Part shown: one piece after another, positions 1 through 64,000 of the stretch
Layout: the number at the start of each line of letters is the position of its first letter
Position numbering within the stretch: position 1 is the stretch's first letter
From: Rhodospirillales bacterium
GTDB lineage: Bacteria; Pseudomonadota; Alphaproteobacteria; Rhodospirillales; Casp-alpha2
Direction: 5' to 3'
Length of the DNA stretch: 64,000 nt
NCBI GenBank assembly: GCA_013203955.1
Contig: JABMOY010000140.1
Span: forward strand, 1,362-65,361
Made by a program: the position numbers and the translations under genes
The notes under the pieces: generated by a model
Told to the model about the DNA's origin: nothing
The model's input: only the letters and a program-made list of their open reading frames with translations
Databases searched by the model: none

Positions 1-326
1 GTGACGTGCGGGCCGCCGGCGACCACGGAAATATCGGATGAGATGTCTTTAACCAGAAGGCTCAGGTCCCGCATCTGGTTGATCAGCGGCGTCGTTCCAG
101 TAATGCCAACGATGTCGGCCTTGTGCTCCAGAATTTTAGAGCGAACCAACTCGTAGTCATAGGGACGCCACGACAGATCGAGGATATTGATCTTGTGGCC
201 CCGCTGGCGGGCCATGGCGGAAATGGTCGCCAAGCCCAATGTCGGGAAAACCGGGTTGGTGATGCCGCCCTTGGTTCCCCCGTATGTGGGGTCGTAGGAC
301 GGGTTAATTAAAAGTACCGAGGCCAT
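1..326 (-). CDS. Class-B (B12-binding domain) radical SAM protein, N-terminal fragment; the gene runs off the left edge
   Basis: Not in the ORF track because it is open at the window edge. Reverse-strand ATG at 326-324 is preceded by GGAG. The translation MASVLLINPSYDPTYGG...FPTLGLATISAMARQRGHKINILDLS...ADIVGITGTTP...VVAGGPHV has the Rossmann-like cobalamin-binding N-domain layout. It sits in tandem with the next class-B radical SAM gene. Confidence 0.6.
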   Translation of the reverse strand, partial: MASVLLINPSYDPTYGGTKGGITNPVFPTLGLATISAMARQRGHKINILDLSWRPYDYELVRSKILEHKADIVGITGTTPLINQMRDLSLLVKDISSDISVVAGGPHV

Positions 327-410
327 AATATCTCCGCTGCCAGCGTTCCGGACGGTTTCCTGATTTATCTATATATAAAGCCAGAAACAGCCGATTCCAC
401 CCTTTATTTA

Positions 411-1787
411 TCAAGCTATGCGGGCATTCCGGGCGAGCCTTGTCCGCAGGTATTTAAATATCCAAGACGGCCTGAGGTAATAATCCCGATAGGCGTCGCT
501 CAACATTTTCCGGACTTGTCCCGGCGTCAACTCGCCGTGTTTAAAAACGAGATCGTATTGGGTGAAGCTTTCGTAATTGTCGACCAGGATTTTATCCTCG
601 AATTCCGAATATGCCGGTGTCCCCGGATAGGGCGTAAAGACGCTGATCTGGGCGAAGACGCTGTTTAGGTGCTGGGCATAACGGATCGTCGTCTTCCAGG
701 TTTCGGTCTTTTCTCCGGGCATGCCCAAAATGTAATGACACGTCAACTTGACGCCCAATTTCTCCAACTCGGCGATGCGCCGGGTTTGATCATCGCTTTT
801 CATGGCCATCCGTTTGGCCGCATTAAGCACCTCTGTATCGACGGTCTCAATCCCGACCTTGACCATGTCCATGCCGGCGGCACTCAGGCGCTTAGCCAAA
901 TCGGGCTCTAAGTTTCTAAGGTGGGTTTCGATAGTAAAGCGGAACGTGCGGCCACTGGCTTCTATAGCGTCACACAGGTCGTAAGTGTGCTTTTCATTGA
1001 TGCCGAACACCGGGTCGCGGAAGATGAAATAGGTTACGCCGAGCGTGTCCTGCCAATGCGCCATTTCATCGACGATTAATTGCGGCGATCGGGTGCGAAC
1101 CTTGCGCCCCTGCTGCAGGGGATAGGCGCAATAGTGCATGCACGAATAGGGGCAGCCGCGGCTGGCGGCGATCGGCAGCACCGGCTCTTTGCGGCCCAGC
1201 AGTCCGAAACGCGGCGGATGAACCGCATAAATCAGGTCCCACGCCGGCAGCGGCAGGTCGTCCAACGGCACCGCCGGGGCCGGTGCAATCAGCCCCTTCA
1301 GGCCTTTCAGGGATTCTGGGCTTAAGGGGTTGGCCATGAAATACATTTCCGGCTCGCCCGAAATCACGAAGGCGCCGCTTTCAAGATAGGGTGCCGATAC
1401 GGTGCCGCCGAAAGACCCGATGACGCCGACGGGGACGCCCCTGGCGACGACCTCCTTGGCGGCGGCCAATTCGGTTTCGTGGCAGACGATGGATGACGTC
1501 ATTAGGCAGAGGTCGTAATCACCCCCATTTCCGGCCTTTTCCGGCCATTCCCTGGCATATTCGACCTCATGACCCTGGGCCCGCAGCACGCCCGCGGCAT
1601 GGACGCAATAAAGCGGCGGCCAGTCGACTTCTTGAGAAACCAACCAGGTGATGGCGCGGCCTGTCCAACCGTCGCCAAAACGGTTGGCGGTGCCGAATCC
1701 GCCGATGGTGTCCTTTGATATCCGATAGGGGCGTTTCGGATAGGAGTCGAGAATTAGAACCTTCATTCCCGATATATGACTGTTCAT
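411..1787 (-). CDS. Class-B (B12-binding domain) radical SAM protein
   Basis: 458-aa ORF. N-terminal Rossmann-like region (MKVLILDSYP..., VGVIGSFGG), then a radical SAM core with the Cys cluster AASRGCPYSCMHYCAYP and downstream GIETV and ILGMPGE motifs. The start may be M1 (1787) or M8 (1766). Confidence 0.8.
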   Translation of the reverse strand: MNSHISGMKVLILDSYPKRPYRISKDTIGGFGTANRFGDGWTGRAITWLVSQEVDWPPLYCVHAAGVLRAQGHEVEYAREWPEKAGNGGDYDLCLMTSSIVCHETELAAAKEVVARGVPVGVIGSFGGTVSAPYLESGAFVISGEPEMYFMANPLSPESLKGLKGLIAPAPAVPLDDLPLPAWDLIYAVHPPRFGLLGRKEPVLPIAASRGCPYSCMHYCAYPLQQGRKVRTRSPQLIVDEMAHWQDTLGVTYFIFRDPVFGINEKHTYDLCDAIEASGRTFRFTIETHLRNLEPDLAKRLSAAGMDMVKVGIETVDTEVLNAAKRMAMKSDDQTRRIAELEKLGVKLTCHYILGMPGEKTETWKTTIRYAQHLNSVFAQISVFTPYPGTPAYSEFEDKILVDNYESFTQYDLVFKHGELTPGQVRKMLSDAYRDYYLRPSWIFKYLRTRLARNARIA

Positions 1788-1845
1788 TCAGGGTTTTAAA
1801 ACCGAAATTTTTTGTAAAAGCCTGAAGCCACCCAGTGGATTGAAT

Positions 1846-2223
1846 CTAGAATTCGACCAAAGCCGATTGCATGGCCAGAACGACGACGGCCAGCATGTAA
1901 AAAAGCGTCGCTAGGCCGATGAAGAAAAAAATATTGGCGAGCGTGCGCAATGGGTACTTATGGCGATCCTCGGCAAGGCGCTCATTGCCCCGCTTTTCAG
2001 AGCCGCCGACAACGGTGACATAGAATTTTTTACCAAAAAAAGGCAGCGAAAACCGAATATCGACGGGGGACTTGCTCCATGCCGGATCTTCGGACGCCTG
2101 ATGGATGGCCTCTTTCTGTTCGTTCGATAGGGTATCGACAACCCATTCGGGCAGGCGGTCGAAAAGCTGACCGGTTTGCGTCTCGCCCGCACCCGGGTCG
2201 AGGGTCCCGTTCCTGGCTGCCAT
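1846..2223 (-). CDS. Hypothetical small membrane protein
   Basis: 125-aa ORF with a strong SD (AGGGAGG, 5 nt before the ATG at 2223). Soluble N-half and one C-terminal hydrophobic helix (NIFFFIGLATLFYMLAVVVLAM). No family recognised. Confidence 0.6.
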   Translation of the reverse strand: MAARNGTLDPGAGETQTGQLFDRLPEWVVDTLSNEQKEAIHQASEDPAWSKSPVDIRFSLPFFGKKFYVTVVGGSEKRGNERLAEDRHKYPLRTLANIFFFIGLATLFYMLAVVVLAMQSALVEF

Positions 2224-2399
2224 TAAGACCTCCCTTTGGTTGCGGGTAGCTTAGCCGTTCGCACCTGTTTTGCCCATGGGTTTGGCCCCCAAGGATTTTC
2301 AAACCTTAACGAAACCATTGATAAAAAAGAACATTAGACTAGCCTTTTCGACATATATAGGGATATATGCTACCCGGGGGGTCCGATTAGGAGGAATAC
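2224..2399. promoter_or_regulatory. Divergent intergenic region (promoters not mapped) with the gdh Shine-Dalgarno
   Basis: 176 nt between divergently oriented genes, visibly more AT-rich than the flanks. AGGAGG at 2389-2394 lies 5 nt before the gdh ATG at 2400. I could not assign -35/-10 boxes. Confidence 0.4.
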
Positions 2400-5300
2400 A
2401 TGCCGAGCGATTCCGAAAAGCAAAAAACAGCCCTTATAAAAAAAGCGGCGGCGATTGGTAGCAAACGCCTGGGCAAAAATGCCCAAAAACGGTTTGCCCA
2501 CTTCCTTAAGGCTTATTACGCCAACGTTCCGCCCCGGGATATCCTCGATACCGGGCCCGAAGGATTGTTCGGGCTGGCGCACGGACATTGGAAATTGGCC
2601 CAAACCCGCAAGCCGGGCCGTCCCCTTGTCCGGGTCTTTTCCCCCGATCTCAAAAAAGACGGCTGGCAAAGCAACCATACGATCATCGAAATTATCACCG
2701 ACGATATGCCGTTTCTGGTCGATTCGGTGACGGCAGAACTCAACCGCCAGGAACTGGTCGTACACCTCGTCATTCACCCGGTCCTTAAGGCTAGGCGCGA
2801 TAGGGCCGGGAAGCTTCAGGACTTAAGCGGCTCGGGCCCGGGGACGATAGCGGGTGGGGAAAGGCCTGAATCGTTCATGCACCTGCAGGTTAACCATCTA
2901 TCGGGCGGCAAGCTGAAAGAAGTCGAAGCGGGCGTAAAAGGTGTTCTTTCCGATGTCCGCGCCGCGGTCAAGGATTGGCGTCAAATGCGGAGCAAGATGA
3001 CCGACCTGATCGAGGAGCTTGAGACGGCGCCCAAAGGTATCCATCCGGAGGAAGTTTCCGAAATACGTGAATTTCTGCGGTGGATTTATGGCAATCAATT
3101 CACGTTTTTGGGTTTTCGCGAATACCTTTACAAGGGGCGCGGCGCTAAGGCACGGATGAGCGTCGATAAAAAATCCGGCTTAGGGCTGCTGCGCGATCCC
3201 AAGGTTATCGCTTTCAGGGAAATCAGGGAGGCCCCCTCGGTTTCCCGCGAGGTTAGGGATTTTGTGTCATCGCCGGAACTGTTGATGGTGACCAAGACCA
3301 ATCGCCAGTCCACCGTTCACCGGCCCGTTCACATGGATGCCATCGGCATCAAGCGCCTCGATAAAAAAGGCCGCGTCATCGGCCAGCGGCTTTTTGTCGG
3401 CCTGTTTACATCCGCCGCTTACAGTCTCAGCCCCCGGGCAATTCCGTTGCTGCGCCGACGCCTTGAGATGACGGTCGAACGCGCCGGGTTCCCGCCTTCG
3501 AGCCACGACGCCAAGGCGCTGATGCATATTCTGGAAACATTTCCCCGGGACGAATTGTTCCAGATGTCCGATGACTATCTGTTTGAAACAAGCCTCGGCA
3601 TCCTGCACCTTCAAGACCGCCAGCGCGTGGCCCTATTTACCCGCAAGGACGATTTCGAGCGGTTTATTTCGTGTCTGATTTTCGTGCCCCGGGACCGATA
3701 CACGACGGTGCTTCGGCGTACCTTCCAGGATATTCTTTCAGGTGCCTTTGCCGGTGAGGTCACGGCCCATTACGCACAACTGGGCGATTCGCCACTGGCC
3801 AGACTGCACTTGATTGTCCGCACCACGCCTGGAAAAATTCCCGCCTTCAATACCGCCGAGTTGGAAGAGCGCCTAGCCGAAGCCGCCCGGTCGTGGGCCG
3901 ACAGCCTATACGGCGCCCTGGTCGATAAGCACGGCGAGGAACAGGGCCTACACCTGTTAAACCGTTACGCCGACGCCTTCGGGCCGGGCTACCGGGAAGA
4001 CTACGACGTCAACCAAACCCTGAAGGACATCGACAAAATCGAAAGCCTGCTGGTGGCGGGCGGCATCGGCATGAACCTTTACCACCCTTCGGGCGCGCCC
4101 AAGAACCAAGTTCGTTTCAAGGTCTTTCACCCGGATACGCCCGTGCCGCTGTCCGATGCCCTGCCTCTGTTCGAACACATGGGTTTCAGGGTGGTGGATG
4201 AAATACCCCATGATATCGACCTTCGGCTGGACCAGAACCGGGTGGTGATGATCCATGACTTCGGGCTTGAGTCCAAGGACGGCTCCGGCGTCGATATCGA
4301 AGGCATTCGCGCCAATTTCCAAGAAACCTTTAAGCGCGTCTGGCATGGCGATATCGAAAGCGACGGATTCAACGCGCTGGTATCGGGGGTTGGGCTGACG
4401 TGGCGCGAATTGGTAATTTTGCGGGCCTACGCCAAGTATTTGCGCCAAGTCGGCATTACTTTTTCTCAAACGTATATGGAGCAAACGCTTGCCAACAACG
4501 GCAAAATTACGCGCCAGATCGTCGATTTATTCCTGACCCTGTTCGATCCCAAAACCAAAGGCGCCGAGGCCAAGGCTAAGCGCATCAAGAAGCGCATTCT
4601 CGATGCGTTGGAAGCCGTCGTCAGCGCGGACGAAGACCGCATCCTCAGGCGCTTTCTGAATGCCGTCGACTCGACCCTTCGCACCAATTTCTTTCAGGTC
4701 GCCGAAGACGGGGAGCCGAAGCCGTATTTGTCCTTCAAGCTAAATTCCAAGGCCCTTGACGATCTACCCCTGCCGCGCCCGCTTCGCGAAATTTTTGTCT
4801 ATAGCCCCGATGTCGAAGGCATACACCTGCGCTTCGGCATGGTCGCTCGCGGCGGGCTTCGCTGGTCCGATCGTCGCGAAGACTTCCGCACCGAAGTCCT
4901 AGGCTTGGTCAAGGCACAGCAGGTCAAGAACGCCGTCATCGTGCCGGTCGGCTCGAAAGGCGGTTTCGTCGTCAAGCGTCCACCTCAGGGCGGTGACCGG
5001 GACGCCTTCCTGGCCGAAGGCATCCGATGCTACAAAATACTTATCTGCGGCCTGTTGGATTTGACCGACAACTACGTCGGGTCTCGGGTAGCGGTGCCCA
5101 AAAACGTCGTCCGGCTGGATGGGGACGACCCCTATTTGGTGGTCGCCGCCGACAAGGGGACGGCGACGTTTTCCGACATCGCCAACGGCGTTTCTGAAGC
5201 CTACGGCCATTGGCTGGGCGATGCCTTCGCATCCGGCGGCAGCCAGGGCTATGATCACAAGGGCATGGGCATCACGGCGCGCGGCGGCTGGGAATCTGTA

Positions 5301-7253
5301 AAGCGCCATTTCCGTGAAATTGGTGCCGATATCCAAAAACAAGACTTCACCGTCCTCGGCGTCGGCGATATGTCGGGGGATGTTTTCGGCAACGGCATGT
5401 TGTTGTCAAAGCACATCAAGCTGGTGGGCGCGTTCAACCATATGCATATCTTCGTCGACCCCGACCCCGATCCCGAAAAAAGCTTCGCCGAGCGCAAGCG
5501 GCTGTTCAAATTGCCGCGCTCGGCCTGGACCGATTACGACAAAAAACTGATCTCGAAAGGCGGCGCCATCTTTGAGCGCAGCGCCAAGACCCTCAGCCTG
5601 TCGCCGGAAATCCGAAACCTGTTCGACATCCCCAAAGACAAGGTGACGCCCAACGAATTGCTGGGCGCCATGCTGATGGCTGAAGTTGACCTTCTTTGGT
5701 TCGGCGGCATCGGCACTTATATCAAGTCCAGGGCCGAGTCCGACCAAGACGTCGGCGACCGCGCCAACGACGCCATTCGCATCAACGGCGCCGACATTCG
5801 CGCACAGGTCGTCGGTGAAGGGGCGAACCTGGGCACCACGCAGTTGGGCCGGGTCGAATATGCGCTCAAGGGCGGCCGGCTGAATACGGATTCCATCGAT
5901 AACTCCGCCGGCGTCGACTGTTCGGATCACGAGGTCAATATCAAGATCCTGATCGATTCGGTCGTTGCCCGCGGGCAACTTTCTGCGCCTCAGCGCAACA
6001 AGTTGTTGGCTTCCATGACCAAAGAGGTCGGCGAGCTGGTTCTTCGCCACAACTACCTGCAAAGCCAAGCCATTAGCATGATCCAGACCAAGGGCATCGA
6101 TACGCTGGACAGCCAAATTAGGCTCATGCGGATGCTGGAACGCGCCGACCGGTTGGACCGGGCGGTGGAATTTTTGCCCGACGACGAGACCTTGGGCGAA
6201 CGCGCCCTAGGCAAACAGGGCCTGACCCGGCCGGAAATCGCCATCGTCATGTCTTATGCGAAAATCTGGCTTTATGACGAGTTGCTGGCGTCCGACCTAC
6301 CGGACGACCCGAAACTGAAAGAAGACCTGATAGATTATTTCCCGACGCCGCTGAGATCTAAGTACATAAAGGAAATCGGCGAGCATCGCCTCAGCCGCGA
6401 AATCATCGCGACGCGGGTCACCAATTCGATCATCAACCGGGTCGGCGGCACCTTCATTCCCGACTTCATGGAAAAGACCGGCAAGTCGGCGCCCGAAATC
6501 GCCCGCGCCTATATCATCGCGCGCGAAGTCTTTGGCCTTAGGGATATTTGGGAGGCCATCGAAAAGTTGGACAACCGGGTGGCGGCGGCAACGCAGACGG
6601 CGATGAATCTCGATACCAACCACCTGATTGAATGGGTGACGCTTTGGTTCCTGCGCAACGGCAAGCCGGGCCTCGATCTCGGTCAGCACGTGAAGGAATT
6701 CCAAAAAGGCATTACCGCGCTTGCCGACGGCCTGTCACAAACGCTGCCCCACCATTACAGGGGCGATATGAAAAAACGCTCCCAGCCTTATATCGAACAG
6801 GGGACCCCGGAAGCCCTGGCGCACCGCGTCGGCAATATGGTCAACCTCTATTCCGGGTGCGACATCGTCCGTCTCGCCAATCGCCGCAAGGCGCCTGTCG
6901 GCGAGATCGCCCGGACTTATTTCGCCATCGGCACGCATTTTCATCTGGGCCGGCTTCGCGCCGCCGCCGAACACTTAAGCTCAGACAGCCATTGGCAGAA
7001 ACTGGCCGTGGCGGCTTTGATCGAGGAAATTTACGGCCACCAATTGGCGTTGGCACGCCAGGTCATCGATGACGCCGGCACCGGTAAGGACACGGACAAG
7101 GCGATCCGGGGCTGGGCGGAAAAACACGCCGCCGCCGTCAAGCCGACGGAACAGCTTCTGGCCGAACTGTGGGCGACGGAAATAAACGACCTTTCCATGA
7201 TCGCCGTCGCCAGCCGCTCGCTCCGGGCGATGACCGATACCGGCACTGAGTAA
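2400..7253 (+). CDS. gdhB: NAD-specific glutamate dehydrogenase, large (about 180 kDa) type
   Basis: 1617-aa ORF. Size and motifs fit the bacterial large NAD-GDH family: GMVARGGLRWSDRREDFRTEVLGLVKAQQVKNAVIVPVGSKGGF, AADKGTATFSD, GGSQGYDHKGMGITARG, GDMSGDVFGNGML. Confidence 0.95.
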   Translation: MPSDSEKQKTALIKKAAAIGSKRLGKNAQKRFAHFLKAYYANVPPRDILDTGPEGLFGLAHGHWKLAQTRKPGRPLVRVFSPDLKKDGWQSNHTIIEIITDDMPFLVDSVTAELNRQELVVHLVIHPVLKARRDRAGKLQDLSGSGPGTIAGGERPESFMHLQVNHLSGGKLKEVEAGVKGVLSDVRAAVKDWRQMRSKMTDLIEELETAPKGIHPEEVSEIREFLRWIYGNQFTFLGFREYLYKGRGAKARMSVDKKSGLGLLRDPKVIAFREIREAPSVSREVRDFVSSPELLMVTKTNRQSTVHRPVHMDAIGIKRLDKKGRVIGQRLFVGLFTSAAYSLSPRAIPLLRRRLEMTVERAGFPPSSHDAKALMHILETFPRDELFQMSDDYLFETSLGILHLQDRQRVALFTRKDDFERFISCLIFVPRDRYTTVLRRTFQDILSGAFAGEVTAHYAQLGDSPLARLHLIVRTTPGKIPAFNTAELEERLAEAARSWADSLYGALVDKHGEEQGLHLLNRYADAFGPGYREDYDVNQTLKDIDKIESLLVAGGIGMNLYHPSGAPKNQVRFKVFHPDTPVPLSDALPLFEHMGFRVVDEIPHDIDLRLDQNRVVMIHDFGLESKDGSGVDIEGIRANFQETFKRVWHGDIESDGFNALVSGVGLTWRELVILRAYAKYLRQVGITFSQTYMEQTLANNGKITRQIVDLFLTLFDPKTKGAEAKAKRIKKRILDALEAVVSADEDRILRRFLNAVDSTLRTNFFQVAEDGEPKPYLSFKLNSKALDDLPLPRPLREIFVYSPDVEGIHLRFGMVARGGLRWSDRREDFRTEVLGLVKAQQVKNAVIVPVGSKGGFVVKRPPQGGDRDAFLAEGIRCYKILICGLLDLTDNYVGSRVAVPKNVVRLDGDDPYLVVAADKGTATFSDIANGVSEAYGHWLGDAFASGGSQGYDHKGMGITARGGWESVKRHFREIGADIQKQDFTVLGVGDMSGDVFGNGMLLSKHIKLVGAFNHMHIFVDPDPDPEKSFAERKRLFKLPRSAWTDYDKKLISKGGAIFERSAKTLSLSPEIRNLFDIPKDKVTPNELLGAMLMAEVDLLWFGGIGTYIKSRAESDQDVGDRANDAIRINGADIRAQVVGEGANLGTTQLGRVEYALKGGRLNTDSIDNSAGVDCSDHEVNIKILIDSVVARGQLSAPQRNKLLASMTKEVGELVLRHNYLQSQAISMIQTKGIDTLDSQIRLMRMLERADRLDRAVEFLPDDETLGERALGKQGLTRPEIAIVMSYAKIWLYDELLASDLPDDPKLKEDLIDYFPTPLRSKYIKEIGEHRLSREIIATRVTNSIINRVGGTFIPDFMEKTGKSAPEIARAYIIAREVFGLRDIWEAIEKLDNRVAAATQTAMNLDTNHLIEWVTLWFLRNGKPGLDLGQHVKEFQKGITALADGLSQTLPHHYRGDMKKRSQPYIEQGTPEALAHRVGNMVNLYSGCDIVRLANRRKAPVGEIARTYFAIGTHFHLGRLRAAAEHLSSDSHWQKLAVAALIEEIYGHQLALARQVIDDAGTGKDTDKAIRGWAEKHAAAVKPTEQLLAELWATEINDLSMIAVASRSLRAMTDTGTE

Positions 7254-8512
7254 TGCCCCGAAAAGCACAGGGCGGGCTTTTTGCCTGGTGCCTTTACGAT
7301 TGGGCCAATTCGGCCTTTCCCACGGTCATCACCACGTTCGTCTTCGCCGCCTATTTCACCAAGGCCGTCGCCGTCGATGAAATAGGCGGCACCGCGGATT
7401 GGGGCTACGCCATCAGCCTGTCGGGCTTAGCCGTTGCGGTTTTGAGTCCTTTTCTAGGCGCTGTTGCCGATCACGGTGGCCGCCGCAAACCGTGGATCGC
7501 TGCTTTCACCGTGCTGTGCGTGGTGGCGACGGCGGCTTTGTGGCTAGCCGAACCCAACCCCGGCTTCGTGCTGTTGGCGTTAGTGCTGGTGGGGTCGGCC
7601 AACTTCGCCTTCGAAATGGCGATGGTTTTTTACAACGCCATGCTGCCGGACCTGGTGGCGAAAGATCACATCGGCAGGCTTTCCGGGTGGGGATGGGGGC
7701 TCGGCTACGCCGGGGGCCTTGCGTGTTTGGCGCTGGCGTTGCTTGCGTTGGTCGAGGCGGAGACCCCGGTTTTTGGGCTCAACAAAGACGCCGCCGAACA
7801 CCTGCGCGCCACCGGCCCACTGGCGGCCCTGTGGATGGCGGTTTTCGCCGTGCCGCTGTTTTTGTGGACGCCGGACAGGCCGTCCAAGGGGCTGGCCTTC
7901 GCCGTCGCCCTAAAAAAGGGCGGGGCGACGCTGGTTGATACGCTGAAGCGCGTCGGCGACTACAAAGACATCGCCCGCTACCTGATCGCCCACATGATTT
8001 ATGCCGACGGACTGGTCACGCTTTTCGCTTTTGGCGGCATTTACGCCGCCGGCACCTTCGGCATGGATTTTTCGGAACTGATCGTGTTCGGCATCGCCAT
8101 CAACGTCACCGCCGGCCTGGGCGCCGCTGCCTTCGCCTGGATCGATGACTGGATCGGGCCGAAACGCACCATCCAGATATCCGTCATCGCCTTGACCGTG
8201 TTGGGCGCTGCCCTGGTGCTGGCCGAGGGCAAGATCATGTTTTGGGCGCTGGCGTTGCCGCTTGGGATATTCGTCGGCCCGGCGCAAGCGGCGAGCCGGT
8301 CCTTGCTGGCGCATTTAGCCCCCGCCGCCGTCAGGACCGAAATGTTCGGGCTTTTCGCGCTTTCCGGCAAGGCGACGGCGTTCGCCGGCCCGGCGCTGCT
8401 GGCTTGGGCGACGGTGGCCTTCGATAGCCAACGCGCCGGCATGGCGACGATTTTAGTTTTTTTCATAGGCGGCCTCGTGCTCTTGGCCGGTGTCCCGGAT
8501 AAGCGAAATTAA
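7253..8512 (+). CDS. MFS transporter, UMF1/Atg22-like subfamily
   Basis: 419-aa ORF that is hydrophobic throughout with multiple TM helices. The N-terminus WCLYDWANSAFPTVITTFVF is typical of the UMF1 family. Its ATG overlaps the gdh stop by 1 nt (TAATG at 7251-7255). Confidence 0.8.
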   Translation: MPRKAQGGLFAWCLYDWANSAFPTVITTFVFAAYFTKAVAVDEIGGTADWGYAISLSGLAVAVLSPFLGAVADHGGRRKPWIAAFTVLCVVATAALWLAEPNPGFVLLALVLVGSANFAFEMAMVFYNAMLPDLVAKDHIGRLSGWGWGLGYAGGLACLALALLALVEAETPVFGLNKDAAEHLRATGPLAALWMAVFAVPLFLWTPDRPSKGLAFAVALKKGGATLVDTLKRVGDYKDIARYLIAHMIYADGLVTLFAFGGIYAAGTFGMDFSELIVFGIAINVTAGLGAAAFAWIDDWIGPKRTIQISVIALTVLGAALVLAEGKIMFWALALPLGIFVGPAQAASRSLLAHLAPAAVRTEMFGLFALSGKATAFAGPALLAWATVAFDSQRAGMATILVFFIGGLVLLAGVPDKRN

Positions 8513-8560
8513 CACCCTGAAACATTGAACAAGCGGTCGTTTTACCGGACAATCCAGGCC

Positions 8561-9181
8561 ATGACCTTTCCCGACGAAAAATTCGCTGCCATCGGCAATT
8601 ACGCCGACGCTTATTTCGAAAAGCAGCAAGCCGCGTCCGCGTCCGTCGACCGGGACGCGCTCGAGGGTGCCTTAGAGCTGCTGGATGCCGCTTATGAGCG
8701 GGGCGCGGTTCTTTATGTCTGCGGCAACGGGGGGTCTGCGTCGATTTCCAACCACTTGGCTTGCGATCATTCCAAGGGCGGACAGACGGACACCGACCTC
8801 AGGCCCAAGGTGGTGTCGCTGGCCAGCAACATGGAAATGATCACCGCCATCGCCAACGACATCTCCTACGACGATATTTTTGTCTATCAGCTCAAGACCC
8901 TGGCCGAAAAGGGCGACGTGCTGCTGACTGTCTCGTCGTCGGGGGATTCGGAAAATGTTGTCCGCGCCGCCGATTGGGCCAAGGGCCAAGGGCTCGACGT
9001 CATCGCGTTTACCGGGTTCGACGGCGGGCGCTCAGGCGCTCTGGCCACGGTCAACCTGCACGTCGAAGGCGACAACTACGGCGTTATCGAAGACATCCAC
9101 CAGAGCCTAATGCATATCTTAGCCCAATACATCCGGCTCAAGCGCATGGACGACGGCACCATCCGGGACCGCAAGTTCTAG
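8561..9181 (+). CDS. SIS-domain protein (phosphoheptose isomerase GmhA / DiaA-like)
   Basis: SIS motifs VCGNGGSASISNHLACD and LLTVSSSGDSENV. The track ORF opens at TTG 8525. ATG 8561 (MTFPDEK) is the more plausible start. Confidence 0.75.
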   Translation: MTFPDEKFAAIGNYADAYFEKQQAASASVDRDALEGALELLDAAYERGAVLYVCGNGGSASISNHLACDHSKGGQTDTDLRPKVVSLASNMEMITAIANDISYDDIFVYQLKTLAEKGDVLLTVSSSGDSENVVRAADWAKGQGLDVIAFTGFDGGRSGALATVNLHVEGDNYGVIEDIHQSLMHILAQYIRLKRMDDGTIRDRKF

Positions 9182-9192
9182 GGTCCTTTGGT

Positions 9193-9996
9193 ATGGCTGA
9201 CACAGACGTTTACCAACTCTACGCCGTCAAATACGCCACCCACGGCCGCACCCAGGCCGCCAACTTCGTCGACCCGCCCGATCCGCACGAAGCCATGCCC
9301 ATCGATTATTTCGTCTGGGCGGCGGTGTCGGATACGCGCACCGTCGTCATCGACATGGGCTTCACCGCTGACGTCGCCACCGAGCGGGGCCGCGAGTACA
9401 TCCGCTGCCCGACCGACGGGCTGAAATTAATCGGCGTCAATGCCGATACCGTCACCGACGTCATCGTCACCCATTTTCATTACGACCACATCGGCAATTT
9501 TGACAAGTTCCCGAAGGCCGATTTTCATTTACAGGACCGGGAAATGGCCTTCGCCACCGGTCGCCATATGCTCGATCCCGCCCACGGGTTTTCCATGAAC
9601 GCCGATGATGTCGTCGGCATGGTCCGCCATCTTTACGGCAAGCGTGTCGTTTTCCACGATGGCGACGATGATTTTGCGCCGGGGATTACGCTCCACCACA
9701 TCGGTGGCCACACGGACGGGCTGCAAGTGGTCCGCGTCAACACCAAGCGCGGGTTGGTGGTGGTGGCGTCCGATGCGTGTCACCTCTACGCCAACATGGA
9801 AACCGGCAATCCCTTCCCGATCATCTTCAAAAAAGAAGACGTGCTTGCCGGCTATGCGCGGCTGCATGAATTGGCCGACAGCCCCGATCACATTGTCCCC
9901 GGCCACGACCCTTTGGTCATGGCTCGCTATCCTTCGGTCTCGGACGACCTCGCCGGTATCGCCATCCGCCTGGATGAGCCGCCGCAAGCGGGCTGA
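9193..9996 (+). CDS. MBL-fold metallo-hydrolase (N-acyl-homoserine-lactonase-like family)
   Basis: HxHxDH motif (VIVTHFHYDHIGN) with later His/Asp ligands (HIGGHTDG, ASDACH, VPGHDP). The track ORF 8761-9996 has an Arg-rich N-terminal extension that overlaps the SIS gene out of frame. The in-frame ATG at 9193 (MADTDVYQLY) follows the SIS stop by 11 nt. Confidence 0.8.
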   Translation: MADTDVYQLYAVKYATHGRTQAANFVDPPDPHEAMPIDYFVWAAVSDTRTVVIDMGFTADVATERGREYIRCPTDGLKLIGVNADTVTDVIVTHFHYDHIGNFDKFPKADFHLQDREMAFATGRHMLDPAHGFSMNADDVVGMVRHLYGKRVVFHDGDDDFAPGITLHHIGGHTDGLQVVRVNTKRGLVVVASDACHLYANMETGNPFPIIFKKEDVLAGYARLHELADSPDHIVPGHDPLVMARYPSVSDDLAGIAIRLDEPPQAG

Positions 9997-11568
9997 CTAG
10001 TGCCGGAAATGGCGCATGCCGGTGAAGACCATGGCGATATCGAGTTCATCGGCGGCTTCGATGATTTCCAAATCGCGAATGGAACCGCCCGGCTGGATGA
10101 TCGCCGTGGCACCGGCCTCCACCGTTGCCAAAAGTCCGTCGGCGAAGGGAAAAAATGCATCCGACGCCGCCACCGAGCCTTGCGCCCATGAATTTTTGTC
10201 ACCGGCCAACCGGGCCGCGTCGGCGGCTTTCCAGGCGGCGATGCGCGATGAATTGACGCGGCTCATCTGCCCGGCGCCGACGCCGACGGTGGCGCCGCCC
10301 TTGGCGTAGACGATGGCGTTGGACGTAACGTGCTTGGCCACCGTGAAGGCGAATATGAGATCGGCCATCTCGGCGTCCGTGGGTTGGCGCTTGGTTGGAA
10401 CGTTGAAGCTCTGCTCCATCACCCGGTTGTCGCGGCCTTGCAGCAGGTAGCCGCCGGAAAGGCTGCGCAGCGTCATTCCCATAGCTGCCGGGTCCGGCAT
10501 GCCGCCGGCAACCAGTACGCGCAGGTTCTTCTTTTTGGCAAAAATTTCGCGGGCGACGGGGTCGATATCCGGCGCGATGATGACCTCGGCGAACAGATCG
10601 GCGATTTTGAGAGCCGTCGCCTCGTCCAGAGTCTGGTTGACGGCGACGATACCACCGAAGGCGCTTTCGGTGTCACATGCCAGCGCCTTTGAGTAGGCCT
10701 CGGTTAAGCTGTCGGCGACGGCGACCCCGCACGGGTTAGCGTGCTTGACGATAATGCACGCCGGGCCGTCGGTGAATTCGGCGGCCAACTCGAAGGCGGC
10801 GTCTGTATCGTTGAGATTGTTGAAGCTCAGCTCCTTGCCTTGGATCTGTTCGGCGGTGGCGACGCCGTTTCGGGCCGGGCCGCCGGTATAGAAGGCGGCT
10901 TCTTGATGCGGGTTTTCGCCATACCGCAGCGTCTGTTTGAGTGTCCCGCCGACGGCGAAGCGGGGCGGAAAGGGCTCGCCCAGCTGTTCTGAAAACCAGC
11001 CCGAGATGGCGGCGTCATAGGCGCCGGTGCGCCCATAGGCGCGCGCCGCCAGTTGTTTTCTGAGTTCCGGCGTCGTCGCGCCGTCGTTTGCGGCCATTTC
11101 TCCGATCACTTGCCCATAATCTGCGGGGTCGACGACAACGGTGACGAATTCGTGGTTCTTGGCCGCCGCCCTGATCAACGCCGGGCCGCCGATGTCGATG
11201 TTTTCGATGCAGTCCGCGAACGGGGCGCCGCCTTCAACCGTTGCTTCGAACGGATACAGATTGACGACCAGCAGATCGATGCGTCCGATGCCTTGCTCTG
11301 TCATGGCCTGAAGGTGGCCGTCGTCATCGCGCCTAGCCAACAGTCCACCGTGGATTTTGGGGTGCAGCGTCTTGACGCGGCCACCCATGATTTCCGGGAA
11401 GCCGGTTTCTTCGGACACGTCTTTGACGGCGAGGTCTAAATCCCGGATTGCCTTGGCGGTGCCACCGGTGGAAAGAATTTCAACATCATTTTCGGAAAGG
11501 TAACGGGCAAGGTCTTCCAGGCCGGTTTTGTCGGATACGGAAATAAGGGCGCGGGTTATTTTCGACAT
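9997..11568 (-). CDS. purH: Bifunctional AICAR formyltransferase / IMP cyclohydrolase
   Basis: 523-aa ORF. MGS-like N-domain ([20 protein letters not shown]), C-domain motifs ([18 protein letters not shown]) and the characteristic C-terminus FTGMRHFRH. Confidence 0.97.
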
Positions 11569-11598
11569 TAACTTATTTATTCCTTCGTTTTTCTTGAT

Positions 11599-13521
11599 TT
11601 AGCCAGCCGCCGCCTTGGCGCTGTCATCGTCATCAACATGATATTCGGGCACAAGCTTGCGGATGAGGGGTCGAATGGCGTCTAGGTCTCCTCCATGGCA
11701 GGCTTCGAGCAGTTCGTCGATCATCGGGGTCAGCTCGTCAAGGGACGACACCCGGGGCGCTGCCAGTAAAAGGCCCGGAAATTCTGTGCCGACGGGCGGC
11801 TCGGCGCCATGAAATATCTCTTCAAATAGTTTTTCGCCCGGGCGCGTGCCGACGATGTCGATTTTGATGTCCTTGCCGGGGGTCGATCCGGCCAGGCGGA
11901 TCATCTGTTCAGCCAAATCCATGATGCGGATGGGCTCGCCCATGTCCAAAACGAAAATCTTGCCGTCGTCGAATTCTTTCGAGCTGCCGAACGCCGATGC
12001 CTGAAGCACAAGTTCCACAGCTTCGCCGACGGTCATGAAGTACCGGGTCATATCCGGGTGGGTCACCGTCAACGGCCCGCCTTCGGCCAGTTGCCGCTGG
12101 AACAGCGGCACCACGGATCCGGTCGACCCCAAGACGTTGCCGAAGCGTACGGTCACGAAGCGGGTGCCGTCGCCGTCGCCGCGTTTGAGGTCGAGCGCCT
12201 GACAGTAGCTTTCGGCGATGCGCTTGGTGGCGCCCATGATGCTGGACGGGTTGACGGCCTTGTCCGTCGAAATCAGGACCATCACCGAAACGCCGGTGGC
12301 GATGCAGGTATCGGCGATGTTGATGGTGCCACCGACGTTGCTGGTGGTGCCTTCGACGATGTTATCTTCGACCAGCGGTACGTGCTTCAAGGCGGCGGCG
12401 TGGAAAACCAGTTCCGGACGCAAATCGGAGAATACCTTGGCGATGCGCTTAGCCTCGCGGACATCGGCGATAACCGAATGACGTTTCAGTAGCGGCCACC
12501 TTTCCATGGTTTCCCGGTCGATGGTGTAAAGGGCGTGTTCGGAATGATCCAAAAGCCCGATTTCGGCCGGGGCGAATGCGCAAACCTGGCGCACCAGTTC
12601 AGACCCGATGCTGCCGCCGGCGCCCGTTACCAACACCCGGCGGCCTTCGATCAGCTTGGCCATGGCGTCGCGGTCAAGCGGCATCTGCGGCCGGCCCAAC
12701 AGGTCTTCGACGGCAACCGGGCGGACCTCCACCTTGTCGGCGATGCCGCTCTTGAATTCTGTCAACTGCGGCAACCGGGCCAGGGTCATGCCGAAACTGT
12801 CTGCCTGTTCCAGAAGCTCTCGCACTTGCGCCCCATCCATGTCGTCCTTGGTCAGCACCAATCTTTGCGGTCGGATGCCTTCGCTTTTCAGCCTTTTCAT
12901 TACCGTTGGAATTTCGTGGGTGGTGCCCAGAACCTCGATCCCGTGTATTTGCCGCCCGACGCGGGCGGGATTGTCCGAAACGATCCCGACGGCCTTGTAA
13001 TTGGCCTCAGGCGACCTGCGAAGCGCCCGGATAAACAACTCGGCTCCGTCTCCGGCGCCGACCAACAGAACCGCAATGCTTTGTGAGGTCCCATTTTCCA
13101 CGGACAGATCGAAACGCCGGTCTTTGACCAGCCGGTATAAAAAACGAGGCCCGCCCAAAAGCGCCATCAAGGTGAACCAGGAAATGGGAATAACCGACCG
13201 GGGGACGTGCAAAAACCGGGTCCACAGAAACAGGATCAGCAGAAACGACAAGACCGTAACCGTCACGGCCCTGGTAATCGCCAAAAGATCATTTAAGGAC
13301 GCATAGCGCCAGACTCCCCGGTAAAGGCCGGAAAACCAGAAAACAACAGCCGAAAGCGCCATGAACAGGAGACCCGCCTTAACCATCGGTTCGACGGCGT
13401 AGAACTGGGAATCGTCGCCGAGCCGAAGGTAAATCGCCAACGCAAAGGCGATCCCGGACATGATGATGTCGTGGATATAGGCGACAAGCCCGCGGCTGGA
13501 AATATTACGAATGAAATTCAT
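11599..13521 (-). CDS. Membrane-bound NDP-sugar 4,6-dehydratase, WbpM/PglF/CapD family
   Basis: 640 aa. N-terminal TM helices followed by two Rossmann modules (VLLVGAGDGAE; VLVTGAGGSIGSEL) and an SDR catalytic region (MGATKRIAE). This is the classical WbpM/CapD architecture. Confidence 0.9.
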   Translation of the reverse strand: MNFIRNISSRGLVAYIHDIIMSGIAFALAIYLRLGDDSQFYAVEPMVKAGLLFMALSAVVFWFSGLYRGVWRYASLNDLLAITRAVTVTVLSFLLILFLWTRFLHVPRSVIPISWFTLMALLGGPRFLYRLVKDRRFDLSVENGTSQSIAVLLVGAGDGAELFIRALRRSPEANYKAVGIVSDNPARVGRQIHGIEVLGTTHEIPTVMKRLKSEGIRPQRLVLTKDDMDGAQVRELLEQADSFGMTLARLPQLTEFKSGIADKVEVRPVAVEDLLGRPQMPLDRDAMAKLIEGRRVLVTGAGGSIGSELVRQVCAFAPAEIGLLDHSEHALYTIDRETMERWPLLKRHSVIADVREAKRIAKVFSDLRPELVFHAAALKHVPLVEDNIVEGTTSNVGGTINIADTCIATGVSVMVLISTDKAVNPSSIMGATKRIAESYCQALDLKRGDGDGTRFVTVRFGNVLGSTGSVVPLFQRQLAEGGPLTVTHPDMTRYFMTVGEAVELVLQASAFGSSKEFDDGKIFVLDMGEPIRIMDLAEQMIRLAGSTPGKDIKIDIVGTRPGEKLFEEIFHGAEPPVGTEFPGLLLAAPRVSSLDELTPMIDELLEACHGGDLDAIRPLIRKLVPEYHVDDDDSAKAAAG

Positions 13522-13542
13522 TGGGCGATTGCACCGTTATAC

Positions 13543-14496
13543 TCATTTTCCCGAGGTAAACCAGGCGGCCATTTCATTCAGTCCTTGTACCACGTTGGTC
13601 CGCGGCTTCCACCCCAGTTCACGGCGTATTTTTGCATCATTCGACTGCAAGGAACCGAGGACTCGCGACGCCGCCAGGGATTTCCCTAAAATCCGTCCGC
13701 CCAGGCGAAGCAGCCCTACCGGGACTGAGAAAAGCCGGGCTGGGCGGCCCAAGCCCGCCGCGACATGGCGGATAAGCGACGGCGTCGAAACGTCGTCGCC
13801 GTCGCGGACGAAATAGGTCTGACCTGCTGCCTTGGCGGCCTCAAGGCAGCACAAGATGGCATCGGATAAATTGCCGACATGGATGAGGCTACGGTGGTTA
13901 TCTACAGAAGCAAACGGCAACGGCGGCGCCACCTGACAGATTTTCATCAACGACAAAGGCGTGCCCTTGGCGCCGGGGCCGTAGACCAGGGGCGGGCGCA
14001 AAACGACATAGTCGAGGCCGGTTTTTCCGGCGATCTCGGCCAGCGCTTGTTCACCGGCTAGCTTCGACATCCCGTAAGGGTCCTCAGGCGCGGGCGTATC
14101 GGTTTCTTGAAACGGCGTCGTCGAGCTTTCGCCCATGACCTTGATGGTGCTCAGGTAAATAAGCCGCCCGACCCCGGTCGTCGCCGCCGCCGCCGCCAAA
14201 TGCGCCGTGCCCTGGGCGTTGGTTCTGTTGAATTCGGCTTCTGGTTCCTTTGACCATTCCTCCAGGATATGGACGCGGGCGGCCAGGTGGATCACGGCCT
14301 GGGTATCAGTTAAGGCCTCGGCCCAATCCGTGTCGGGGCCGATTTCGGGAACGAGGCACGGCTCCACGCCCTCAGGGATATCGGGATGGTCGAGCCGCCG
14401 GACCGCCGCCCTGACGTCATAACCGGCGCCAAGAAGCTCCGGGCACAAAGCATTGCCGACGAACCCGGTGGCGCCAGTGACCAGGACCCTTGTCAT
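13543..14496 (-). CDS. NAD-dependent epimerase/dehydratase (WbpK / UDP-hexose 4-epimerase-like SDR)
   Basis: 317 aa. VLVTGATGFVGNAL Rossmann motif and YGMSK (YxxxK). The start overlaps the upstream GT4 stop by 4 nt. Confidence 0.85.
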   Translation of the reverse strand: MTRVLVTGATGFVGNALCPELLGAGYDVRAAVRRLDHPDIPEGVEPCLVPEIGPDTDWAEALTDTQAVIHLAARVHILEEWSKEPEAEFNRTNAQGTAHLAAAAATTGVGRLIYLSTIKVMGESSTTPFQETDTPAPEDPYGMSKLAGEQALAEIAGKTGLDYVVLRPPLVYGPGAKGTPLSLMKICQVAPPLPFASVDNHRSLIHVGNLSDAILCCLEAAKAAGQTYFVRDGDDVSTPSLIRHVAAGLGRPARLFSVPVGLLRLGGRILGKSLAASRVLGSLQSNDAKIRRELGWKPRTNVVQGLNEMAAWFTSGK

Positions 14497-15764
14497 GATA
14501 CTTTTGCTTCCGGGGCCATCACGGACGATGCCTCATGCCCGCGCTTAGCCGCCGCCAGTTCCAACACGGCGATCATGTGACGGGCCTGGACCTCGCGGCT
14601 GTAGCGGGGGGCCGCGGCCAGACTTTTTTCGGCCAGGGCCCTCAGGGATTTCGGGTCGGCGTGAAGGGCGATGACGGCTTCGGCCAATTGTTGCGGGTCT
14701 TGGGGGGCGACATGAAGCCCGGCCCCGGCGTCTTCTATCAAGATACTGGCTTCGCCGTCCGGCGCCGCCAGCAGGACAGGAAGGCCGGACGCCATGGCTT
14801 CGAAAATCTTTGACGGGATGACACCGGCGAAGACCGAATTGTCCCTCAGGTGGACCAGCGCCACGTCGCAGAGGCCCCACACCCGGGGCATGGCGTCTTT
14901 CGGTTGCGGGCCCATAAAGGCGACATTGCTTAGGCCCCGGCGGCTTGCATCGGCCATCAGGGCTTGGCGCTCTGCCCCGGCGCCGGCCAGCAGGAAACGG
15001 ATATCGTCACGGTCTTTCAGTTTTTCCGCCGCATCGAGAACGTTTCCCAGGGCATGGGCCATGCCGTGGGTGCCGACATAGCCGACGACGAATTTGTCAC
15101 CAAGTTTCCATTCACGGGCCAAGCCGGGATCTTTTTTACTGAGCCCGTACCGCCAAGTATCGACGCCGTTGCGGATGACGGCGATTTTTTCCGGTGCGAT
15201 GCCGCGCTCCACAAGGTTGTCCCGAAAGGCCTTGGTCAAGGCGACCACGGCTTCGGACCGGCGGTAAAGGTGAAGTTCGAGTTTTTCCAAAAGCCGCAAA
15301 AAAATATTCGGGCGCATGGCGCCAACGGCGGCGATGGATGCCGGCCAAAGATCACCCAGTTCAAACACGAAGGGCACACCTCGCCAAGCCCCCAGCACCC
15401 ACCCGGCGAAGGCGGCGAAGAACTGCGGCGAGGTGGCGGAGACGACATCCGGCTTCGGCAGCCAAAGCCCCGCCCAGACCGCTGAAACCATGAAGCTCAG
15501 GAAATCGAGCGAGCGCAGCAAAACGCCCCGGTTGGGGGCAATAAATGTTTTTACCCGGACGACGGTTATCCCGTCCATATCCCCGGTCTGCCGCCAGCGG
15601 TTCTTATAGCCTTCGAACAACCTTCCCTCGGGGAAGTTGGGGGCGGACGTCAATACCGTCACTTGATGGCCGTCCTTCACCCAATAACATGCGCGCTCAT
15701 AAACCCGGGTCGCGGCGGCGTTTGTTTCCGGCGGGAAATTTTCGGTCAGGAATAGGATGTTCAC
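14493..15764 (-). CDS. Glycosyltransferase family 4 (WbuB-like)
   Basis: 423 aa. GT-B fold pattern with the C-terminal EX7E region (GVIPSKIFEAMASGLPVL). N-terminus MNILFLTENFPPETNAAATRVYE is typical of WbuB-like GT4 enzymes. Confidence 0.85.
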   Translation of the reverse strand: MNILFLTENFPPETNAAATRVYERACYWVKDGHQVTVLTSAPNFPEGRLFEGYKNRWRQTGDMDGITVVRVKTFIAPNRGVLLRSLDFLSFMVSAVWAGLWLPKPDVVSATSPQFFAAFAGWVLGAWRGVPFVFELGDLWPASIAAVGAMRPNIFLRLLEKLELHLYRRSEAVVALTKAFRDNLVERGIAPEKIAVIRNGVDTWRYGLSKKDPGLAREWKLGDKFVVGYVGTHGMAHALGNVLDAAEKLKDRDDIRFLLAGAGAERQALMADASRRGLSNVAFMGPQPKDAMPRVWGLCDVALVHLRDNSVFAGVIPSKIFEAMASGLPVLLAAPDGEASILIEDAGAGLHVAPQDPQQLAEAVIALHADPKSLRALAEKSLAAAPRYSREVQARHMIAVLELAAAKRGHEASSVMAPEAKVS

Positions 15765-16792
15765 AGGCCACCCTCCGGCGATGACGGGAATTTTCTACCT
15801 GTTCCGAGATAATAAAGAAGCCATGAGACGACGATTACTGCGCCGATTAACGAAGCCCATACCCACCCGGCGGCGGCATAAACGGCGAGGAGGACCAAGA
15901 TGCCGTCGGCACACAAGACGTGGATGACGACCTGGGAATGACTGAGCCCCCGCCTCACCGCCCGTTGGTAGAAATGTTCGCGGTGCGCCTGCCAGATGAT
16001 TTCACCGCGAAGGGCGCGCCGCACCAGCGTGATGGTGGCATCCATAAGGTAATAAAACGGCAGGATAAGCGCCGCCGCCCAAAGGCCCGACTGCGCCAGC
16101 CCCAACAGCAGCCAGCCGAGAAGGAACCCCAGCGGCACGCTGCCGACATCGCCAAGAAAAACCTTGGCCGGGTGCCAATTCCACCAAAGAAACCCCAGCG
16201 CCGCCGCCGCCAACACCAGCCCGTATATGAAAAACGTTCCGCCCAAACCCGCCGTCGATGCCACCAAAGCGATACCGATGCCGATGCCGGCGGTTTCAAC
16301 CCCGGCGATGCCGTCGATGCCGTCCATGAAGTTGAACAGATTGATGAACCAGAGCCACAGCAAACCCGCCGCCAGCGGGTCGGCGAACGCGGGCAGCAGA
16401 CCGCCGAAATAAAGCGCGCCAGAAGGCGCCGACGCCAAAACGAAAGTGACGGCGGCGGTTTGTCCAAACAAACGCACCAGGGGGCTCAATCCCCTCAGGT
16501 CGTCAATCCAGGACAGCACCGCCAGGCCCAAAGCGGCGGCGATGACGATCAGGGTGATTCGGGATTCCGGTCCTTCCCAGCCGATTCCGATCCAGACCGC
16601 CGCAATCACCGGAATAATGGCGAGGCCCGCGCCTTTCGGCGTCGGCGTCGAATGGCTGGAACGCTCATTGGGATGATCGAAGATGGCCCGTTTCCGCAAC
16701 AGGCGGATAATCATGCCGGTGCCTATGAGCGAGGCTGCGAAAACGGCCGCCGCAACGGCGGCAGTCCAGGCAAGGGAAACGGTCAAGTCCAT
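15761..16792 (-). CDS. Polyprenyl-phosphate N-acetylhexosamine-1-phosphate transferase (WbpL/WecA/MraY family), initiating transferase
   Basis: 343 aa, polytopic. Motifs NLFNFMDGIDG and VFLGDVGS are diagnostic of the MraY/WecA superfamily. Confidence 0.85.
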   Translation of the reverse strand: MDLTVSLAWTAAVAAAVFAASLIGTGMIIRLLRKRAIFDHPNERSSHSTPTPKGAGLAIIPVIAAVWIGIGWEGPESRITLIVIAAALGLAVLSWIDDLRGLSPLVRLFGQTAAVTFVLASAPSGALYFGGLLPAFADPLAAGLLWLWFINLFNFMDGIDGIAGVETAGIGIGIALVASTAGLGGTFFIYGLVLAAAALGFLWWNWHPAKVFLGDVGSVPLGFLLGWLLLGLAQSGLWAAALILPFYYLMDATITLVRRALRGEIIWQAHREHFYQRAVRRGLSHSQVVIHVLCADGILVLLAVYAAAGWVWASLIGAVIVVSWLLYYLGTGRKFPSSPEGGL

Positions 16793-16825
16793 AGACGCAG
16801 TTTATAGGAGTCCCCGCCCCCCAAC

Positions 16826-16867
16826 AAAAAAAAGCGCCCCCCGGTTGGTCCGGGACGAGGCGCTTTT
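16826..16867 (-). terminator. Intrinsic terminator (bidirectional type: hairpin flanked by an A-run and a T-run)
   Basis: A8 (16826-16833), then GCGCC (16834-16838), inner stem CCCGG/CCGGG, GGCGC (16859-16863) and TTTT (16864-16867). On the minus strand the hairpin is followed by a U8 tract, 25 nt after the stop of the 16892-17827 gene. Confidence 0.6.
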
Positions 16868-16891
16868 GGCGGGAATCAGGATTATTGGGCC

Positions 16892-17827
16892 TTAATTGAT
16901 CGTCTTGGGCTCCAGTTGTTCCAGCACCCTGACGACATCGGCGCCCAAGCCGGCATCCGCAGTCGCCGGCTGGCCGGCAGCTATCGCCCCGGCGAAGGCC
17001 CGAACGATTCGTTCCAGGGGCGTGCCGGGGCCGAGTTTGGGCGCTCGGCCGAAGTCGCCGGGGGCCGTTTTGAGCCGCAACTTATCATCCGCGGTGTCGT
17101 CATAGACCAATTCGCCGCCTTGGAAAGAAGCGGTGAACAGGCGTTCTTTCTGGGGATGCAGGTTGCTCAGCGCGATGCGGGCAGTGACGTCGCCGAATCC
17201 GAGTTCCAGCGCCAGCGTCTGGCCCCGGCCGTCTGCTGTCTCGCGGTCCTCGATGCCGCGGGCCTCCGCCCGGTCGGGGGTTTGGCCGATAAGGTCCAGG
17301 CACATAGCGATATCGTGGCTGCCCCAGTCCCAAAGCATCGGTGTGTCCGGGCGGAACGGTCCCCAATTCCCGGCAACGGCGGAAATGGCACGAAGCGGGC
17401 CCAGGGCCTTGGCTTCGCGTTTCAATGCCTCCCAGGCGGCGCTATAGAGATGAATGTGATCGATCAAAACGATGGAATCTTTCGAGTCCGCCGCCGCCAG
17501 GACCGCCTTGGCGTCGACTGCCGACATCGTCATCGGTTTTTCCGCCAACACCGGCAGGCCAATGTTGATGGCCTCCAGCATCACTTCCGCATGAGTGGCG
17601 GGCGGTGTGGCAATGATGACGCCGTCTATGTCCCCGGTCTTGAGAGCGTCCCGCCAATCAGGGCTGATCACGCACGTGCTTGCCACCAAGTCCCGGCTTT
17701 CGGGGTTGCTGCTGGCGAGCCGGCTAAGGGTGACGCCCTCAAGGGCGCCGATGGTTTTGATATAATTTCGGCCCCAAGGGCCGGCGCCGATGAGGCCGAG
17801 ACGGATATTTTTTGAGGCTGCGCTCAC
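16892..17827 (-). CDS. Gfo/Idh/MocA family oxidoreductase
   Basis: 311 aa. N-terminal Rossmann motif RLGLIGAGPWGRNY, EKP motif (LAEKPM) and a C-terminal alpha/beta domain. Confidence 0.8.
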   Translation of the reverse strand: MSAASKNIRLGLIGAGPWGRNYIKTIGALEGVTLSRLASSNPESRDLVASTCVISPDWRDALKTGDIDGVIIATPPATHAEVMLEAINIGLPVLAEKPMTMSAVDAKAVLAAADSKDSIVLIDHIHLYSAAWEALKREAKALGPLRAISAVAGNWGPFRPDTPMLWDWGSHDIAMCLDLIGQTPDRAEARGIEDRETADGRGQTLALELGFGDVTARIALSNLHPQKERLFTASFQGGELVYDDTADDKLRLKTAPGDFGRAPKLGPGTPLERIVRAFAGAIAAGQPATADAGLGADVVRVLEQLEPKTIN

Positions 17828-18885
17828 GCTTCGCCGGTATAGACCTTGTCGGACCAGGAAAGAAAACGCTTAAGCCCGTCTTCGAGTCCAACCTTGGGCT
17901 CGAAACCGATTTGCAGGCGCGCCTTCTTGATGTCGGGGCAGCGGCGCAGTGGCTCATCGGCCGGATAGCTGTCCGGGTATTCGATGATGTTGACGTCAAG
18001 CTTTTTGCCGTGCGCCTTTTCAATGGCCTTGACCAGGTCGAGCATGGAAATTTCCGGCTTCGGGTTGCCGATGTTGTAGGCCTCGCCGGGCACGCCCTTG
18101 GCGATGACCCTAAGAAACCCGTTCATGGCATCGGTGATGTAGCAAAAGGTCCGGGTCTGGCCGCCGGACCCGTATACATTCAGCGGCATGCCGCCCTTGA
18201 TGCGGTTGGCGAAGTTGGGCATCACCCGGTAGTCGGTCTCCTGCATGCCGGGGCCGAAGACATTGAACGGCCGGATGGTGTTGGTGGCGAGGCCGTTGTT
18301 TTCGTGGAAGATGTAACAAAGCGTCTCGCCGACCCGCTTGCTTTCGTCGTAACACGCCCTGGGGCCTTGGGCGGCGACATTTCCGCGGTAGCTTTCGGGC
18401 GTCGGCACGTGCTTGGCGTCCGGGTCGCCGTAGATTTCGCTGGATGAAAAGAAGGTGAACCGGGCGCCGTTCTTTTGCGCCAGCGCCAGCATGTTCTGGG
18501 TGCCGGTGATCGCCACTTCCAGCGTTTGCAGTGGATACTTCCGGTAATAGAAGGGGCTGGCGATGCCGGCGGCGTGGACGATGAAATCGACTTTTTCATC
18601 CCAGTCCAGCGGCTTGATGACATCGTGCTCGAGGAACGTGACATTGGGACGCTCGTCCATGTTGGTGCCCTCTTCGCCGGCGGTAATCAAATTATCGAGG
18701 ACGACGACCTTGCAAGGCTCATCGAGCACGGTTTCGTTCAGGCAAACGAAGACCTCGGTGAAATAACGGCCCAGAAACCCGCGCCCGCCGGTCAGCATGA
18801 TCGTCTTGCCGGCAAAGGCCTGCGCTTCAGGGCCTAGGGTATCGGTGATTTCTTTGATATCGGCGGGGAGAAAAAATTCGCTCAT
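17824..18885 (-). CDS. UDP-glucuronate decarboxylase-like SDR (UXS/ArnA-C-like)
   Basis: 353 aa. LTGGRGFLGRYF Rossmann motif, SSSEIYG, YDESKRVGE (YxxxK). The overall pattern resembles UDP-xylose synthase-type enzymes. Confidence 0.75.
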   Translation of the reverse strand: MSEFFLPADIKEITDTLGPEAQAFAGKTIMLTGGRGFLGRYFTEVFVCLNETVLDEPCKVVVLDNLITAGEEGTNMDERPNVTFLEHDVIKPLDWDEKVDFIVHAAGIASPFYYRKYPLQTLEVAITGTQNMLALAQKNGARFTFFSSSEIYGDPDAKHVPTPESYRGNVAAQGPRACYDESKRVGETLCYIFHENNGLATNTIRPFNVFGPGMQETDYRVMPNFANRIKGGMPLNVYGSGGQTRTFCYITDAMNGFLRVIAKGVPGEAYNIGNPKPEISMLDLVKAIEKAHGKKLDVNIIEYPDSYPADEPLRRCPDIKKARLQIGFEPKVGLEDGLKRFLSWSDKVYTGEA

Positions 18886-18892
18886 CGTATGT

Positions 18893-19357
18893 TCAGTCTT
18901 CCGGCCTCCACGTCGTCAGGCCGTCGGTGTCGAGCATATCCACGCGCACCACATCGGCTTCATAGGACGCCTGGTCGCGAGGATTGCGAGATAGGGTCAA
19001 GAACACGGTGTCTTCCGGGAATTTCATGCCGTGGTCCACCATCGGTGGCGTGAACACCATTTCTCCTGCCTTGACGATAAGGCATTCCGGCTCTTCTTCG
19101 CTTCCGGTGGGGCGGTGGTAATATTCGATGCCGCCCGACACCACATAACAATAATGCCAGTCGGTCTTGTGATAGTGATTGGCACGCAATGATCCTTTCT
19201 TGGATTCGATCATCACAGCACTTTTCATCATTTCGTCGACAATCGGCTGAATGGCGCCTCGGGAATCCACAAACGGCTTTTCCAAAGCTACCTTGGGCCC
19301 GGTGGGCCAGGATGACTTTTCTTCCTCGGTTAAGGGGTCGATATCGTTTTTTCCCAT
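18893..19357 (-). CDS. RmlC-like cupin (NDP-sugar epimerase/keto-isomerase-like)
   Basis: 154 aa. FVDSRGAI and LRANHYHK motifs resemble RmlC/FdtA/WxcM-type cupins. Lies inside a sugar-modification sub-operon. Confidence 0.65.
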   Translation of the reverse strand: MGKNDIDPLTEEEKSSWPTGPKVALEKPFVDSRGAIQPIVDEMMKSAVMIESKKGSLRANHYHKTDWHYCYVVSGGIEYYHRPTGSEEEPECLIVKAGEMVFTPPMVDHGMKFPEDTVFLTLSRNPRDQASYEADVVRVDMLDTDGLTTWRPED

Positions 19358-19380
19358 AGGGTCTCCAGAAACTTGACGCC

Positions 19381-20088
19381 TTACCTAAAAAATCGCCGGA
19401 TTATGATCGTCGAGATAACGGCGAGGGCGTGGTAGGCCTTTATTTTTTTTCCTTCGCCGTAGGTTCGGCCGTAGTAACTGATCGGCACTTCGAACATGGC
19501 ATTTGCTTTGGCAACTGCCCGGGACAGAATTTCGGCCTGCTGCTCCCAGCCGTCGGCCTTCAGCTTTTCCACATCGACGAGACCGCGCCGGTACAGCAAA
19601 TAGCACGAATAGACGTCGGTGAAAGTGGTGTTGTTGAGAATATTAAAAATAAAGGTAATCATTTTGTTGCCGAACCGGTGCCAGAAATAGGACACCCGCG
19701 TGCAAGGGGACGCCACCAGCCGGCTTCCCATAACGATGTCGGCGTTATAATCGAGGGCCGGCTTTAACAATTTTTCATATTCGCTGGGGTCGTATTCCAG
19801 GTCGGCATCTTGAAATAACACGTAGTCGCCGGTTGCTTGCCTAAGCCCAGCCTTGACGGCAGCGCCTTTGCCGGCGTTTGCGGGCAGCCTGATAAATTTT
19901 GTGTAAAGGCCGGCATTTTTCTCAAGAAGCTCTACCGTTCCGTCCGTGGAGCCGTCATCAATGACCAGCACCTCAAAGCGCACACCTTTTATTTTCTGGC
20001 GGGCGACGCGATCGAGAAGCTCAAGGATAGTCGCCTCCTCGTTGAAGGCGGGAACGATGATCGTCAGGTCAATCATGGATTTTGGCAT
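19381..20088 (-). CDS. Glycosyltransferase family 2 (polyprenyl-phosphate sugar synthase-like)
   Basis: 235 aa. IIVPAFNEE, VIDDGSTDGT, QDADLEYDP (DxD). Paralogue of the next gene. Confidence 0.85.
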   Translation of the reverse strand: MPKSMIDLTIIVPAFNEEATILELLDRVARQKIKGVRFEVLVIDDGSTDGTVELLEKNAGLYTKFIRLPANAGKGAAVKAGLRQATGDYVLFQDADLEYDPSEYEKLLKPALDYNADIVMGSRLVASPCTRVSYFWHRFGNKMITFIFNILNNTTFTDVYSCYLLYRRGLVDVEKLKADGWEQQAEILSRAVAKANAMFEVPISYYGRTYGEGKKIKAYHALAVISTIIIRRFFR

Positions 20089-20105
20089 GGATTCTGGCTT
20101 ACCCG

Positions 20106-20819
20106 CTACCGAAACAAGTTGTAGCGGATAATGCAGATGATTACCCGGATGCCGTCCTGCCAGCCGATCTTCTTACCCTCATCGTAAGTGCGCCCGGCAT
20201 AGCGGATGCCGACTTCGAAAATGCGGGGCGTCGGTTTGAGGTGGCTGACCTTGGCGGTGATTTCCGGGTCGAATCCGAAGCGCGGCTCATTCAGCGTTAT
20301 CTGCTGCAAAAGCTCGCGGCGGAAAACCTTGTAACAGGTTTCCATGTCCGTGAGGCTGAGATCGGTCATCATATTCGACAGCAAGGTCAGGAAACGGTTG
20401 CCGACGCTGTGCCAGAAAAACAATACCCGCTGGCTTTCGAACCCCCTGAATCGCGACCCGTATACGACATCTGCCTTGCCCGACAGGATCGGCTGCAGCA
20501 GCTTTGCGTATTCGTCCGGGTCGTATTCCAGGTCGGCGTCCTGAACAATGACAATGTCGCCGGTGGCGGCGTCGAATCCAGTGCTGACGGCGGCGCCCTT
20601 TCCCTGGTTGTGATCAAGCTTGAGCATCTTGATGCGGGAGTCGTCTTTGCCAAGGCCCTCGATGATTTCAAGGGAATGGTCCTTTGACCCGTCATCAACG
20701 ATGACGACCTCAAGCTCCAACCCGCAGGTATCGGCGGCCAGCACCCGCCCGACCAGGGCCTCGATGGTGGCTTCCTCGTTGAAGCAGGGGATGACGACAC
20801 TCAGGCTTTTGAACGACAT
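20106..20819 (-). CDS. Glycosyltransferase family 2 (polyprenyl-phosphate sugar synthase-like), tandem paralogue
   Basis: 237 aa. VVIPCFNEE, IVDDGSKD, QDADLEYDP, GRTYDEGKKI. Collinear with 19381-20088 along the whole length. Confidence 0.85.
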   Translation of the reverse strand: MSFKSLSVVIPCFNEEATIEALVGRVLAADTCGLELEVVIVDDGSKDHSLEIIEGLGKDDSRIKMLKLDHNQGKGAAVSTGFDAATGDIVIVQDADLEYDPDEYAKLLQPILSGKADVVYGSRFRGFESQRVLFFWHSVGNRFLTLLSNMMTDLSLTDMETCYKVFRRELLQQITLNEPRFGFDPEITAKVSHLKPTPRIFEVGIRYAGRTYDEGKKIGWQDGIRVIICIIRYNLFR

Positions 20820-20865
20820 GCGCCATTCCTAGAGGGTTTTTCCGGTGGTGGCAATCGGTGGCCCG

Positions 20866-22752
20866 TCACTTGCGACAGCTTTCATACTTAAGCCGTAAAA
20901 GATCGAAAGTCTGCGTCCGTTGGCGCAGGGCGGGAAGCGTTCTCGACTTCATCCGCTTAGTTTTGAACCGCCGCACTCGTTCCAGGCACCCCATGCGGTA
21001 AAGAAGGTGCATGGGCTTTTGATAGGCTTCCGGCGACCCTTCGGGCTGTCGGAGCAGAAGGAAGTGAGTGATCCCTGCCGCCCTGGCCTGCCGGTAAAGA
21101 GTGTCGCCGTCGGTGACTTCGGCCCGGGCGTCGATGGCCGCCTGCATGGTCGATCCGAACAGGCTTGGCACCTTCAGGTAATATTTAAGTTGCCGTTCGA
21201 GGTGCAGGACCCGGTCTGTTTTTCCAAGGTTGGCGTTGATCCAGGGTACCGGGGAAAAGGCGTTGACGTTGCGCATCAAGAAAGCCTTCCGGGTTTCGCC
21301 GTTTGTCAGGTATTGAAGGTAGTTGATCCCGAATGCCCCCTGCCCGGCCATCTGCGCCAGTACCGTTACCACGGTGGCGCCGATAAGGGGCGCCCGGCAG
21401 GGTTTGTTTTCGCTCCACCGGATGGCGGCCACGGTGAAGCAAATCAAAAACAGCGGCAATACTGGAATTAGGTGCCTGATCCTTTGCGACCCACCGCCGA
21501 CAAACCAGGCAACATAAAACAACAAGGACAAGATGGCATAAGTCAAAAGCGGCCCGCGCCGGATGCGGGCCCGAAATTGCCAAACGCCAAGCGCTACAAA
21601 GGGCAGCAACAAAAGCCCGTAGGGGCCGAAACCGACGCGCCCTGTATCGGGTAGCCAGACAAGTCCAAGGGTGGCGGCGAAGGGATAGAAAACCAGCGAC
21701 CACGGCGTGCGGGCCAACGGCGCTTCGCTGCCGAAATAGGCCTGCTTGAAGATCAGGTCGTGGGCCTTCGGCCACAATGCTAGGTCATCCTGACCGAGCC
21801 ATTGAAACAGCATGGGGAACACTGGGTCGCCCGTATGCACGGCGTTCCAGGCATACCACTGAAATCCGGCGGCGAGCAGCGCCAGCCCAAAGGCGGCGCC
21901 ATGGACTAGCCAGCGGCGCTGGCAAACCAACACCAGCCCGGATCCGGCGGCGAACAGAAGGCCCGTATACTTGGCGGCCATGAAAAAACCGGCGCCCAAT
22001 CCCGCTAAAAGAGCATATTTGGCATGGCCTGTTTCGAAGGCCCGGGTCATGGCCCATGCGGTGAGCATGACGAAAAGCGCTGCCCGGGTTTCGATCTGTC
22101 CGGAGCCGCCACCGTAAATGACTGCCGGAACGGTCAGGAAGACAAGCGCCACGGTCAGCGACCAATTGACGCCTAAGTGAGCGCGGCACAAAACGTACAA
22201 CAGCGCCGCCGCCGCCCATCCGCTGATTAGCGTCCAAAACGTCAGCCCCATCTCGCCGCCCAGGGCCAATGCCGGGACATAGGTCATATGGATACCGAAG
22301 GGAATGGAGCCGTTAAGTGGCTGCAGAATAAAATTGATGCGCCCCGCCGCCAGAAATTCCTGGGGCCTGGCAAAGTGATAACCCAGCGTATCGGCATCGG
22401 CGGGCGGCGCTAGGGCTTCCAAAACATCAAAAACAAAAACAATGCCGAGAAGAATAATCAAGACCCGGCCCATAAAATCCAAACGAGGCCAGGTGATTTG
22501 TTTTAAGGAAGGCTTCAACAAGATTACGCCCAAGGCCCCCGCAACAAGGAGAATCAGTAACGGCGCATCAGAAAGAAACCCGCTAATGCCGATGGGAAAA
22601 ATCAACCAGCCCAGAAGGCCAAAACCCGCAGCGAAGGAAAGGGCCCAGTGTTCAGGCGCTTTCAGTTCGCCGTCAATCCCGAGAACTCGCATGGCGGCGG
22701 CCCCTAATCCTAAGCAGCAGAGTGCCTCAAGCAGGGCTGCAAAAATCGCCAT
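20866..22752 (-). CDS. Polytopic membrane protein, GT-C-like (ArnT/PMT_2-type glycosyltransferase or polymerase)
   Basis: 628 aa. More than ten hydrophobic helices in the first three quarters, then a soluble C-terminal domain. Lies immediately upstream of two polyprenyl-P-sugar-synthase-like GT2 genes. Confidence 0.65.
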   Translation of the reverse strand: MAIFAALLEALCCLGLGAAAMRVLGIDGELKAPEHWALSFAAGFGLLGWLIFPIGISGFLSDAPLLILLVAGALGVILLKPSLKQITWPRLDFMGRVLIILLGIVFVFDVLEALAPPADADTLGYHFARPQEFLAAGRINFILQPLNGSIPFGIHMTYVPALALGGEMGLTFWTLISGWAAAALLYVLCRAHLGVNWSLTVALVFLTVPAVIYGGGSGQIETRAALFVMLTAWAMTRAFETGHAKYALLAGLGAGFFMAAKYTGLLFAAGSGLVLVCQRRWLVHGAAFGLALLAAGFQWYAWNAVHTGDPVFPMLFQWLGQDDLALWPKAHDLIFKQAYFGSEAPLARTPWSLVFYPFAATLGLVWLPDTGRVGFGPYGLLLLPFVALGVWQFRARIRRGPLLTYAILSLLFYVAWFVGGGSQRIRHLIPVLPLFLICFTVAAIRWSENKPCRAPLIGATVVTVLAQMAGQGAFGINYLQYLTNGETRKAFLMRNVNAFSPVPWINANLGKTDRVLHLERQLKYYLKVPSLFGSTMQAAIDARAEVTDGDTLYRQARAAGITHFLLLRQPEGSPEAYQKPMHLLYRMGCLERVRRFKTKRMKSRTLPALRQRTQTFDLLRLKYESCRK

Positions 22753-22866
22753 CAGTTAAGCCCCAACAAGGCCAGGATCGGTCTGGCAAAGTCTCTAAAC
22801 TGGTAGCCATAGGCCAACGTCACTACCCCGACCCAAAGCCAAAGAAACCGGCTTGTGAGTTTTCCC

Positions 22867-23805
22867 CTATCCATCGTGGGCGCTCAAGAAATCCCGACGT
22901 TGGGTTGGGAGAAGGAAAAGAGCTTTTATTGTCATGCCCAGTATCCGAAACGGAAACAGCCCTGCCGTCAACAGAAGGTTGGTGATATTTCCGCGCTTTC
23001 TGTGGGCTCGAAAGGCTTCCCGGTGAAGGGCCAGAATTCTGAACCATAAATTCAACAGCGCCGACCCGGGACGGCTCTCCAGGTCTGGAAAATATCGCAG
23101 GGCGATTTCGAGCGTGCAATGAAGCCGGCGGTTTGTGTGACTCATGATGCCCCCGGGAGTGATGTGATAACGCAACAAAGGTTCACCGAAAACCAGGAAC
23201 GGCGTTTCCGGTTCCCGCAGCAAGGCCAGCCACAAATCGAAATCCTGGGCGTTCGCTAAGCTGGGATCGAACCCGCCGACAGAAACGACCGCGTCGCGGC
23301 GGGTAACGACGCTGGAACTGGGGATATAGCCCTTCCGGTAGAGGCCGATAAAGGGGTCTTGGGTTTCCTTGAAGCGGCGAACGCAATCATGGTGGACGGC
23401 CTGATCCCCCTCGCCGGTTATGTAGTCGTGGGCGACGAGGACAAAATCGCTTCCTTCCATGAACGCCATTGAGCGCTCCAGCTTTTCCGGAAGCCACTCA
23501 TCATCGGCGTCCAGAAAGGCCAGATAAGGCTGGTTGGATTCGGCGATGGCTCTGTTGCGGGCCGCGCCGGCGCCTTGATGATCTTGGCGGATGACTTTCA
23601 GGCCGATGCCGCCCATCTCCGGACCCAGACTTTCGGCTTTTTCGAACGTGCCGTCTTCGGAGCCGTCATCGACGATAATCACTTCCCGAGGCTTTAGGGT
23701 TTGCGTGGTAATACTGGCCAGCGTCCGGCCAATTGTATCGACCGCCTGATAGGCAGGCATGATGACGCTGATGTTTGCGAATTCGGGGGCGAACTCAGGC
23801 GGCAT
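22867..23805 (-). CDS. Glycosyltransferase family 2
   Basis: ISVIMPAYQ, IIVDDGSEDGT, LDADDEW (DxD). The track start at 23862 would overlap asnB by 68 nt. ATG 23805 (MPPEFAPEF) overlaps by 11 nt and keeps the GT2 N-terminus intact. Confidence 0.8.
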   Translation of the reverse strand: MPPEFAPEFANISVIMPAYQAVDTIGRTLASITTQTLKPREVIIVDDGSEDGTFEKAESLGPEMGGIGLKVIRQDHQGAGAARNRAIAESNQPYLAFLDADDEWLPEKLERSMAFMEGSDFVLVAHDYITGEGDQAVHHDCVRRFKETQDPFIGLYRKGYIPSSSVVTRRDAVVSVGGFDPSLANAQDFDLWLALLREPETPFLVFGEPLLRYHITPGGIMSHTNRRLHCTLEIALRYFPDLESRPGSALLNLWFRILALHREAFRAHRKRGNITNLLLTAGLFPFRILGMTIKALFLLPTQRRDFLSAHDG

Positions 23806-25699
23806 CGGCCAAGTCTTCCAAGCTGGGCAGGCTTTCCACCGGCCCTGTCGGGCGTTCGACATGGATGCGCACGCAAAGCTCCAACATCAACAGGGTATAG
23901 ACCCTGAAACCGTGACGGTCCGGGTTGGCCAGCAGCTTGTCTATCCCGGCCTTGGTCCACCAGCCCCGTTCAAGCGTTGCTGGGCGGGTCAGGATGCGCT
24001 TAGCCAACGGACCCAACCCTGCTTTCATCCAGGCCGGCACTGGCGACGCAAAACCCTGCTTCGGTGCGTTGAGAACGGCGTCGGGCAGATAGCGGGCGGC
24101 CATGGCGCGTTCCAGGGCTTTATGCCGGCCCCCGGGCGTGCGGATAGAGGGCGGCACGGCGAGCGCTGCCTCGACCAGCCGGTGATCGAGGAACGGCACC
24201 CGGCCCTCGACGCCAACGGCCATGGTTGTGCGGTCCAGCAACGTCAACAGGTCGTCCGGCAGATAGGTGCAAAGGTCGGCGTAAAGCGCCGCCGATTGGG
24301 CGGGCCCGGCAAAAGAATTTTTATATTCCGAAAAATACCGGGCTTGTGCGGGTTCCGGAAGGGGCTGGCGGTTGCCCACTAGGTCGCGGACGGGTGCCGG
24401 AAAATGGGTCGAGTGTTCGTGAATGTAGGCGCCCCGGTCATGGTCGAATTTCCCGGCCCGGTTCAATTGCCATGCGCGCATGGGCGAAAGATTTTTCATC
24501 ATAGGGTCAATGAGGCCGTAGCGAAGCCAACCGGGCAGGTGCAAGTAATGGGCTTCGATCGGCAGTTGAAAATAACGACCGTAGCCGGCGAACAATTCGT
24601 CGCCGCCGGTGCCGTTGAGCACCACCTTCATGTGGTGGCCCAATTCCTGCTCGATAAGATAATTAGGCAGCATTGCCGCGTCGTTCAGCGGCTCGTCCGA
24701 AAACCACGCCAAACGGGGCAGATATTCGGCAACGGAACCCGCCGGTACGGTCAAGTTGGTGTGGTGGGTGCCGTAGCGCTCGGCGACACTTTTGGCCAGG
24801 GGAGCTTCGTTAACGCTAGCGCCTCCGAAGCTGACGGTGAAGGTATTAAGCGGCCCGGACGACGCATGCGCCGCCAAGGCGACCATCAATCCGGAATCAA
24901 TGCCGCCCGATAACAGCGCGGCGACAGGCACGTCGCTTCGGAGCTGTAAGCGAACGCTGTCTTCAAGAAGCTCGATCAAGTGGTCTTCTATCTCGGCCGC
25001 CGTTTCGGGGAGATCATCGGCCGGCTTGGCGCGCCAATAGCGCCGTTGGCCGATGGCGCCGTCGGCATCCACGGTCATCATATAGCCGGGCGCCAGTTTT
25101 TGGATGCCCGCATATAAAGTCGTCGGCGCCGGCACGTAACCGTGGGACAGATACAGAGAAACCGCGTCTTCGTTGACGGCGGGATTGATTAGGCCGGAAG
25201 CAAAAATCGCCTTGATCTCGGATGCGAAGATGACGCCGCCGCCGGGTAACGCAGCCCAATACAGCGGCTTCACGCCCACCCGGTCGCGGACCAGAGTCAG
25301 CCGGTGGATACTTTGGTCGTAGAGCGCTAGGGCGAACATGCCGTTGAGTTTATTGACAAAATCATCGCCCAACCGTGCCGCCAGCGGCAGCACGACTTCC
25401 ATATCGCCGCTGGTTTTGTAGGGGTAGGCGGGTTCTTCTGTGCGCAGTTCCCGGTAATTGTAAATTTCGCCGTTGCCCATCAGCACCCGTTTGCCGCCAT
25501 CCTCGGCAATGGGCTGGTCGCCGGTTTCAAGGTCGATGATGGCGAGCCGCAAAAACCCAGCCTGATAACGGCGGTCCTGGGAAATAAACCGGCCCTCGCC
25601 GTCGGGACCGCGATGGCCCATCACTTTAAGAATGGCGTCCAGGTCGGCCTGTAGCGGGGCGACGTTCTTGGGAAAAAATAATCCGGCCAGACCACACAT
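23795..25699 (-). CDS. Asparagine synthase (glutamine-hydrolysing) family amidotransferase
   Basis: An Ntn Cys2 start (MCGLAG) requires the ATG at 25699, not 25735. PP-loop LLSGGIDSG is present. Length and order are typical of AsnB-like enzymes in O-antigen loci. Confidence 0.9.
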   Translation of the reverse strand: MCGLAGLFFPKNVAPLQADLDAILKVMGHRGPDGEGRFISQDRRYQAGFLRLAIIDLETGDQPIAEDGGKRVLMGNGEIYNYRELRTEEPAYPYKTSGDMEVVLPLAARLGDDFVNKLNGMFALALYDQSIHRLTLVRDRVGVKPLYWAALPGGGVIFASEIKAIFASGLINPAVNEDAVSLYLSHGYVPAPTTLYAGIQKLAPGYMMTVDADGAIGQRRYWRAKPADDLPETAAEIEDHLIELLEDSVRLQLRSDVPVAALLSGGIDSGLMVALAAHASSGPLNTFTVSFGGASVNEAPLAKSVAERYGTHHTNLTVPAGSVAEYLPRLAWFSDEPLNDAAMLPNYLIEQELGHHMKVVLNGTGGDELFAGYGRYFQLPIEAHYLHLPGWLRYGLIDPMMKNLSPMRAWQLNRAGKFDHDRGAYIHEHSTHFPAPVRDLVGNRQPLPEPAQARYFSEYKNSFAGPAQSAALYADLCTYLPDDLLTLLDRTTMAVGVEGRVPFLDHRLVEAALAVPPSIRTPGGRHKALERAMAARYLPDAVLNAPKQGFASPVPAWMKAGLGPLAKRILTRPATLERGWWTKAGIDKLLANPDRHGFRVYTLLMLELCVRIHVERPTGPVESLPSLEDLADAA

Positions 25700-25701
25700 T
25701 T

Positions 25702-27420
25702 TCAGAGCACCTCGAGCCGGATTTCGCCGGACCACGGCAAGGTCGCCTTGTCAGTGAAATCGATGGCGTATCCAGGCTTGCCGTTGCCGTAGGCTCGCCA
25801 CAGGGTTGTTTTGGAAACCACCGGTGCCGTGTCCGGGGAATTTAGGTGAAATGTCTTGTTGCCACCTTTTAGGATAATGCCGCCGGCCCCGGCCTCGGCG
25901 TCAAGCGGCGTCACCAATCTTCGGGTGAGGGAATGGGAGCCGTCGCCTTCAAGGCTGTCATTAAGAACCATGGCGTTTTCCGTGAATCGCCATTGCCGCC
26001 TTAGTGCGCCGACGCCCTTCAACCGTTGAAAGCCCTGATGAACAACCACCACTTCGTCGCCACCGCCGGTTATTTCCGGTGGCGGGCCGGCGATGTCCCG
26101 GCGGAAGGCGTCGTCGTAATAAGGCTTGTTGACGGGGTAGGATTCGGCGCCATCGATGGTCAAGGTATTGTGAACCAAAGATGAACGGTAATGGGTGGCC
26201 TCTCCGTTTTCGCCATATTTGCCTCGTCCCGGATCGACGAATACCGGCAAGTCATGGAAATGAAGTTCGAAGCCGCCGGCATCCTGGTGGCCGTGCCCCG
26301 GTGAATGGGACCAGCCGCCGGGCGCCGTATGCCACAGTCCGGCCCAAGGCCCATGTCTCAACCGCAACCAGCCGTCCGCCAATAGCGCCTCGGCGTTGGC
26401 GGGTCCGACATCGGCAATCAACGCCGACAAAGCCGCCCGGTCGTCCTTGGGCAATTGGCGCATCCAGCCTATTTCGGCGCCGGTTAGCCCCAGCAAAAAT
26501 TCAGGTGGGCAGTCCGGCGAGGCGTCACCGATAATCGGCAGGCCTCCGGGCAAGACCAGCCAGGGAATGACCGACAGCGCCCTTTCCGTAATGTCGCGAA
26601 GGGCTCCTTCCTCGGCCCGGCCATGTCGTCGCGCCGCCAGCCAGGCGTCGGCGTAATTGCGGGTCAACAGAAAATGATAATGGCTCGATCCTTCGCGCAG
26701 CATGCCTGACGGCAGGAAGATGCGCTTGGCTTCTTCCTCAAGGATTTTCGCCCCCGTATCCGCCGCCCATTCGAGTCCCAGGGCGAGGCCCAGACGGTAA
26801 AGCCCGCGTCCGTTGTTGGACAAATGGTTGGATGTGTTGTGGTCGCCGAAATATTCAAGCCGACCCTGGATGGCGTTCGCATGGCGGGCCAGCAGGGTTA
26901 AGGTTTCATCGACCGGGTCGGGCAATCCTTTGTTTAACGCCAAGTCTAAAATATTGATGACGCGTTCGGTCGCCGTATAAGGATGCCAGGCCCAGCTTTT
27001 GTCGGGTTCGGAAAAAGTCTTCCGCCATTGGTCCCACAACGCCTGTACCCAGGACGCCGTATTACCGCCGCCCGCTACCAGCGGGACCCAGGCGAAGCGA
27101 TGGAGCGCCAGCAAGGTTTCGATGTCATCGAAGGTACGGCTGAACACATTCGTCTCGTCTCCGGGTTTCAGTTCTAGGATAGTTCCGGCGAGGGGCAATT
27201 TGATCGGACCCGTGGGCGGCGGCGATGTCAGCGACCTAAAAGCAATCGGCGGGGCAGGAGGTGAGGCCGGCGTTGCCGAATAGTCCTTTAGATAAGACGG
27301 CCGATGTGCCGTGAACGCCAAAGGGCCGCGAACGCCGCCAGTGACGCGCCGCCATAACCAGTTCCGGAGCACCGGGTCGGAGGCCGCCTGCCGGGTTTTG
27401 CGGATGAGTCCGTTAATCAA
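25702..27420 (-). CDS. Heparinase II/III-like family protein
   Basis: 572 aa. The C-terminal HSPGHGHQDAGGFELHF block is typical of the heparinase II/III-like domain. The track start is TTG at 27420, so the true start is uncertain. Confidence 0.7.
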   Translation of the reverse strand: MINGLIRKTRQAASDPVLRNWLWRRVTGGVRGPLAFTAHRPSYLKDYSATPASPPAPPIAFRSLTSPPPTGPIKLPLAGTILELKPGDETNVFSRTFDDIETLLALHRFAWVPLVAGGGNTASWVQALWDQWRKTFSEPDKSWAWHPYTATERVINILDLALNKGLPDPVDETLTLLARHANAIQGRLEYFGDHNTSNHLSNNGRGLYRLGLALGLEWAADTGAKILEEEAKRIFLPSGMLREGSSHYHFLLTRNYADAWLAARRHGRAEEGALRDITERALSVIPWLVLPGGLPIIGDASPDCPPEFLLGLTGAEIGWMRQLPKDDRAALSALIADVGPANAEALLADGWLRLRHGPWAGLWHTAPGGWSHSPGHGHQDAGGFELHFHDLPVFVDPGRGKYGENGEATHYRSSLVHNTLTIDGAESYPVNKPYYDDAFRRDIAGPPPEITGGGDEVVVVHQGFQRLKGVGALRRQWRFTENAMVLNDSLEGDGSHSLTRRLVTPLDAEAGAGGIILKGGNKTFHLNSPDTAPVVSKTTLWRAYGNGKPGYAIDFTDKATLPWSGEIRLEVL

Positions 27421-27488
27421 TGAAATTTCTCAAAAAAACGTGTTTGTCAAAGACATGCCGTAGGGGCAAGTGTTATAGGGAGCGAGTC
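27421..27488. promoter_or_regulatory. Short divergent intergenic region with the SD for the plus-strand methyltransferase
   Basis: AGGGAG at 27477-27482, 6 nt before ATG 27489. This is the only strand switch inside the glycan locus. Confidence 0.35.
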
Positions 27489-28394
27489 ATGAGCGATTTA
27501 GCAGGAAAACAAGATATCCAGGCGTTTTGGGGAGCTCTTTACGACTCTCTCTATGACGGCACCACCGATGTATCCAAGGAACAATTGCTGGAAAGCATCG
27601 ATGCCATGGAAGACATGTTCCGGTTACGCGGCCATATGGCGGTGGCCGACATGTCGCTCATGGATATTTCGGGCTTGCGGGTTCTCGAAATCGGCCCTGG
27701 CGCCGGCGGCCATTCGGCCATGTTCGCGCGCCACGGCGCTATTGTCACTGCCATCGACATCACCCAAGCTCGCGCCGAAGCGACGGCGGCGAAGTTCGCC
27801 CTTTTGGGCGATGACGCCCGGGGCTGTCGGGCCATGCAGGGCGATGCGGAAAACCTGCCCTTTGCCGATGGCGTTTTCGATATCGTTTATTCAAACGGTG
27901 TCCTGCACCACACCACGTCGACGGAAAAGGCCATGGACCAAGTCTATAGGGTTCTGAAGCCAGGCGGCCGGGCGGTGATCATGCTCTATTGCAAAAGTTC
28001 GTGGCATTACTGGATCAATATGTGGCTTTGCGTGGGAATCTTGATGGGCCGCGCCTTTGGCGGCGCCAACTGGCTCGGTCGTGCCACCGAATGGGGCGGT
28101 AAGGACGAGCAGACCATGGAAAATCCGATCACGCGGTGTTACTCAGGCGGTGGCGTCCGCCGCCTGTTTCACCGCTTCCGGGATGTGCGCATGCGGAAGG
28201 CCGAATTTTATTTCTACCTGATCCCGAAACTGGGTCGGATTTACCGTCGGTTTCAGATCAAGCGCTATGGCGTCCATCCCGGCGGCATCCTGGTTTACGG
28301 TGAACCGTGGCCCAAGCAATCACCGTTGGAATTTTGGCTCGGCCGTTTCATCGGCTGGTCATGGTTTATTACCGCCGAAAAACCCGAGAATTAA
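27489..28394 (+). CDS. Class I SAM-dependent methyltransferase
   Basis: Motif I VLEIGPGAGGHSAMF, then DIVYSNGVLHH and LKPGGRAVIM. ATG 27489 is preferred over the track start at 27420 because of the SD. Confidence 0.8.
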   Translation: MSDLAGKQDIQAFWGALYDSLYDGTTDVSKEQLLESIDAMEDMFRLRGHMAVADMSLMDISGLRVLEIGPGAGGHSAMFARHGAIVTAIDITQARAEATAAKFALLGDDARGCRAMQGDAENLPFADGVFDIVYSNGVLHHTTSTEKAMDQVYRVLKPGGRAVIMLYCKSSWHYWINMWLCVGILMGRAFGGANWLGRATEWGGKDEQTMENPITRCYSGGGVRRLFHRFRDVRMRKAEFYFYLIPKLGRIYRRFQIKRYGVHPGGILVYGEPWPKQSPLEFWLGRFIGWSWFITAEKPEN

Positions 28395-29348
28395 TTACCA
28401 AGCACCCGGCGGAAAGACCCCGAGTTCAGGGATCTGATTGTTGTCCAACCCGTCAATGGCGGCGCGCCCCATGGCAAGGATTGCCTCTTCGGCGCTGCCG
28501 CCGATATGTGGCGTAACGATAAAATTTGATAGCTGTAATAACCCCTGGTCGTCGGGGGGCTCCACGGCGAACACGTCCAGCGCGGCGCCGGCGAGGCGGC
28601 CTTCCGTTAGCGCCGCCTTCAAGGCGCCTTCGTCAACCAGACCGCCGCGGGCGGCGTTAATCAGGACGGCGTCGGGCTTCATCAGGCACAATCGTTCGGC
28701 AGACAAAATGTTTTTCGTGCTGTCGTCGATGGGCAAGTGCAGGGTGACGATGTCGGAAGCTTTCAACAATTCTTCCAGGCCCATCGGCTCGACGCCGATC
28801 TCCCTATAGTAATCCGGGAAATCGAGAATATCGTGGGCCAACACCCGGCAGCCGAAGGCACGCAACAGAACGCCCAAGTCCTTGCCAACATGGCCGCAGC
28901 CGACAATACCGACGGTGCAGTCTGACAATTGACGTCCGATATGCTGGCGCCATGTTCCGTCCAGAACCTCCCGCCCGGCCTCAGGCGTGTGCCGCAGAAG
29001 CTGAACGGCGAAGGATATGACCAGCTCTGACACAGAGCGCTTGTTGGTGCCGCCGGTCCAGCCCAGCTTCACCTCGGCGGTAGCCATCGCTTTGAGATCT
29101 ATGGAATCGAACCCGACCCCGTATTTCGAGACCACCTTCAGTTCCGCCAAGGCGGCGAATACCCCGGCGTCGAGAACCTCTAGCGCCGTGATTGCTTTGT
29201 CGTGGCCGCGAAGGAAGTTGATCAATTCGTCCCCGGTGAGCTTCAGCCCGTCGTCGTTGAAGGTAACCTCGGGATAAACGGCGATCAGTTCTTGGCGTAG
29301 CACCGGATGGCGGGAAAACGACCGGGACGTGACGGCGATGCGGGTCAT
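28395..29348 (-). CDS. D-isomer-specific 2-hydroxyacid dehydrogenase (phosphoglycerate dehydrogenase-like)
   Basis: 317 aa. GIVGCGHVGKDLG (NAD site), ARGGLVDEGAL, DVFAVEPP, TPHIGGS. Confidence 0.85.
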   Translation of the reverse strand: MTRIAVTSRSFSRHPVLRQELIAVYPEVTFNDDGLKLTGDELINFLRGHDKAITALEVLDAGVFAALAELKVVSKYGVGFDSIDLKAMATAEVKLGWTGGTNKRSVSELVISFAVQLLRHTPEAGREVLDGTWRQHIGRQLSDCTVGIVGCGHVGKDLGVLLRAFGCRVLAHDILDFPDYYREIGVEPMGLEELLKASDIVTLHLPIDDSTKNILSAERLCLMKPDAVLINAARGGLVDEGALKAALTEGRLAGAALDVFAVEPPDDQGLLQLSNFIVTPHIGGSAEEAILAMGRAAIDGLDNNQIPELGVFPPGAW

Positions 29349-30043
29349 GCGCGCACCCCTAACCCGGCGATGTCATTGAGCGCCGTTTCTAAATCATCAA
29401 AATGGTCGATCAACGCGTCGGCGCCGAGATCTTCCAGCGGGCAGTGGGCATAACCGAAAGTCACGGCGACGGAACGTATGCCCGCATCTATGGCGGCGGA
29501 AATGTCGCTTTCGCTGTCGCCGACCATGGCCGCCGTTTCTCGGCTTTCGCCGAGCTGTTCGGCGACGAGCAGGATATGACGCCCGTCGGGCTTGCAGTGG
29601 GGTACCGCGTCGCCACAAGAAACGACATCGAAAAACCCGTCCAGCCCCATCGCCTCAAGCACCGGCGGTGTTGTCGCCGTCGGCTTGTTGGTACAGATGC
29701 CCATCTTGACGCCATCGGCTTGGAATTTTTCCAAGGCTTTCAGAACGCCGGGGAAAACCCGCGTATGATCGGCCGGATGGGCGGCGTAGGTTTCGAGAAA
29801 CCCTTGTAAGGCGTTGTCGACTTCGCCCTCTGTCCCGGCTTCTCCGGTCAATGCCAACGCCTTTTCCACCAACACCCGGCCGCCCCAGCCGACCATGCCT
29901 TTGGCTTCGGCGACGGTTAGGTCTCGCCGCCCTGCCGCAGACAACACCCGGTTTATGGAAGCGCAGACGTCGGGCACAGAATCAATCAGCGTGCCGTCGA
30001 GGTCGAAAATCAAGGCGCCAAAGGGAAATAAACGGTCGGTCAC
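29345..30043 (-). CDS. HAD-superfamily phosphatase (phosphoglycolate-phosphatase-like)
   Basis: DxDGT motif (LIFDLDGTLIDS), CTNKP, MVGDSESDI. An in-frame GTG at 30043 forms a GTGA overlap with the upstream stop. The track start at 30148 would overlap the upstream gene by 109 nt. Confidence 0.8.
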   Translation of the reverse strand: MTDRLFPFGALIFDLDGTLIDSVPDVCASINRVLSAAGRRDLTVAEAKGMVGWGGRVLVEKALALTGEAGTEGEVDNALQGFLETYAAHPADHTRVFPGVLKALEKFQADGVKMGICTNKPTATTPPVLEAMGLDGFFDVVSCGDAVPHCKPDGRHILLVAEQLGESRETAAMVGDSESDISAAIDAGIRSVAVTFGYAHCPLEDLGADALIDHFDDLETALNDIAGLGVRA

Positions 30044-31011
30044 GTGTTTTCCATTTCCAAAAGGGCAAGGCGGTGGCGGATTAGTTTCCCGCTCCTTGGA
30101 CGCCGGTGCCAGAAAGGCGGCCTGGCGCTGTAATTCCATTGGCTCCACTCACAGATGCTGTCGTGCAGGATGGTATCCCCGGGGCGCCACGGGTAATCGT
30201 CGAAATTGGTGACCTTGATTTCTTTGTTGCTGCAGTAAAAGGCCGTCTGCCGGGCCCGGTTTCCCCTGAGCAGGCGAAAATAATTTTTGACGACCCCAGA
30301 ATCCATTTCCTGCATGGACAGGATATTGATGGCCAGTCCGATGGCGGCGTCGCCAATGCAATCGGCATCATCGGCTCGAACGGCGATTAAGCGGATGCCG
30401 CCGTCGGCTAGGGCGTCCCGCATTTCCTGGGCGCTTTCAACCAGGGCCAGCCGCGCTTCCGGCACCGCCTGGCGGCTATAGGCCAGGTCCAGCAACAGCG
30501 GCTTGGTAAGATTGACGGTGATGACCTTGCGCCGGGGCGCGTGCATCAACAGCAACGTCGTCATGACGCCGTATCCATCACCGATGACAAGGCTGCAGTC
30601 TTCGCCCGAGGAAATGTCCAGGTAATTGCGGATCAGCGCCAGAGTAAATGATTGGCGCAGCATGTCGTACGTGAACTGGCGGTTTTGGCGCCGGGCGATT
30701 TGACGGCCCAGGCGCACGCAATCGGCAAGGTCCGGAAAAGGCGCGGCCAGCCGGTGCAGCGGCCGCTGCAGGGCCGCGTGGGCGAAGTTGCGAAGCAGCG
30801 AAACCTTTTTCGAGGCATTGCCGAGCGCCGTTTGCCCGGTCATGGTGCCGTCGGCGGCGACTTGGAAATTACCGATTTGGTGTTCCCAGTAATCCGACCG
30901 ACTGCCCTCCGCTTCGTCCGTGCGTGCAGCCAACGCCTTGATTGCGTCATCGCCTATCAGCATCAAGGAAATTTCATCTGTTGGATCAATATTTTCCCCA
31001 TAGGTCATCAT
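30040..31011 (-). CDS. Hypothetical protein, possibly a sugar O-methyltransferase-like Rossmann protein
   Basis: About 323 aa from the ATG pair at 31011/31008. The only suggestive motif is the Gly-rich LVIGDGYGVMTTLL followed by acidic residues. Function is weakly supported. Confidence 0.45.
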   Translation of the reverse strand: MMTYGENIDPTDEISLMLIGDDAIKALAARTDEAEGSRSDYWEHQIGNFQVAADGTMTGQTALGNASKKVSLLRNFAHAALQRPLHRLAAPFPDLADCVRLGRQIARRQNRQFTYDMLRQSFTLALIRNYLDISSGEDCSLVIGDGYGVMTTLLLMHAPRRKVITVNLTKPLLLDLAYSRQAVPEARLALVESAQEMRDALADGGIRLIAVRADDADCIGDAAIGLAINILSMQEMDSGVVKNYFRLLRGNRARQTAFYCSNKEIKVTNFDDYPWRPGDTILHDSICEWSQWNYSARPPFWHRRPRSGKLIRHRLALLEMENT

Positions 31012-31750
31012 CCCTGATGACGGCCTCGACGCGGGCGACGTCTTCGGGGCTATCGACCGAGACATAAGCGCGGTCCGGCGCCGGTGCGATCCGCTGCTTG
31101 CGGCCGTTGTCGTAGACGCGGTTGGAATCGCAGGCTTCGGCTTTTTCCATGGGGCTTTCCGGAAGATCGGTGAACCATTTCAGAAAATGCCAGCGGAATC
31201 CGAAAATGCCGCCGACCCGCTTGGCGCCGATGTCGGGCGAAAATTCCTTGGCGTAGGGGATCGGTGCGCGTGACGTGAACAGCACGTCGCCTTTCAAGTC
31301 ATGCACCAGCTTGACCATGTCGGGATTGTTAAAGACCTCTTCCTCGGTGATCGGCACCGACAGCATGGTGCCTTCGACGCTGTCGTCGTCGTCGAAAGGC
31401 TTGATCACGGCTTCGATCATGTCGGGCCCCAAAAGCGGTTCGTCGCCTTGAACGCAGACGACGATATCGTCATCGGCGACGGCTTGCCCGCAAATTTCCG
31501 CCGCTTCGGCAACCCGATCAAGGGCGCGCGTGTGGGTGTCGGCGGTCATCAGGACGGGATAGTCCCCGTCTTCGGCGAAGGCGCGGATATCGTCGTCACA
31601 GGTACATATCCAAAGCCCGTCCCAGCGGTCATAAAGGCGGGCGCGCTGGAAGCAATGCTCCAACAACGGTTTGCCGGCAATGTTGTGCAAGGGCTTGCCG
31701 GGAAAGCGGCTGGCAGCCATGCGGGCGGGGACGAAGCCGAAGATTTTCAT
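30986..31750 (-). CDS. CMP-sugar synthase family cytidylyltransferase (KdsB/NeuA-like)
   Basis: MKIFGFVPARMAASRFPGKPL and VCVQGDEPL motifs. ATG 31750 forms an ATGA overlap with the upstream stop. Confidence 0.8.
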   Translation of the reverse strand: MKIFGFVPARMAASRFPGKPLHNIAGKPLLEHCFQRARLYDRWDGLWICTCDDDIRAFAEDGDYPVLMTADTHTRALDRVAEAAEICGQAVADDDIVVCVQGDEPLLGPDMIEAVIKPFDDDDSVEGTMLSVPITEEEVFNNPDMVKLVHDLKGDVLFTSRAPIPYAKEFSPDIGAKRVGGIFGFRWHFLKWFTDLPESPMEKAEACDSNRVYDNGRKQRIAPAPDRAYVSVDSPEDVARVEAVIRDDDLWGKY

Positions 31751-32796
31751 TTGCCGATGCCCTGGCCCCGCAACCATTCGGCGGCCATGCGTCCGGCAAT
31801 TTGGTGGCCCAAGGGGGACCAATGGCCGTCATGGGCGAAGTGGGTCGGTGCGAACCCGGCTTTTTGGAATTTATCAAAGGGGTCGATGACGGCGATGCCG
31901 CGGTTTAATAACGCTTTTCCCATTCCTAAGCGGAGTCGATGGAAATAAGAATCCCCATCGCGTATCTCGAAACGGGCCGGGGCAATAAGCACCGCAAAAG
32001 GCGTTCCGGCGGGAAGCCGGGACCGAAAAATGTCAATCTCAGCGGCGGTCCGTTTTATGGCATTTTCCAATTTTTCCGGAGCCAGAGGCCTATTGTAGGA
32101 ATGGCCTTTGTTGACCACGCCTAAGGAAATCAGCATCCGGTTTACAAAAGGCACGCGCTTTAAGACGACAGCAAAGAAATTATAAAGCGCCGTGTTTTTT
32201 GTTAGAAACGCTTTGATGTTGTTGGTGGATAATTTTTCTGCTTGCTTGGTCGGGGAAGCTTTGGTCGCAGCTTTCGCACAGTCGTATTCACGAATATCGT
32301 TTTCAAGGATCAAGCCGATGACGACGGCGCGGGGGTTGACGGTTTTTGGCATGCGCGCCACCAGGGCCTGATACCCGCAAACGTTGGTTCCCGGGCTGGC
32401 GACGTTGTATGTGGGAAAATTAAGCGCCTGCCCGGCTACGGATGAATAAATTTCATCGTGCTCGACGCCCCAACCGAAGGTCATGGAATCGCCGACGAAC
32501 CAGACCCGATCTCCGGCGTCTTTGACGGGGTCCGGGTTGCGTAGCCCGAATTCATTGACCCGAATCCGGACGCGGAAATCGCCGTTGTTTTGGGCGAAGT
32601 AACCTTCAAAGCCGGGCCGCCCGGTGGTTACGACGATGTGTCCGGGGACGGCGGTCGTTTGCATAAACCGGCCGCTATGGAATTCCTGCCAATGGGGCAT
32701 GAGAAGGCGAAGGATTCCCTCGGCGGCGAAAAGGGTGAGGACGCTGCCGACGAGCAACGCCGCTAAAACACCTTTAGGGGTCGGGCGATCATTCAC
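31747..32796 (-). CDS. SGNH/GDSL-family hydrolase with an N-terminal signal anchor
   Basis: 349 aa. Hydrophobic N-terminus (VLAALLVGSVLTLFAA), block I VWFVGDSMTFGWG and block V-like DGHWS. Confidence 0.7.
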   Translation of the reverse strand: MNDRPTPKGVLAALLVGSVLTLFAAEGILRLLMPHWQEFHSGRFMQTTAVPGHIVVTTGRPGFEGYFAQNNGDFRVRIRVNEFGLRNPDPVKDAGDRVWFVGDSMTFGWGVEHDEIYSSVAGQALNFPTYNVASPGTNVCGYQALVARMPKTVNPRAVVIGLILENDIREYDCAKAATKASPTKQAEKLSTNNIKAFLTKNTALYNFFAVVLKRVPFVNRMLISLGVVNKGHSYNRPLAPEKLENAIKRTAAEIDIFRSRLPAGTPFAVLIAPARFEIRDGDSYFHRLRLGMGKALLNRGIAVIDPFDKFQKAGFAPTHFAHDGHWSPLGHQIAGRMAAEWLRGQGIGK

Positions 32797-32799
32797 GGA

Positions 32800-33801
32800 T
32801 CAAGCCCGCTTCCGACCGATGACGTCGAACAAGGCACCTTCCCGGGCGATGGTGCCGATCCAGGAAAGCTGCGTCACCAATCGCTGGTAGGCATTCCCCG
32901 GGCTGGTGCTGTCAAACAAACCCGGGGCATCTTCGCCATCGGTCCCTAAGATCGCAGGCGAACAGTTTTGATATTCGATGCCGTTCTGGTTGAACCACGC
33001 CAACACTTCATCGATGGAGTGCCAGGTTTCATGGGGATTATAATACTGGTCCTTGATCCAGATATCGGCTTTGCGGCTATCCAGGATACGATTGCGCACC
33101 ACATAATCGATGTTGCCGCCGGTGAGGCCGATGACTTTGGAGCGAACCCAAGTGGGGATACGGGCATAGCGGTTGTACAGACCGACCATGATGAGCCCCC
33201 CCGGCTTGACCTTGCGGGCGATGGCGGCGAAGGCGCGCTTGGCATCGAAGGTATGGTGAAGGACGCCGTGGGAAATGACGACGTCGAAGGACGCGTCCTT
33301 GATTGCCAACTCGAAGATATTCATCTGCGTGAAGCTCGATCGGTCCAAGCCGTTTCGTTGTTTGTGTTCAAGGGCGAGCTTAAGGCTGCCCAACGACATA
33401 TCGATGCCGAGCACATGATTGTTATTGAGCTGCAGGAAATGAGACAACTGGCCGGTGCCGCAACCGCATTCCAGGACCGTCTTGTTATAGCCAATGGCTT
33501 TCAGAAGGTTGGCGGAAAACGGGTTCTGGCTGCCCTTGGAAACCAGCTCTCCAAATTCTTCCAGGCCTTCGTAATTGGGAAAGGGGTTTTCCTCATAAAA
33601 CGATTTGACGCGGGCGGTGACGTCTTTGCCTTCGCCTTCGAGGGGCTGGTATAGGGACGGCACGCCGTCGATGAAGGGAAACTCTTGGCCGGTCTCGGCG
33701 CATTTAAGGCCATCCTCGACGGCCTCAATCATCGTCGCGTCATCGCCACCCGGGGTCTTCAGGCAGGCTAAAATCCGGTCCGAAAACATTAGCGCCGTCA
33801 T
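32800..33801 (-). CDS. Class I SAM-dependent methyltransferase with a Trm112-like N-terminal segment
   Basis: 333 aa. N-terminal LACLKTPGG...LKCAETGQEFPFIDGVPSL, motif I VLECGCGTGQLSHFL, then VISHGVLHH. Confidence 0.8.
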   Translation of the reverse strand: MTALMFSDRILACLKTPGGDDATMIEAVEDGLKCAETGQEFPFIDGVPSLYQPLEGEGKDVTARVKSFYEENPFPNYEGLEEFGELVSKGSQNPFSANLLKAIGYNKTVLECGCGTGQLSHFLQLNNNHVLGIDMSLGSLKLALEHKQRNGLDRSSFTQMNIFELAIKDASFDVVISHGVLHHTFDAKRAFAAIARKVKPGGLIMVGLYNRYARIPTWVRSKVIGLTGGNIDYVVRNRILDSRKADIWIKDQYYNPHETWHSIDEVLAWFNQNGIEYQNCSPAILGTDGEDAPGLFDSTSPGNAYQRLVTQLSWIGTIAREGALFDVIGRKRA

Positions 33802-35594
33802 TGCTTGCCCTTTTCAAGAACAAAATTGCCAAGCACCAGGACATCCATCTCTGTGGCCATGAAGCATTTATAAGCGTCCTCGGGCGTGCACACGATGGGT
33901 TCATCGCGAACGTTGAAGCTCGTATTAACCAAAACACCCCGCCCGGTTTCCGTTTTGAAATTTTCCAGCAACCGGTGGAAGCGGGGATTGGTCTTCTTGT
34001 CGACGGTCTGCACGCGGGCTGAATTATCGACATGCGTGATCGCCGGCACGTCGCTGCGGACGATGCCTAGTTTGTCGAGGCCCGAAAGATTTTTGTCTTT
34101 TCCGCTAAGCTCAAGTCTTTTGTCCTTGGCGACATCGGCGACCAACAGCATATAGGGGCTGTCGCCGTCCATTTCGAAAAATTCCGAAACATCTTCCTTA
34201 AGGACCGCCGGGGCAAAGGGGCGAAAACTTTCCCGATATTTTATCTTAAGGTTCAATGTCTTTTGCATGGCTGCCGAATGGGGGTCGCCCAGGATCGACC
34301 GGTTGCCGAGCGCGCGTGGCCCAAACTCCATCCGCCCCTGGAACCAGCCGACGACTTTTTCCTGTGCCAGCGCCTTGGCGGTAAATCCGAAAAGGCCATC
34401 GTCGTCCATTTCGTCGTACACGGCGGAATATTCGTCTAGGGCTTCGCAGATTTCTTCTACTCCGAATGCCGGACCCAGATAAGCGCCCTTCATGGCGTCG
34501 GCGCCGCTGGCGGCGGGCGGGCGCTCTGTGGCCGGGCCGTTGGCGTTGGCGATGGCCAAAGCGACGCCCAGGGACGACCCGGCATCCCCGGCAGCCGGTT
34601 GAATCCAAATGTTTTCAAAAGGGCCCTCGCGAAGGACACGACCGTTGGCAACGCAATTCAAGGCGACGCCGCCGGCCATGCACAGATTCTTGTCGCCGGT
34701 TTTTTCATGCAGGTTGCGACACAACCGAAGAACGATTTCCTCGACCACGACCTGGACCGACCGGGCTAGGTCCATGTGTTGCTGGTTTAGCGGCTCAGCC
34801 GCGGCGCGGGGTGGGGCACCGAAAAGGTCGTCAAACCGCCCGTTGGTCATGGTCAATCCGGTACAGTAATTGAAATATCGCATGTCCAAGCGAAAGGACC
34901 CGTCCTCTTTAACGTTAATCAGGTGCTCCAAAATCAGATCCCGGTATTTGGGCTCGCCATAAGGTGCCAGCCCCATGACCTTGTATTCACCGTCGTTGAC
35001 CTTGAAGCCCAGGTAATAGGTGAAGGCCGAATACAAGAGCCCCAAGGAATGAGGAAAGCGGATTTCCTCGAAAAGGCTCAACTCTCGCCCGCGGCCGGTA
35101 CCAAAGGATGTGGTTGCCCATTCGCCGACCCCATCCATGACCAGCACGGCGGCGCTGTCGAACGGCGACGGGTAATAAGCGCTGGCGGCGTGAGAATGAT
35201 GATGAAAACCGAACAGAACCTTGTCTGGGTTGACTTCCCCCCGGCCCAGGGCGTTGAGCCCGTCAACGAGCAGGGTTTTCTGGAAGACCTTTTCCTTGAC
35301 CCACACCGGGATCGCCTTGACGAAAGAGCTAATCCCTGCCGGCGCAAAGGCCAGATAGGTTTCCAACAATCGGTTGAAGGTCAGCAGTGGCTTGTCGTAG
35401 AAGCCGACGTAATCAACCTCGTCCAAGGAAACGCCCGCTTCGTCCAGGCAATAAGCCGCCGCCGCTCCGGGAAAGGCGCTGTCGTTCTTTTTGCGGGAGA
35501 AACGCTCCTCTTGCGCGGCGGCGACGATGCCGCCATCGCGGACGATGGCGGCGGCGCTGTCGTGATAGAACGCTGAAAGACCAAGAACGATCAT
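33798..35594 (-). CDS. Carbamoyltransferase (NodU/CmcH family)
   Basis: 598 aa. MIVLGLSAFYHDSAAAIVRDGGIVAAAQEERFSRKKND N-terminus, HHHSHAASAYY, and a C-terminal TSFN motif (NTSFNVRDEPIV). Confidence 0.9.
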   Translation of the reverse strand: MIVLGLSAFYHDSAAAIVRDGGIVAAAQEERFSRKKNDSAFPGAAAAYCLDEAGVSLDEVDYVGFYDKPLLTFNRLLETYLAFAPAGISSFVKAIPVWVKEKVFQKTLLVDGLNALGRGEVNPDKVLFGFHHHSHAASAYYPSPFDSAAVLVMDGVGEWATTSFGTGRGRELSLFEEIRFPHSLGLLYSAFTYYLGFKVNDGEYKVMGLAPYGEPKYRDLILEHLINVKEDGSFRLDMRYFNYCTGLTMTNGRFDDLFGAPPRAAAEPLNQQHMDLARSVQVVVEEIVLRLCRNLHEKTGDKNLCMAGGVALNCVANGRVLREGPFENIWIQPAAGDAGSSLGVALAIANANGPATERPPAASGADAMKGAYLGPAFGVEEICEALDEYSAVYDEMDDDGLFGFTAKALAQEKVVGWFQGRMEFGPRALGNRSILGDPHSAAMQKTLNLKIKYRESFRPFAPAVLKEDVSEFFEMDGDSPYMLLVADVAKDKRLELSGKDKNLSGLDKLGIVRSDVPAITHVDNSARVQTVDKKTNPRFHRLLENFKTETGRGVLVNTSFNVRDEPIVCTPEDAYKCFMATEMDVLVLGNFVLEKGKQ

Positions 35595-35612
35595 GATGGC
35601 AGGTGGGCTTGA

Positions 35613-35765
35613 CTAGAAGATGGCATAAATAAAGGGTGCGATGGCGGTGCTTTGGGCTGCGATCAGAAGACCGCCAAGCGCAATAAGGCCAAGGATAATG
35701 GGCGCCATCCAAAACTTTTTGTAGACGCGCATGAATTTTATTAGCTGGCTTAAGGTGGAGAGCAT
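35613..35765 (-). CDS. Small membrane protein (SxtK/DUF5989-like micro-ORF), absent from the ORF track
   Basis: 50 codons read by hand: MLSTLSQLIKFMRVYKKFWMAPIILGLIALGGLLIAAQSTAIAPFIYAIF, then TAG at 35615-35613. It sits between the SxtJ-like gene and the carbamoyltransferase, the position this family normally occupies. Confidence 0.6.
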   Translation of the reverse strand: MLSTLSQLIKFMRVYKKFWMAPIILGLIALGGLLIAAQSTAIAPFIYAIF

Positions 35766-35804
35766 TTATTCTTTGTTTTTGCGATAAAGGTTTTTCAGAA
35801 GTCT

Positions 35805-36194
35805 CTAGAACATATCCCGAAGGGTTTCTTTGTCTGTGTGCCGGGCCACCGGCGTCCAATAGGTTTTAGCCTCTGCGTCCGGGTTGCGGAGCATGGGGTC
35901 GCTTCCGAAGAGCCGGATTATAAGACCGAACGGCATAACGAAAAGGTAGAAAAAGGTCCCCAACAGAAGAAAGTTCGTGACGGCCCCCAGCTTTTCAGAG
36001 AATACCCCCCAAAGACGGTTGAGTGGCAGCAGCGCTACGGGCAGGACAAGGCCGATAAGCCCGAACAGGGCGGCGGCGATAAGGACACCCTTGTAAATCG
36101 AGGCAAAGAAAAACCAGCCGACGGCGGCGATAACAAGAAGGGCGGCGGCCATCATCAAGCCGAACTGGCGGTCGGTGAGTTTTTTCTGTGCCAT
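35805..36194 (-). CDS. SxtJ-like membrane protein
   Basis: About 129 aa from ATG 36194 (MAQKKLTDRQFG), which follows the upstream stop directly. Has hydrophobic helices (LMMAAALLVIAAVGWFFF, LIAAALFGLIGLVLPVALL). This family typically accompanies carbamoyltransferases. Confidence 0.65.
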   Translation of the reverse strand: MAQKKLTDRQFGLMMAAALLVIAAVGWFFFASIYKGVLIAAALFGLIGLVLPVALLPLNRLWGVFSEKLGAVTNFLLLGTFFYLFVMPFGLIIRLFGSDPMLRNPDAEAKTYWTPVARHTDKETLRDMF

Positions 36195-36195
36195 C

Positions 36196-37236
36196 TTATG
36201 GTGCCCCGTCATTCAGACCCCATTTGGCCTTCCAATCCCCATCGGCGCAATAGATTTGATAAACCAGCCGCATGGTCCTGAGCGCGTCATCAGATGACCC
36301 GTTGGTGACGGCCCCGCCGTTTTCGATGACGGCGGCGAATTCGGCGACCTCGTCGGCCCAGGAAGGGTCCTGCGTATAACGCCGTATTTCCTCTTCCGGG
36401 TCGCCCATATCGTCGCCACCAGTCCGGGCGATGGTCAGCGTTTCCTCACCGTAGCTTTTAGAGCCTGACAGGATCCCGGCCAAGTTCAACGCTCCCTTGG
36501 TAAAGTTAATCTCCAGTCCGAAGCGGTGGCGCCATTGGCTGGCCGATGAATGCAGCATCGCAACCTTGCCGTCGTTCGTCCGCATCAAGGCGTAGGCGTT
36601 ATCTTCAACATCGTGGTTCCAAACGCTATTGGAAACAAAGCTGTGGATTTCATCGAACTCACCGGCGAACAGGCGTAACAGGTCGACCATGTGGATGCCC
36701 TGGTCGAGCAGCACCCCGCCACCGGAGAGCGCCCGTTCCGTCCGCCAAGTTGTCTGGTCGAAGGTGATCAGCTTCGATTTCCCGTAAACACCGCGCAGGT
36801 TGATGACCTCGCCCAATTCTTCCGACTTCAGGATCGCCAGCGCGTCGCGGACGGAATCATGGAACCGGTGATTGAAGCCATATTGCAGCTTCAGTTCCGG
36901 ATGCGTCTTCTCGCATTCGATGACGCGGACGACATCGCCGACATCCCGGCCTGGCGGCTTTTCGCAGAACACGTGCATGCCGCCCTCGAGCCCGGCGATG
37001 GTGGCGTCGGGGTTAATGTCGTTGGTCAAACAGACGAACAGGACATCGAGTTTTTCTTCTAGCAGTTTCCTGTAATCGTCGTAATAGCGAACGCCGTCGT
37101 CGAAAGCGCCGTCGCCGTCCAGGGTCCGGTCCGACACGGCCACCGTTTCAAAGACTGGATGCGGGTCAATGACTGATCTGCGGCGCTTGCCGACGACGCC
37201 GTAACCGGCGATTCCAACTTTCAATTTATCGGTCAC
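36196..37236 (-). CDS. Gfo/Idh/MocA family oxidoreductase
   Basis: 346 aa. KVGIAGYGVVGKRR Rossmann motif and EKP motif (FCEKPPG). Confidence 0.8.
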   Translation of the reverse strand: MTDKLKVGIAGYGVVGKRRRSVIDPHPVFETVAVSDRTLDGDGAFDDGVRYYDDYRKLLEEKLDVLFVCLTNDINPDATIAGLEGGMHVFCEKPPGRDVGDVVRVIECEKTHPELKLQYGFNHRFHDSVRDALAILKSEELGEVINLRGVYGKSKLITFDQTTWRTERALSGGGVLLDQGIHMVDLLRLFAGEFDEIHSFVSNSVWNHDVEDNAYALMRTNDGKVAMLHSSASQWRHRFGLEINFTKGALNLAGILSGSKSYGEETLTIARTGGDDMGDPEEEIRRYTQDPSWADEVAEFAAVIENGGAVTNGSSDDALRTMRLVYQIYCADGDWKAKWGLNDGAP

Positions 37237-38354
37237 GTTTTAGGCGTCCGATAGAGCTTGGATATGTCGTCGTTGGGTTGCCCAAGGCGGTTGGATTCTT
37301 CATCGCTTTCGACATCCACCCAACCTTGGGATTCGTCTGACCGGTAAAAAGCATGCAGCAGCTTCAAAGTGCCCAGACAATCTTCGCGGCTGACCGGGTA
37401 GGGTGCGGAGTCCTTAAAAAAAGCGACGATGTCTTCGTACATTTGGACATGGCCGTAACCGTAGACGGCGCCGTGGCCCTTGATGCCCTGAAAGTCTTCG
37501 GAATGGGCGGCGCAGGCTTTCGGGTCGGGGGTGAAGACCTGCAACTCGTTGACGGCGATGCCGCCGATTTGCGCCAGCCCCTTGGACCCAACGATGGAAA
37601 TCGAGGCCTCGAAATCATCGGGCCGGGCCGCCGTCGTCGCCTCGACGATGCCGACGCCGCCGTCTTTGAATTCAAATGTCGCGGCGACCGTGTCCTCGAC
37701 TTCGATGTCGGCGCCGAGCGTGCGCATCGTCGCGTTGACTTTTTCGACTTCGCCGCCGAGGTGGCGAATCAGGTCAACATGGTGGATGCTCTGGTTGGTC
37801 AACGCCCCGCCGTCATGGGAAAAGGTGCCGCGCCACGGCGCCATGTCGTAATACCGCTGCGGCCGGCACCAGCGCACACGCACGGAAACGATGCGGACAT
37901 CGCCCAGTTCGCCCGCCGCCAGTGCTTGCTTGACCCGACGCACGGCCTTGTTGTGGCGGTTCTGGAAAACCGGAAAGATTTCAAGCCCAGCTTCATCAGC
38001 CACACCGTAGGCTTTGCTCAGATTGCCTGGGCGCATAAAGGTCGGTTTTTCCATGATTACGTGCTTGCTGTAATCACCCAACATCTCCAGCCCGTGTTCC
38101 AGGTGCATGCCCGACGGCGTGATGACGGCGGCGACGTCGATATCCGGCACCCGGGCGAACATGTCGCGGTAGCTGGTGAAGGCAGGAACGGAAAATTCTT
38201 CACCGTAGGCATCGGCCTTTTCTTTTTGCAGGTCACAGACGGCGGCTAGTTCCACGCCGTCGACTTCGGCGATGGACTTGCAGTGATGACCGGCGATGCG
38301 ACCGCAGCCGATGAGGGCGATACGAAGACCGTTTTTTTGGGGATTTCCAGTCAT
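37233..38354 (-). CDS. Gfo/Idh/MocA family oxidoreductase (WbpB-like NDP-sugar dehydrogenase candidate)
   Basis: 373 aa. RIALIGCGRIAGHH and MEKPT motifs. 4-nt overlap with the downstream paralogous gene. Confidence 0.8.
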   Translation of the reverse strand: MTGNPQKNGLRIALIGCGRIAGHHCKSIAEVDGVELAAVCDLQKEKADAYGEEFSVPAFTSYRDMFARVPDIDVAAVITPSGMHLEHGLEMLGDYSKHVIMEKPTFMRPGNLSKAYGVADEAGLEIFPVFQNRHNKAVRRVKQALAAGELGDVRIVSVRVRWCRPQRYYDMAPWRGTFSHDGGALTNQSIHHVDLIRHLGGEVEKVNATMRTLGADIEVEDTVAATFEFKDGGVGIVEATTAARPDDFEASISIVGSKGLAQIGGIAVNELQVFTPDPKACAAHSEDFQGIKGHGAVYGYGHVQMYEDIVAFFKDSAPYPVSREDCLGTLKLLHAFYRSDESQGWVDVESDEESNRLGQPNDDISKLYRTPKT

Positions 38355-38378
38355 GGGGTCACTCGGGGAGTCGTTCCG

Positions 38379-39989
38379 TTAAAAGTCGTTTCGGGGGGGC
38401 GGGTCCAGTGTGCGCCGCCATAGGTCTAAGTCAACCGGCGCCATAATCTCATCGAAGGATACCGGCTGCGGTTCACTTGCCGTCTTCAAGGCGCCCTCCA
38501 AACTTTCCGCCGTCACCGGCGCCGCCGCCACCCCGTCGGGCATGATGTCGAGGGCGATGGCATGGCGGGGCAGCAACCGAAAAGACGGTACCCCGGCGAA
38601 TAGTCCTTCCAGCCCCGGCGTACCGGTGGCGTACAACACTGCCGAAATCCCGGCCTGTTGGGGGACGGTGTTAGCGGTGCGTTTCATGGCGCCCGTTTCC
38701 GGGAAGGCGAAGGGGTACATGGGATGGTCCTTGATCAGGAAGCGCCAGCCTTTTTCCGCCAGCGACCCGACGGCCGCCATCATTTCCCGAGTGACGCCGG
38801 GAATCGCCGACAGGGCGACGTAGACGGGACCTTCGGCGTCGAAATGGCCGCCTTCGGGTGCAGACAAGCGAAAGGCGCCACCGATGACGAGCCGGCTTTC
38901 CGGTATGCCCAACCGCGCCAGTTGGGACCGGTAGGCGGGGCCGTTGCAGATGATCGTATCCGGCAGGCTGTCCAGCCCGTCGGGGTTGCTGGCGGGGCTG
39001 AAATTAAACTGGTGCGGGCCGATTACAGCGTGCTGATAACCGGCGGTGCGCACCCCCAGGGTCCGGGCGGTGCGACAGAAGGCCCGTTCCCAGGCGTGAT
39101 TTTCCCACGGCCAGGCGACCACCCGGGGGTACGCCGAGCGCAGCCACCGGTTCTGGCAATGGATTTGCCAGCGGGTCATGGCCGGCCCGCCGCCGCCGTT
39201 TTCCCGGGCCGCCGCCCGCCTGACCAGCCAGCCGTAGGAACCGGCCAGGTCTTCCGGGCCGGGCCGCCAGCGGGTGAAAACCAGGGCCAGGGCGAAAAGC
39301 GGGTTGCCAAAAGCATGTAAGCTTCCGGTCCGCCCATCGCCTACCAGTGCCTTTGCCCGCCCGGCTCGGCAATCGGTGTGCAGCGCACGTGCCAGCGCCG
39401 GAATATCGCCCATCAGGCCGCCGAAATAGGCATCGTAACCATCCGCCGTGCTTGCGGGATGGCCGTAGGCCAGGATGGCCGATTGCGCCTGACCGAGGGT
39501 GCGCCGCTGGCCGGACAGCATTACGGATGAGGCCATGACCCGGACGGTGACGGCAAAGCGGGCCAACAGGCCACGCAGGAATAACCGAAGGCCAGGGAAC
39601 CAAAGCCCGGGCGACTTTCCAGGGTTAACCTCGGGAAGGACCGCCAATTGACGGAATAGCCACGGATCGTCGCAAACAACGAGGGTGGTTTGTCCCTCTT
39701 TCGCCAAACCGGCGACCAACCGGGACCAAGCCAGCATCAGGCCGAAATCCGAACCGTAGGATCCGGCTGTCGGCGTATGGGCTAGGCGCCCCCCCGGCAC
39801 GTTCCCCATGTGCCGGCCTAGCTCCTGCCAGGTGTCGCCGATGGCGCCGAAGGCTTCTTCTAGGCGCCGGGCCGCTTGGGGTAACGCCCTGGTCCGCGCT
39901 AAGGGGACATCGGTCCCAGAAACGGAAAGCCAGACGTCATAGCTTTGGGGGCCCGAAAGATCGCTTGATGTTCGTAACAAGACGGGCAC
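38379..39989 (-). CDS. Hypothetical protein (uncharacterised surface-carbohydrate biosynthesis protein)
   Basis: 536-aa ORF, the longest frame in this interval; the plus-strand ORFs here are shadows. Visibly GC- and Arg/Ala/Gly-rich. The block VVAWPWENHAWERAF...AGYQHAV...ICNGPAY and the C-terminal half suggest a Rossmann/GT-B-like domain, but I recognise no family securely. Confidence 0.5.
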   Translation of the reverse strand: MPVLLRTSSDLSGPQSYDVWLSVSGTDVPLARTRALPQAARRLEEAFGAIGDTWQELGRHMGNVPGGRLAHTPTAGSYGSDFGLMLAWSRLVAGLAKEGQTTLVVCDDPWLFRQLAVLPEVNPGKSPGLWFPGLRLFLRGLLARFAVTVRVMASSVMLSGQRRTLGQAQSAILAYGHPASTADGYDAYFGGLMGDIPALARALHTDCRAGRAKALVGDGRTGSLHAFGNPLFALALVFTRWRPGPEDLAGSYGWLVRRAAARENGGGGPAMTRWQIHCQNRWLRSAYPRVVAWPWENHAWERAFCRTARTLGVRTAGYQHAVIGPHQFNFSPASNPDGLDSLPDTIICNGPAYRSQLARLGIPESRLVIGGAFRLSAPEGGHFDAEGPVYVALSAIPGVTREMMAAVGSLAEKGWRFLIKDHPMYPFAFPETGAMKRTANTVPQQAGISAVLYATGTPGLEGLFAGVPSFRLLPRHAIALDIMPDGVAAAPVTAESLEGALKTASEPQPVSFDEIMAPVDLDLWRRTLDPPPRNDF

Positions 39990-40000
39990 GGGTTGCTGCT

Positions 40001-40927
40001 TTAAGCCCTTTCCGTCCCTGGCAGGCGGGGCAGGAGTAGAAGATTGACGGCGATTTCCGGCGGCTCCTCTTGCAAAGGCTGCAGTCTGAAATAGGGGTTC
40101 GCCGGGGTCGTTTCATAAGAAATCAGTACGTGATAATCGGGAAACGTCTCCGGGTACCATTGAAAAGATAAACCCGCTTGGGCTAGGCGAGCGCTGTGGG
40201 CTTCGATGATCATCACCGGGCGGTGCCGGCGGATGGTTGCCATGCCGCCTCGGATGACAAAGGGCTCGAAGCCTTCGGTGTCGATCTTGATGAAGGAAAC
40301 ACGGCTCTTCGGATTGGCTTCGGCCATTACATCATCGAGCCGGCGGACAGGAATGGTCCGCGCCTGGTAATCGGTAGGCCGTTTTTCGACGTGCACCGTT
40401 TTCAAGATCGAGCTGGTGCCTTCCATGCCGGGGCCGGCGACGTTGACGTTGATTTCTGCCTCGCCGGTTTCTTCGCCCAGCGCACAATGGAACAAGGTCA
40501 CGTTGTCGAGCCCGTTGAGCGCACAGTTGAGTGACGCTTGTTCGGCCATTTCCGCGACCGGCTCGAAAGCGTAGACATGGCCTTGGTGGGCGGCGCGGGC
40601 CAGGGCTGCCGTGTGTAGCCCGACATTGGCGCCGATGTCGATGGCCGTGTCTTCGGGTTTGACAAGGGACTGGATCAGGTAGGCAATTTCCGGCTCATAG
40701 GTCCCGGGGTCGAAGCGGACGATTTGATCCTGGGACGCTTCCAGGGCGAGGTACGTATCCGCTCTGGCCAAGTAGCGAGCGCCGTTCCTGTCGATGAAAT
40801 AATGGGAAACGTGAAGCGGGTTCTTCAGCCCCATGACGGTGGGTCGGTGGCGCAAGAAGCCGAACAGGCCGCCGATCAAGGCGCCCGGAAACGGCCGATC
40901 GAGAAGGGACAGGATAAATTTTTTCAT
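40001..40927 (-). CDS. FkbM-family methyltransferase
   Basis: 308 aa. AIDIGANVGLHTAALA and FIKIDTEGFEPFVIRG motifs. Confidence 0.85.
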   Translation of the reverse strand: MKKFILSLLDRPFPGALIGGLFGFLRHRPTVMGLKNPLHVSHYFIDRNGARYLARADTYLALEASQDQIVRFDPGTYEPEIAYLIQSLVKPEDTAIDIGANVGLHTAALARAAHQGHVYAFEPVAEMAEQASLNCALNGLDNVTLFHCALGEETGEAEINVNVAGPGMEGTSSILKTVHVEKRPTDYQARTIPVRRLDDVMAEANPKSRVSFIKIDTEGFEPFVIRGGMATIRRHRPVMIIEAHSARLAQAGLSFQWYPETFPDYHVLISYETTPANPYFRLQPLQEEPPEIAVNLLLLPRLPGTERA

Positions 40928-40951
40928 CGTCGGGTTCCTTCCAGGGCGGGC

Positions 40952-41875
40952 TTAGGGCTGTTCTGTCTCTCCGGGGATATCATAGCCGTCCCTAGCCGCC
41001 CAACCGAGCGCATGGTCTCGGCCCATCAAGGTGCCGCGGACGTCGCAGCCCCGGCATGGGGCCAAGGACCGATTGCCCTGGTTCAACTGCTCGCGGGCAG
41101 TGTTGAAGGCCGGCGACAACCAGATATCGAGAAAATCCTTCTCGTTCATGTTGCCGGCGACATATTTCTTGCCCCAGTCGTGAGAACACAGCAAAACGTC
41201 GCCCTGATAGTCCATGAAGAACATGTAGCTTGGGTAATAACAGGTTTCCGCAAGCGGTTCATCCAATCCGGGGCGGACGTATTCGGTGTTGGTCATCATG
41301 CCGCCCCGGTTGCTCATGGTAATGCCATAGTCCTGCTCCGGGGGAAGATAGCGGCGGCGAATGACGAATTGGTGATCTTCGAGCCCTTCGTCCTCGCACA
41401 TCTTCTGGAACTTATCCGCGTCTTCCGGGCCGTCGTAGATGCTGATCAACAGGGTCGAAATGCCGCTTTCGAACAACCGCCGCAGCACCGAAGTTGTCAG
41501 GACATCGCCGTTGGTGATTACCTCGATGCGGGCGTTGGGAAGAATTTTCTTGGTTAGCGCCAATTTCTCAAAAATCTTTTTGTCGAGCAGAGGTTCGACG
41601 AACCCGGAAAAAATGATGAGCCCGTCAAACCCGCAATCGGCCAATTGCGTCGCCAACTTTTCCAACAACTCGAATTTGATGAATTCCTTGATGTCGGGGA
41701 AGTCGGGGTCGCTGCGCGGACAAAAGGCGCAGGTCCGGTTGCAGGTGCCGGACTCGCTAATCTCGACAACACCCGGCAGGACCACGGCCTTGTCTGTTTC
41801 CTTGTAGCCGTCGGCGATAATCCGCTGTTTGCGGGGAATCGACGGATCAAGAAATACGGGCGGTGGAAGCGTCAT
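40952..41875 (-). CDS. Radical SAM protein with a SPASM/twitch-like C-terminal Cys cluster
   Basis: 307 aa. Canonical CNRTCAFC (C-x3-C-x2-C). C-terminal cysteines: CYYP...LLCSHDW...APCRGCDVRG. Confidence 0.8.
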   Translation of the reverse strand: MTLPPPVFLDPSIPRKQRIIADGYKETDKAVVLPGVVEISESGTCNRTCAFCPRSDPDFPDIKEFIKFELLEKLATQLADCGFDGLIIFSGFVEPLLDKKIFEKLALTKKILPNARIEVITNGDVLTTSVLRRLFESGISTLLISIYDGPEDADKFQKMCEDEGLEDHQFVIRRRYLPPEQDYGITMSNRGGMMTNTEYVRPGLDEPLAETCYYPSYMFFMDYQGDVLLCSHDWGKKYVAGNMNEKDFLDIWLSPAFNTAREQLNQGNRSLAPCRGCDVRGTLMGRDHALGWAARDGYDIPGETEQP

Positions 41876-41890
41876 CGTGCGCCAATCTCC

Positions 41891-42670
41891 TTAAAGCCAA
41901 TCGCCGCCGGTCAGCGGGACCATCTGGCCGGTGATGAAGCCGGCCCAGTTGGACATCAGGTAAACCATCAACGCCGCCGCTTCTTCGGGGTTGCCGCCGC
42001 GCTTAAGCGGCACCATGTCGGCTCGTTCCGCCATGTCCTTGTCTTTTTTGTCATGCCAGCGTTGATGAAAGCCGCTTTCGATAAAACCGAACCGTACACC
42101 GTTGACTAGGATATTGTCGGGCGCCCCTTCGCGGGCCAGCCCCTGGACCAAGCATTCGGTACCACGCTTGGCGATGGCATAAGGAAATGACTGGGCGCTG
42201 CCCCCGTGCAGCGCCGATTCGGTGCCGGTCAGCAAGATGCGCCCGCCAGTTTTCTGGCCATGCATGTGGGCCATGGCGGCGCGGGCAAGGTAAAAGGGCT
42301 GGTTGAGGTTGACGGCCATGTCCTTCTCCCAGTCGTCGGCCGGCATGTCCTGCCAATGGCCGCTGAAATGGATGCCGCCAGATAGCACCACCAAGGCGTC
42401 GATTCCGCCGGCCTTGTCTGCGAATTCATCGACCACAGCGACACAGTCGGCCTCGGACTCAAAAGTTTTTTTCAGGCGGATAATCCTCTCGTCTTCTCCC
42501 TCGAATTCCTTGGTTGAGCCATGGGCGCCGATCATACAATCGGACCCGTCCAGTAACATGGCGACAAGCGCGCGGCCGAGTCCGCCGCTGGCCCCGGTGA
42601 TCAGAATCCGCTGGCCCTTTTCGACGCTCGGAGTCCATTCTGGGCGGCTGAATGTGATTGTAACTGTCAT
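41891..42670 (-). CDS. Short-chain dehydrogenase/reductase (classical SDR)
   Basis: 259 aa. ILITGASGGLGRAL and YAIAKRG (YxxxK). Confidence 0.85.
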   Translation of the reverse strand: MTVTITFSRPEWTPSVEKGQRILITGASGGLGRALVAMLLDGSDCMIGAHGSTKEFEGEDERIIRLKKTFESEADCVAVVDEFADKAGGIDALVVLSGGIHFSGHWQDMPADDWEKDMAVNLNQPFYLARAAMAHMHGQKTGGRILLTGTESALHGGSAQSFPYAIAKRGTECLVQGLAREGAPDNILVNGVRFGFIESGFHQRWHDKKDKDMAERADMVPLKRGGNPEEAAALMVYLMSNWAGFITGQMVPLTGGDWL

Positions 42671-43476
42671 GTGTAAGCCTTTCTCAGCACCTGGGCGCTT
42701 TTTTCGATGTCGGCCAGGGGGTCGTCTTCGTTGGCCATTCGTTGTTCGATGGAGACATAGCCGTCATAGCCGATTTCGTGAAGAGCGGTTCCGAAAAATT
42801 CGTGGTCTATTTTGCCGCTCGTGCCCAAAACGTCCAGACCCGGTTCGTTGGCGTGGAAATGCACCAGCATCTCTTTGACGGCGTCAAAGGTCTCCTTCCT
42901 CGCTTCTTCGTTCTCGACCAGCGCCTTGGCGTCCAGCTGTACGCCAAGCGCCGGGCTATCGATTTCCTTAGCGATGGATAGACTATCGAGGGCCGAGTTT
43001 ATGAAGTCGCTGTCCTTAGGGCCTAGCGGTTCGAAACAGAAGCATGTGCCGTGGGGTTCGGTGCGTTTTGTCAACTCGCCGAAAAAAGCCACCGCCTCGG
43101 CCCGGGCCTCGGGTTCGGGCACCATGCCACGCTTACGCCCGCCGCCATATATAAGAGTCCGCCCGCCTAAGTCCCGGCAAACCTTTGATAGGTGCTCGAG
43201 GAAATCCAGGCTTTCGGCGCGTGCGGCCGGTTCTTTGAAAAGCCCCAAGGAGGGTTGATCAAAAAAAAGCGAATGCAAGCCGACAACGCCCAGCCCGGCA
43301 TCTTCAATTTGCCGCCGGTAATCGGCAACTTGGTCCGCCGTTAGGCCCTTCCAGGTATCTGGCCAAACCCGACTCGGTGCCACTTCGACGGCTTCAAGTC
43401 CCAGGTCCGAAAGCCGCCCAAGTTCCTGGCCGTGATCGAAAGCCGGGAGCGCGATGTTGGAAACGGCAAACCTCAC
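42667..43476 (-). CDS. Xylose-isomerase-like TIM-barrel protein (sugar phosphate isomerase/epimerase family)
   Basis: 269 aa. MRFAVSNIALP...LEAVEVAP N-terminus and the HFHANE metal-site pattern typical of the AP_endonuc_2 fold. Confidence 0.75.
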   Translation of the reverse strand: MRFAVSNIALPAFDHGQELGRLSDLGLEAVEVAPSRVWPDTWKGLTADQVADYRRQIEDAGLGVVGLHSLFFDQPSLGLFKEPAARAESLDFLEHLSKVCRDLGGRTLIYGGGRKRGMVPEPEARAEAVAFFGELTKRTEPHGTCFCFEPLGPKDSDFINSALDSLSIAKEIDSPALGVQLDAKALVENEEARKETFDAVKEMLVHFHANEPGLDVLGTSGKIDHEFFGTALHEIGYDGYVSIEQRMANEDDPLADIEKSAQVLRKAYT

Positions 43477-43479
43477 GCT

Positions 43480-44922
43480 TCAAGTCCGTCCGTAGATGTC
43501 ATCCAGCCTGACGATATCATCTTCACTCAAATAATCGCCGGATTGCACCTCGATCAGCCTGAGCGAGCTTTTTCCTTTGTTTTCCAGCCGGTGATCGGTG
43601 CCGAGAGGAATAAAGGTTGATTCGTTGACGTTGAGTTCAAAGGTCTTATCGCCGCGGGTGACGGTGGCGGTGCCTTCAACGACCACCCAATGTTCGGCGC
43701 GTTTTTCATGGCGTTGCAGGCTGAGCTTGGCGCCCGGGTTCAACATCAACTGCTTGGCTTGAAATTTCTCGCCGCTGTCGATGATTTGGTAATATCCCCA
43801 CGGTCGATAGACGCGACTGGCGGTTTCCGATTCGGTGCGGCCCTGATCCTTCAGCCAATCGGCGATGCGGCGAACGTCCTGGGCATGGTCCTTGCCGACC
43901 ACCAACACCGCGTCGTCGGTGGCGACGACGATGATGTCGTCCAAGCCGACAACGGCGACAAAAGGCTTTTCGCTATGGATGTAAGACCCCCGAACGGAAT
44001 CGGTCATGACGTCGCCGACAATGACGTTTCCGTTCTCGTCCTTTTCGCCGGCTTGCAGCAGCGCCGTCCAGGCACCGACATCGGACCAGCCCATATCCGC
44101 CGGAACGACGGCGGCAGCCTCGGTTTTTTCCATCACCGCATAGTCGATGGAAATGGAGACCGTTGATTTATACGCCGCTTCGTCCAAGCGGAAGAAATCA
44201 AGGTCACGTTTCCCACTGGCGACGGCCTGGCGGCAGGTCTCGACGATGGCCGAATGCGTCTTTTCCAGTTCTTTCAGATAGCGGTCCGCCTGGAACATGA
44301 ACATGCCCGAGTTCCAGGTGTAGCGCCCTTCGGCCAAATAGGCCTTCGCCGTTTCGGCGTCGGGCTTTTCGACGAAACGTTCAACCCGGAAACACCCATC
44401 TGTTCCTTTTATCGGTTCCCCCTGCAGGATATATCCGTAACCGGTTGCTGCCGACATTGGCGCAATGCCGAAGGTGACGAGATGGCCTTTGCGGGCTGCT
44501 TGTTCCGCAACCAGCACCGCGTCTTCGAAGCCCTTCTGGTCGGCGATCACATGATCGGACGGCAACACCATAAGGAGCGCGTCCGGATCATTTTCCAAGG
44601 CAATCAGGGCGGCCGCGGCAATGGCGGGCGCCGTATTGCGGCCCACCGGTTCTAAAACGATCGCTTCCGGCGACAGGCCTAAATCCCTGAACTGTTCGGC
44701 GACAAGAAAACGGTGGTCTTGGTTACAGACCACCAAGGGCGCACCGAAACCGTCACCGGAAACCCGCTTTACGGTTTCTTGAAACAGCGTGACGTCTGAA
44801 TGAATTTTCAAGAACTGTTTCGGGCGTGCCGAACGCGAAAGCGGCCACAGCCGGCTGCCGACGCCGCCGGAAAGGACTACGGGGGTTATGGCCCCGATTT
44901 TTTGGTCAGATGGGGGTGTCAT
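43480..44922 (-). CDS. manC: Mannose-1-phosphate guanylyltransferase / mannose-6-phosphate isomerase (type II PMI-GMP)
   Basis: 480 aa. VVLSGGVGSRLWPLSR nucleotidyltransferase motif, C-terminal cupin with RPWGYY and GTDHRLENKG, ending in DDIVRLDDIYGR. Confidence 0.92.
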   Translation of the reverse strand: MTPPSDQKIGAITPVVLSGGVGSRLWPLSRSARPKQFLKIHSDVTLFQETVKRVSGDGFGAPLVVCNQDHRFLVAEQFRDLGLSPEAIVLEPVGRNTAPAIAAAALIALENDPDALLMVLPSDHVIADQKGFEDAVLVAEQAARKGHLVTFGIAPMSAATGYGYILQGEPIKGTDGCFRVERFVEKPDAETAKAYLAEGRYTWNSGMFMFQADRYLKELEKTHSAIVETCRQAVASGKRDLDFFRLDEAAYKSTVSISIDYAVMEKTEAAAVVPADMGWSDVGAWTALLQAGEKDENGNVIVGDVMTDSVRGSYIHSEKPFVAVVGLDDIIVVATDDAVLVVGKDHAQDVRRIADWLKDQGRTESETASRVYRPWGYYQIIDSGEKFQAKQLMLNPGAKLSLQRHEKRAEHWVVVEGTATVTRGDKTFELNVNESTFIPLGTDHRLENKGKSSLRLIEVQSGDYLSEDDIVRLDDIYGRT

Positions 44923-44936
44923 GGTTGGATCGGTTT

Positions 44937-45455
44937 CTAGCCTTCGCGCGCACGGTTTAAAATTTCAAGGGCGACCGGGCGCAAGTCGGCAAGGTCCTGG
45001 CTGTTGTCGACGACCATATCCGGGGACCGGGGCGGGGAGAACTCCATATCGACGCCGACTACGTTTTTGACTTCACCGGCCAAGGCGGGCGCATAAAGGT
45101 TTTTTTGGTCGCGGGCATAAAGGGTTTCCATAGGCACTTTGACGTAAACCTCGAAATATTTGGAAAGAGTCTTGCGGTTTCTTTCCCGCAGCTCTTCGAA
45201 AGAGGAAATGGTGCAGCAAATAACGTTGATGCCCTGCCTGTCCAGCCAAACGCACAGGTCGCAATACCTTTCGGCGATATAGTGCCGACCTAGTTCCGTG
45301 TATGCGTTGTTTCCCGTGGATGATTTTAGAATATCGCGGATTTCATCGCCGTCGACGATTACCGTATTCTGCTCTTCCACAGTCCATAGTTCGTAAAGGT
45401 GGCGGCCGATGGTTGTTTTACCGGACGCCGATAAGCCCGTAAGCCAAATGATCAC
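44937..45455 (-). CDS. APS-kinase-like P-loop kinase (divergent CysC homologue)
   Basis: 172 aa with a GTG start at 45455 preceded by GGGGGA. P-loop IWLTGLSASGKTT and DGDEIR motif. The LGFS/ENIRR block of canonical APS kinases is not conserved. Confidence 0.65.
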   Translation of the reverse strand: MIIWLTGLSASGKTTIGRHLYELWTVEEQNTVIVDGDEIRDILKSSTGNNAYTELGRHYIAERYCDLCVWLDRQGINVICCTISSFEELRERNRKTLSKYFEVYVKVPMETLYARDQKNLYAPALAGEVKNVVGVDMEFSPPRSPDMVVDNSQDLADLRPVALEILNRAREG

Positions 45456-45466
45456 GTTATTTTCCC

Positions 45467-45481
45467 CCGGTGTGTTTCAAT
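45467..45481. repeat. Direct repeat copy 1 (CCGGTGTGTTTCAAT)
   Basis: Shares CCGG plus the exact 10-mer GTGTTTCAAT with 45549-45562. The copies bracket the 102-nt gap between the Fe-ADH and APS-kinase-like genes. Confidence 0.3.
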
Positions 45482-45548
45482 GGAAATCTGTTTCGCCAAA
45501 TTTTTTTTATTCGGCTTCAACGAACTGATGGGGGTGGTTAAAACAAAA

Positions 45549-45562
45549 CCGGGTGTTTCAAT
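45549..45562. repeat. Direct repeat copy 2 (CCGGGTGTTTCAAT)
   Basis: See copy 1. This copy overlaps the stop codon of the Fe-ADH gene (45558-45560). Confidence 0.3.
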
Positions 45563-46718
45563 TGTTGACGGCGGCATCCAGCTCGCTGGCTGGACAAAAA
45601 TAGTTCAGTGCAAGCCGGGCAATTCGTCGTGCAGCCTCTTCATCAACGCTGCGAATGTTGTTAGCGGCGCGGGAACGGGTGATGAGATTACCTTCAAGGG
45701 TATCTGCGACATCGGGCGTTACATACGCGGCGAGAAGCGGGCCGACGCCCAGTTCCCCGAACCATTTCTCCAGATGTTCCGGGATTTCATCGACGGAACA
45801 CTCGAGCCCCTCGGCGATAGGAAGAAGCCGGCTGGGGTCATCTTTCATGTTGTAGCGGGCGATTTCGGGCAAGGTGAAACTGCAGGCAAGGCCATGCGGA
45901 ACGTCGAAATGAGCGGTAAAGGGATAACTGATGGAATGGGCGGCGGCAGTCTGGGTCGTTCCCATGGTCAGGCCTGACAGAAGCGAGGCTATTTGTACCC
46001 GGCTTCTGAGTACGATGTCGTTTGGTTCTCTCATTGCCGCCAACAGATGGCGGCGGAGCGTACGGATGGCCTTTTCCGCCAGCGCATCCGTGACTTCCGT
46101 ATGGCGCCTGTTCCACACCGATTCCATGGCATGGCTAAGCGCGTCCAACCCCGTAGCAAGGGTCAGGTTTCCGGGCATGGAAACGCACAAAGCTGGGTCA
46201 AGAACGGCGTTGCTGGGATAGAGGCTCGTATGGGAAACCGAATGCTTGATCCTATCTTCCCCCCAGATGGTTCCCCAGCAGGTGACTTCCGACCCGGTGC
46301 CGGATGTCGTTGGCACCGCTATGATGGGTATTGGGGCAAAAGAGTCCGGTAGCGGTTCGCCATCCCTGAGATGGGTCATGAAGGGCCTAAGGTTGTTGCT
46401 CAGGGCCTTAAGGGCGACGGCGCCTTTGGCGGCGTCGATGACGCTGCCGCCGCCGAGGGCAACGACGGTATCGACATCCGGCAACTCATCTGCCAATCCG
46501 ACCACGGTCGGGACATCGGGGTTGCTACAGACGTTCGCCAGCAGCGCCCGGGGTGGGCCGCAACGGTTCTGGATTTTGCCGACTGCACCTCGCATCAGCC
46601 AGCCGGCGCTGGTAACCAGGACCCAGGACTTGCCATCCAGGAGGCCCGCCAGTGCCTCATCGAAGTCCTGGCCTTGGGCAACCACGGTCGGACAATGGAA
46701 GGGACGCTTTAGAACCAT
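45558..46718 (-). CDS. Iron-containing alcohol dehydrogenase (phosphonoacetaldehyde-reductase-like by context)
   Basis: 386 aa. VVALGGGSVIDAAKG and His-rich metal-site segments (LDALSHAMESVWN, AAAHSISYP). The start overlaps the upstream HEPD/MPnS-family gene by 10 nt. Confidence 0.8.
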   Translation of the reverse strand: MVLKRPFHCPTVVAQGQDFDEALAGLLDGKSWVLVTSAGWLMRGAVGKIQNRCGPPRALLANVCSNPDVPTVVGLADELPDVDTVVALGGGSVIDAAKGAVALKALSNNLRPFMTHLRDGEPLPDSFAPIPIIAVPTTSGTGSEVTCWGTIWGEDRIKHSVSHTSLYPSNAVLDPALCVSMPGNLTLATGLDALSHAMESVWNRRHTEVTDALAEKAIRTLRRHLLAAMREPNDIVLRSRVQIASLLSGLTMGTTQTAAAHSISYPFTAHFDVPHGLACSFTLPEIARYNMKDDPSRLLPIAEGLECSVDEIPEHLEKWFGELGVGPLLAAYVTPDVADTLEGNLITRSRAANNIRSVDEEAARRIARLALNYFCPASELDAAVNN

Positions 46719-48100
46719 TGTTTGGTCTCTCCGGCGACGCGGCTGCGGCCCTCAACGGCAAAGGTTGAGAATTCATCGATGACGGCATCGCTTAGCGTTC
46801 CCGGTATGCGGACAATGACAAGCCTACCCTCGTCCTGATCCGGGGCAACGGAGAAAGAATGGCTAACCATCGGTCGAATATAGGCAGAATCGCCGGGGTT
46901 GATAATGTCCGCATTTTCGTTTTCGCCCTCGTTCCAAAGAACGGAGACGGGCACGCCGCCGTAATTGTAGACATATTGATGAAGGCTGTGGCGGAATTGC
47001 CCTTCGGTCGTATCCACGCCGGACAGTACGCTGAGATCGAATCCCTTTAGGCCCGGCTGGCGCCGGGTGCGGGCTAATTCACGCATCCGGTAAGCAGGAT
47101 TATTGACTTTCGGATAAAGACGCTCGGGGGTATCACCGGCATAGCGGACGGTCACAGGACCTTCATCTTCCAGCGGCGTCACCATCAAGTCTTCGGCCCG
47201 GATGTGAAGGGCCTTGGCCAGGGCGACCGTTTCGTCGGCTGTCGGCACCTCGTTTCCGCCTGTCAACATGTCGATGCGGGTCCGATCCATCCCGCCCGCT
47301 AGCAACCGGTCGGCCAGGTCTTGTCGGTTGAGGGACTCGGCGGCTAGATACCTGTCGAGCCGCGCTCGGAACGCGCCGATGCTGTTCGTCGGATTTCCGG
47401 CCAATTCGTCGGCGCTGTTAGGGCCGATCAATCCGAATTGGCCCAGCGCCCGGCGAACATCACCGCCGTAGGTGACGGCGAGGATCAGGCCGGGCCGGTC
47501 GGGGTTACGACCGGCGAACGAGTGCGGCACAAAAGGAGAAATGTAATTGGAATCACCGGTATTCATTTCCGTGCAGTAGCCCTGCCCGGCGATCCGCCAA
47601 TAAAAGTTCACTTCGCCGATGAAGAACGTGCATTGATGCATCAGGTGGCCGTGGTTATAGGCGACATCCGGGTTGTCCGGGTCGGCATCGTCGACGAGGC
47701 GAATCGGCTGTATCCATTCCGGCTTGAAAGGCGCGGTACGGCTCATGGCGGTATCACGGTATTCGTAATAGGGCGTAAGATCGCCGTCGCGGTCCTTGCG
47801 ATCAAAGAAGCGTAGGGTCGCCCGGCTTTCTTCGTCCCGCATGATTTTCACGCCGGATTCGGTATCGTCAGGTTCCACCCAAAGGTCGGCCAGGGAAACC
47901 GGATATTTATCCGCCATGGCACGGATGATCGCTTCCGCCGTTTCCACGGGGGAGCGACCATCGATGGCGGCATGAATGGTATCAATATCGAATTCTATTT
48001 CTTCCGCTAGGGCCTCGGGGGTGCGCTTTAGGTCGTTGGCTTCGGAAAAGATTCGGGAACCCAATGCCGCTAAATGTCTTTTATCGCGAGTCTCATTCAT
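46709..48100 (-). CDS. mpnS: HEPD/MPnS-family non-haem iron oxygenase (tandem HTH-like plus cupin repeats); candidate methylphosphonate synthase
   Basis: 463 aa. Two repeats of helical HTH-like segment plus cupin. The first cupin carries AYNHGH(152)LMHQ(156)CTFFIGEVNF(166)...NYI(187)SPFVPH(193), the His-x3-Gln...His pattern with Phe/Ile neighbours that I recall for MPnS. The second cupin lacks an equivalent ligand set. Confidence 0.6.
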   Translation of the reverse strand: MNETRDKRHLAALGSRIFSEANDLKRTPEALAEEIEFDIDTIHAAIDGRSPVETAEAIIRAMADKYPVSLADLWVEPDDTESGVKIMRDEESRATLRFFDRKDRDGDLTPYYEYRDTAMSRTAPFKPEWIQPIRLVDDADPDNPDVAYNHGHLMHQCTFFIGEVNFYWRIAGQGYCTEMNTGDSNYISPFVPHSFAGRNPDRPGLILAVTYGGDVRRALGQFGLIGPNSADELAGNPTNSIGAFRARLDRYLAAESLNRQDLADRLLAGGMDRTRIDMLTGGNEVPTADETVALAKALHIRAEDLMVTPLEDEGPVTVRYAGDTPERLYPKVNNPAYRMRELARTRRQPGLKGFDLSVLSGVDTTEGQFRHSLHQYVYNYGGVPVSVLWNEGENENADIINPGDSAYIRPMVSHSFSVAPDQDEGRLVIVRIPGTLSDAVIDEFSTFAVEGRSRVAGETKQWF

Positions 48101-48110
48101 CGGCCGCGCC

Positions 48111-49223
48111 TTATTCCTTGAATACCTTTAGGGCTTTTTCATAATCCTCGACGGTGTCGATTTCCTTCCAGCCGCGCTCAATCATGACGCAGTGGACAGG
48201 AACGCCTAGATCAACCATTTCCTGGATCATGTCGGTCAGATATGCTTTCTGGAAAACCGCTGCACGCTGGAAAGGTTTGTCCCAGAAAACTTCCTTGGCG
48301 CGGTGGAAGTGTTTCTTGAAAATTCCGGCGCCCCTTGGCGACAATTTCATCATGCCGATGAATTCGCCATGAACGTCGTGCTTATCGGCAAAAATTTTTC
48401 CAATTTCAACGACGTTATTGTTGGCGTCGAAGATGACCGTTTCGGCTTCTTCCAAGGGGTGGTCATTGCGGTCGACGTAGTACCCGCGCCAATCAAGATC
48501 GACGACGACGGAGATATCGGCTTCAGACCGCAGGAGTCGTTGGACGACCTGACTCTCAAATAGGATGTCGGAATAGGAAACGATGATATGCCCGTCCAAT
48601 TCTTTTTCCGCATAGAACAGTGAATTGAGGATGTTGTTGTCATGGTAATCAGGGTTCTCGTAATACCGAATGCCCGGGTAGTTGATCTTTTCCTTCGCAA
48701 AACCACGGATCAGGGCGACATTATTTAGCCCGCATTCCTGAAACGCCGCCAATTGCCGCTGCAACAGGGTCTGGCCATCGAAATCAAGCATGCATTTAGG
48801 CTGTGACTCGGTGTGCGCTTTCAACCGGCTTCCCATGCCGGCGGCGATGATCAGCACCTTGGTATTGGAGGACGTTATGGTTTCTCTCATTTCGTCTATC
48901 TGCTCGCCGGAAAGATTGAATTTGTGTATAGCGCGGATTAGGGGAATTGTTTCGGGCCTGTCGCGCATAATAGGGTCGACATCGGGGGCAACGGCGTTTT
49001 TCGACTGACCGGCAAGATCGAAAAGTTTTTCGGTGTCGGCATCCAGAATTTCAGCAAGGGATTCGATGGCTTCAACCCTCGGAGCAACACGTTTGTTTTT
49101 TTCGATATCATTCAGATAAGAAGGCGAAACCTTCAGCGCACGCGCCAGTTCCCGCTGTCCAATTTCCCTTTGCATCCTTAAGGACCGGACATATTCGCCA
49201 AAAGTCTCTTTTCCTTCATGCAT
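48111..49223 (-). CDS. XRE-type HTH domain fused to a LicC/PntC-like nucleotidyltransferase
   Basis: 370 aa. N-terminal HTH (GQRELARALKVSPSYLNDIEKNKR). A nucleotidyltransferase domain follows from about residue 120 (VLIIAAGMGSRLK...). Visibly lower GC than neighbouring genes. Confidence 0.8.
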   Translation of the reverse strand: MHEGKETFGEYVRSLRMQREIGQRELARALKVSPSYLNDIEKNKRVAPRVEAIESLAEILDADTEKLFDLAGQSKNAVAPDVDPIMRDRPETIPLIRAIHKFNLSGEQIDEMRETITSSNTKVLIIAAGMGSRLKAHTESQPKCMLDFDGQTLLQRQLAAFQECGLNNVALIRGFAKEKINYPGIRYYENPDYHDNNILNSLFYAEKELDGHIIVSYSDILFESQVVQRLLRSEADISVVVDLDWRGYYVDRNDHPLEEAETVIFDANNNVVEIGKIFADKHDVHGEFIGMMKLSPRGAGIFKKHFHRAKEVFWDKPFQRAAVFQKAYLTDMIQEMVDLGVPVHCVMIERGWKEIDTVEDYEKALKVFKE

Positions 49224-49305
49224 GTAAAACCTTGATTCTCCAGTGTTCTACTGTTCGCAAACAAGTTAACACTTAAATAAACCCTGTCGCAATACTAAAA
49301 AAACA

Positions 49306-51150
49306 TTACTTTCCAATGGCTTGATCTCTCTTGCAGCCTGCAGCGACGGCATCTCTGCCAATATCGCCGAAACAATCGATGATGCGTTGGTCGGTGATTT
49401 CAGGAATCTCGGCCATGCGTTCCGCAATCAGGGCATTGAAGCGGGAAATCAGTTGGTGGTCGGGGCGGTACAGGTTGTGGGTTTCCGACGGGTCGTCCCG
49501 GATATTGAACAGTTCTGGGCCATCGGGGCTGAACTTGTCGGCCGGGTCCTTGTATTCGCGCCAGCAATAAAGGTGGTCTTTCGTGCGCACGGCGAAATAA
49601 AGGGGTCGGTGGTCGAACAGGCAATTGCCGCCGTAGAAGGTTTCCAGCAACACATGATCCCTATCGCCGCCTCCCGGTTCGGTGACCGCTAGGCCCTCCC
49701 AGTCCGGGGCCGGGTCGACCCCTGCCAGGGCGGCTACCGTCGGCGGCATGTCGGCGATGGTGAACAGCCCGTCGAGGCGCGTCTTGCCGATTTTCGGGTG
49801 GGAAAAAACCATCGGCACCCGCGTGTTGTGGGTGTAGTGCAGGAAATAATGGCCGAAATCGCCGTGATCGCCCAACTCCTCTCCGTGGTCGCCGGCAACG
49901 ATAATCAATGTGTCGTCCCTGAGGCCTAGCCGTTCGACGGCGTCGACGATGCGCCCGATCTCATCATCTGTTGAGCGCACGGCGCAATCGTAAAGGGCGG
50001 AAAAGGCATCGCCGTCTTGTTTTCTTTTCGGCTTGCCGTCGAAGGACAGGGAAGGATCGATATCCGGAGAATAACCGAGTGCCTCCAGCAGCCGGGGGGT
50101 GTGCCGATACCACTTTCGGCCCGGCCCTGAAACATAAGGGTGGTGAGTGTCCATGAAGTGGGTCCAGATGAAAAAGGGCTTCGTTTTATCCCGCTGCTCC
50201 AGCAGGCCGATGACCTTGTCGGCCAGGGAGTGGGCATCGGGGTAGATCTTGAAGCGGTTTTGCCGCGCCCGCGCCCATTTGGCATTTACCCAGCCAAGCA
50301 ACAGGTTGCCGGCGCGGAAAAAAAGCTCTGCGATCAGCCTGGAAGGTTTCCGGCAATAACGCCATTCCCTGACCAGCCAGCGGTTCATCCATTCCTTGCC
50401 GACCGGCGTCGGGATCAGGTGGCGGCGGATATAGGCAATCTTACCGGCCTGGTATTCCTGCCGGTGGCGACCGATGGCGGCCTTGATCTTGGCGAAGTCG
50501 TAGCGCGAATTGACCAGCGCCGAATCAGGAAAGTCGCGGTCGATTTCATCGCCCCGCTCAAGTATCAGGTCGCAATAAACCGACGTGTTGTCAAAAAACC
50601 GCAACAGCACGGGATCGACTTTGCCTAACAGTTCGCCGTCGTTGATGTTGCCTTTCTCAAACTCCAGAAGGGTGTTGCGGATCATCGCCAGGGCGACGCC
50701 CGGCAAGGAGTTCAGCCCGAAGGTTTGGATTTCCTCGTCAATGCCTTCGTCATATCCGAAAAACCTGTTGACCCAATGAAGCGTGGTCAAGCACGTGGTT
50801 TTGTAGCCAGCGTCATGGAACCGCTTGAACACGGTTTCGGGCCGGCCTTCGGCGCCGTAATCGTATCCTCCGTAGGACAAGGGGCGGCTTGACGTGAACA
50901 TCTGCGCGCTGGCGGCCTGGGTGAAGGTGGCCATGGAAAAAGCGTTTTCACAGACGACGGCCGTTTTGGCCAGCCGTTCCAGGGTGGGGGTCGTCGGACG
51001 GTCGTAGCCATGCAGGCTGGTACGGTCGGCGCGTAGCGCGTCGACGGTCAGCATCAGGATGTTGGGTTGTTGATGTCGATGATCCATCAAATTATATCCA
51101 GGAGAAGGCTTTTGGCGTCGTTCTGGGAATCGCCGAAACGGAATTCCCAA
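49306..51150 (-). CDS. Alkaline-phosphatase-superfamily (sulfatase-fold) protein lacking the formylglycine motif
   Basis: 614 aa. Sulfatase-like N-terminus PNILMLTVDALRAD...TPTLERLA...NAFSMATFTQAASAQMFTSSRP and a later VAGDHGEELGDHG block. The position of C-x-P-x-R is occupied by T-Q-A-A-S. An alternative start is M22 at 51087. Confidence 0.75.
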   Translation of the reverse strand: MGIPFRRFPERRQKPSPGYNLMDHRHQQPNILMLTVDALRADRTSLHGYDRPTTPTLERLAKTAVVCENAFSMATFTQAASAQMFTSSRPLSYGGYDYGAEGRPETVFKRFHDAGYKTTCLTTLHWVNRFFGYDEGIDEEIQTFGLNSLPGVALAMIRNTLLEFEKGNINDGELLGKVDPVLLRFFDNTSVYCDLILERGDEIDRDFPDSALVNSRYDFAKIKAAIGRHRQEYQAGKIAYIRRHLIPTPVGKEWMNRWLVREWRYCRKPSRLIAELFFRAGNLLLGWVNAKWARARQNRFKIYPDAHSLADKVIGLLEQRDKTKPFFIWTHFMDTHHPYVSGPGRKWYRHTPRLLEALGYSPDIDPSLSFDGKPKRKQDGDAFSALYDCAVRSTDDEIGRIVDAVERLGLRDDTLIIVAGDHGEELGDHGDFGHYFLHYTHNTRVPMVFSHPKIGKTRLDGLFTIADMPPTVAALAGVDPAPDWEGLAVTEPGGGDRDHVLLETFYGGNCLFDHRPLYFAVRTKDHLYCWREYKDPADKFSPDGPELFNIRDDPSETHNLYRPDHQLISRFNALIAERMAEIPEITDQRIIDCFGDIGRDAVAAGCKRDQAIGK

Positions 51151-51188
51151 AGTTTGGGGCGTCCTTGGTCATGAGACGCACATGGAAA

Positions 51189-52985
51189 TCAAAGCTTGGC
51201 GAGCTCGACAAGGTTGTTGAAGTTTGAATTGCGTGCGGCCAGTTCCTCGAATGTCCCGATATCGTCAATGCGACCGTCTTTCAAAAAAACCACGCGATCG
51301 CATGCTCGAACCGTACTTAGCCGGTGGGCAATGATGATCATGGTTTTTTCGCCGCGGAATTTTTCGATGGCCTGATTGACCTCCTGCTCGGTTTCGCTAT
51401 CGAGCGAAGACGTCGCTTCGTCAAAAATAAGAACCCCAGGATCACGGTAGAGAGCTCGGGCGATGCCCACGCGTTGGCGTTGCCCGCCGGAGAGGCGGGT
51501 TCCCCGGTCGCCTAATTGCGTTTCCAGGCCATCGGGCAGACCCCTAACGAAGCTCTCCAACTGCGCCAGGCGGACGGCGTTTTGTATCATGTCCTCGCTG
51601 ATCTCATGGTCAGCCAGCCCAAAGGCAATGTTACGGCGCAGGGTGTCATCGGTAATGTATATGGATTGTGGCACGTATCCGATTTGGCGGCGCCAGGCGC
51701 TAGGTGCGTCCCGTATATTCGTGCCATCGACGGTCACAGCGCCCGAGTCCGGAACCAAAAGGCTAAGCACTATATCGACCAGAGTGGTTTTGCCCGAACC
51801 GGACCGCCCCACCAAGCCCATGGACTCGCCCTTGTTTAAGACGAGATCAATGTCCTTCAAAACGGCACCGTTGCCTTGGTCATAGCTAAAGGACACTCCA
51901 TTTATAGATAGCGCCGTTTTAAATGCCAGGGTCTGGCCGTCGTCTTCCGACTCTTCGTCCGGGTTGGCACGGAATGCATGAAGGTCTTGATAGATGAGTT
52001 CGACGGCGTGCGACCCACTCTTGATGCCGTTAAGGGCGATGATGATCCTGTTCATCGACGGAATCATGCGAAAGGCGGCAATCGCGAAAAGGGTGATTGA
52101 CGAAAGAATTTCCGCCGATCGGCCGCCGCTGGAAAGAATGGATATGACAGCCAATAGGACGGCGGCGACAATCACGGACTCGACCCACAGTCGCGGCGCC
52201 CCGCTCATTGCCCTGAGCTTGGTTCGGATTCCGGCAAGTTCCAGACAGGGGCTTTCAAAGCTTTCGAGAATGTAACGCTGCCGGCCCAGAATTTTCACCT
52301 CTTTGATGTTGTGAAATCCCTGCTGCAGGGATTTTAGGACTTCCCCAGTCGCTTTTTGCTCGCGCATACCCCAGGCCGAGAACCGACTTTTTGAAAAGCT
52401 GAAAAATATGGCGACCGCCGCGCCTAGCACGAGAAACGCGCCAAGGGTCAACATCGGTTCTGCCATGAGCAGGACAACGATCAGCGCGACGATCATGACG
52501 GCTTCCGAAGCAAGGTTGATGAAACCCGTAATCACGGTGCCGAAAATAGCCGTCACAGAGCCGGTAATGTTGCGAATTAAATCTGCAGAATTCCGTCTCA
52601 AATGCAGGGAATAGGCGCCTTTAAGGTAACTGTCCAACAGGCGTACGGCCAACGAAGCTTCGTTGGCGGCGGTAAAGCTTGCCTGAAAGTAATAAAATCC
52701 GATAAGGATCAGGTTCTTGATAAGGAACCCCGCAAGGAGACCGAATGACATGAGGATCAATGCCTCGGTTTCGTTCTCGACAAAGGCCGGGCCGACTAAC
52801 TTTCCGACCACCGCAATATTTTGTATCTGGGTGGGGTCAATCAGTGCTTGGACGAAAACGAATATTAACCCGATTCCAATCGCTTCGAGCATGCCGGCAA
52901 CCAAAGCCAAAATGCTGACCGCCCCGGCATGCCACAGGGTTTTTCGCTCGATCATGGCGAGGCATTTTCGGAGTTCAGTCAACAT
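51189..52985 (-). CDS. ABC exporter, fused permease-ATPase (MsbA/PglK/Wzk-like)
   Basis: 598 aa. Six-helix TMD followed by an NBD with Walker A GRSGSGKTT, signature LSGGQRQR and Walker B LIFDEATSSLD. Confidence 0.9.
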   Translation of the reverse strand: MLTELRKCLAMIERKTLWHAGAVSILALVAGMLEAIGIGLIFVFVQALIDPTQIQNIAVVGKLVGPAFVENETEALILMSFGLLAGFLIKNLILIGFYYFQASFTAANEASLAVRLLDSYLKGAYSLHLRRNSADLIRNITGSVTAIFGTVITGFINLASEAVMIVALIVVLLMAEPMLTLGAFLVLGAAVAIFFSFSKSRFSAWGMREQKATGEVLKSLQQGFHNIKEVKILGRQRYILESFESPCLELAGIRTKLRAMSGAPRLWVESVIVAAVLLAVISILSSGGRSAEILSSITLFAIAAFRMIPSMNRIIIALNGIKSGSHAVELIYQDLHAFRANPDEESEDDGQTLAFKTALSINGVSFSYDQGNGAVLKDIDLVLNKGESMGLVGRSGSGKTTLVDIVLSLLVPDSGAVTVDGTNIRDAPSAWRRQIGYVPQSIYITDDTLRRNIAFGLADHEISEDMIQNAVRLAQLESFVRGLPDGLETQLGDRGTRLSGGQRQRVGIARALYRDPGVLIFDEATSSLDSETEQEVNQAIEKFRGEKTMIIIAHRLSTVRACDRVVFLKDGRIDDIGTFEELAARNSNFNNLVELAKL

Positions 52986-53069
52986 GGTTCAGTCAAGCCA
53001 GTCGTTCCAGCATTGTCCCCTTGCTGAAGAATTGGAACGGCGGGGCTTTCTTTTCCGAGATGCTAAGGG

Positions 53070-53627
53070 TCATGGCCGATCCTTGCCGTCGATTTCAAGG
53101 CGCGAACGGATAAAAGCATATAACGTGCCGACGGCGTCCTCTGGGCTTTGATGGGCGGTGTCGAGTTCAAGGTCGGGCGATTGCGGCGGCTCGTATACAC
53201 TACCTGAAGAAAAGCCGATCATGCCGTCCATTTCACCTCCAGCCGCCTTGGCGTACAGGCCCTTGACGTCGCGACCGACGACCGTGTCCAGATCCGCATT
53301 GCAGAAGATTTCAAAAAAACCGGGGCCCAGCTTTTCGCGCGCGTCCCGCCGGCTCTCGCCATAAGGTGAAATAATCGGCACCAAGATGACGTCGTAAAGC
53401 CCTCGTTGTTCGGCGCAGATTTCGGCGATTAACATGTTGTTTTCCTTAACCTCGGGCTCGCTGAAACCGAGGTGACGGTGAAAGCGGCGGCGTACGTCGT
53501 CGCCGTCCAGGGTCAAGACGTCGAGCCCGTCCTTGGTCAGCTGTTCCCTGACGCCGTCGGCGATGGTGCTTTTTCCCGCCCCTGACAGCCCTGTGAACCA
53601 GATAACGCCGCCCGGCTTGCTCGTCAT
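53070..53627 (-). CDS. cysC: Adenylyl-sulfate (APS) kinase
   Basis: 185 aa from ATG 53627, which forms an ATGA overlap with the upstream stop. VIWFTGLSGAGKSTIA, LDGDDVRR, LGFS, IISPYGESR. The track start at 53762 adds an Arg-rich extension overlapping the upstream gene. Confidence 0.88.
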   Translation of the reverse strand: MTSKPGGVIWFTGLSGAGKSTIADGVREQLTKDGLDVLTLDGDDVRRRFHRHLGFSEPEVKENNMLIAEICAEQRGLYDVILVPIISPYGESRRDAREKLGPGFFEIFCNADLDTVVGRDVKGLYAKAAGGEMDGMIGFSSGSVYEPPQSPDLELDTAHQSPEDAVGTLYAFIRSRLEIDGKDRP

Positions 53628-55588
53628 GACGTCGAGGCCTTCGGAGGGAATACAGGCGTAATGCCGATATCGCCCAGGCGGTCGAACAGGTCCCGGGCGG
53701 CGTTCGTTCCGTCTTCGCTGGCGGCGGGAATGAAATAGCCGCAGCCCATGTTTTTCAGGCAAAGGGCGGCGAAGACCATTTCCCGGGGACCGCTGAGCCG
53801 GCCATAGGCAGCGAACCCGCCGAGAACCACCCGGCCTTCGGGATAGATCCCCGATTGCAAGGCCGCTTGATAGCTTTCCATCACCGGGTCGGGTTGGGAT
53901 TCGCCCGGCGCATCGGGGTCGATGGACGGGCTGATGTAGAGCCCGTCGGCCTTGGTTGAAGCCAAGGCATCAATGTGGAAATTCTGCAATTTCTGGGTGG
54001 ACGAGGCTTCACCGTAAAACCCGGCGACCCGGCTCCAGCCCTTCTGGTTGAAGATAAAACGGGTCTGGGCCGGGAAAAGCTGGTAATGGCGCCACGGCGA
54101 TGGAATTCGATTGACCAGCGTTACCGGCCCGGCGACGGCCATGTCCCCGGCGGCCAGCAACCGCTGCACGCCCGGATGGTCCCGAGCGTCGGTCTCGAAC
54201 AAGGCTTTGGCCGTCTTGTCGAAATCAAGCGGATAAATTTCCGTGACATCCATGAAGGCGTGGGCCTCGCGGCTATCCGACGTCAGCGCGATCCTGTCCC
54301 CGGGGGCGAAGGCTTTGGTCTTTTCCACCATCGTCTGCAAAACGACCGGCAGGGTCCAGGCGAGGCCATCGTTAAGTTGGTATTTGGTCAAAACCGATTC
54401 CAAGGTCGCCTGGTCCATGAAGCCGGTCAAAGGGGAATAGGTGCCCAGCGCAATCTGCTGGCAATCGAGAAGATCCCTGGCCGAAACCTGGAGCCGGGGC
54501 AGGCCATCCAACGCTTCGCCATCGGCGGCCTCGCGGTGGACTAAGGCGCCACCGTGCGGTTCGGGCAGCAGCGACACGGGGTCAAGGTGGTAGCGGTCGG
54601 TTTCGTCGTCGTCCCGATTTTCGAAGACGTTGATCATCTTCGCCACCATGTTGGCGCAGCGCACCGGGTATTGGCCGATGGCCGTTTCCGCCGCCAAGAC
54701 GACCCCGTCGGCACCGTCCAAGAAGGTATTGTAGATGTCGTTGACTTCGGCCCGGGTGGGCACGGGCTCTGTGACCATCGATTCAAGCAGGTTGGTTGCC
54801 ACATAGACCTTTCGGTTTTTGGCGCCGGCCGTTTTGATAATCTTTTTCTGGTAGGCGGGGATGAGTTCGATGGGAACTTCGCGCGATAAATCGCCCCGGT
54901 CGATCAATATGGCATCGGACAGTTCGGCGATTTCTTCAAGATTGTCGACGCCGTTGCGGCATTCGATCTTGGAAATGATGGAGGAACCTTTTCCGGTCAG
55001 CGTTCGAAGCTCCCTTACGTCCTTTCCGGAATTGGCGAACGATAGGGCGAAATGAGTGACTCCTAAGTCGACGCCGATGGCGACTGCCGCTCGATCCTTT
55101 TCCGTCAGCGCTGGCATAGTGATGGGTCGGTCCACGGTAACGGCCTTATTGCGACCAAATTTTCCGCCGTTGAGAACCCTCATGGAGAGCGTATCGGCGG
55201 TGCAATCGATGACCTGAACCAGGACGGCGTTGAAATCGATGCTGATTATGTCGCCGACTTGGAATTCCGAAATGATGCCGTGGGGATAAAAATTGAAATC
55301 TTTGCCGTTTCCCGGAACCGTTTCCCGGTGCGCCCGGACGATGGCATTTTCATCCATTTGAAAGGTTGGCTCCGTTAGGTCCCCGGTGCGGATCTGCGCG
55401 CCTTCCGTATCCAAGGACAGCGGCACCCGGGTTAACGAGGTAACGAAACGGATGGCGTCGGCGACGTCGTCCAGCTTAGTGTGGGACAGGTTGATCCTGA
55501 ACAACGTCACGCCCAGCTCTTCCAGCCGGGCAATGACGTGCTCGTTCATGGAAGCCGGGCCGAGGGTGCAGAGAATTTCTTTGGTCAT
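53624..55588 (-). CDS. Fusion protein: pyruvate-kinase-like barrel (about aa 1-335) plus ATP-sulfurylase-like domain with degenerate catalytic motifs (about aa 340-654)
   Basis: PK motifs: ILCTLGPAS, RINLSH, LDTEGAQIRTG, ISKIE, IDRGDLSREVP, ATNLLESM, PTRAEVND, LAAETA. Sat-like part: GTYSPLTGFM, GPREMVFAALCLKNMGCGYFI. GFYGEASSTQ replaces QTRNPxHxxH, and PAASEDG replaces GRDHAG. Confidence 0.8.
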   Translation of the reverse strand: MTKEILCTLGPASMNEHVIARLEELGVTLFRINLSHTKLDDVADAIRFVTSLTRVPLSLDTEGAQIRTGDLTEPTFQMDENAIVRAHRETVPGNGKDFNFYPHGIISEFQVGDIISIDFNAVLVQVIDCTADTLSMRVLNGGKFGRNKAVTVDRPITMPALTEKDRAAVAIGVDLGVTHFALSFANSGKDVRELRTLTGKGSSIISKIECRNGVDNLEEIAELSDAILIDRGDLSREVPIELIPAYQKKIIKTAGAKNRKVYVATNLLESMVTEPVPTRAEVNDIYNTFLDGADGVVLAAETAIGQYPVRCANMVAKMINVFENRDDDETDRYHLDPVSLLPEPHGGALVHREAADGEALDGLPRLQVSARDLLDCQQIALGTYSPLTGFMDQATLESVLTKYQLNDGLAWTLPVVLQTMVEKTKAFAPGDRIALTSDSREAHAFMDVTEIYPLDFDKTAKALFETDARDHPGVQRLLAAGDMAVAGPVTLVNRIPSPWRHYQLFPAQTRFIFNQKGWSRVAGFYGEASSTQKLQNFHIDALASTKADGLYISPSIDPDAPGESQPDPVMESYQAALQSGIYPEGRVVLGGFAAYGRLSGPREMVFAALCLKNMGCGYFIPAASEDGTNAARDLFDRLGDIGITPVFPPKASTS

Positions 55589-55677
55589 GGGTAGGTTTTA
55601 TTCATTTCCGGAGCGCTCGCACATGCGGACAGTGCTCAGCCGGTAGGCGATATAGATGGGTATAAAAATCAGAAAAC

Positions 55678-56349
55678 TTAACATCCTTTCGGTGTGACGC
55701 AGAGCGCCCAAAGGAAATGGCTCATGGCGGGGAAGCCCGTGTGGATCACCTCGTCGTTCATGCCGAACATGAAGACGGTTTGGAAATAGGCCTCACCTAG
55801 TTTTTTCAGCGTTTCGTGTGTCTTCAAGTTGATATGGCCCTTTTTCGACCATTCCGACGCGTATTGGTCGGCGGTTTTATTGGGCGTGCCGATTAACAAG
55901 ACGCCGTGATCTTCAAGGGAAGCCGCCAGGTTTTCCATGAAGCCGGCTTCTTCCTTGGGTGCGATGTGTTCGATCACGTCAATCAGGTAAATGGCATTGA
56001 CCGGTTTGGAATAAGGCCCTTCGCGAAAATCGACATATTCAAAAGAGGCGTTCTCGACGAAAGAAAGTCGGCCACGGATATCCGCTAACATGTCTTCGTT
56101 GATGTCGGTACCGATAAGTGCGCCGACGGCATCGGCGACGATGGGGGCGCCGAAACCGTCACCGCAGCCGACCTCGATGGCGGTCTTGCAGCCATCCAGC
56201 ATTTTGGCGGCAAATTTATAGCGGGCAGCGACGAAGGCGATGCGCTTCGGATCATTGGCGTAGGTGTGGGACATGTAGCGGCCGAGCGTCACCGGCTCGC
56301 CGCCGACGTCTTTTTCTAGGTCTTGCCAGTGTTTCTTCGAATCGGTCAT
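55678..56349 (-). CDS. Class I SAM-dependent methyltransferase
   Basis: 223 aa. Motif I AIEVGCGDGFGAPIV, then IYLIDVIEH. Confidence 0.8.
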   Translation of the reverse strand: MTDSKKHWQDLEKDVGGEPVTLGRYMSHTYANDPKRIAFVAARYKFAAKMLDGCKTAIEVGCGDGFGAPIVADAVGALIGTDINEDMLADIRGRLSFVENASFEYVDFREGPYSKPVNAIYLIDVIEHIAPKEEAGFMENLAASLEDHGVLLIGTPNKTADQYASEWSKKGHINLKTHETLKKLGEAYFQTVFMFGMNDEVIHTGFPAMSHFLWALCVTPKGC

Positions 56350-56367
56350 GGGGTTCTCCGCCGTCCG

Positions 56368-57291
56368 TCAGCCGCCGGCTCGAACGGCGGCCAAAATGGT
56401 ATCCTTATCCAGGCCGTGCTTGGCCCTGAGATCGTCGTGCGATCCGTAACAGTGAATGAATTCGTCCTTAAGCGTGAAGGTATGTAGTTGGCACGTCGCC
56501 TTTTCGTCCCAAGCGATCTGCTTTGTCATCGGCGCCAGTCCACCCCGGGGCGCGTGCTCCTCGATGACAATGGCGGTCTTGTGGTCGCGTAGCGCTTTGG
56601 CGATGCCTTCGCGGTCCAGGGGCTTTAAGGTATGGACGTTCAACACCGAAACCGACGCGCCGCCGACTTCCAGCGTGTCGGCGATTTCCATCGCCATCGA
56701 CATGATGGGGCCGTGCGACAGGACGCAAATGTCCCGGCCTTCCCGGAGACGGCGGACTTTGCCGAACTCGAACGGATCGAGGGCGTTTCCTGTCAACACC
56801 GGCTCGCCCGCCTTGCCAAGCTTGAAATACATCGGCCCCTTGTTTTCCAGCGCGCAGTAACGAGTCATCTCCATTGTTTCCGCCGGGTCGCAAGGCGTCA
56901 GGATCTGCATGTTGGGCAGTGCCCCGGCGATGGCAATATCTTCCTGGGTGTGATGGGTTCCCCCCAGCGTTGAATAAACGATGCCGCTGCCCATGCCGAC
57001 GACGGTGACGGGCAAGTTCTGGTAACACAGATCGTCGCGGACCATTTCGAACGGCCGGTAAAGGGTGAACGTAGCGATGGTATAGGCAAACGGCCGGAAC
57101 CCTTTCAGGGCCATGCCGGCGCAGATGCCGATCATGTTCTGCTCGGCGACTCCGACATTGATGAAACGTTCGGGGCATTCTTCCTGGAACTTGACCATGG
57201 ACCCGGCCGGCGAAATATCGGCGACGACGATGCTGACCCGATCGTCCTCGACGGCCGCTTGGTAAAGGGATTCGGCGAAGGCATTTCTCAT
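56368..57291 (-). CDS. Transketolase-family protein, C-terminal (pyrimidine-binding) subunit
   Basis: ERFINVGVAEQNMIGICAGMALKGFRPF motif. ATG 57291 forms an ATGA overlap with the N-terminal-subunit gene. Confidence 0.88.
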   Translation of the reverse strand: MRNAFAESLYQAAVEDDRVSIVVADISPAGSMVKFQEECPERFINVGVAEQNMIGICAGMALKGFRPFAYTIATFTLYRPFEMVRDDLCYQNLPVTVVGMGSGIVYSTLGGTHHTQEDIAIAGALPNMQILTPCDPAETMEMTRYCALENKGPMYFKLGKAGEPVLTGNALDPFEFGKVRRLREGRDICVLSHGPIMSMAMEIADTLEVGGASVSVLNVHTLKPLDREGIAKALRDHKTAIVIEEHAPRGGLAPMTKQIAWDEKATCQLHTFTLKDEFIHCYGSHDDLRAKHGLDKDTILAAVRAGG

Positions 57292-58118
57292 GAACTGGAC
57301 TCGAGCTCTTTCATGGCTTGTTCGTATTCTTCTGGGTTGGGTGCCCGGTAGTGCCATATCGGCACATTTTCCATATAGCTCACGCCCTTGCCCTTGGTCG
57401 TCTTGGCGATGGCCATGAAGGGCTTGCCCCCCTGGCGATCCGTTGCCGCCTTAAAAAGGGGCTCTGCGTCGTGGCCGTCGAGTTCGACGGCTTCCCAGCC
57501 GAAGGCGGTAATCTTGTCGAGGACCGGATAGAAGCTGGGGTGGGTTTCCGATGTTCTCCCTAAGCTTTGGAAATCGTTGTTGTCCATGAACACGATCAGG
57601 TTATCCAACCCCATTGAAGACGCCATCATGAGGGCTTCCCAGGTTGATCCTTCCTGCGCTTCGCCATCGCTGATAACAACGTAAATTTTTACACCCCGGC
57701 CTTTGAGCTTTTCCGCATAGGCCATGCCGACGGCCATGGATAGGCCGTGGCCTAACGACCCGGTGGATGCCTCGATCCCGGGATTGCCGTAATCGGGATG
57801 GCACCCCAGCCGCCCTTCGGGCGTGCAGTATAGGTCAAGGTCCTTGCGGTTCAGTATGCCAAGGTCCTCCAAGACCACGTACTGGATCATGCAGCCGTGA
57901 CCCTTGGACATCAGGAAGGTATCCATTGGCGTTCCATCGTCTGTCCGGTTCATCAAGCCGTTGTAGATCAAATCGACGATTTCCGTGCACGAAAAGGCGG
58001 CGGCGATGTGCAGCGCCGTAACCTGCTGGGAAATCTCCAGTATGCGCTTGCGGTAGTCCCGGCACCGGGACTTGGCGGCCTCGGCATCGAAGCTGTTGGA
58101 TTGTTTGTTTGCAGTCAT
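57288..58118 (-). CDS. Transketolase-family protein, N-terminal (ThDP diphosphate-binding) subunit
   Basis: SKGHGCM, GSLGHGLSMAVG, VVISDGEAQEGSTWEALMMAS...NLIVFMDNN (ThDP motif). ATG 58118 (MTANKQ) is preferred over the track start at 58220, which overlaps the upstream gene. Confidence 0.88.
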   Translation of the reverse strand: MTANKQSNSFDAEAAKSRCRDYRKRILEISQQVTALHIAAAFSCTEIVDLIYNGLMNRTDDGTPMDTFLMSKGHGCMIQYVVLEDLGILNRKDLDLYCTPEGRLGCHPDYGNPGIEASTGSLGHGLSMAVGMAYAEKLKGRGVKIYVVISDGEAQEGSTWEALMMASSMGLDNLIVFMDNNDFQSLGRTSETHPSFYPVLDKITAFGWEAVELDGHDAEPLFKAATDRQGGKPFMAIAKTTKGKGVSYMENVPIWHYRAPNPEEYEQAMKELESSS

Positions 58119-58131
58119 TCTTTGATGGGTA

Positions 58132-58797
58132 TTATTCGAAAAAGATGAACCCGTAATCGCCGTGAAAGCCGTTTTTCTTGTAGATCCAGACCCATTCTTC
58201 AGGCGAATAGAACGATTCACAAGTCAATTGCCAATAGAGCAGGTTGGCCTTCTCTTTTTCGTTCCGATAGGACTCGAGCAGTATGTATTTCTTGTCGTTC
58301 TTGCCGACCCGCTCGATTTCCCCAACGGCTTTGTAGAGGTTGGGAAGTTGGAGATTATGGAGCGTGTTCAGGGTGTAGACGAAATCGAATTCGTTGTCTT
58401 CGAACGGCAGATCGGTTGCGGTTGCGAGCTTGAGGAACGGCTTGACCTCTTCTTTGGCATGCTCAAGCCCGTATTCGGAAACATCGATGCCGGCGACTTC
58501 TATCCCCGGCACAGCCTGGGTGAGCTCATACAATAGAAAGGCCTTACCGCAGCCGACGTCGAGGATTCTGTCGCCGGCTTTCAAGTCGTAATGATTGGCC
58601 ATGGCGTCGGCAACAGCGCGCCAGCGTCCGTCATAGGTGTAGCCGCCATAACCGTAACGGCGGTCGCCGTCCCAATAGTCCTTACCCCACTGTTTGGCCA
58701 CCGTGGCGCTTTCCGCCTTGTCGTGCTCGACCACGCGTTGGACATAATCGCGTTTGGTGCTGGTGTGAAGGCTTGAGATGAAATCGATTTCCTTCAT
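58132..58797 (-). CDS. Class I SAM-dependent methyltransferase
   Basis: 221 aa. Motif I ILDVGCGKAFLLYEL. The start abuts the upstream stop (TAAATG). Confidence 0.8.
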   Translation of the reverse strand: MKEIDFISSLHTSTKRDYVQRVVEHDKAESATVAKQWGKDYWDGDRRYGYGGYTYDGRWRAVADAMANHYDLKAGDRILDVGCGKAFLLYELTQAVPGIEVAGIDVSEYGLEHAKEEVKPFLKLATATDLPFEDNEFDFVYTLNTLHNLQLPNLYKAVGEIERVGKNDKKYILLESYRNEKEKANLLYWQLTCESFYSPEEWVWIYKKNGFHGDYGFIFFE

Positions 58798-59862
58798 TTA
58801 GACGAAGACCGCGTGGTCGGGATCAAGCGTCAACTGGTCGATGATGGCCAGGTTCTTTGCATGGGCGACGCAATGATGGTTGCATGACTTTGACGGGTCC
58901 AGTGCGTACAGTCGTTCACGAGCCTCGTCGGAAAACCAGAAATCCTTGAACGACCGGTCCTTGATCGACCCCAGCAGCCCGGCCTGAGTGAAAGCCTTGT
59001 CCTGGCAGGTGTAGACGTTGCTATCGGCGCCGATGACGGTCAGAAATTGGAGAAATGGACAGGATGTATAGGACTTGGCGAATCGGTCTTCCATTTCATG
59101 ATAATGATTGACGACGGCGAAGTTGTTATCCTGAAGCGCCTGGGTCCGTTCAATTTCGGCCAGGACAACATCTTGAAATTTTCTATGATAGGCGTTGTTG
59201 GCTTCAACTTCGTTATCGACAACGGCGGCTGATAATTTTACATGATCGGCGCCGGCCTCTTTTAATTGGACGCAAGCGTCATAGATGTGATTGTGGTTAT
59301 CCTTGCCGATTATAAAGCTGATACCCATGACACAAGACGATTTCATGGATGAAAAATTTTTCATGTTTCGAAGAAGCTTGGTGAAATTACCATCGGCAAT
59401 TCCACGGGACGCGCTGTAGCTGGCATCATCCCAACCGTCCACGGAAATCCTGATCCATGTTCCGTGTTCGGCGAAGGCTTCGGCCACCTTGCCTTTCAGG
59501 TTAGACCCGTTGGTCAGGCTGGCGACCTTGATGCCGTTGGTGGCCAAGCGTTCGACAACCTTAGGCAACGGTTTGTAGAGCAGAGGTTCTCCGCCTCCGG
59601 AAAAGGTCACTGCCTTGACCCCCATGTCGATAACATCATCGACGATTTCGAACATCTTGTTGGTGGGCAAAACGTCCTTCAGGTCCATGTCCTCACCCAA
59701 TTGCAGATTGTCGACCCGATAGGCGCAGTACCAGCAATTGTGGTTGCAATGGTTGAACGGCTTGATGCGAATATGGACGGGCGCGACGACGCTGTGTTCT
59801 TTGAGAGCGTCGATATGGCCTGTATGGCCGAGAAATTTCAGGTTGCTGTATAACCTAGACAC
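58798..59862 (-). CDS. Radical SAM protein with a SPASM-like C-terminal Cys cluster
   Basis: 354 aa with a GTG start at 59862 preceded by GGAGG. CNHNCWYC (C-x3-C-x2-C), GGGEPL. C-terminal cysteines: SCPFLQ...YTCQD...SCNHHC. Confidence 0.8.
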   Translation of the reverse strand: MSRLYSNLKFLGHTGHIDALKEHSVVAPVHIRIKPFNHCNHNCWYCAYRVDNLQLGEDMDLKDVLPTNKMFEIVDDVIDMGVKAVTFSGGGEPLLYKPLPKVVERLATNGIKVASLTNGSNLKGKVAEAFAEHGTWIRISVDGWDDASYSASRGIADGNFTKLLRNMKNFSSMKSSCVMGISFIIGKDNHNHIYDACVQLKEAGADHVKLSAAVVDNEVEANNAYHRKFQDVVLAEIERTQALQDNNFAVVNHYHEMEDRFAKSYTSCPFLQFLTVIGADSNVYTCQDKAFTQAGLLGSIKDRSFKDFWFSDEARERLYALDPSKSCNHHCVAHAKNLAIIDQLTLDPDHAVFV

Positions 59863-59963
59863 GGTGGGCGCCTCCGGCTGTCTGTGTGGGTTTAGTGAAA
59901 TCCAAGAATCTGTCCCCGGTTATCCCGGTTGAAGGGCTGTTTTGTTATTTAAGAACTGAGCGG

Positions 59964-61550
59964 CTATTTCAAAAGCCCGATAATGGCTTTCTTTACATCG
60001 CCCTTTTCGATCAAGGTTCGGTGCCCGATCTGCTTGGCCTTGATCCCCCCGACGACGTTGCCGATAAACCCGACGTCTTCGACATCGCCCCCCAAAGCCA
60101 ACAGAACGGCAGTGATGGCGAGAAAAGCATCACCCGAGCCCATAGTGTCAACCGGACCATATTCCAGGGCAGGGACGAACTTGGTCCCGGTTTCGCGACC
60201 CCAGCACGAACTGCCGACGCTGCCACGGGTAACGAAGAACCTGTCACAGTTTAGGCGGGGAATAAGGAGTTGTTTGAGAATATCATCGATATTCATGTGC
60301 TTGTCGCAGACCGCCAGTCGGGCCTCGCGTTCGTCGATGCAAATGTAATCGGCCTTGGGGTATTTGGTAATCAAGTTGAACCCCATGTTGGCGCTGTTGG
60401 CCTGGGCGTTGACGGCTAGGAACTTCGACTTGTCCATGAGGGTCTCGATCATCGGTTTCTCGATCATGCCGTGTCCGAAATCGCAAACGACAACGACGTC
60501 CGCTTTGCCGACGCGGGATCTGATTTCGTTATTTATGGCCCGGATTTCAGAATCGGAAATCGGCGTGTCGTCAATGTGCGAGACCTCGAACAACTTCCTG
60601 AGAAGGCCCAAGTACCGGGAGCCTGAATCCACGTACCGCCGTTTGCGGATGGTCGGTCGACCGTCCAGCCGGACGGACGACAAGGTAACGTTGGGTGCCA
60701 GGAGCGAGCGTACGAAGTCTTCGTAATCGTCATTGCCGCCCAGGACGGTCACGATCTCGACTTCGGCGCAGAAGCTGGCGGCGTGGTTGGCGGCAGCGAT
60801 AACGCCGCCGGCGAACAGTTCGCGTTCGTGAAACTGGGTGGCAATGATGCTGTCCTTGGCCGTCTTCCCGAGGGGCGAAACATACAAATATTCATCAAGG
60901 ATGGTTTCCCCGACGAATAGCGCCTTCGTTTTTGCCGCACGGTCGATCAGTCTGATAAGACCCTCCAGCCGGTTGCCATCGCGAAGTTGGCCTAAGAAAT
61001 TCTGAACCGCTGGTGGCCGCGACAGCAAATGTTCGTTGATCAATTGCGACGAGGAGAAGGTCAGGTCATCGGTAAAGGCTAGCCGCCCTCCGTGTTTTTC
61101 GACGATTTCCTGTTCGTTGACGATTTTCCCCGTCGGATCGTCCCCGGCGTCACCGTAATCGCTACCCTTGACGTAGACGCTCGGCTTTATGGCTTCCAGC
61201 AAATTTTCGGCCGTCGCTTCGAAATTGACGCCGGCCCAATCCACGTATTCCAGGGCCGCCAGCATTTCCGCCCTAAGCTCCTCGGGGAAAACGGGCCGAC
61301 CGGGGCCTTTATTGACGAATTGGTCCGCAGTGACCGTAACCATCAGCACATCACCCAGTTCACGGGCTTTTTCAAGGTGACGGACATGGCCCAGGTGCAG
61401 CAGATCAAACACGCCGTGAGCCAAAACCACGGCCTTGCCCTCGGCCTTGGCCTTTTCACTGATATCGGCCAGTTCGGGCACCGTCTTGATCAAATCCCTG
61501 ACGGAAGCCATGCTCCGGGCTTGGTTTTTTTTATCGTTCGTTTTGCTCAT
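59964..61550 (-). CDS. Bifunctional cytidylyltransferase-like nucleotidyltransferase (N-terminal) plus PfkB-family sugar kinase (C-terminal); HldE-like with inverted domain order
   Basis: 528 aa. N-domain VLAHGVFDLLHLGHVRHLEKAREL (HxGH nucleotidyltransferase motif). C-domain ends with the PfkB signature VDTMGSGDAF. Confidence 0.8.
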   Translation of the reverse strand: MSKTNDKKNQARSMASVRDLIKTVPELADISEKAKAEGKAVVLAHGVFDLLHLGHVRHLEKARELGDVLMVTVTADQFVNKGPGRPVFPEELRAEMLAALEYVDWAGVNFEATAENLLEAIKPSVYVKGSDYGDAGDDPTGKIVNEQEIVEKHGGRLAFTDDLTFSSSQLINEHLLSRPPAVQNFLGQLRDGNRLEGLIRLIDRAAKTKALFVGETILDEYLYVSPLGKTAKDSIIATQFHERELFAGGVIAAANHAASFCAEVEIVTVLGGNDDYEDFVRSLLAPNVTLSSVRLDGRPTIRKRRYVDSGSRYLGLLRKLFEVSHIDDTPISDSEIRAINNEIRSRVGKADVVVVCDFGHGMIEKPMIETLMDKSKFLAVNAQANSANMGFNLITKYPKADYICIDEREARLAVCDKHMNIDDILKQLLIPRLNCDRFFVTRGSVGSSCWGRETGTKFVPALEYGPVDTMGSGDAFLAITAVLLALGGDVEDVGFIGNVVGGIKAKQIGHRTLIEKGDVKKAIIGLLK

Positions 61551-61576
61551 TTAGGCCTTAACTTTTCAAAAAATTC

Positions 61577-62572
61577 TTATTTTTGTAAATGGTCGAACCA
61601 GGCGGCAGTTGCCTTTTCAATAGATTCCGGATTCCACAACGGAGCATCACGCCAATCGTCTATATTTTCCAGCATATTGGCGATGCCGTCCTCGAACGAA
61701 ATGGCGGGTTCCCATCCCAGGTGATCCCTGATCTTGGAAATATCCGCCCAGGTGCAATCAGGCTCGCCTGGACGCTTGGGTACCGACACCGTTTCTCCGC
61801 CCAGCAGCTCGACCAGCCGGTTGACGGGTTGTGGGGCGCCGGCGCCCAGGTTGTAAATTTCGCCGGCCCGGTCTGTTTCGGCGGCCAGAAGGAAGGCCTT
61901 GACGACGTCAGTAACATATAAGAAGTCGCGGCGTTGCGTGCCGTCGCCGACGACGGTGAAAGGTTCGCCCGCTAGCTTTTGTTTCAGGAACACCCCGAAA
62001 ACGGCGCCATAAACGCCGGTGGTTCTAACACGCGGGCCATAGGCATTAAAAATTCTGATCGAGTTCACCGGCAGCCCATAAACGCGGTGCCAGTGGAAGA
62101 CGGCTTCTTCGCCTAGGTTTTTACTGAGCGCATAAGGATATTCTGGCCGAACACGATGATCTTCCGTAGTCGGCACATCGGCCAAGCCGTAGCACGAGCT
62201 CGACGCCGCATAAACCAGCTTTTCACAGCCAGCGTGGCGGGCGGCTTCGAGAACACTAACCGTTCCCATGATGTTGGTGGACATGTAGTCCGCTGGGTTT
62301 TCAATAGACGGAACGATGTCGCCGATACCGGCAAAATGAAAAACGTATTTTGCGTCTGAAAACAAATTGTCATCGGTGAGCAGATCGCGGATATCACGGG
62401 TGTCGAGGTCGAGCCCGGGGTTGTCTTTGACGTGGGCGAGATTGGATTCGCGCCCGCCCGTCAGGTTGTCGATGATGCGAACCGAATGCCCTCGTTCCAG
62501 TAACAAGTCAACCATGTGGCTGCCGACAAAACCGGCGCCCCCGGTGACGACGGTGACAGGCGCCTTGCTCAT
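61577..62572 (-). CDS. NAD-dependent epimerase/dehydratase (extended SDR)
   Basis: 331 aa. VVTGGAGFVGSHMVDLL and YALSK (YxxxK). Confidence 0.85.
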   Translation of the reverse strand: MSKAPVTVVTGGAGFVGSHMVDLLLERGHSVRIIDNLTGGRESNLAHVKDNPGLDLDTRDIRDLLTDDNLFSDAKYVFHFAGIGDIVPSIENPADYMSTNIMGTVSVLEAARHAGCEKLVYAASSSCYGLADVPTTEDHRVRPEYPYALSKNLGEEAVFHWHRVYGLPVNSIRIFNAYGPRVRTTGVYGAVFGVFLKQKLAGEPFTVVGDGTQRRDFLYVTDVVKAFLLAAETDRAGEIYNLGAGAPQPVNRLVELLGGETVSVPKRPGEPDCTWADISKIRDHLGWEPAISFEDGIANMLENIDDWRDAPLWNPESIEKATAAWFDHLQK

Positions 62573-63591
62573 GTGGCGTTCAACGCCTTCATGGTGCGGA
62601 CATTATAGTAGGTATCGTCGCCCATGCTGTTGGGCAGCTTGCCGTCGCGGAACGCTTGGCACAGGTCGCGGACAGCGTCTTCGATGGTTCGTTTGGCTTC
62701 GAAGCCCAGCACGCGTTTTATTTTGTCCGAATTGATATGATAGGAACGGTTGTCGTCCGAAGGCGTGGTGACGATGTCGATGGGGGCTTTTTCGGGGAAT
62801 TCCGCCTCGACCACGCCGCGCACAATATCGGCGATATCGGCGACGCTTTTGTTCTGGTAGCCGGCATTGAAGGTTTCGCCGTGAATTTTTTCATGCGGCG
62901 CCTTGAGCATGAGTCGATAAAGATCGCACATGTCTTGGATATGGAAGTTGGGACGAAGCTGGGTGCCACCGAAGACGGTAATCTTGCCGTTGGTGATGGC
63001 GTGGTTGGTCAGGATATTGACCGTCAAGTCGAGCCGCGTCCGGGGACTATAGCCGCACACCGTCGCCGGGCGGATGGTGACGCAGGTAAAATCATCGGCC
63101 ATGTGTTTAAACAACAGCGGTTCACACATGCCCTTATACTTGTTATACAGGGTCAGCGGCACCAGGGGGTGGTCTTCGGTCACATCCGGCGCGTCAGACA
63201 CGCCGTAAACGGAGCTCGATGAACAATAAACGAACCGCTTGACGCCGGCATCCTTGGCGGCAGTGACCATGGGCTCAAAACAATCCAGGTTGGACGACGT
63301 ACTCAAGTCCTCGTCGAGCTCGAAACTGGCGTCATTGGAAATGCAAGCCAAGTGCAGAACTGCGTCAATCCCGGCGAAGGCCCTAGCCAGCGCCTGAGTG
63401 TCGCGGATATCGCCTTTGATGATGGTTAAGTTGGGATGGTCCGGCAGCCATTCGTCGCCGAAGTACATGATGTCGAAAACGGTGACGTTGTGCCCATCTT
63501 CCAGTAATTTTGGCACTAGGGCACAGCCGACGTATCCGGCGCCGCCGGTCACCAGGACATTTTCGAATTCGGTTTTTTGTTTTTCGTTCAC
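62569..63591 (-). CDS. NAD-dependent epimerase/dehydratase (extended SDR)
   Basis: 340 aa. VLVTGGAGYVGCALV and YNKYK (YxxxK). 4-nt overlap with the downstream SDR gene. Confidence 0.85.
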   Translation of the reverse strand: MNEKQKTEFENVLVTGGAGYVGCALVPKLLEDGHNVTVFDIMYFGDEWLPDHPNLTIIKGDIRDTQALARAFAGIDAVLHLACISNDASFELDEDLSTSSNLDCFEPMVTAAKDAGVKRFVYCSSSSVYGVSDAPDVTEDHPLVPLTLYNKYKGMCEPLLFKHMADDFTCVTIRPATVCGYSPRTRLDLTVNILTNHAITNGKITVFGGTQLRPNFHIQDMCDLYRLMLKAPHEKIHGETFNAGYQNKSVADIADIVRGVVEAEFPEKAPIDIVTTPSDDNRSYHINSDKIKRVLGFEAKRTIEDAVRDLCQAFRDGKLPNSMGDDTYYNVRTMKALNAT

Positions 63592-63606
63592 GCGATGGCT
63601 CCTGTT

Positions 63607-64000
63607 TTAAGTGTCTTTTTGGGCATGGTAATTATTGCCATCAATGCGGCGAAGGGTGTTGCGGCAGGATTTATTAAGTCCGTTTATATCTCGGGCCAAG
63701 CCATCAGGGGTATCCCAGCGGGCGCTCAGCACCTTGCCGGTTAATTTTCCGGACCGCTCGGAAGCGAGGAAGGCGACCAGTTGAGCTGCTGCCTCGGGTG
63801 ACAGGTCGGCCTCCTTGGCCTTGAGGTCCCGGCGTTCTTCTGCGGTTAGAACATTATCCCAGATTTTGGTTTCGACCGGGCCGGGCGACAGGGCGTTGAC
63901 CTGGATGTTGTCGCCTTCGACCTCGGTGGCCAGCGTTTCCGTGAACCCGCAGACGGCGACCTTGGACGTGACATAGGCGGTTTGGCGTTCCGGGTGGTGT
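63607..64000 (-). CDS. Short-chain dehydrogenase/reductase, C-terminal fragment (gene starts beyond the right edge)
   Basis: Read by hand in the frame from 63999: HHPERQTAYVTSKVAVCGFTETLATEVEGDNIQVNALSPGPVETK... with a YxxxK motif. Ends at TAA 63609-63607. Not in the ORF track because it is open at the edge. Confidence 0.7.
   Translation of the reverse strand, partial: HHPERQTAYVTSKVAVCGFTETLATEVEGDNIQVNALSPGPVETKIWDNVLTAEERRDLKAKEADLSPEAAAQLVAFLASERSGKLTGKVLSARWDTPDGLARDINGLNKSCRNTLRRIDGNNYHAQKDT

Follow-up and report, generated by a model that had tools for sequence, protein, structure and literature searches.

We analysed a 64-kb stretch of DNA from a Rhodospirillales metagenome contig (the window), in which six open reading frames lie in a row on the minus strand at positions 44937–52985 (Table 1). 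An ORF check found all six at these coordinates, and the identities that an earlier sequence-only reading had assigned to them all proved correct, as judged by ORF positions and by family matches in Pfam, NCBIfam and the PDB. The block is no chance adjacency, because it recurs in independent genomes whose methylphosphonate synthase (MPnS) is 75% and 59% identical to that of the window. The comparison set consisted of 80 genome loci, and the window's clade comprises about 24 loci. Loci with genes for the entry enzymes PEP mutase (PepM) and phosphonopyruvate decarboxylase (Ppd) beside mpnS are called linked below, and the others unlinked.

Table 1. Genes of the six-gene block and of its flanks in the window
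Feature	Position	Strand	Family match
ABC exporter, PglK/MsbA/HepA-like, fused TMD-NBD	51189–52985	-	ABC_tran + ABC_membrane
Sulfatase-fold protein, alkaline-phosphatase superfamily	49306–51150	-	PF00884, 134 bits
XRE-type HTH fused to LicC-like nucleotidyltransferase (NTase)	48111–49223	-	HTH_31 + NTP_transf_3
MPnS-type bicupin, 463 aa	46709–48100	-	PDB 6b9s, E=6.6e-81
Fe-alcohol dehydrogenase (Fe-ADH), PhpC/Pdh type	45558–46718	-	TIGR03405, 280 bits
APS-kinase-like P-loop kinase	44937–45455	-	APS_kinase, 109 bits
ManC (GDP-mannose pyrophosphorylase/PMI)	43480–44922	-	TIGR01479, 667 bits
Second, more canonical APS kinase (context, not core)	53070–53762	-	TIGR00455, 156.5 bits
Pyruvate-kinase (PK) barrel + PUA_2 + degenerate ATP-sulfurylase-like domain (context, not core)	53624–55588	-	

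The cupin, which shares 100% identity with NQU61386.1 of a Rhodospirillales MAG, aligned over residues 9–463 with methylphosphonate synthase 6b9s and also matched HEPD (6b9r, E=2.1e-67). Its Fe ligands are H152, Q156 and H193 (a 2-His-1-Gln triad), and it carries F166 and I187, the Phe/Ile pair described as separating MPnS from HEPD (PMC11978286). The actinomycete HEPD loci compared all have Tyr/Gly at these positions. The full-length match and the MPnS-specific markers place the protein in the HEPD/MPnS family, as the sequence-only reading had proposed; judged by its residues, the window cupin is of the MPnS type. The best NCBIfam match of the Fe-ADH was the phosphonate-type model TIGR03405, at a score under the cut-off of 423.7 bits, with the next family at 153 bits and sulfoacetaldehyde reductase SarD at 118 bits. 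Its start overlaps the stop of the cupin gene by 10 nt (46709–46718), an overlap that was noted before, is real, and is kept in loci L003, L005 and L087. Orthologues of the Fe-ADH sit in the PepM-Ppd-MPnS-ADH operons of L014 and L087, which supports the earlier pairing of the two enzymes as late-pathway partners. The Fe-ADH and MPnS are predicted to catalyse the last two steps of methylphosphonate synthesis.

The remaining genes of the block suggest activation, attachment and export. The 370-aa NTase ORF has HTH_31 at residues 8–65 and NTP_transf_3 at residues 123–246; the latter domain found its best PDB matches in LicC (1jyk, E=1.2e-13) and PntC (6pd1, E=1e-4), and the protein has the G-x-G-x-R-L signature. 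Among the loci compared, the HTH fusion is confined to the window, L003 and L005, while nearly every locus has an NTase gene immediately upstream of mpnS, and in Chloroflexi the two are fused. We propose that the NTase is a CTP:methylphosphonate cytidylyltransferase. The sulfatase-fold protein, which JGI annotates with a start near 51087, is soluble, with neither a signal peptide nor a transmembrane domain, and its N-terminus gave weak matches to EptA/CptA. When it was aligned to the S1 sulfatase 5g2v, T-Q-A-A-S stood opposite S-G-P-S-R, and the Thr at the nucleophile position is invariant across all MPnS-linked sulfatase-fold homologues. The earlier call of a sulfatase fold (PF00884) held and can be refined: a true sulfatase is ruled out, as the formylglycine motif is absent and Thr stands in its place. 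This replacement makes the protein probably a phosphonyl transferase, with methylphosphonyl as the putative transferred group.

The APS-kinase-like kinase scored 173.7 bits against NF004041 (cut-off, 127), and its gene accompanies mpnS in 12 loci of the window's clade, including the linked L014, as well as in the linked L087. By analogy with a Campylobacter pathway considered below, we propose that the enzyme is a 3′-kinase of a nucleotide-methylphosphonate conjugate. The second APS kinase of the window exceeds its TIGR00455 cut-off of 138.7 bits; the JGI call gives it 185 aa and a start that overlaps the stop of the upstream gene by 4 nt. The best NCBIfam models for the ABC protein were PglK (342 bits) and MsbA (311 bits), both under cut-off, and a homologous gene adjoins the module in 7 loci of the unlinked type and in none of the linked ones. 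It is presumed to be a flippase or exporter for the lipid-linked glycan, modified or not. The NTase, sulfatase-fold and APS-kinase-like genes recur beside mpnS in linked and unlinked loci alike.

The earlier observation that PEP mutase and phosphonopyruvate decarboxylase are missing from the 64 kb was borne out by four kinds of search. Pfam detected no PF13714 or TPP-decarboxylase architecture in window ORFs of at least 150 aa, a six-frame search of the window did not find the EDKx5NS motif, and phmmer and tblastn with Pfam-verified PepM and Ppd seeds gave no match in the window. Neither enzyme was encoded in the 4.7 kb past its right end, which brought the DNA inspected to about 69 kb. For at least 12 related genomes at species level, ±10 kb was inspected and likewise contained no pepM or ppd. 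Of the 120 top-ranking PepM::NTase homologues, the few for which an NCBI accession is listed all fall outside the accession series of the window's MAG; with over 8000 PepM candidates in existence, this is weak evidence against entry genes elsewhere in that genome. The unlinked arrangement is the rule in the window's clade; lack of linked entry enzymes is typical of the clade and not of the window alone.

Sister genomes share the core and have PepM::NTase and Ppd genes immediately upstream of mpnS. On the 4.07-Mb contig of L087 the order is NTase, PepM::NTase, Ppd, MPnS, Fe-ADH, sulfatase-fold and APS-kinase-like; L014 resembles it, with PepM and Ppd seeds verified by Pfam. In the MPnS phylogeny, every outgroup is linked to PepM/Ppd, and within the window's clade, linked loci occur at the base (L020 and L023) and also nested among unlinked ones (L011 and L014). 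This distribution indicates that the enzymes are orthologous and that linkage alone changed. It bears on whether the ADH and MPnS of the unlinked clade have turned to a non-phosphonate such as the sulfonate analogue isethionate, as might be suggested by the sulfur-nucleotide-type (APS-kinase and ATP-sulfurylase-like) genes clustered nearby and by the fact that sulfoacetaldehyde reductases are likewise Fe-ADHs. We regard such a change as highly improbable: all 19 positions examined in the active site and substrate region are near-invariant between unlinked and PepM-linked MPnS, linked loci nest within the clade, and the ADH scores far better on the phosphonate model than on SarD. In addition, the ATP-sulfurylase-like domain is without its catalytic motifs, and PepM-linked operons, too, come with APS-kinase-like and sulfatase-fold genes.

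All five enzymes are under purifying selection, with dN/dS values of 0.08–0.28 among unlinked loci at 50–86% amino-acid identity. The missing local entry enzymes could also mark a decaying, non-functional remnant from which pepM and ppd were lost, but these values, the intact state of all ORFs and the conservation of translational coupling and catalytic residues leave that account hardly credible.

Several other genes lie near the module. The PK-barrel fusion, which keeps ordinary pyruvate-kinase catalytic motifs, is also found beside mpnS in L019; a split transketolase-like ThDP pair occurs in the window, L003 and L008; and a B12-radical-SAM gene is present in L005 and in the DNA flanking the window. 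Any of these might be imagined to form the C–P bond, or to give phosphonoacetaldehyde (PnAA), by a de novo route independent of PepM. We give this very little credence, as no candidate is common to the unlinked loci, where no family able to replace PepM/Ppd recurs, the PK barrel looks catalytically ordinary, and chemical precedent is lacking. A salvage-fed pathway is unlikely but deserves more weight. Here, the genome would have no pepM or ppd; PnAA would derive from imported 2-aminoethylphosphonate (2-AEP) via a PhnW-type transaminase, or 2-hydroxyethylphosphonate (2-HEP) would itself be imported, with methylphosphonate still ending in a surface decoration. It would fit the failure to find pepM/ppd in any of the DNA examined for most clade members, the environmental abundance of 2-AEP and HEP, and the ability of PhpC-type ADHs to interconvert HEP and PnAA (PMC13576164). 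However, a phnW-like aminotransferase, a phosphonate-binding protein and an importer were all missing from the window and from the genes that recur in unlinked loci, the sole ABC system has exporter architecture, and the retained ADH argues for PnAA rather than HEP as the input.

The surface-glycan locus around the module extends from about 11.6 kb to past 64 kb of the window. Domain matches over this span upheld the earlier description of a module embedded among an initiating transferase (Glycos_transf_4, 15761–16792), glycosyltransferases and an exporter. The locus includes a Polysacc_synt_2 gene, one GT1, three GT2, PMT_2, ManC, KdsB-like and HldE-like genes, a carbamoyltransferase and many methyltransferases. 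The manC gene lies 14 nt downstream of the APS-kinase-like gene, which ties the module to the glycan genes. The module is probably co-transcribed with the locus, and methylphosphonate may be tied to one particular glycan. Alternatively, the glycan genes could be mere neighbours, with methylphosphonate left free or nucleotide-bound or placed on a lipid or protein. Lipids, proteins and polysaccharides have all been described as carriers of phosphonates (PMC11978286), and the module lies beside differing glycan gene sets in other genomes. We nevertheless consider a different fate doubtful, given the tight, single-strand packing of the module between glycan genes, the adjoining PglK-like exporter, and the glycan-synthesis neighbours (such as NeuB, DegT, GTs and rml) in every locus inspected.

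Taken as a whole, the evidence makes it fairly probable that the block is a functional module for methylphosphonate decoration, supplied by pepM and ppd genes located elsewhere in the genome. The analysis itself shows the homology, the marker residues, the synteny, the selective constraint and the lack of pepM/ppd in the DNA inspected, whereas each chemical step and the location of the missing genes are inferred. PnAA would presumably come from PepM and Ppd encoded, for instance, in a 2-aminoethylphosphonate-type cluster. The Fe-ADH would reduce it to 2-HEP, which the translationally coupled MPnS would convert, with Fe(II) and O2, into methylphosphonate (MPn) and a C1 unit. The LicC-like NTase would then combine MPn with CTP to CMP-MPn, whose 3′-OH the APS-kinase-like enzyme may phosphorylate, yielding a donor resembling PAPS or CDP-phosphoramidate-3′-phosphate. 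The cytoplasmic Thr-type sulfatase-fold enzyme would move the methylphosphonyl group, via a covalent Thr intermediate, onto a hydroxyl group of a sugar in the lipid-linked glycan, and the PglK-like transporter would export the product.

Parts of this scheme have counterparts in known systems. In the capsule locus of Campylobacter jejuni, a nucleotidyltransferase and an APS-kinase homologue build a 3′-phosphorylated cytidine-diphospho donor, with Cj1415–Cj1418 making CDP-phosphoramidate 3′-phosphate (PMC11800397). The NTase and APS-kinase-like pair of the window resembles this system by analogy, and orthology to Cj1415/Cj1416 is not implied. The Campylobacter pathway differs in that a glutamine-derived phosphoramidate, not a phosphonate, is transferred. 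The transferases Cj1421/22 are not known to have the sulfatase fold. LicC and PntC, which activate phosphocholine and 2-aminoethylphosphonate, resemble the window NTase over only about 115 residues; the window enzyme has an N-terminal HTH and methylphosphonate as its presumed substrate. The sulfatase-fold protein shares the alkaline-phosphatase superfamily fold and the Thr nucleophile position with EptA/MCR-1 and other Thr-nucleophile enzymes. Unlike EptA/MCR-1, it is soluble, and its overall sequence is nearer to S1 sulfatases and phosphonate monoester hydrolases.

The complete operons of L087, L014 and L011 have an orthologous MPnS (52–54% identity), the ADH overlap, the Thr-type sulfatase-fold protein and the APS-kinase-like kinase; they encode PepM::NTase and Ppd upstream of MPnS, where the window has the HTH-NTase and ABC exporter instead. 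The ppm-ppd-pdh-mpnS clusters of the Nitrosopumilus maritimus/SAR11 type likewise share the MPnS triad and Phe/Ile markers, the PhpC/Pdh-type Fe-ADH, an adjacent NTase, sulfatase-fold neighbours and a proposed methylphosphonate ester on a surface polymer. The window MPnS is about 35–37% identical to the archaeal enzymes, and its block differs from these clusters in having no adjacent pepM/ppd, an HTH on the NTase, and the PglK-like exporter and APS-kinase-like genes. MPnS in Rhodospirillales with neighbouring glycosyltransferases, adenylyltransferases and arylsulfatases has already been published (PMC9381506); what is new here is the architecture variant, an MPnS module without linked entry enzymes.

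The six minus-strand genes that the sequence-only reading had grouped into a phosphonate module are all present as open reading frames (ORFs), and Pfam, NCBIfam and PDB searches backed every family assignment (see the table). The proposed 10-nt overlap between the start of the Fe-alcohol dehydrogenase (Fe-ADH) gene and the stop of the cupin gene was found at 46709–46718. Elsewhere in the module the genes are spaced by 10–102 nt, and the ManC gene begins 14 nt downstream; from the overlap and these short gaps, the module looks co-transcribed with glycan genes. The surface-glycan locus described around it was also recovered. It runs from about 11.6 kb onward through the window, with an exporter, a WecA/MraY-type initiating transferase, a Polysacc_synt_2 dehydratase and glycosyltransferases (one GT1, three GT2 and a PMT_2 family GT-C), together with KdsB-like and HldE-like proteins, a carbamoyltransferase, AsnB, several methyltransferases and two SPASM radical-SAM enzymes. 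The Rhodospirillales MAG protein NQU61386.1 (HQ512_09665) matches the cupin protein at 100% identity, and JGI metagenome contigs as long as 66–68 kb carry the cupin gene too.

Table. Genes of the putative methylphosphonate module and the gene marking the edge of the glycan locus.
Feature	Coordinates	Strand	Assignment or evidence
ABC exporter, fused TMD-NBD	51189–52985	-	best families PglK, MsbA, HepA (NCBIfam)
Sulfatase-fold protein	49306–51150	-	Pfam/NCBIfam/PDB searches
HTH-nucleotidyltransferase (HTH-NTase), single ORF	48111–49223	-	XRE-type HTH (residues 8–65) and NTP_transf_3 (residues 123–246)
MPnS-type cupin	46709–48100	-	PDB 6b9s and 6b9r matches
Fe-ADH	45558–46718	-	top NCBIfam family TIGR03405
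APS-kinase-like protein	44937–45455	-	APS-kinase family
purH	9997–11568		edge marker of glycan locus

Within the glycan locus, a run of four genes at 28395–31822 (-) encodes a phosphoglycerate-dehydrogenase-like 2-hydroxyacid dehydrogenase, a phosphoglycolate-phosphatase-family HAD protein, a NanM-like sugar O-methyltransferase and a KdsB-like CMP-ulosonate synthetase, which suggest an unusual ulosonic-acid or glycerate-type substituent. The HAD hydrolase (29345–30148) was considered as a phosphonatase and rejected, being a phosphoglycolate phosphatase instead (TIGR01449, over the cut-off). After the APS-kinase-like gene, with ManC between, come an AP_endonuc_2 xylose-isomerase-like TIM-barrel protein (42667–43476, -) and an SDR (41891–42670, -). 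The same two follow the APS-kinase-like gene in L003, a homologous locus from another contig, and the TIM-barrel protein is present in locus L025 too; they are possibly a sugar keto-epimerase/reductase pair belonging with the module. Just outside the glycan locus, 2400–7253 (+) encodes a 1617-aa NAD-specific glutamate dehydrogenase (Bac_GDH) and an Atg22-like MFS transporter, an ordinary housekeeping context.

The assignment of the cupin to the HEPD/MPnS family was confirmed by homology search, which did not place it in an unrelated HTH-cupin family. Its PDB matches were methylphosphonate synthase (MPnS; 6b9s, E = 6.6e-81, residues 9–463) and HEPD (6b9r, E = 2.1e-67), followed by HppE epoxidases at ~1e-3. 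The homology to the tandem HTH-like and cupin fold of HEPD/MPnS is full-length, as expected of an MPnS (EC 1.13.11.73). The 2-His-1-Gln iron triad is kept (H152/Q156/H193, corresponding to H148/Q152/H190 in N. maritimus numbering) and is invariant in 80 of 80 loci. Alignment to 6b9s identified F166 and I187 as the MPnS-type Phe and Ile flanking the Gln ligand. Born et al. in 2017 reportedly found the triad and the Phe/Ile pair to be needed for methylphosphonate synthesis; the same requirement is stated in PMC11978286, where Phe/Ile as against Tyr/Gly tells MPnS from HEPD. We checked these marker positions in about 80 aligned MPnS/HEPD sequences (genome-scan loci, the window and the first fetched loci). 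The split was clean: Tyr/Gly in all loci of Streptomyces, Amycolatopsis and Kitasatospora, HEPD producers that include S. hygroscopicus, and Phe/Ile in all Nitrosopumilus, SAR86, Prochlorococcus and alphaproteobacterial loci. The remaining conserved active-site and substrate-region positions checked in this alignment were essentially invariant. On the basis of the triad, the Phe/Ile markers and these invariant positions, the predicted product of the cupin enzyme is methylphosphonate, not hydroxymethylphosphonate.

Fe-ADH scored 280 bits against TIGR03405 (PhpC/Pdh phosphonoacetaldehyde reductase, the phosphonate-cluster ADH), under the 423.7 cut-off; TIGR03405 is still its top family, the next one reaching 153 bits, 127 bits behind. 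It is orthologous and syntenic with the ADHs of operons that also encode PEP mutase (PepM), phosphonopyruvate decarboxylase (Ppd) and MPnS (443 bits to the ADH of locus L014), and the identical 10-nt ADH/MPnS overlap occurs in locus L087.

The two entry enzymes themselves, PepM and Ppd, had not been recognised anywhere in the 64 kb, and Pfam, motif, phmmer and tblastn searches agreed. Among ORFs of at least 150 aa in the window, none had a PEP_mutase domain (PF13714) or a Ppd-type TPP_enzyme_N/C architecture, and the EDKx5NS motif of PEP mutase was absent from all frames. PepM and Ppd seed sequences from related loci, examples of each verified with Pfam, were used in phmmer searches of stop-to-stop ORFs of at least 70 aa and in tblastn searches (E ≤ 10); they gave no match in the window save a cytidylyltransferase-domain cross-match to the HldE-like gene. 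The sole ThDP enzyme in the window is a split transketolase-like pair. Other contigs with the same genes reach 4.7 kb past the right end, and this flank encodes an SDR, a small ferredoxin-like protein, a B12-binding radical-SAM enzyme and a methyltransferase-like fragment, with no PepM and no Ppd. The PepM/Ppd-free stretch thus totals ~69 kb, and both the PepM and the Ppd of a canonical pepM-anchored phosphonate cluster are missing from the 64 kb plus 4.7 kb. A B12-binding radical-SAM gene lies near an unlinked mpnS module (one with no pepM or ppd nearby) in two loci, L091 (773–2524, ~2–4 kb beyond the right end of the window) and L005 (1–727); Fom3 and PhpK, which methylate phosphonates at C and P, belong to this enzyme class.

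At E ≤ 1e-10 the MPnS/HEPD family numbered 894 proteins, and JGI labels many of these methylphosphonate synthase. MPnS homologues of 75% and 59% identity sit in the same block of ABC exporter, HTH-NTase, MPnS, Fe-ADH, APS-kinase-like and sulfatase-fold genes. Homologue-bearing loci lie on a 275-kb contig (L003/L004) and on 1.3-Mb contigs (L005/L006), none with PepM or Ppd within ±10 kb of mpnS; a 5.7-Mb contig also encodes the protein. A species-level scan of GTDB, with a single genome for each species, yielded 80 loci, which were scored for all module genes with flanks of ±10 kb. Distant MPnS/HEPD homologues (below ~45% identity) almost always had PepM and Ppd within 10 kb; the clade of the window (at least 49% identity, mostly Rhodospirillales and relatives) was mostly without them over the same distance. 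Unlinked clade loci with full flanks include L008, L010, L013, L016, L017, L019, L022, L025 and L030, and the PepM/Ppd-linked exceptions inside the clade are L011, L014, L020 and L023. Of the unlinked ones, L008 belongs to CAYPAV01, L010 to CAYQNO01, L022 to a 2.1-Mb contig of JAEPQO01 and L025 to JBNPEI01. L087, on a 4.07-Mb contig, carries a complete operon of NTase, PepM::NTase (PEP mutase fused to NTP_transf_3), Ppd, MPnS, Fe-ADH, sulfatase-fold and APS-kinase-like genes. In a neighbour-joining tree, some linked loci branched basally to the unlinked ones and others in their midst; the outgroups were all linked. From this topology we infer that the window enzymes are orthologues of the complete-operon enzymes and that linkage alone has changed, more than once or with reversal.

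PEP mutase occurs in two fusion types in the family, PepM with a C-terminal NTP_transf_3 domain and an N-terminal CTP_transf_like domain followed by PepM (L011 6349–8004; L014 5885–7999; L087 7169–8827; L020 13639–15090, -). The former is very common, with at least 8000 candidates at E ≤ 1e-20 when the L011 PepM::NTase was used as query against a 5.8-billion-protein set. In L087 a transposase of the IS66 family (17148–18686) is encoded downstream, a few kb away from the complete operon, which hints that phosphonate modules move between glycan loci.

All-vs-all ORF clustering of 24 clade loci gave just six recurrent families: MPnS (24/24), NTase (22/24), Fe-ADH (19), APS-kinase-like (12), sulfatase-fold (10) and the ABC exporter, whose seven occurrences were all in unlinked loci. 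Beyond this known module, no family able to replace PepM/Ppd was common to the unlinked loci; representative other families were annotated as NeuB, DegT and similar glycan genes. A PepM-independent route to the phosphonate is hardly credible, since its candidate genes are not common to the unlinked loci. The dN/dS values of the window against L003 or L005 were 0.08–0.28 for all five enzymes, so that the module is under purifying selection, which makes it exceedingly improbable that we are looking at a decaying remnant.

Phosphonoacetaldehyde (PnAA) is a common branch point with 2-AEP synthesis, and for this reason the module would most plausibly draw its PnAA from pepM and ppd elsewhere in the genome. 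Salvage, in which environmental 2-AEP or 2-hydroxyethylphosphonate (2-HEP) feeds the module, is unlikely, no transaminase or importer having been seen in the window or as a recurrent gene of the unlinked loci. It is also doubtful that the Rhodospirillales-centred clade, whose Fe-ADH/MPnS/NTase module is intact and selected, is without pepM and ppd genome-wide and takes the methylphosphonate for its surface from a source independent of a PEP mutase of its own; recycled environmental 2-AEP or HEP could then be that source, an unknown C-P-forming route being far less likely. If this were true, a whole class of organisms making methylphosphonate would escape surveys anchored on pepM, and closed clade genomes proving pepM-free would make the finding much more important. 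Methylphosphonate is a proposed precursor of aerobic marine methane, and counts of its producers usually rest on pepM, or on mpnS next to pepM. We find a sizeable alphaproteobacterial clade whose surface-glycan loci contain mpnS together with the genes of its partners (ADH, NTase, kinase and transferase), pepM and ppd not being nearby. Surveys of pepM-adjacent mpnS would consequently under-count it, as would the major survey in PMC8931226, which scored mpnS only if adjacent to pepM.

Upstream of the module, 53624–55588 (-) encodes a 654-aa fusion of a pyruvate-kinase (PK) barrel, PUA_2 and an ATP-sulfurylase-like domain. Its PK catalytic motifs are intact, and alignment to 8a8d showed the ATP-sulfurylase motifs QxRNxxHxxH and GRDHAG replaced by FYGEASSTQKLQNFH and PAASED. 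According to the JGI gene call, its final 4 nt are shared with the beginning of the downstream gene for a canonical APS kinase (53070–53762, -), and L019 has a homologue of the fusion (715 bits) next to mpnS. The fusion was considered as a PAPS or PEP-mutase surrogate and rejected: its PK motifs are ordinary, its ATP-sulfurylase motifs are lost and it occurs in two loci only. A changed, sulfonate-type substrate for the module is very improbable, given this dead ATP-sulfurylase domain, the invariant MPnS active site and the linked loci nested in the clade. An HldE-like protein of reversed domain order (adenylyl/cytidylyltransferase N-terminal, PfkB kinase C-terminal), both domains under their equivalog cut-offs, is found in the window (59964–61550, -), L003 (716–2278) and L008. 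It is conserved near mpnS together with the split transketolase/E1-like pair (56368–58220 in the window) in three unlinked loci, and tblastn showed a weak similarity (E = 2.4e-6) of its transferase domain to the cytidylyltransferase part of the PepM fusion in L045.

The best PDB matches of the NTase were LicC (CTP:phosphocholine cytidylyltransferase, E = 1.2e-13) and the PntC nucleotidyltransferase/aminotransferase (6pd1). An NTase gene lies directly upstream of mpnS in almost all loci, archaea included, and in Chloroflexota loci L049, L051, L053, L056 and L059 (roughly 9000–11330 in each) the LicC-like NTase and MPnS are in an apparent continuous frame, in stop-to-stop ORFs of 685–1351 aa where the NTase domain precedes the MPnS domain. 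This near-universal adjacency and the fusions are strong sequence evidence that NTase and MPnS are functionally coupled. Only in the window, L003 and L005, which form a subclade, is the NTase fused to an HTH domain.

The sulfatase fold of the sequence-only reading stands, with a different probable activity. The protein aligns with S1 sulfatases and phosphonate monoester hydrolases; it lacks the (C/S)-x-P-x-R formylglycine motif of S1 sulfatases, having T-Q-A-A-S opposite S-G-P-S-R of 5g2v, and this Thr is invariant in all MPnS-associated sulfatase-fold homologues, linked or unlinked. The N-terminal part weakly matches EptA/CptA and a signal peptide is missing, features more in keeping with a cytoplasmic phospho(no)transferase that uses a Thr nucleophile than with a sulfatase. 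The APS-kinase-like protein scored 112 bits against the CysC equivalog TIGR00455, under the 138.7 cut-off, and passes the subfamily model NF004041 only (173.7 bits, cut-off 127). In alignment it diverges from the canonical motifs, as does the paralogue at 53070–53762, which passes TIGR00455.

Homology and context allow a tentative order of chemical steps to be proposed. Fe-ADH would reduce PnAA to 2-HEP, which MPnS would convert to methylphosphonate, and the LicC-like NTase would activate this to CMP-methylphosphonate, to which the APS-kinase-like enzyme may add a 3'-phosphate. Next, the sulfatase-fold enzyme of Thr type may transfer the methylphosphonyl group onto a sugar of a lipid-linked glycan at the cytoplasmic face, for export by the PglK-like ABC transporter. 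That methylphosphonate is made and stays unattached to the glycan of this locus seems to us improbable. The partner set (the LicC-like NTase, sometimes fused to MPnS, the APS-kinase-like protein and the Thr-type sulfatase-fold protein) would provide a concrete chemical route for esterification of methylphosphonate to polysaccharide.

MPnS clusters with nucleotidyltransferase and sulfatase neighbours are established and have been read as making methylphosphonate esters of exopolysaccharide; to our knowledge, this attachment has been assumed since 2012 and never defined. PMC9381506 already counts Rhodospirillales among the MPnS carriers and reports genes for glycosyltransferases, adenylyltransferases and arylsulfatases as neighbours. 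Apparently new are the following: mpnS is uncoupled from pepM/ppd across the clade; the block includes an HTH-NTase fusion and an ABC exporter; the "sulfatase" is recognised as a Thr-type enzyme; and the donor may follow a PAPS-like logic. For the last, the parallel is Campylobacter MeOPN, for which PMC11800397 describes Cj1415-1418 as making CDP-phosphoramidate 3'-phosphate as donor. That pathway likewise combines an NTase and an APS-kinase homologue in a capsule locus; here the likeness is one of domain family and context, and by analogy the NTase/APS-kinase-like pair may follow the same donor logic.

Follow-up and report, generated by a model that had tools for sequence, protein, structure and literature searches.

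A Cj1415-type kinase in a methylphosphonate glycan cassette of a Rhodospirillales bacterium: a candidate enzyme for 3'-phosphorylation of CMP-methylphosphonate

The stretch of DNA analysed here (the window, 64,000 nucleotides from a Rhodospirillales bacterium) carries on its minus strand, at 44937..45455, a 172-aa homologue of the Cj1415-type nucleotide 3'-kinases (Pfam APS_kinase, 108.9 bits; NCBIfam NF004041/PRK05541, 173.7 bits). A sequence-only reading of the window had claimed two APS-kinase homologues, and both open reading frames were indeed found on the minus strand, the second at 53070..53627; the gene order given there for the methylphosphonate synthase (MPnS, 46709-48100), the Fe-dependent alcohol dehydrogenase (Fe-ADH, 45558-46718) and the 172-aa kinase, all read on the minus strand, was likewise recovered. 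The kinase gene starts with GTG and is preceded, about 9 nt upstream, by a Shine-Dalgarno-like GGGGGA run lying in the 102-bp intergenic gap (45456..45557, minus strand), and no terminator-like site was found on the minus strand between the kinase and the Fe-ADH gene. Near the kinase in loci L006, L142 and L025 there is a 251-aa gene of unknown family, which in L006 falls exactly within the gap between kinase and Fe-ADH and which is absent from the window. Only 14 bp downstream of the kinase lies a gene for a mannose-1-phosphate guanylyltransferase/mannose-6-phosphate isomerase (43480..44922, minus strand; TIGR01479, 667.5 bits), followed by genes for a xylose-isomerase-like TIM-barrel protein (42667..43476, minus strand; Pfam AP_endonuc_2) and a short-chain dehydrogenase (SDR; 41891..42670, minus strand; Pfam adh_short). 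Homologues of the TIM-barrel protein stand beside the kinase in L006 (82%), G013 (76%), G059 (62%) and L025 (56%), and those of the short-chain dehydrogenase occur in the kinase loci L006 (85%), G059 (64%) and L025 (68%).

On the other side of the kinase are the phosphonate genes. The Fe-ADH (45558..46718, minus strand; Pfam Fe-ADH and ADH_Fe_C) is of the phosphonoacetaldehyde-reductase type, its top NCBIfam match being TIGR03405 Phn_Fe-ADH at 280 bits, below the equivalog cut-off of 423.7. The MPnS (463 aa; 46709..48100, minus strand) matches best, among PDB entries, the Nitrosopumilus maritimus enzyme (6b9s, 275.8 bits, versus 231.2 bits for HEPD, 6b9r). Alignment to 6b9s reveals retention of the H/Q/H iron ligands (H148, Q152 and H190 in NmMPnS), and Phe and Ile occupy the positions of F162 and I184, two residues that reportedly hold the Gln ligand; the same ligand residues and the Phe/Ile pair are also retained in L006, L031 and L049. 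The next gene (48111..49223, minus strand) encodes an XRE-type helix-turn-helix (HTH) domain fused to an NTP_transf_3 nucleotidyltransferase of Cj1416/PntC-like type (Pfam). The suggestion that this protein is the partner of the kinase is borne out by its homology to the Cj1416-like cytidylyltransferases of phosphoramidate cassettes (to that of cassette L009 it is 36% identical over 249 aa), and it also resembles (40% over 124 aa) a Ppm-fused nucleotidyltransferase domain encoded on contig C78 of the same genome. Based on these similarities we propose it as a candidate maker of an NMP-phosphonate.

Further along, at 49306..51150 (minus strand), lies a gene for a sulfatase-fold protein of the alkaline-phosphatase superfamily (Pfam Sulfatase, 134 bits), with a probable start at the Met of MDHRHQQ, about position 51087. 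The protein shows weak N-terminal matches to EptA/CptA models and has a Thr at the formylglycine position, with aTfTqaaS opposite lSGPSR in an alignment to 5g2v. Homologues occur beside the kinase in G013 (48% identity), L025, L006, L031, L118, L120 and L151, directly adjoining it in G013, L118 and L120 and sharing a cassette with it in the window. As a conjecture, this protein could be the phosphonyl transferase; a search for Cj1421/1422-like transferases, with large uncharacterised proteins from L008 and L009 as queries, returned no homologue in the window. An ABC exporter of MsbA/PglK-like type (51189..52985, minus strand; ORF and translation) lies next and belongs to a common set of flanking genes; its homologues recur in L006 (ABC_membrane and ABC_tran), L025, L127 and L049.

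The closest PDB matches of the 172-aa kinase are APS kinases (E 8e-24), and the protein falls below the equivalog-domain cut-off of the apsK model TIGR00455 (112.4 bits; cut-off 138.7). It passes NF004041 with 173.7 bits (175 bits in a six-frame search) at a cut-off of 127. Kinases of relatives that adjoin a Cj1418-like gene pass as well, at 144-204 bits, whereas on this model CysC-type copies, CysN-CysC fusions among them, reach at most ~127 bits, with one exactly at the cut-off. Among the 61 genomes of the order that were examined, kinases above the NF004041 cut-off adjoin a Cj1418-like gene in 7. Homologues that are 50-59% identical to the 172-aa kinase bear the JGI name 'cytidine diphosphoramidate kinase' and sit in cassettes composed of PEP-utilizer, GATase, NTP_transferase and kinase genes.

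At the residue level, the GLSASGKTT and DGDEIR motifs ascribed to the 172-aa protein are both present in 44937-45455 (minus strand), and the LGFS/ENIRR block is missing as the sequence-only reading had stated, GNNAYTELGRHYIAER standing at the LGFS...ENIRR site. Within GNNAYTELGRHYIAER an aromatic residue (Tyr) and an Arg five residues on are retained, and the remainder is altered. Also conserved are the P-loop (G7-K13), the Asp residues of the DGD motif (D35/D37), R40, R57, E102, the RDxK lid (K118) and Y121. Position 132 is Val in the target and in 83-86% of Cj1415-type rows and Phe in 84% of CysC rows, where it belongs to the Phe pair stacking against the adenine of APS (PMC4373884). Both adenine-sandwiching Phe residues of APS kinase are thus replaced, by Tyr (AYT) and by Val (NVVGV). 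No alignment column told kinases with phosphoramidate neighbours apart from those with phosphonate neighbours. Comparison with the L006 kinase gave a dN/dS of 0.085, and the 172-aa kinase is therefore under strong purifying selection.

The tree provided additional support for this placement. The target falls in a clade (SH-aLRT 99-100) together with the kinases of the MPnS loci L006, L007 and L142 and the phosphoramidate-cassette kinase L008_9914, and it is excluded from the CysC clade (38 rows; SH-aLRT 98-99). When the target was forced to group with the CysC rows, the AU test did not reject the constrained tree (p = 0.26), a test that only probes the attachment of the long CysC stem. A first tree had included nine artefact rows, corresponding to the GTPase P-loop of CysN fusions, and later trees were built without them. 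A homologue scan of the genome collection placed no Campylobacter locus among the best 80 matches, so that cassette homologues stand in for the Cj1415 sequence, Helicobacter locus L035 being the nearest named one; the phylogeny called for earlier groups the target with phosphoramidate-cassette kinases, outside the CysC clade. In light of the NF004041 cut-off, the JGI names of homologues, the tree and the cassette contexts, the 172-aa protein is, judged by its sequence, a member of the Cj1415 family and no CysC. The analogy drawn earlier with the CDP-phosphoramidate kinase of Campylobacter jejuni is supported, its family placement and each of its other elements open to sequence analysis having held up.

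The second kinase (53070..53627, minus strand, an ORF that is also readable from a TTG at 53762) is of a different kind and is 30% identical to the 172-aa protein. Its description as a canonical cysC holds in part: it has the GLSGAGKST, DGDD, LGFS and ISPY motifs, passes TIGR00455 (156.5 bits, above 138.7) and lies inside the CysC clade (SH-aLRT 98-99), but its branch is very long, at 2.0-2.3 substitutions per site, and its APS-site residues are altered (V/K at the Arg position of 'DRxENIRR', NNMLI in place of NIRRI and GMIGF in place of DFTGI). Next to it, at 53624..55588 (minus strand), is a fusion of a pyruvate-kinase barrel, a PUA_2 domain and an ATP-sulfurylase-like domain (Pfam). Compared with 8a8d, this last domain is without the catalytic motifs, with GEASSTQKLQNFH at the QTRNxPHxGH site and AASEDG at the GRDHAG site, and to judge from these replacements it is a dead sulfurylase; a full-scoring Sat is encoded on contig C113. 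This second kinase is missing from the otherwise syntenic locus L006. Consistent with the earlier remark that the window has no recognisable sulfotransferase, none was revealed by Pfam scans covering every large ORF between 9997 and 63591, and a six-frame search of the genome with the PF13469 and PF00685 models placed none on contig C123 and at least four elsewhere. Apparent sulfotransferases at 19744-20067 and 23167-23832, suggested by weak tblastn matches, proved to be domains of GT2 glycosyltransferases.

We next consider how often such kinases accompany phosphonate genes. Of the 22 metagenomic MPnS loci that have 3 kb or more of sequence to either side, eight contain a Cj1415-type kinase, as do six of the eight loci whose MPnS is at least 45% identical to that of the window. 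The kinase of L006, where the gene order is as in the window, is 78% identical; in L031, a Nitrospirales MAG, Fe-ADH and kinase form one in-frame protein, with a similar arrangement in L151 and L154; L049, from SAR86, has kinase, MPnS, NTP transferase, Ppm, Ppd and Fe-ADH in this order; and L127 has Sulfotransfer_3, kinase, HTH-NTP transferase, MPnS, Fe-ADH and ABC genes in order, and nothing in that locus matched a sulfurylase. The sulfotransferase-like family of the L127 type also accompanies the kinase in phosphoramidate loci. No Cj1415-type kinase lies within 10 kb in 13 of the 22 well-flanked MPnS loci, and G012 and G013 have MPnS and Fe-ADH without an adjacent kinase. As many MPnS loci are without the kinase, 3'-phosphorylation is no general requirement for the attachment of methylphosphonate. 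In G013, a genome of the same genus, and in the Rhodospirillales locus L025, genes for Cj1418, Cj1417, Cj1416, sulfatase, kinase and TIM-barrel isomerase follow each other in this order. The head-group module has been exchanged within a common flanking set, being of the P-N type in G013 and L025 and of the methylphosphonate type in the window.

The genome of the window (a fragmented MAG, 96% complete with 7% contamination) was searched by tblastn with L009 proteins: no match to a Cj1418-like glutamine kinase gene was found, and the search for a Cj1417-like amidate hydrolase gene returned only a weak generic GATase match. Ppm and Ppd are present on contigs other than that of the cluster (C240 and C78), along with Ppm-nucleotidyltransferase fusions. 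A phosphonate is the likely substrate of the kinase, since no phosphoramidate route was found and Ppm, Ppd, Fe-ADH, MPnS and the Cj1416-like transferase are all present, and since this type of kinase recurs in the MPnS clusters of other lineages and is fused to Fe-ADH in the Nitrospirales MAG.

Taken together, these observations lead us to favour, as the probable reading, that the kinase 3'-phosphorylates CMP-methylphosphonate, a Cj1415-family enzyme having been recruited into a cassette for the decoration of glycans with methylphosphonate; we infer the substrate, the cytidine base, the 3' position and the identity of the transferase. In the pathway that we envisage, Ppm and Ppd would provide phosphonoacetaldehyde, the Fe-ADH would reduce it to 2-hydroxyethylphosphonate (2-HEP), and MPnS would convert this compound to methylphosphonate. 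The HTH-nucleotidyltransferase would then join methylphosphonate and CTP to yield CMP-methylphosphonate, Cyd-O-P(O2)-O-P(O)(O-)(CH3), an isostere that differs from CDP-amidate solely in having -CH3 for -NH2. With ATP, the kinase would place a 3'-phosphate on this molecule, giving a donor akin to PAPS from which a transferase could pass the methylphosphonyl group to a sugar with release of cytidine 3',5'-bisphosphate; in the window the candidate for this step is the cytoplasmic sulfatase-fold protein with its putative Thr nucleophile, and in other loci a sulfotransferase-fold protein may take this part. The decorated glycan would finally be flipped by the ABC exporter.

The template for this scheme is the O-methyl phosphoramidate pathway of C. 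jejuni, in which Cj1415 is the cytidine diphosphoramidate kinase (Taylor & Raushel 2018, cited in PMC11800397 and PMC6429109) and in which, according to PMC11800397, Cj1415-1418 make CDP-phosphoramidate 3'-phosphate. Akin to Cj1415, the 172-aa kinase is of about 170 aa with an APS-kinase fold, starts six residues before the P-loop, is partnered with a Cj1416-like nucleotidyltransferase in a surface-glycan locus and, by analogy, would 3'-phosphorylate a CDP-like nucleotide. It shares the NF004041 subfamily with kinases from cassettes of Cj1418/1417/1416 type, one of them in Helicobacter (L035), and is tied to Cj1415 itself via cassette homologues and JGI names. Unlike in the Cj1415 system, the genome yielded no Cj1418 glutamine kinase or Cj1417 gamma-glutamyl-CDP-amidate hydrolase, the head-group genes make a C-P compound (Fe-ADH and MPnS here, Ppm and Ppd elsewhere), and the partner nucleotidyltransferase has an N-terminal HTH. 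With CysC (TIGR00455; 4BZQ, 2OFW, 1M7G) the kinase shares the fold, and it retains the P-loop and the RDxKGLY lid as well as the catalytic Asp of DGD and the two substrate Arg residues, but it differs from CysC in three blocks (NVVGV for FTGI, (NN)AYT for LGFS and HYIAE for ENIRR) and is without an N-terminal extension or a linkage to sulfurylase. As in PntC systems and the MPnS cluster of N. maritimus, an NTP_transf_3-type (LicC-like) enzyme would by analogy activate the phosphonate by coupling it to CMP, and sulfatase-fold genes lie nearby. Rice et al. (2019), describing PntC-type nucleotidyl activation of phosphonates, mention no kinase (PMC6697681), and the 3'-phosphorylation proposed here would be an added step relative to their scheme.

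Several other roles for the kinase deserve consideration. The mechanism would be unchanged if the enzyme acted on another cytidylylated phosphonate, such as CMP-2-hydroxyethylphosphonate ahead of MPnS, or on several head groups unselectively, which we regard as rather unlikely yet the most serious of the alternatives. CMP-HEP is processed in fosfomycin biosynthesis, the kinase is fused to the 2-HEP-making Fe-ADH in L031, L151 and L154, and Cj1415-type kinases stand beside Ppm/Ppd without MPnS in L034, L036 and L086. For Campylobacter, the survey by Li and Horsman (PMC8942020) noted no more than an 'adenylsulfate kinase' next to ppm-ppd, which points the same way. In the window, however, MPnS is present and directly linked, and CMP-methylphosphonate is the nearest isostere of the known substrate, CDP-amidate. 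The N. maritimus MPnS, moreover, acts on free 2-HEP in vitro. That the acceptor is instead a nucleotide sugar, a CDP-alcohol or another component of the glycan pathway unrelated to phosphonate seems improbable to us: the kinase does travel with the TIM-barrel isomerase and the SDR in the window, L006, G013, G059 and L025, and kinase A of L008 stands apart from the nucleotidyltransferase, but the isomerase and SDR are absent from most kinase loci, and in nearly all loci examined the kinase is accompanied both by a transferase of Cj1416/PntC type and by a head-group module, either P-N or P-C.

The occurrence of the P-N module within the same flanking genes in G013 and L025 also raises the possibility that the kinase is a relic of a swap from phosphoramidate to methylphosphonate, either with no role in methylphosphonate attachment or serving CDP-amidate from an unrecognised route. 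The L007 copy, which has DGN for DGD and lies among transposases, and the many MPnS clusters without a kinase fit such a history; yet the purifying selection and the intact set of catalytic residues described above, the independent and recurrent association with MPnS, fusions included, in Nitrospirales, SAR86 and other loci, and the failure to find a Cj1418 or Cj1417 homologue in a 96%-complete genome make it, in our judgement, quite improbable. We attach still less weight to an ordinary APS kinase isozyme providing PAPS for sulfation of the same glycan, a role for which there is very little room. The fold and the top PDB matches are those of APS kinases, the genome has Sat, another CysC and the sulfotransferases noted above, and 8 kb off the divergent CysC forms, with the pyruvate-kinase/sulfurylase-like fusion, a pair of PAPS type. 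Against this, the kinase scores under the apsK equivalog cut-off and sits outside the CysC clade, the second adenine-stacking Phe is missing, its relatives are linked to cytidylyltransferase cassettes and not to sulfurylases, and L006 retains the kinase without the CysC/sulfurylase pair.

Returning to CMP-methylphosphonate as the preferred substrate, there is in our estimate an even chance that its 3'-phosphorylated form truly occurs as a metabolite and acts as a novel PAPS-like group-transfer cofactor, and that bacteria possess a family of 'pCp-X' donors (X being amidophosphate, methylphosphonate or other phosphonates). Swappable head-group modules would make these donors together with one shared Cj1416/Cj1415-type pair, and transferases of the sulfotransferase fold, or of the sulfatase fold with a Thr nucleophile, would consume them. 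In the literature on MPnS, Cj1415 and CMP-methylphosphonate we found no paper proposing a 3'-phosphorylated CMP-methylphosphonate donor.

Methane in oxygenated seawater has been proposed to come from methylphosphonate esters, and to our knowledge the mode by which a phosphonate is attached to a macromolecule has not been established. A 3'-phosphorylated cytidine donor would supply a concrete and assayable attachment step and, if it exists, would give some of the methylphosphonate esters in the ocean a defined enzymatic origin, extending the logic of Campylobacter phosphoramidate to C-P chemistry. It would account for the presence of 'APS kinase' and sulfotransferase- or sulfatase-like genes in phosphonate clusters without a working sulfurylase, and would mend the widespread mis-annotation of such kinases as 'adenylyl-sulfate kinase'. 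The phosphoramidate module of G013 and the methylphosphonate module of the present genome, set within the same flanking genes in one genus, offer a natural contrast that is useful for enzymology. On the present evidence, some marine bacteria may decorate their surface sugars with methylphosphonate by way of a PAPS-like 3'-phosphorylated nucleotide donor not described before.

From ~11.6 kb to its end, the window holds one large surface-glycan locus, all of whose genes lie on the minus strand except a methyltransferase gene (27420-28394). The two APS-kinase homologues that the sequence-only reading had recognized here are present at 44937-45455 and 53070-53627 with the motifs it listed; only its strand assignment needs correction, both genes being on the minus strand. 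The divergent kinase (44937-45455; 172 aa, GTG start behind a GGGGGA run) matches Pfam APS_kinase with 108.9 bits and solved APS kinases with E 8e-24. As had been read, it keeps the P-loop GLSASGKTT and DGDEIR and lacks the LGFS..DRxENIRR block of CysC (APS kinase), in whose place we find GNNAYTELGRHYIAER. It also adjoins the Fe-ADH/methylphosphonate synthase (MPnS) pair as described, both genes lying directly upstream, and no terminator-like site was found between the kinase and Fe-ADH genes. Two ORFs inside the locus, 38379-39989 (536 aa) and 30040-31065 (341 aa), have no Pfam match.

The divergent kinase misses the apsK equivalog cut-off (112.4 versus 138.7) and passes that of NCBIfam NF004041/PRK05541 (173.7 versus 127). 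A search of 5.8 billion proteins returned 522 relatives, several of which, at 50-59% identity, bear the JGI name 'cytidine diphosphoramidate kinase', and contigs carrying such relatives encode the four-gene cassette of the Campylobacter O-methyl phosphoramidate pathway: a PEP-utilizer protein of ~780 aa (Cj1418-like glutamine kinase), a class-I GATase (Cj1417-like), an NTP transferase (Cj1416-like) and the kinase. Starting with glutamine, ATP and CTP, Cj1415-Cj1418 jointly produce CDP-phosphoramidate 3'-phosphate (PMC11800397). When one genome per species was scanned, 23 of the best 80 kinase loci (27 with four further contigs) contained a Cj1418-like gene and nearly always also Cj1417- and Cj1416-like genes; one of these phosphoramidate-type loci is from a Helicobacter genome. 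Another phosphoramidate locus (L008) has two Cj1415-type kinases (10001-10546 and 13074-13607), and the copy closest to the window clade lies after a 463-aa protein without Pfam match and before the glutamine kinase.

Maximum-likelihood trees unite the CysC sequences in a single clade (SH-aLRT 98-99) that takes in both other kinases of the window's genome, the one at 53070-53627 among them, and leaves out the divergent kinase, which groups with a kinase from a phosphoramidate cassette (clade support 99-100). Holding the divergent kinase with CysC was not rejected by the AU test (p = 0.26), a value that reflects only the uncertain attachment of the long CysC stem and was counted neither way. 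A column-by-column comparison (28 + 23 + 38 sequences) revealed a P-loop, DGD, two Arg and an RDxK lid common to all, with Val in Cj1415-type proteins versus the Phe of FTGI in CysC, one of two residues sandwiching the APS adenine (PMC4373884), and Tyr versus the Phe of F(I/V)E at position 100. The divergent kinase is thus very probably a Cj1415-type enzyme and not a CysC.

Upstream of the kinase lie phosphonate-type genes. The adjoining gene encodes a phosphonoacetaldehyde-reductase-type Fe-ADH; the 463-aa protein upstream has N. maritimus MPnS as its best solved relative (275.8 bits versus 231.2 for HEPD) and keeps the His/Gln/His ligands and Phe/Ile pair; and the next gene encodes an HTH-fused NTP_transf_3 protein (HTH-NTP), whose catalytic domain shares 36% identity over 249 aa with a Cj1416-like protein of a phosphoramidate cassette and whose expected product would be CMP-methylphosphonate. 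This compound differs from CDP-amidate solely by -CH3 for -NH2 on the terminal phosphorus, and on chemical reasoning such isosteres could be served by the same kinase type, which would also explain why no column of our comparison separates phosphoramidate-context from phosphonate-context kinases. The window's assembly (96% complete, 7% contamination) contains no Cj1418-like and no convincing Cj1417-like gene, and encodes two Ppm-nucleotidyltransferase fusions and one Ppd, the latter after the fusion on C240. The fusion genes (C78:17040-18461 and C240:2-2361), each cut by a contig end, are 78% identical in DNA; this duplicate could reflect paralogy, strain mixture in line with the contamination, or an assembly break hiding linkage to the window locus.

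Similar arrangements recur elsewhere. In L006, whose kinase is 78% identical to the divergent kinase, the order is ABC, sulfatase, HTH-NTP, MPnS, Fe-ADH, a 251-aa gene, kinase, TIM-barrel isomerase and SDR, without the CysC/pyruvate kinase (PK)-sulfurylase pair. The 251-aa gene (L006:9228-9983) has no Pfam match and has homologues in L142 and L025; the window has only 102 bp (45456-45557) at that place. With a dN/dS of 0.085 between the two kinases, at a dS near saturation, the divergent kinase is under purifying selection. In a Nitrospirales MAG, Fe-ADH and kinase form one in-frame 560-aa protein (L031:3982-5664) between MPnS and a sulfatase-fold gene, and equivalent stop-free frames occur in MPnS clusters of other Nitrospirales-like genomes (L151:11343-13040; L154:5246-6934). 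A SAR86 genome (L049) has methyltransferase, kinase, MPnS, NTP transferase, Ppm, Ppd and Fe-ADH, while two Clostridia MAGs and one Actinoplanes MAG have a Cj1415-type kinase beside Ppm/Ppd without MPnS. An MPnS-centred scan of metagenome contigs listed 80 loci, 22 of them flanked by 3 kb or more on each side; calling a kinase Cj1415-type when its profile score exceeded that with the CysC profile, we found this type in 8 of the 22, the CysC type in one and neither in 13. Among loci with MPnS at least 45% identical to that of the window, 6/8 had the Cj1415-type kinase, and kinase-bearing loci usually run NTP transferase, MPnS, Fe-ADH, kinase. Phosphonate-context kinases are scattered among phosphoramidate-context ones in the tree, where a minimum of 3-4 switches is required by well-supported branches. 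A close homologue (L007:10001-10516; 69-70% identity) has DGN for the catalytic DGD and sits among several transposase genes beside a fragmentary MPnS, and this cluster is therefore probably decaying. A family of SAM methyltransferases, presumably Cj1419/1420-like, is found in 18 phosphoramidate cassettes and has members in three kinase-bearing phosphonate loci as well (L034:8982-9770, L086:1283-2092 and L154:10037-10795), a hint that phosphonate decorations may be O-methylated.

Among 61 genomes of the same order, 11 including the window's reached beyond the NF004041 cut-off, one of them through a CysN-CysC fusion exactly at it, and in seven the kinase adjoins a Cj1418-like gene. The same-genus genome G013 has Cj1418-, Cj1417- and Cj1416-like genes, a sulfatase-fold gene, the kinase, an unassigned gene and a TIM-barrel isomerase, the sulfatase-fold protein, kinase and isomerase being 48%, 52% and 76% identical to those of the window; a Rhodospirillales MAG (L025) shares this layout and adds an ABC exporter and SDR. 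Either a phosphoramidate or a phosphonate head-group module thus occurs within one shared gene set (exporter, sulfatase-fold protein, kinase, isomerase, SDR), as expected if the kinase and the downstream enzyme handle both donors. G013 has its phosphoramidate cassette with flanking genes and its MPnS and Fe-ADH on separate contigs (C106 and C139; L207, L205), the latter pair having neither a kinase nor a nucleotidyltransferase gene next to it; G012, of the same genus, has the MPnS pair (C2, L206) and no Cj1415-type kinase. Taken together, the substrate of the divergent kinase is probably a phosphonate; a functional tie to the phosphonate cassette appears likely, and we regard 3'-phosphorylation of CMP-methylphosphonate specifically as reasonably plausible.

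For the transfer step, the window's sulfatase-fold protein has Thr at the nucleophile position and no C/S-x-P-x-R motif; inspection of the sequence shows that it keeps the DHG metal-ligand motifs, no signal peptide is evident, and phosphoethanolamine-transferase models match weakly at the N-terminus. In L118 and L120 the gene directly after the kinase encodes a sulfatase-fold protein, and in L151, L031 and G013 such a gene is close by; only tentatively do we take the window's protein for the transferase. Other loci have a sulfotransferase-fold protein in its place, as in L127 (Sulfotransfer_3 at 49.6 bits, kinase, HTH-NTP 62% identical, MPnS, Fe-ADH, ABC), where no sulfurylase match was found; the same family accompanies the kinase in phosphoramidate loci L039, L042, L047, L027 and L029, and in L007. 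A sulfotransferase fold beside a 3'-kinase without sulfurylase is the strongest, albeit circumstantial, pointer to a PAPS-like donor. The family, found with Cj1415-type kinases in phosphoramidate and methylphosphonate loci, has one member in the window's genome, a 514-aa protein in a second glycan locus (C147:22165-23709; 25% identity over 373 aa to the L127 protein preceding the kinase). The window itself has no sulfotransferase, as previously noted, and four ordinary ones lie elsewhere in the genome.

The second kinase (53070-53627), earlier called a canonical cysC, has GLSGAGKST, DGDD, LGFS and ISPY and passes TIGR00455, but within the CysC clade its branch is very long and positions of the APS site are altered, so that 'canonical' fits only in part. 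It overlaps the end of a PK/PUA/ATP-sulfurylase-like fusion that has lost its sulfurylase motifs (the pair spans 53070-55588), and a full-scoring ATP sulfurylase (C113) and a textbook CysC (C226) are encoded elsewhere. The relative closest to this kinase comes from L183, a further MPnS locus, and in L151 genes for sulfurylase and PK-CysC lie in the vicinity of MPnS. CysC-type kinases near MPnS in L183, L151, L143 and L144, the first two also with PK or sulfurylase genes, indicate that the two-kinase arrangement recurs and is not unique to the window; it may serve to sulfate the same glycan or have another role.

Work on nucleotidyl activation of phosphonates nowhere mentions a kinase (Rice et al., 2019; PMC6697681), MPnS neighbourhoods were reported with transferases, choline kinase and arylsulfatase (Lockwood et al., 2022), an 'adenylsulfate kinase' beside ppm-ppd in Campylobacter was mentioned in passing without interpretation (Li and Horsman, 2022; PMC8942020), and no mention of CMP-methylphosphonate was found in the literature searched. 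The whole reading given here is drawn from comparative genomics.

What the first reader, a model, noticed from the sequence alone, without database searches (positions are those of the whole stretch)
46709..48100. Residue signature favours methylphosphonate synthase over HEPD (2-His-1-Gln with Phe/Ile neighbours)
Read directly from the translation: ...VAYNH150-G-H152-L-M-H155-Q156-CTFFIGEVN-F166-YWR...NY-I187-SPFVP-H193-SF.

The spacings are:
- His to Gln: +4
- Gln to Phe: +10
- Ile to His: +6

To my recollection of the N. maritimus MPnS structure, iron is held by His148, Gln152 and His190, and the Gln is pinned by Phe162 and Ile184. Those spacings are identical (4, 10, 6). HEPD enzymes carry Tyr and Gly at the two pinning positions, and swapping them changes product specificity.

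The 463-aa length and the duplicated HTH-like plus cupin layout, with only the first cupin keeping ligands, also fit. If this is correct, the organism makes methylphosphonate, the proposed precursor of aerobic marine methane.
Basis: partly seen in the sequence, partly recalled or inferred. Interest (0 to 1): 0.8.

Follow-up and report, generated by a model that had tools for sequence, protein, structure and literature searches.

The report
Methylphosphonate synthase gene, Rhodospirillales MAG
This gene almost certainly encodes methylphosphonate synthase, the iron enzyme that makes the proposed precursor of oceanic aerobic methane, but such genes are already documented in this bacterial group and the two enzymes that start the pathway are missing from this DNA stretch.

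Summary

They align column for column with N. maritimus MPnS H148/Q152/F162/I184/H190. S. albus HEPD has Tyr and Gly at the two pinning columns. The published mpnS residue rule (H148|Q152|F162|I/V184|H190) is met.

An AlphaFold model (pLDDT 95.8) superposes on both MPnS and class II HEPD at TM about 0.9. Overall identity is equidistant (37% vs 36%). The call therefore rests on the markers and the tree: 100/100 bootstraps exclude the query from the Tyr/Gly HEPD clade.

The gene is translationally coupled to an Fe-alcohol dehydrogenase and preceded by a LicC-like nucleotidyltransferase. Both partners occur fused to MPnS homologues elsewhere.

Caveats:
- No PEP mutase or phosphonopyruvate decarboxylase lies in the 64-kb window or about 3 kb beyond it, so "the organism makes methylphosphonate" is inferred, not shown.
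- F/I is the majority state of the family (105/151 representatives), not a rare signature.

Verdict: new member of a known kind. Rhodospirillales mpnS was already reported. Interest is modest.

The parts
46709..48100 (-). mpnS: 463-aa bi-cupin non-heme Fe(II) oxygenase of the MPnS/HEPD family, MPnS type
   Evidence: ORF. PDB phmmer gives 6b9s MPnS E = 6.6e-81 and 6b9r HEPD E = 2.1e-67. AF2 pLDDT is 95.8. Foldseek TM is 0.88/0.93 to 6b9s. The exact protein is deposited as 'hypothetical protein HQ512_09665 [Rhodospirillales bacterium]'.
47522..47647 (-). First-cupin active-site stretch: H152 (47645-47647), Q156 (47633-47635), F166 (47603-47605), I187 (47540-47542), H193 (47522-47524)
   Evidence: Residues verified. 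They align to MPnS H148/Q152/F162/I184/H190. Among the 120 nearest homologues H/Q/H and F are invariant; the I column is I in 109, V in 10 and L in 1.
46859..46990 (-). Second-cupin stretch with H371, Q375 and H414 at the positions equivalent to the first-cupin ligands
   Evidence: The hhalign of N-half against C-half aligns H152/H371, Q156/Q375 and H193/H414. In the clade H371 is at least 90% conserved, H414 is invariant, and the consensus at 375 is Glu. The pattern is not family-wide. The substrate-binding equivalents are lost: Y114 aligns to Met and N149 to a gap.
45558..46718 (-). Fe-dependent alcohol dehydrogenase, putative phosphonoacetaldehyde reductase (PhpC/Pdh-like) that makes 2-HEP
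   Evidence: Pfam Fe-ADH plus ADH_Fe_C. The best NCBIfam hit is TIGR03405 Phn_Fe-ADH at 280 bits, below its 423.7 cut-off. Ligands D192, H196, H261 and H275 are present. Its start overlaps the mpnS stop (ATGGTTCTAA). It is syntenic in all relatives whose flank reaches it. It is fused to an MPnS homologue in P0121.
48111..49223 (-). HTH (XRE-type) plus NTP_transf_3 nucleotidyltransferase, LicC/PntC-like. Putative cytidylyltransferase that activates the phosphonate.
   Evidence: Pfam. Best PDB hit is LicC 1jyk (E = 1.2e-13); PntC 6pd1 scores 1e-4. It lies upstream of mpnS in all relatives examined except L008. In 9 of 10 longer representatives an NTP_transf_3 domain is fused to the N-terminus of the MPnS homologue.
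49306..51150 (-). Alkaline-phosphatase-superfamily 'sulfatase'-like protein. The true start is uncertain: JGI aa. Candidate phospho(no)-group transferase or hydrolase.
   Evidence: Pfam Sulfatase, with weak EptA/CptA hits at residues 14-92. There is no C/S-x-P-x-R motif; instead it has ATFTQAASAQMFTS. Homologues accompany mpnS in L012, L006, L015 and L016.
44937..45455 (-). APS-kinase family protein immediately downstream of the Fe-ADH
   Evidence: Pfam APS_kinase and NCBIfam PRK05541. An APS kinase recurs beside mpnS/Fe-ADH in L012, L006, L015 and L016.
51189..52985 (-). PglK/MsbA-like ABC exporter (fused permease and ATPase), likely flippase or exporter for the glycan product
   Evidence: NCBIfam PglK 341.8 bits and MsbA 311.4 bits, both below cut-off. 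It is conserved upstream in L012 and L015.

Best explanation
The ORF encodes a methylphosphonate synthase (EC 1.13.11.73). It is a homologue of N. maritimus MPnS in which Fe(II) is held by a 2-His-1-Gln triad (H152, Q156, H193). The Gln is kept on the metal by Phe166 and Ile187.

Proposed pathway:
1. The enzyme binds 2-hydroxyethylphosphonate (2-HEP). This is inferred from the conserved K25, R101, Y114 and N149, which align to MPnS K28, R102, Y110 and N145.
2. It uses O2 to cleave the C1-C2 bond, giving methylphosphonate plus CO2/bicarbonate rather than hydroxymethylphosphonate plus formate.
3. Its substrate is made by the translationally coupled Fe-alcohol dehydrogenase, which reduces phosphonoacetaldehyde.
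4. The phosphonate is then probably nucleotide-activated by the upstream LicC-like nucleotidyltransferase.
5. It is attached to a cell-surface glycan built by the surrounding ~50-kb polysaccharide locus and exported through the adjacent PglK-like ABC transporter.

Shown: homology, marker residues, fold, phylogenetic exclusion from HEPD, and synteny and fusion with the two partner enzymes.

Inferred: the product, the nucleotide activation, the glycan destination, and a supply of phosphonoacetaldehyde from a PEP mutase and decarboxylase encoded elsewhere in the genome.
For: - Full-length match to MPnS 6b9s (E = 6.6e-81, 275.8 bits), ahead of HEPD 6b9r (231.2 bits).
- The five marker columns are identical to MPnS; HEPD has Y and G.
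- The published rule H148|Q152|F162|I/V184|H190 is met (PMC9381506 Table S2). The Tyr-Gly motif is diagnostic of class II HEPD (PMC8976061).
- All 120 nearest homologues keep H/Q/F/(I,V,L)/H. Several of them carry JGI's label 'methylphosphonate synthase'.
- The AF2 model has pLDDT 95.8. Foldseek top hits are 6b9s/6b9t, E = 1.4e-47, rmsd 2.3 A.
- In the NJ tree the query lies outside the Tyr/Gly clade in 100/100 bootstraps.
- Columns at least 95% conserved family-wide include K25, R26, R97, R101, Y111, Y112, Y114, N149, H152, Q156 and H193.
- Operon: the mpnS stop overlaps the Fe-ADH start. The Fe-ADH's best family hit is the phosphonate-cluster Fe-ADH TIGR03405.
- The nucleotidyltransferase and Fe-ADH flank mpnS in nearly all relatives examined. 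Each is found fused to MPnS homologues.
- Canonical relatives carry Ppm, Ppd, NTP-transferase, MPnS, Fe-ADH, APS kinase and sulfatase together (L006; L016).
Against: - No PEP mutase is present. There is no EDKx5NS motif in six frames, no PF13714 hit, and tblastn matches only the nucleotidyltransferase part of the L006 Ppm fusion.
- No phosphonopyruvate decarboxylase is present: best tblastn E = 0.69.
- Nothing relevant lies about 3 kb past the right edge either.
- No member of the query's own clade is known to me to have been assayed. The query is only 37% identical to the characterised enzyme and nearly as close to HEPD, at 36%.
- The marker rule comes from two structures plus mutagenesis that I could not re-read, because Born et al. 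2017 is not held.
- I could not measure side-chain geometry in the AF2 model.
- The Fe-ADH scores below the TIGR03405 cut-off: 280 against 423.7.
Confidence: 0.8

Rival explanations
1. It is a class II HEPD-like dioxygenase that converts 2-HEP to hydroxymethylphosphonate plus formate despite carrying Phe/Ile.
For: Overall identity to S. albus HEPD (35.9%) is almost the same as to MPnS (37.4%). Foldseek TM-scores are equal for both. Both enzymes share the 2-His-1-Gln triad.
Against: The Tyr/Gly pair that defines class II HEPD is absent. The query is excluded from the Tyr/Gly clade in 100/100 bootstraps. No downstream HMP-processing genes were seen in the window.
Confidence: 0.05
2. It is an MPnS-type oxygenase whose physiological substrate is not free 2-HEP. 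The substrate would be a nucleotide-linked or otherwise modified hydroxyalkylphosphonate, for example CMP-2-HEP made by the adjacent nucleotidyltransferase, so the free product differs from methylphosphonate.
For: The nucleotidyltransferase sits immediately upstream. In 9 of 10 longer representatives it is physically fused to the MPnS homologue. From my own knowledge, the fosfomycin pathway (Fom1/Fom3) provides a precedent for tailoring of CMP-2-HEP. B12-radical SAM genes recur near ppm-less loci.
Against: The phosphonate-binding columns K25, R101, Y114 and N149 are those of the enzyme that takes free 2-HEP (residue roles from memory). From the 6b9t entry title, N. maritimus MPnS binds free 2-HEP. 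Fusion is equally well explained by activation of the product, methylphosphonate.
Confidence: 0.1
3. The gene is a functionally orphaned or repurposed cupin in a polysaccharide locus that has no phosphonate supply. Either the pathway is decaying or the enzyme acts on a non-phosphonate substrate.
For: ppm and ppd are absent from the window and its extension. They are also absent within +/-10 kb in six other related loci.
Against: The ORF is intact, with all catalytic and substrate columns conserved. The NTP-transferase/MPnS/Fe-ADH trio is kept under evident selection across lineages 49-75% identical, whether or not ppm is nearby. Translational coupling is retained. ppm-less loci are too common (7 of 11) and too well conserved to be decay.
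Confidence: 0.05

Closest known systems
Nitrosopumilus maritimus methylphosphonate synthase (MPnS; PDB 6b9s/6b9t; EC 1.13.11.73; KO K18049)
   Same: Same full-length bi-cupin architecture. Same 2-His-1-Gln triad. Same Phe and Ile pinning residues with identical spacings. Same conserved phosphonate-binding columns. TM is 0.88/0.93 and rmsd 2.3 A. Both sit in clusters with an Fe-ADH, a nucleotidyltransferase and sulfatase-like genes.
   Different: Identity is only 37%. The query branches outside the clade that unites the N. maritimus group with class II HEPD (100/100 bootstraps). It is bacterial (a Rhodospirillales MAG), not archaeal. No ppm or ppd lies in cis. The second cupin has His at the first ligand-equivalent column where N. 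maritimus MPnS has Val.
Class II HEPD (Streptomyces albus HEPD, PDB 6b9r; AlpG)
   Same: Same fold (TM 0.88-0.93), same 2-His-1-Gln triad, same substrate 2-HEP, and 36% identity.
   Different: HEPD has Tyr and Gly where the query has Phe166 and Ile187. The query lies outside the Tyr/Gly clade. The expected product therefore differs: HMP plus formate against methylphosphonate plus CO2.
Class I HEPD (S. viridochromogenes PhpD, PDB 3g7d)
   Same: Same bi-cupin fold, with TM 0.73/0.81.
   Different: Identity is 18%, and it was not detected by sequence search at E <= 1. It uses a 2-His-1-Glu triad, with the Glu at the column where the query has Ile (Table S2).
Bacterial mpnS loci already surveyed (Pelagibacterales, Rhodospirillales and others; Lockwood et al. 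2022, PMC9381506)
   Same: Same taxon-level assignment. Same neighbourhood themes: arylsulfatase-like genes, adenylyl/nucleotidyl transferases and glycosyltransferases.
   Different: This particular protein is deposited as 'hypothetical protein'. Its locus lacks linked ppm and ppd.

Membership tests
Methylphosphonate synthase (MPnS, EC 1.13.11.73) | Full-length HEPD/MPnS bi-cupin fold (two helical-plus-cupin repeats, about 450 aa) | tested here: met
   phmmer covers residues 9-463 against 12-450 of 6b9s. AF2 pLDDT is 95.8. Foldseek TM is 0.88/0.93. The internal repeat scores hhalign 99.4%.
Methylphosphonate synthase (MPnS, EC 1.13.11.73) | 2-His-1-Gln iron triad (H148, Q152, H190) | tested here: met
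   H152, Q156 and H193 fall in those columns. They are invariant in the 120 nearest homologues and at least 95% conserved family-wide. The rule is from PMC9381506 Table S2.
Methylphosphonate synthase (MPnS, EC 1.13.11.73) | Phe at column 162 and Ile/Val at column 184 | tested here: met
   F166 and I187 occupy those columns. The rule is from PMC9381506 Table S2.
Methylphosphonate synthase (MPnS, EC 1.13.11.73) | Gln side chain actually coordinated to Fe and packed against Phe/Ile in three dimensions | not testable with these tools
Only the backbone superposition is available: rmsd 2.3 A to 6b9s.
Methylphosphonate synthase (MPnS, EC 1.13.11.73) | Phylogenetic placement outside the HEPD clades | tested here: met
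   NJ tree of 113 representatives. The Tyr/Gly clade excludes the query in 100/100 bootstraps. NJ with Kimura distances is an approximate method.
Methylphosphonate synthase (MPnS, EC 1.13.11.73) | Genomic linkage to 2-HEP supply: phosphonoacetaldehyde reductase | tested here: met
   A translationally coupled Fe-ADH lies downstream, syntenic in relatives. An Fe-ADH-MPnS fusion exists.
Methylphosphonate synthase (MPnS, EC 1.13.11.73) | Genomic linkage to PEP mutase and phosphonopyruvate decarboxylase. This is usual for the pathway but does not define the enzyme. | tested here: not met
   No EDKx5NS motif. No PEP_mutase or TPP_enzyme Pfam hits among the 50 window ORFs scanned. tblastn is negative. 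Nothing appears in the extension past the edge. They are present next to mpnS in L005, L006, L008 and L016.
Methylphosphonate synthase (MPnS, EC 1.13.11.73) | Product is methylphosphonate plus CO2/HCO3- from 2-HEP and O2 | not testable with these tools
   This needs an enzyme assay.
Class II HEPD | Tyr-Gly pair at columns 162/184 together with the 2-His-1-Gln triad | tested here: not met
   The query has Phe and Ile. The motif definition comes from PMC8976061 and PMC9381506 Table S2.
Class I HEPD (PhpD type) | 2-His-1-Glu triad, with the Glu at the column-184 equivalent | tested here: not met
   Ile occupies that column. Identity is 18% and TM 0.73. No sequence hit at E <= 1.
HppE (hydroxypropylphosphonate epoxidase) | Single HTH-plus-cupin unit of about 198 aa with a 2-His-1-Glu site | tested here: not met
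   Only a marginal local match to one cupin: E = 1.1e-3, 21 bits.

The most novel reading that the evidence does not exclude
The mpnS/Fe-ADH/nucleotidyltransferase trio works as a portable 'methylphosphonate-decoration cassette', uncoupled from C-P bond formation. Seven of the eleven distinct loci examined have no ppm or ppd within 10 kb. In these, phosphonoacetaldehyde would come from an unlinked PEP mutase pathway shared with 2-AEP synthesis, or from transamination of scavenged 2-aminoethylphosphonate. Methylphosphonate would then be cytidylylated and transferred by the Thr-motif alkaline-phosphatase-superfamily protein onto a sulfated, methylated surface polysaccharide. A rider: the second cupin's conserved His/Glu(Gln)/His set is a second, functional metal site.
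Probability: 0.2. Interest if true: 0.6.

Novelty: new member of a known kind. Interest (0 to 1): 0.3.

Why it matters
Methylphosphonate is the proposed substrate for C-P-lyase-dependent methane release in oxygenated water, so each confidently assigned mpnS adds a potential source organism. Here the value is mostly correct annotation.

- The protein is deposited as 'hypothetical protein' and NCBIfam has no model for the family. The published five-residue rule classifies it cleanly.
- Most close relatives sampled carry mpnS without linked ppm or ppd. Surveys that record mpnS only when it is adjacent to pepM (the approach described in PMC8931226) would miss such loci.
- The conserved partners, including fusion proteins, point to nucleotide-activated methylphosphonate as a glycan decoration. 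That step has never been shown biochemically.

Tried and rejected
1. **PEP mutase in the window.** I ran a six-frame scan for ED[KQ]x5N[ST], Pfam on 50 window ORFs, and tblastn with the L006 Ppm and Ppd. All were negative.
2. **Pyruvate-kinase domain as a disguised PEP mutase.** The domain belongs to the 53624-55588 fusion. Rejected: it scores 238 bits to PK itself and is absent from the 75%-identical relative's locus.
3. **Split transketolase (56368-58220) as a substitute decarboxylase.** Rejected: it belongs to the transketolase families, not TPP_enzyme_N/C, and it is not conserved with mpnS in other ppm-less loci.
4. **Looking past the right window edge through other contigs.** This shows an SDR, a ferredoxin, a B12-radical SAM and a methyltransferase fragment, but no ppm or ppd.
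5. **Deep profile search for a PEP mutase carrying the MAG's HQ512 locus-tag prefix.** It returned 7,994 hits. The 120 listed are saturated with near-equal scores and none carries the tag, so the result is inconclusive.
6. **Reading Born et al. 2017 (the primary source).** It is not held, by DOI or by PMC id. I used secondary sources instead.
7. **Naming organisms for AT-rich, probably SAR11, relatives to place the assayed Pelagibacter enzyme in the tree.** No organism names were returned.
8. **Environment of the source samples.** No paper mentions the sample ids.
9. **Fold comparison as a discriminator.** MPnS and class II HEPD score equally.
10. **Exact-sequence look-up of the 62569-63591 ORF.** It is not on record with that start codon.
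Full report
**1. The observation**

The ORF listing returns an ATG-initiated ORF at 46709..48100 on the minus strand, 463 aa.

A phmmer search of all PDB chains finds N. maritimus methylphosphonate synthase first: 6b9s, E = 6.6e-81, 275.8 bits, query residues 9-463 against chain residues 12-450. S. albus 2-hydroxyethylphosphonate dioxygenase comes second: 6b9r, E = 2.1e-67, 231.2 bits. HppE follows with only a marginal one-domain match.

The printed alignments give these equivalences:
- query `nhgH152lmhQ156...evnF166y...nyI187spfvpH193`
- MPnS `nngHfmhQ...evnFy...myItpftpH`
- HEPD has Tyr and Gly at the Phe and Ile columns.

The MPnS stretch rebuilt from that alignment has H148, Q152, F162, I184 and H190 in chain numbering.

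**2. Is the rule real?**

I could not open Born et al. 2017. Secondary sources cover the rule:
- Lockwood et al. 2022 (PMC9381506, Suppl. Table S2) tabulate the residues used to verify gene identity: mpnS = H148|Q152|F162|I/V184|H190, and hepD = H148|A/Q152|I/Y162|E/G184|H190.
- An independent paper calls the Tyr-Gly motif 'diagnostic of class II HEPD' (PMC8976061).
- A profile of C. Drennan states that the MPnS structure revealed a sequence motif showing the gene to be abundant in upper-ocean microbes (PMC11573533).

The query meets the mpnS rule and fails the hepD rule.

**3. How discriminating is the evidence?**

Overall similarity is not discriminating. In one MAFFT alignment the query is 37.4% identical to MPnS and 35.9% to S. 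albus HEPD, and those two are 37.4% identical to each other.

Fold is not discriminating either. An AlphaFold2 model built on 119 homologues is very confident (pLDDT 95.8, pTM 0.93). Foldseek places it on MPnS (6b9s_B, E = 1.4e-47, TM 0.88/0.93, rmsd 2.3 A) and on HEPD 6b9r (TM 0.88-0.89/0.92-0.93) almost equally. Class I HEPD (3g7d) is far behind at 18% identity.

The decision rests on the marker columns and phylogeny:
- The 120 nearest homologues (48-75% identical) all have H/Q/H and Phe. The second pinning column is Ile in 109, Val in 10 and Leu in 1.
- An exhaustive search of 1.84 billion cluster representatives finds 462 relatives. Among the best 150 plus references, the five-column signature is HQFIH in 105 and HQYGH in 21, with a scatter of others.
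- In a neighbour-joining tree the Tyr/Gly sequences form one clade with S. albus HEPD, sister to the N. maritimus group, plus a small second clade. The query sits in a large Phe/Ile clade.
- In 100 bootstraps the Tyr/Gly clade excludes the query every time. A clade uniting the N. maritimus group with the Tyr/Gly group also excludes it every time. The Tyr/Gly clade is monophyletic in 85.

Phe/Ile is thus the widespread, apparently ancestral state, and Tyr/Gly is derived. It is not a rare coincidence.

Columns at least 95% conserved family-wide include K25, R26, R97, R101, Y111, Y112, Y114, N149, H152, Q156 and H193. By alignment, K25, R101, Y114 and N149 correspond to MPnS K28, R102, Y110 and N145. 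I recall these as the phosphonate-binding set, from memory and not re-checked.

**4. Context**

The gene lies in a minus-strand run from about 11.6 kb to beyond 64 kb. This run encodes glycosyltransferases, sugar-nucleotide enzymes, methyltransferases, radical SAM enzymes, a carbamoyltransferase and PAPS-synthesis genes.

The immediate neighbours are as follows:
- **Fe-alcohol dehydrogenase, 45558..46718.** Its ATG overlaps the mpnS stop (ATGGTTCTAA). Its best family hit is the phosphonate-cluster Fe-ADH TIGR03405, though below cut-off. Ligands D192, H196, H261 and H275 are present.
- **HTH plus NTP_transf_3 nucleotidyltransferase, 48111..49223.** It is closest to LicC CTP:phosphocholine cytidylyltransferase (1jyk, E = 1.2e-13), with a weak hit to the phosphonate cytidylyltransferase PntC (6pd1).
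- **'Sulfatase'-family protein, 49306..51150.** It lacks the C/S-x-P-x-R formylglycine motif. It has ATFTQAASAQMFTS, reminiscent of the Thr-nucleophile motif of EptA/MCR transferases (resemblance from memory).
- **PglK/MsbA-like ABC exporter**, upstream of the sulfatase-like gene.
- **APS kinase**, downstream of the Fe-ADH.

Across related loci the nucleotidyltransferase (absent only from L008) and the Fe-ADH (wherever the flank reaches it) flank mpnS. Both are found fused to MPnS homologues. Of ten longer representatives, nine carry an N-terminal NTP_transf_3 domain and one an N-terminal Fe-ADH. That is strong evidence the three act in one pathway.

**5. The missing first steps**

No PEP mutase or phosphonopyruvate decarboxylase is in the window:
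- no ED[KQ]x5N[ST] motif in six frames;
- no PF13714 or TPP_enzyme hits;
- tblastn with a relative's Ppm and Ppd gives only the nucleotidyltransferase part (E = 8e-27) and nothing for Ppd (best E = 0.69).

Other contigs carrying identical genes extend about 3.3 kb past the right edge. They show an SDR, a ferredoxin, a B12-binding radical SAM and a methyltransferase fragment.

Canonical relatives do have the full set. L006 reads Ppm-NTP-transferase fusion, Ppd, NTP-transferase, MPnS, Fe-ADH, APS kinase, sulfatase. L016 is alike, and L005 and L008 carry EDKx5NS upstream.

Six further distinct loci lack ppm and ppd within +/-10 kb: L012, L015, L003, L004, L007 and L017. Some lie on contigs of 0.27-1.3 Mb. 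Unlinked ppm is therefore common in this clade, and its absence here is not evidence of decay. It does mean that 'the organism makes methylphosphonate' is inferred.

A profile search for a PEP mutase bearing the MAG's HQ512 tag was saturated and inconclusive.

**6. Source and prior knowledge**

The exact protein is in NCBI as 'MAG: hypothetical protein HQ512_09665 [Rhodospirillales bacterium]' and in two JGI metagenomes. NCBIfam has no model that hits it, which explains the label. JGI labels several relatives 'methylphosphonate synthase'.

Lockwood et al. already list Rhodospirillales among bacterial MpnS carriers. They describe neighbourhoods with arylsulfatase, adenylyltransferase and glycosyltransferase genes. 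The finding is therefore a new member of a known kind.

**7.

The N- and C-terminal halves are homologous (hhalign 99.4%, E = 1.4e-20). The alignment pairs H152/H371, Q156/Q375 and H193/H414. In the query's clade H371 is at least 90% conserved, H414 is invariant, and the consensus at 375 is Glu. N. maritimus MPnS has Val/Gln/His there, and the pattern is not family-wide.

The second cupin thus keeps ligand-type residues. It has lost the substrate-binding equivalents: Y114 aligns to Met and N149 to a gap. Whether it binds metal is unknown.

**8. Verdict**

The enzyme assignment is supported at about 0.8. In vivo methylphosphonate production is plausible but unproven, at about 0.6, because the C-P bond-forming step is not on this contig.

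Novelty is low: a new member of a known kind. Interest is 0.3, raised slightly by three things: the ppm-less cassette architecture, the fusion evidence for nucleotide activation, and the second-cupin triad.

Noticed in passing
window 46859-46990 (-), residues H371, Q375, H414: The second (C-terminal) cupin keeps His/Gln/His at the positions that align with the first cupin's iron ligands. The clade consensus is His/Glu/His, a classic cupin metal motif. N. maritimus MPnS has Val at the first position. This may be a second metal site or a structural relic.
   Followed up: partly
window 53624-55588 (-) and 53070-53762 (-): A 654-aa fusion of a pyruvate kinase barrel domain, a PUA_2 domain and an ATP-sulfurylase domain, followed by an APS kinase. 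This is an unusual architecture. It may couple PEP-driven ATP regeneration to sulfate activation for a sulfated glycan. It is absent from the 75%-identical relative's locus.
   Followed up: no
window 49306-51150 (-): The 'sulfatase'-family protein next to the mpnS operon lacks the C/S-x-P-x-R formylglycine motif. It has ATFTQAASAQMFTS, which resembles the Thr-nucleophile motif of EptA/MCR phosphoethanolamine transferases, and it has no membrane domain. It is a candidate phosphonyl-group transferase. Homologues recur beside mpnS in L006, L012, L015 and L016.
   Followed up: partly
proteins P0121, P0134, P0135, P0141, P0143, P0164, P0174, P0179, P0183, P0184: Natural fusion proteins exist. Nine have an N-terminal NTP_transf_3 nucleotidyltransferase joined to an MPnS/HEPD-family domain, and one (P0121) has an Fe-ADH joined to it. 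P0121's marker columns are unusual (H-Q-V-M-H).
   Followed up: partly
L010:773-2524 (about 65-67 kb in window coordinates, beyond the edge); L003:1755-3683; L015:1-727: A B12-binding radical SAM enzyme recurs near ppm-less mpnS loci. This enzyme class includes the phosphonate methyltransferases Fom3 and PhpK, but here it could equally methylate a sugar.
   Followed up: no
L003, L004, L007, L012, L015, L017 versus L005, L006, L008, L016: Seven of eleven distinct mpnS loci examined, including the window, have no PEP mutase or Ppd within 10 kb. Surveys that count mpnS only when adjacent to pepM would miss them.
   Followed up: partly
tree (P0171, P0172, P0183; P0198): The Tyr/Gly (HEPD-type) pair appears in a second small clade away from S. 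albus HEPD. One Phe/Ile sequence (P0198) nests inside the main Tyr/Gly clade. This suggests the product-specificity switch has flipped more than once.
   Followed up: no
window 56368-58220 (-): A split transketolase-like pair (Transketolase_N, then Transket_pyr plus Transketolase_C) sits between two methyltransferases in the glycan locus. The 75%-identical relative has a non-orthologous E1-type alpha/beta pair at the same position.
   Followed up: partly
window 38379-39989 (-), 30040-31179 (-), 16808-17815 (+): Three sizeable ORFs (536, 379 and 335 aa) inside the polysaccharide locus have no Pfam match at E <= 0.01.
   Followed up: no
window 2391-7253 (+): A 1,620-aa bacterial NAD-specific glutamate dehydrogenase with all ACT and helical-motif domains marks the housekeeping flank, together with purH at 9997-11598. 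The glycan locus begins just after these.
   Followed up: no
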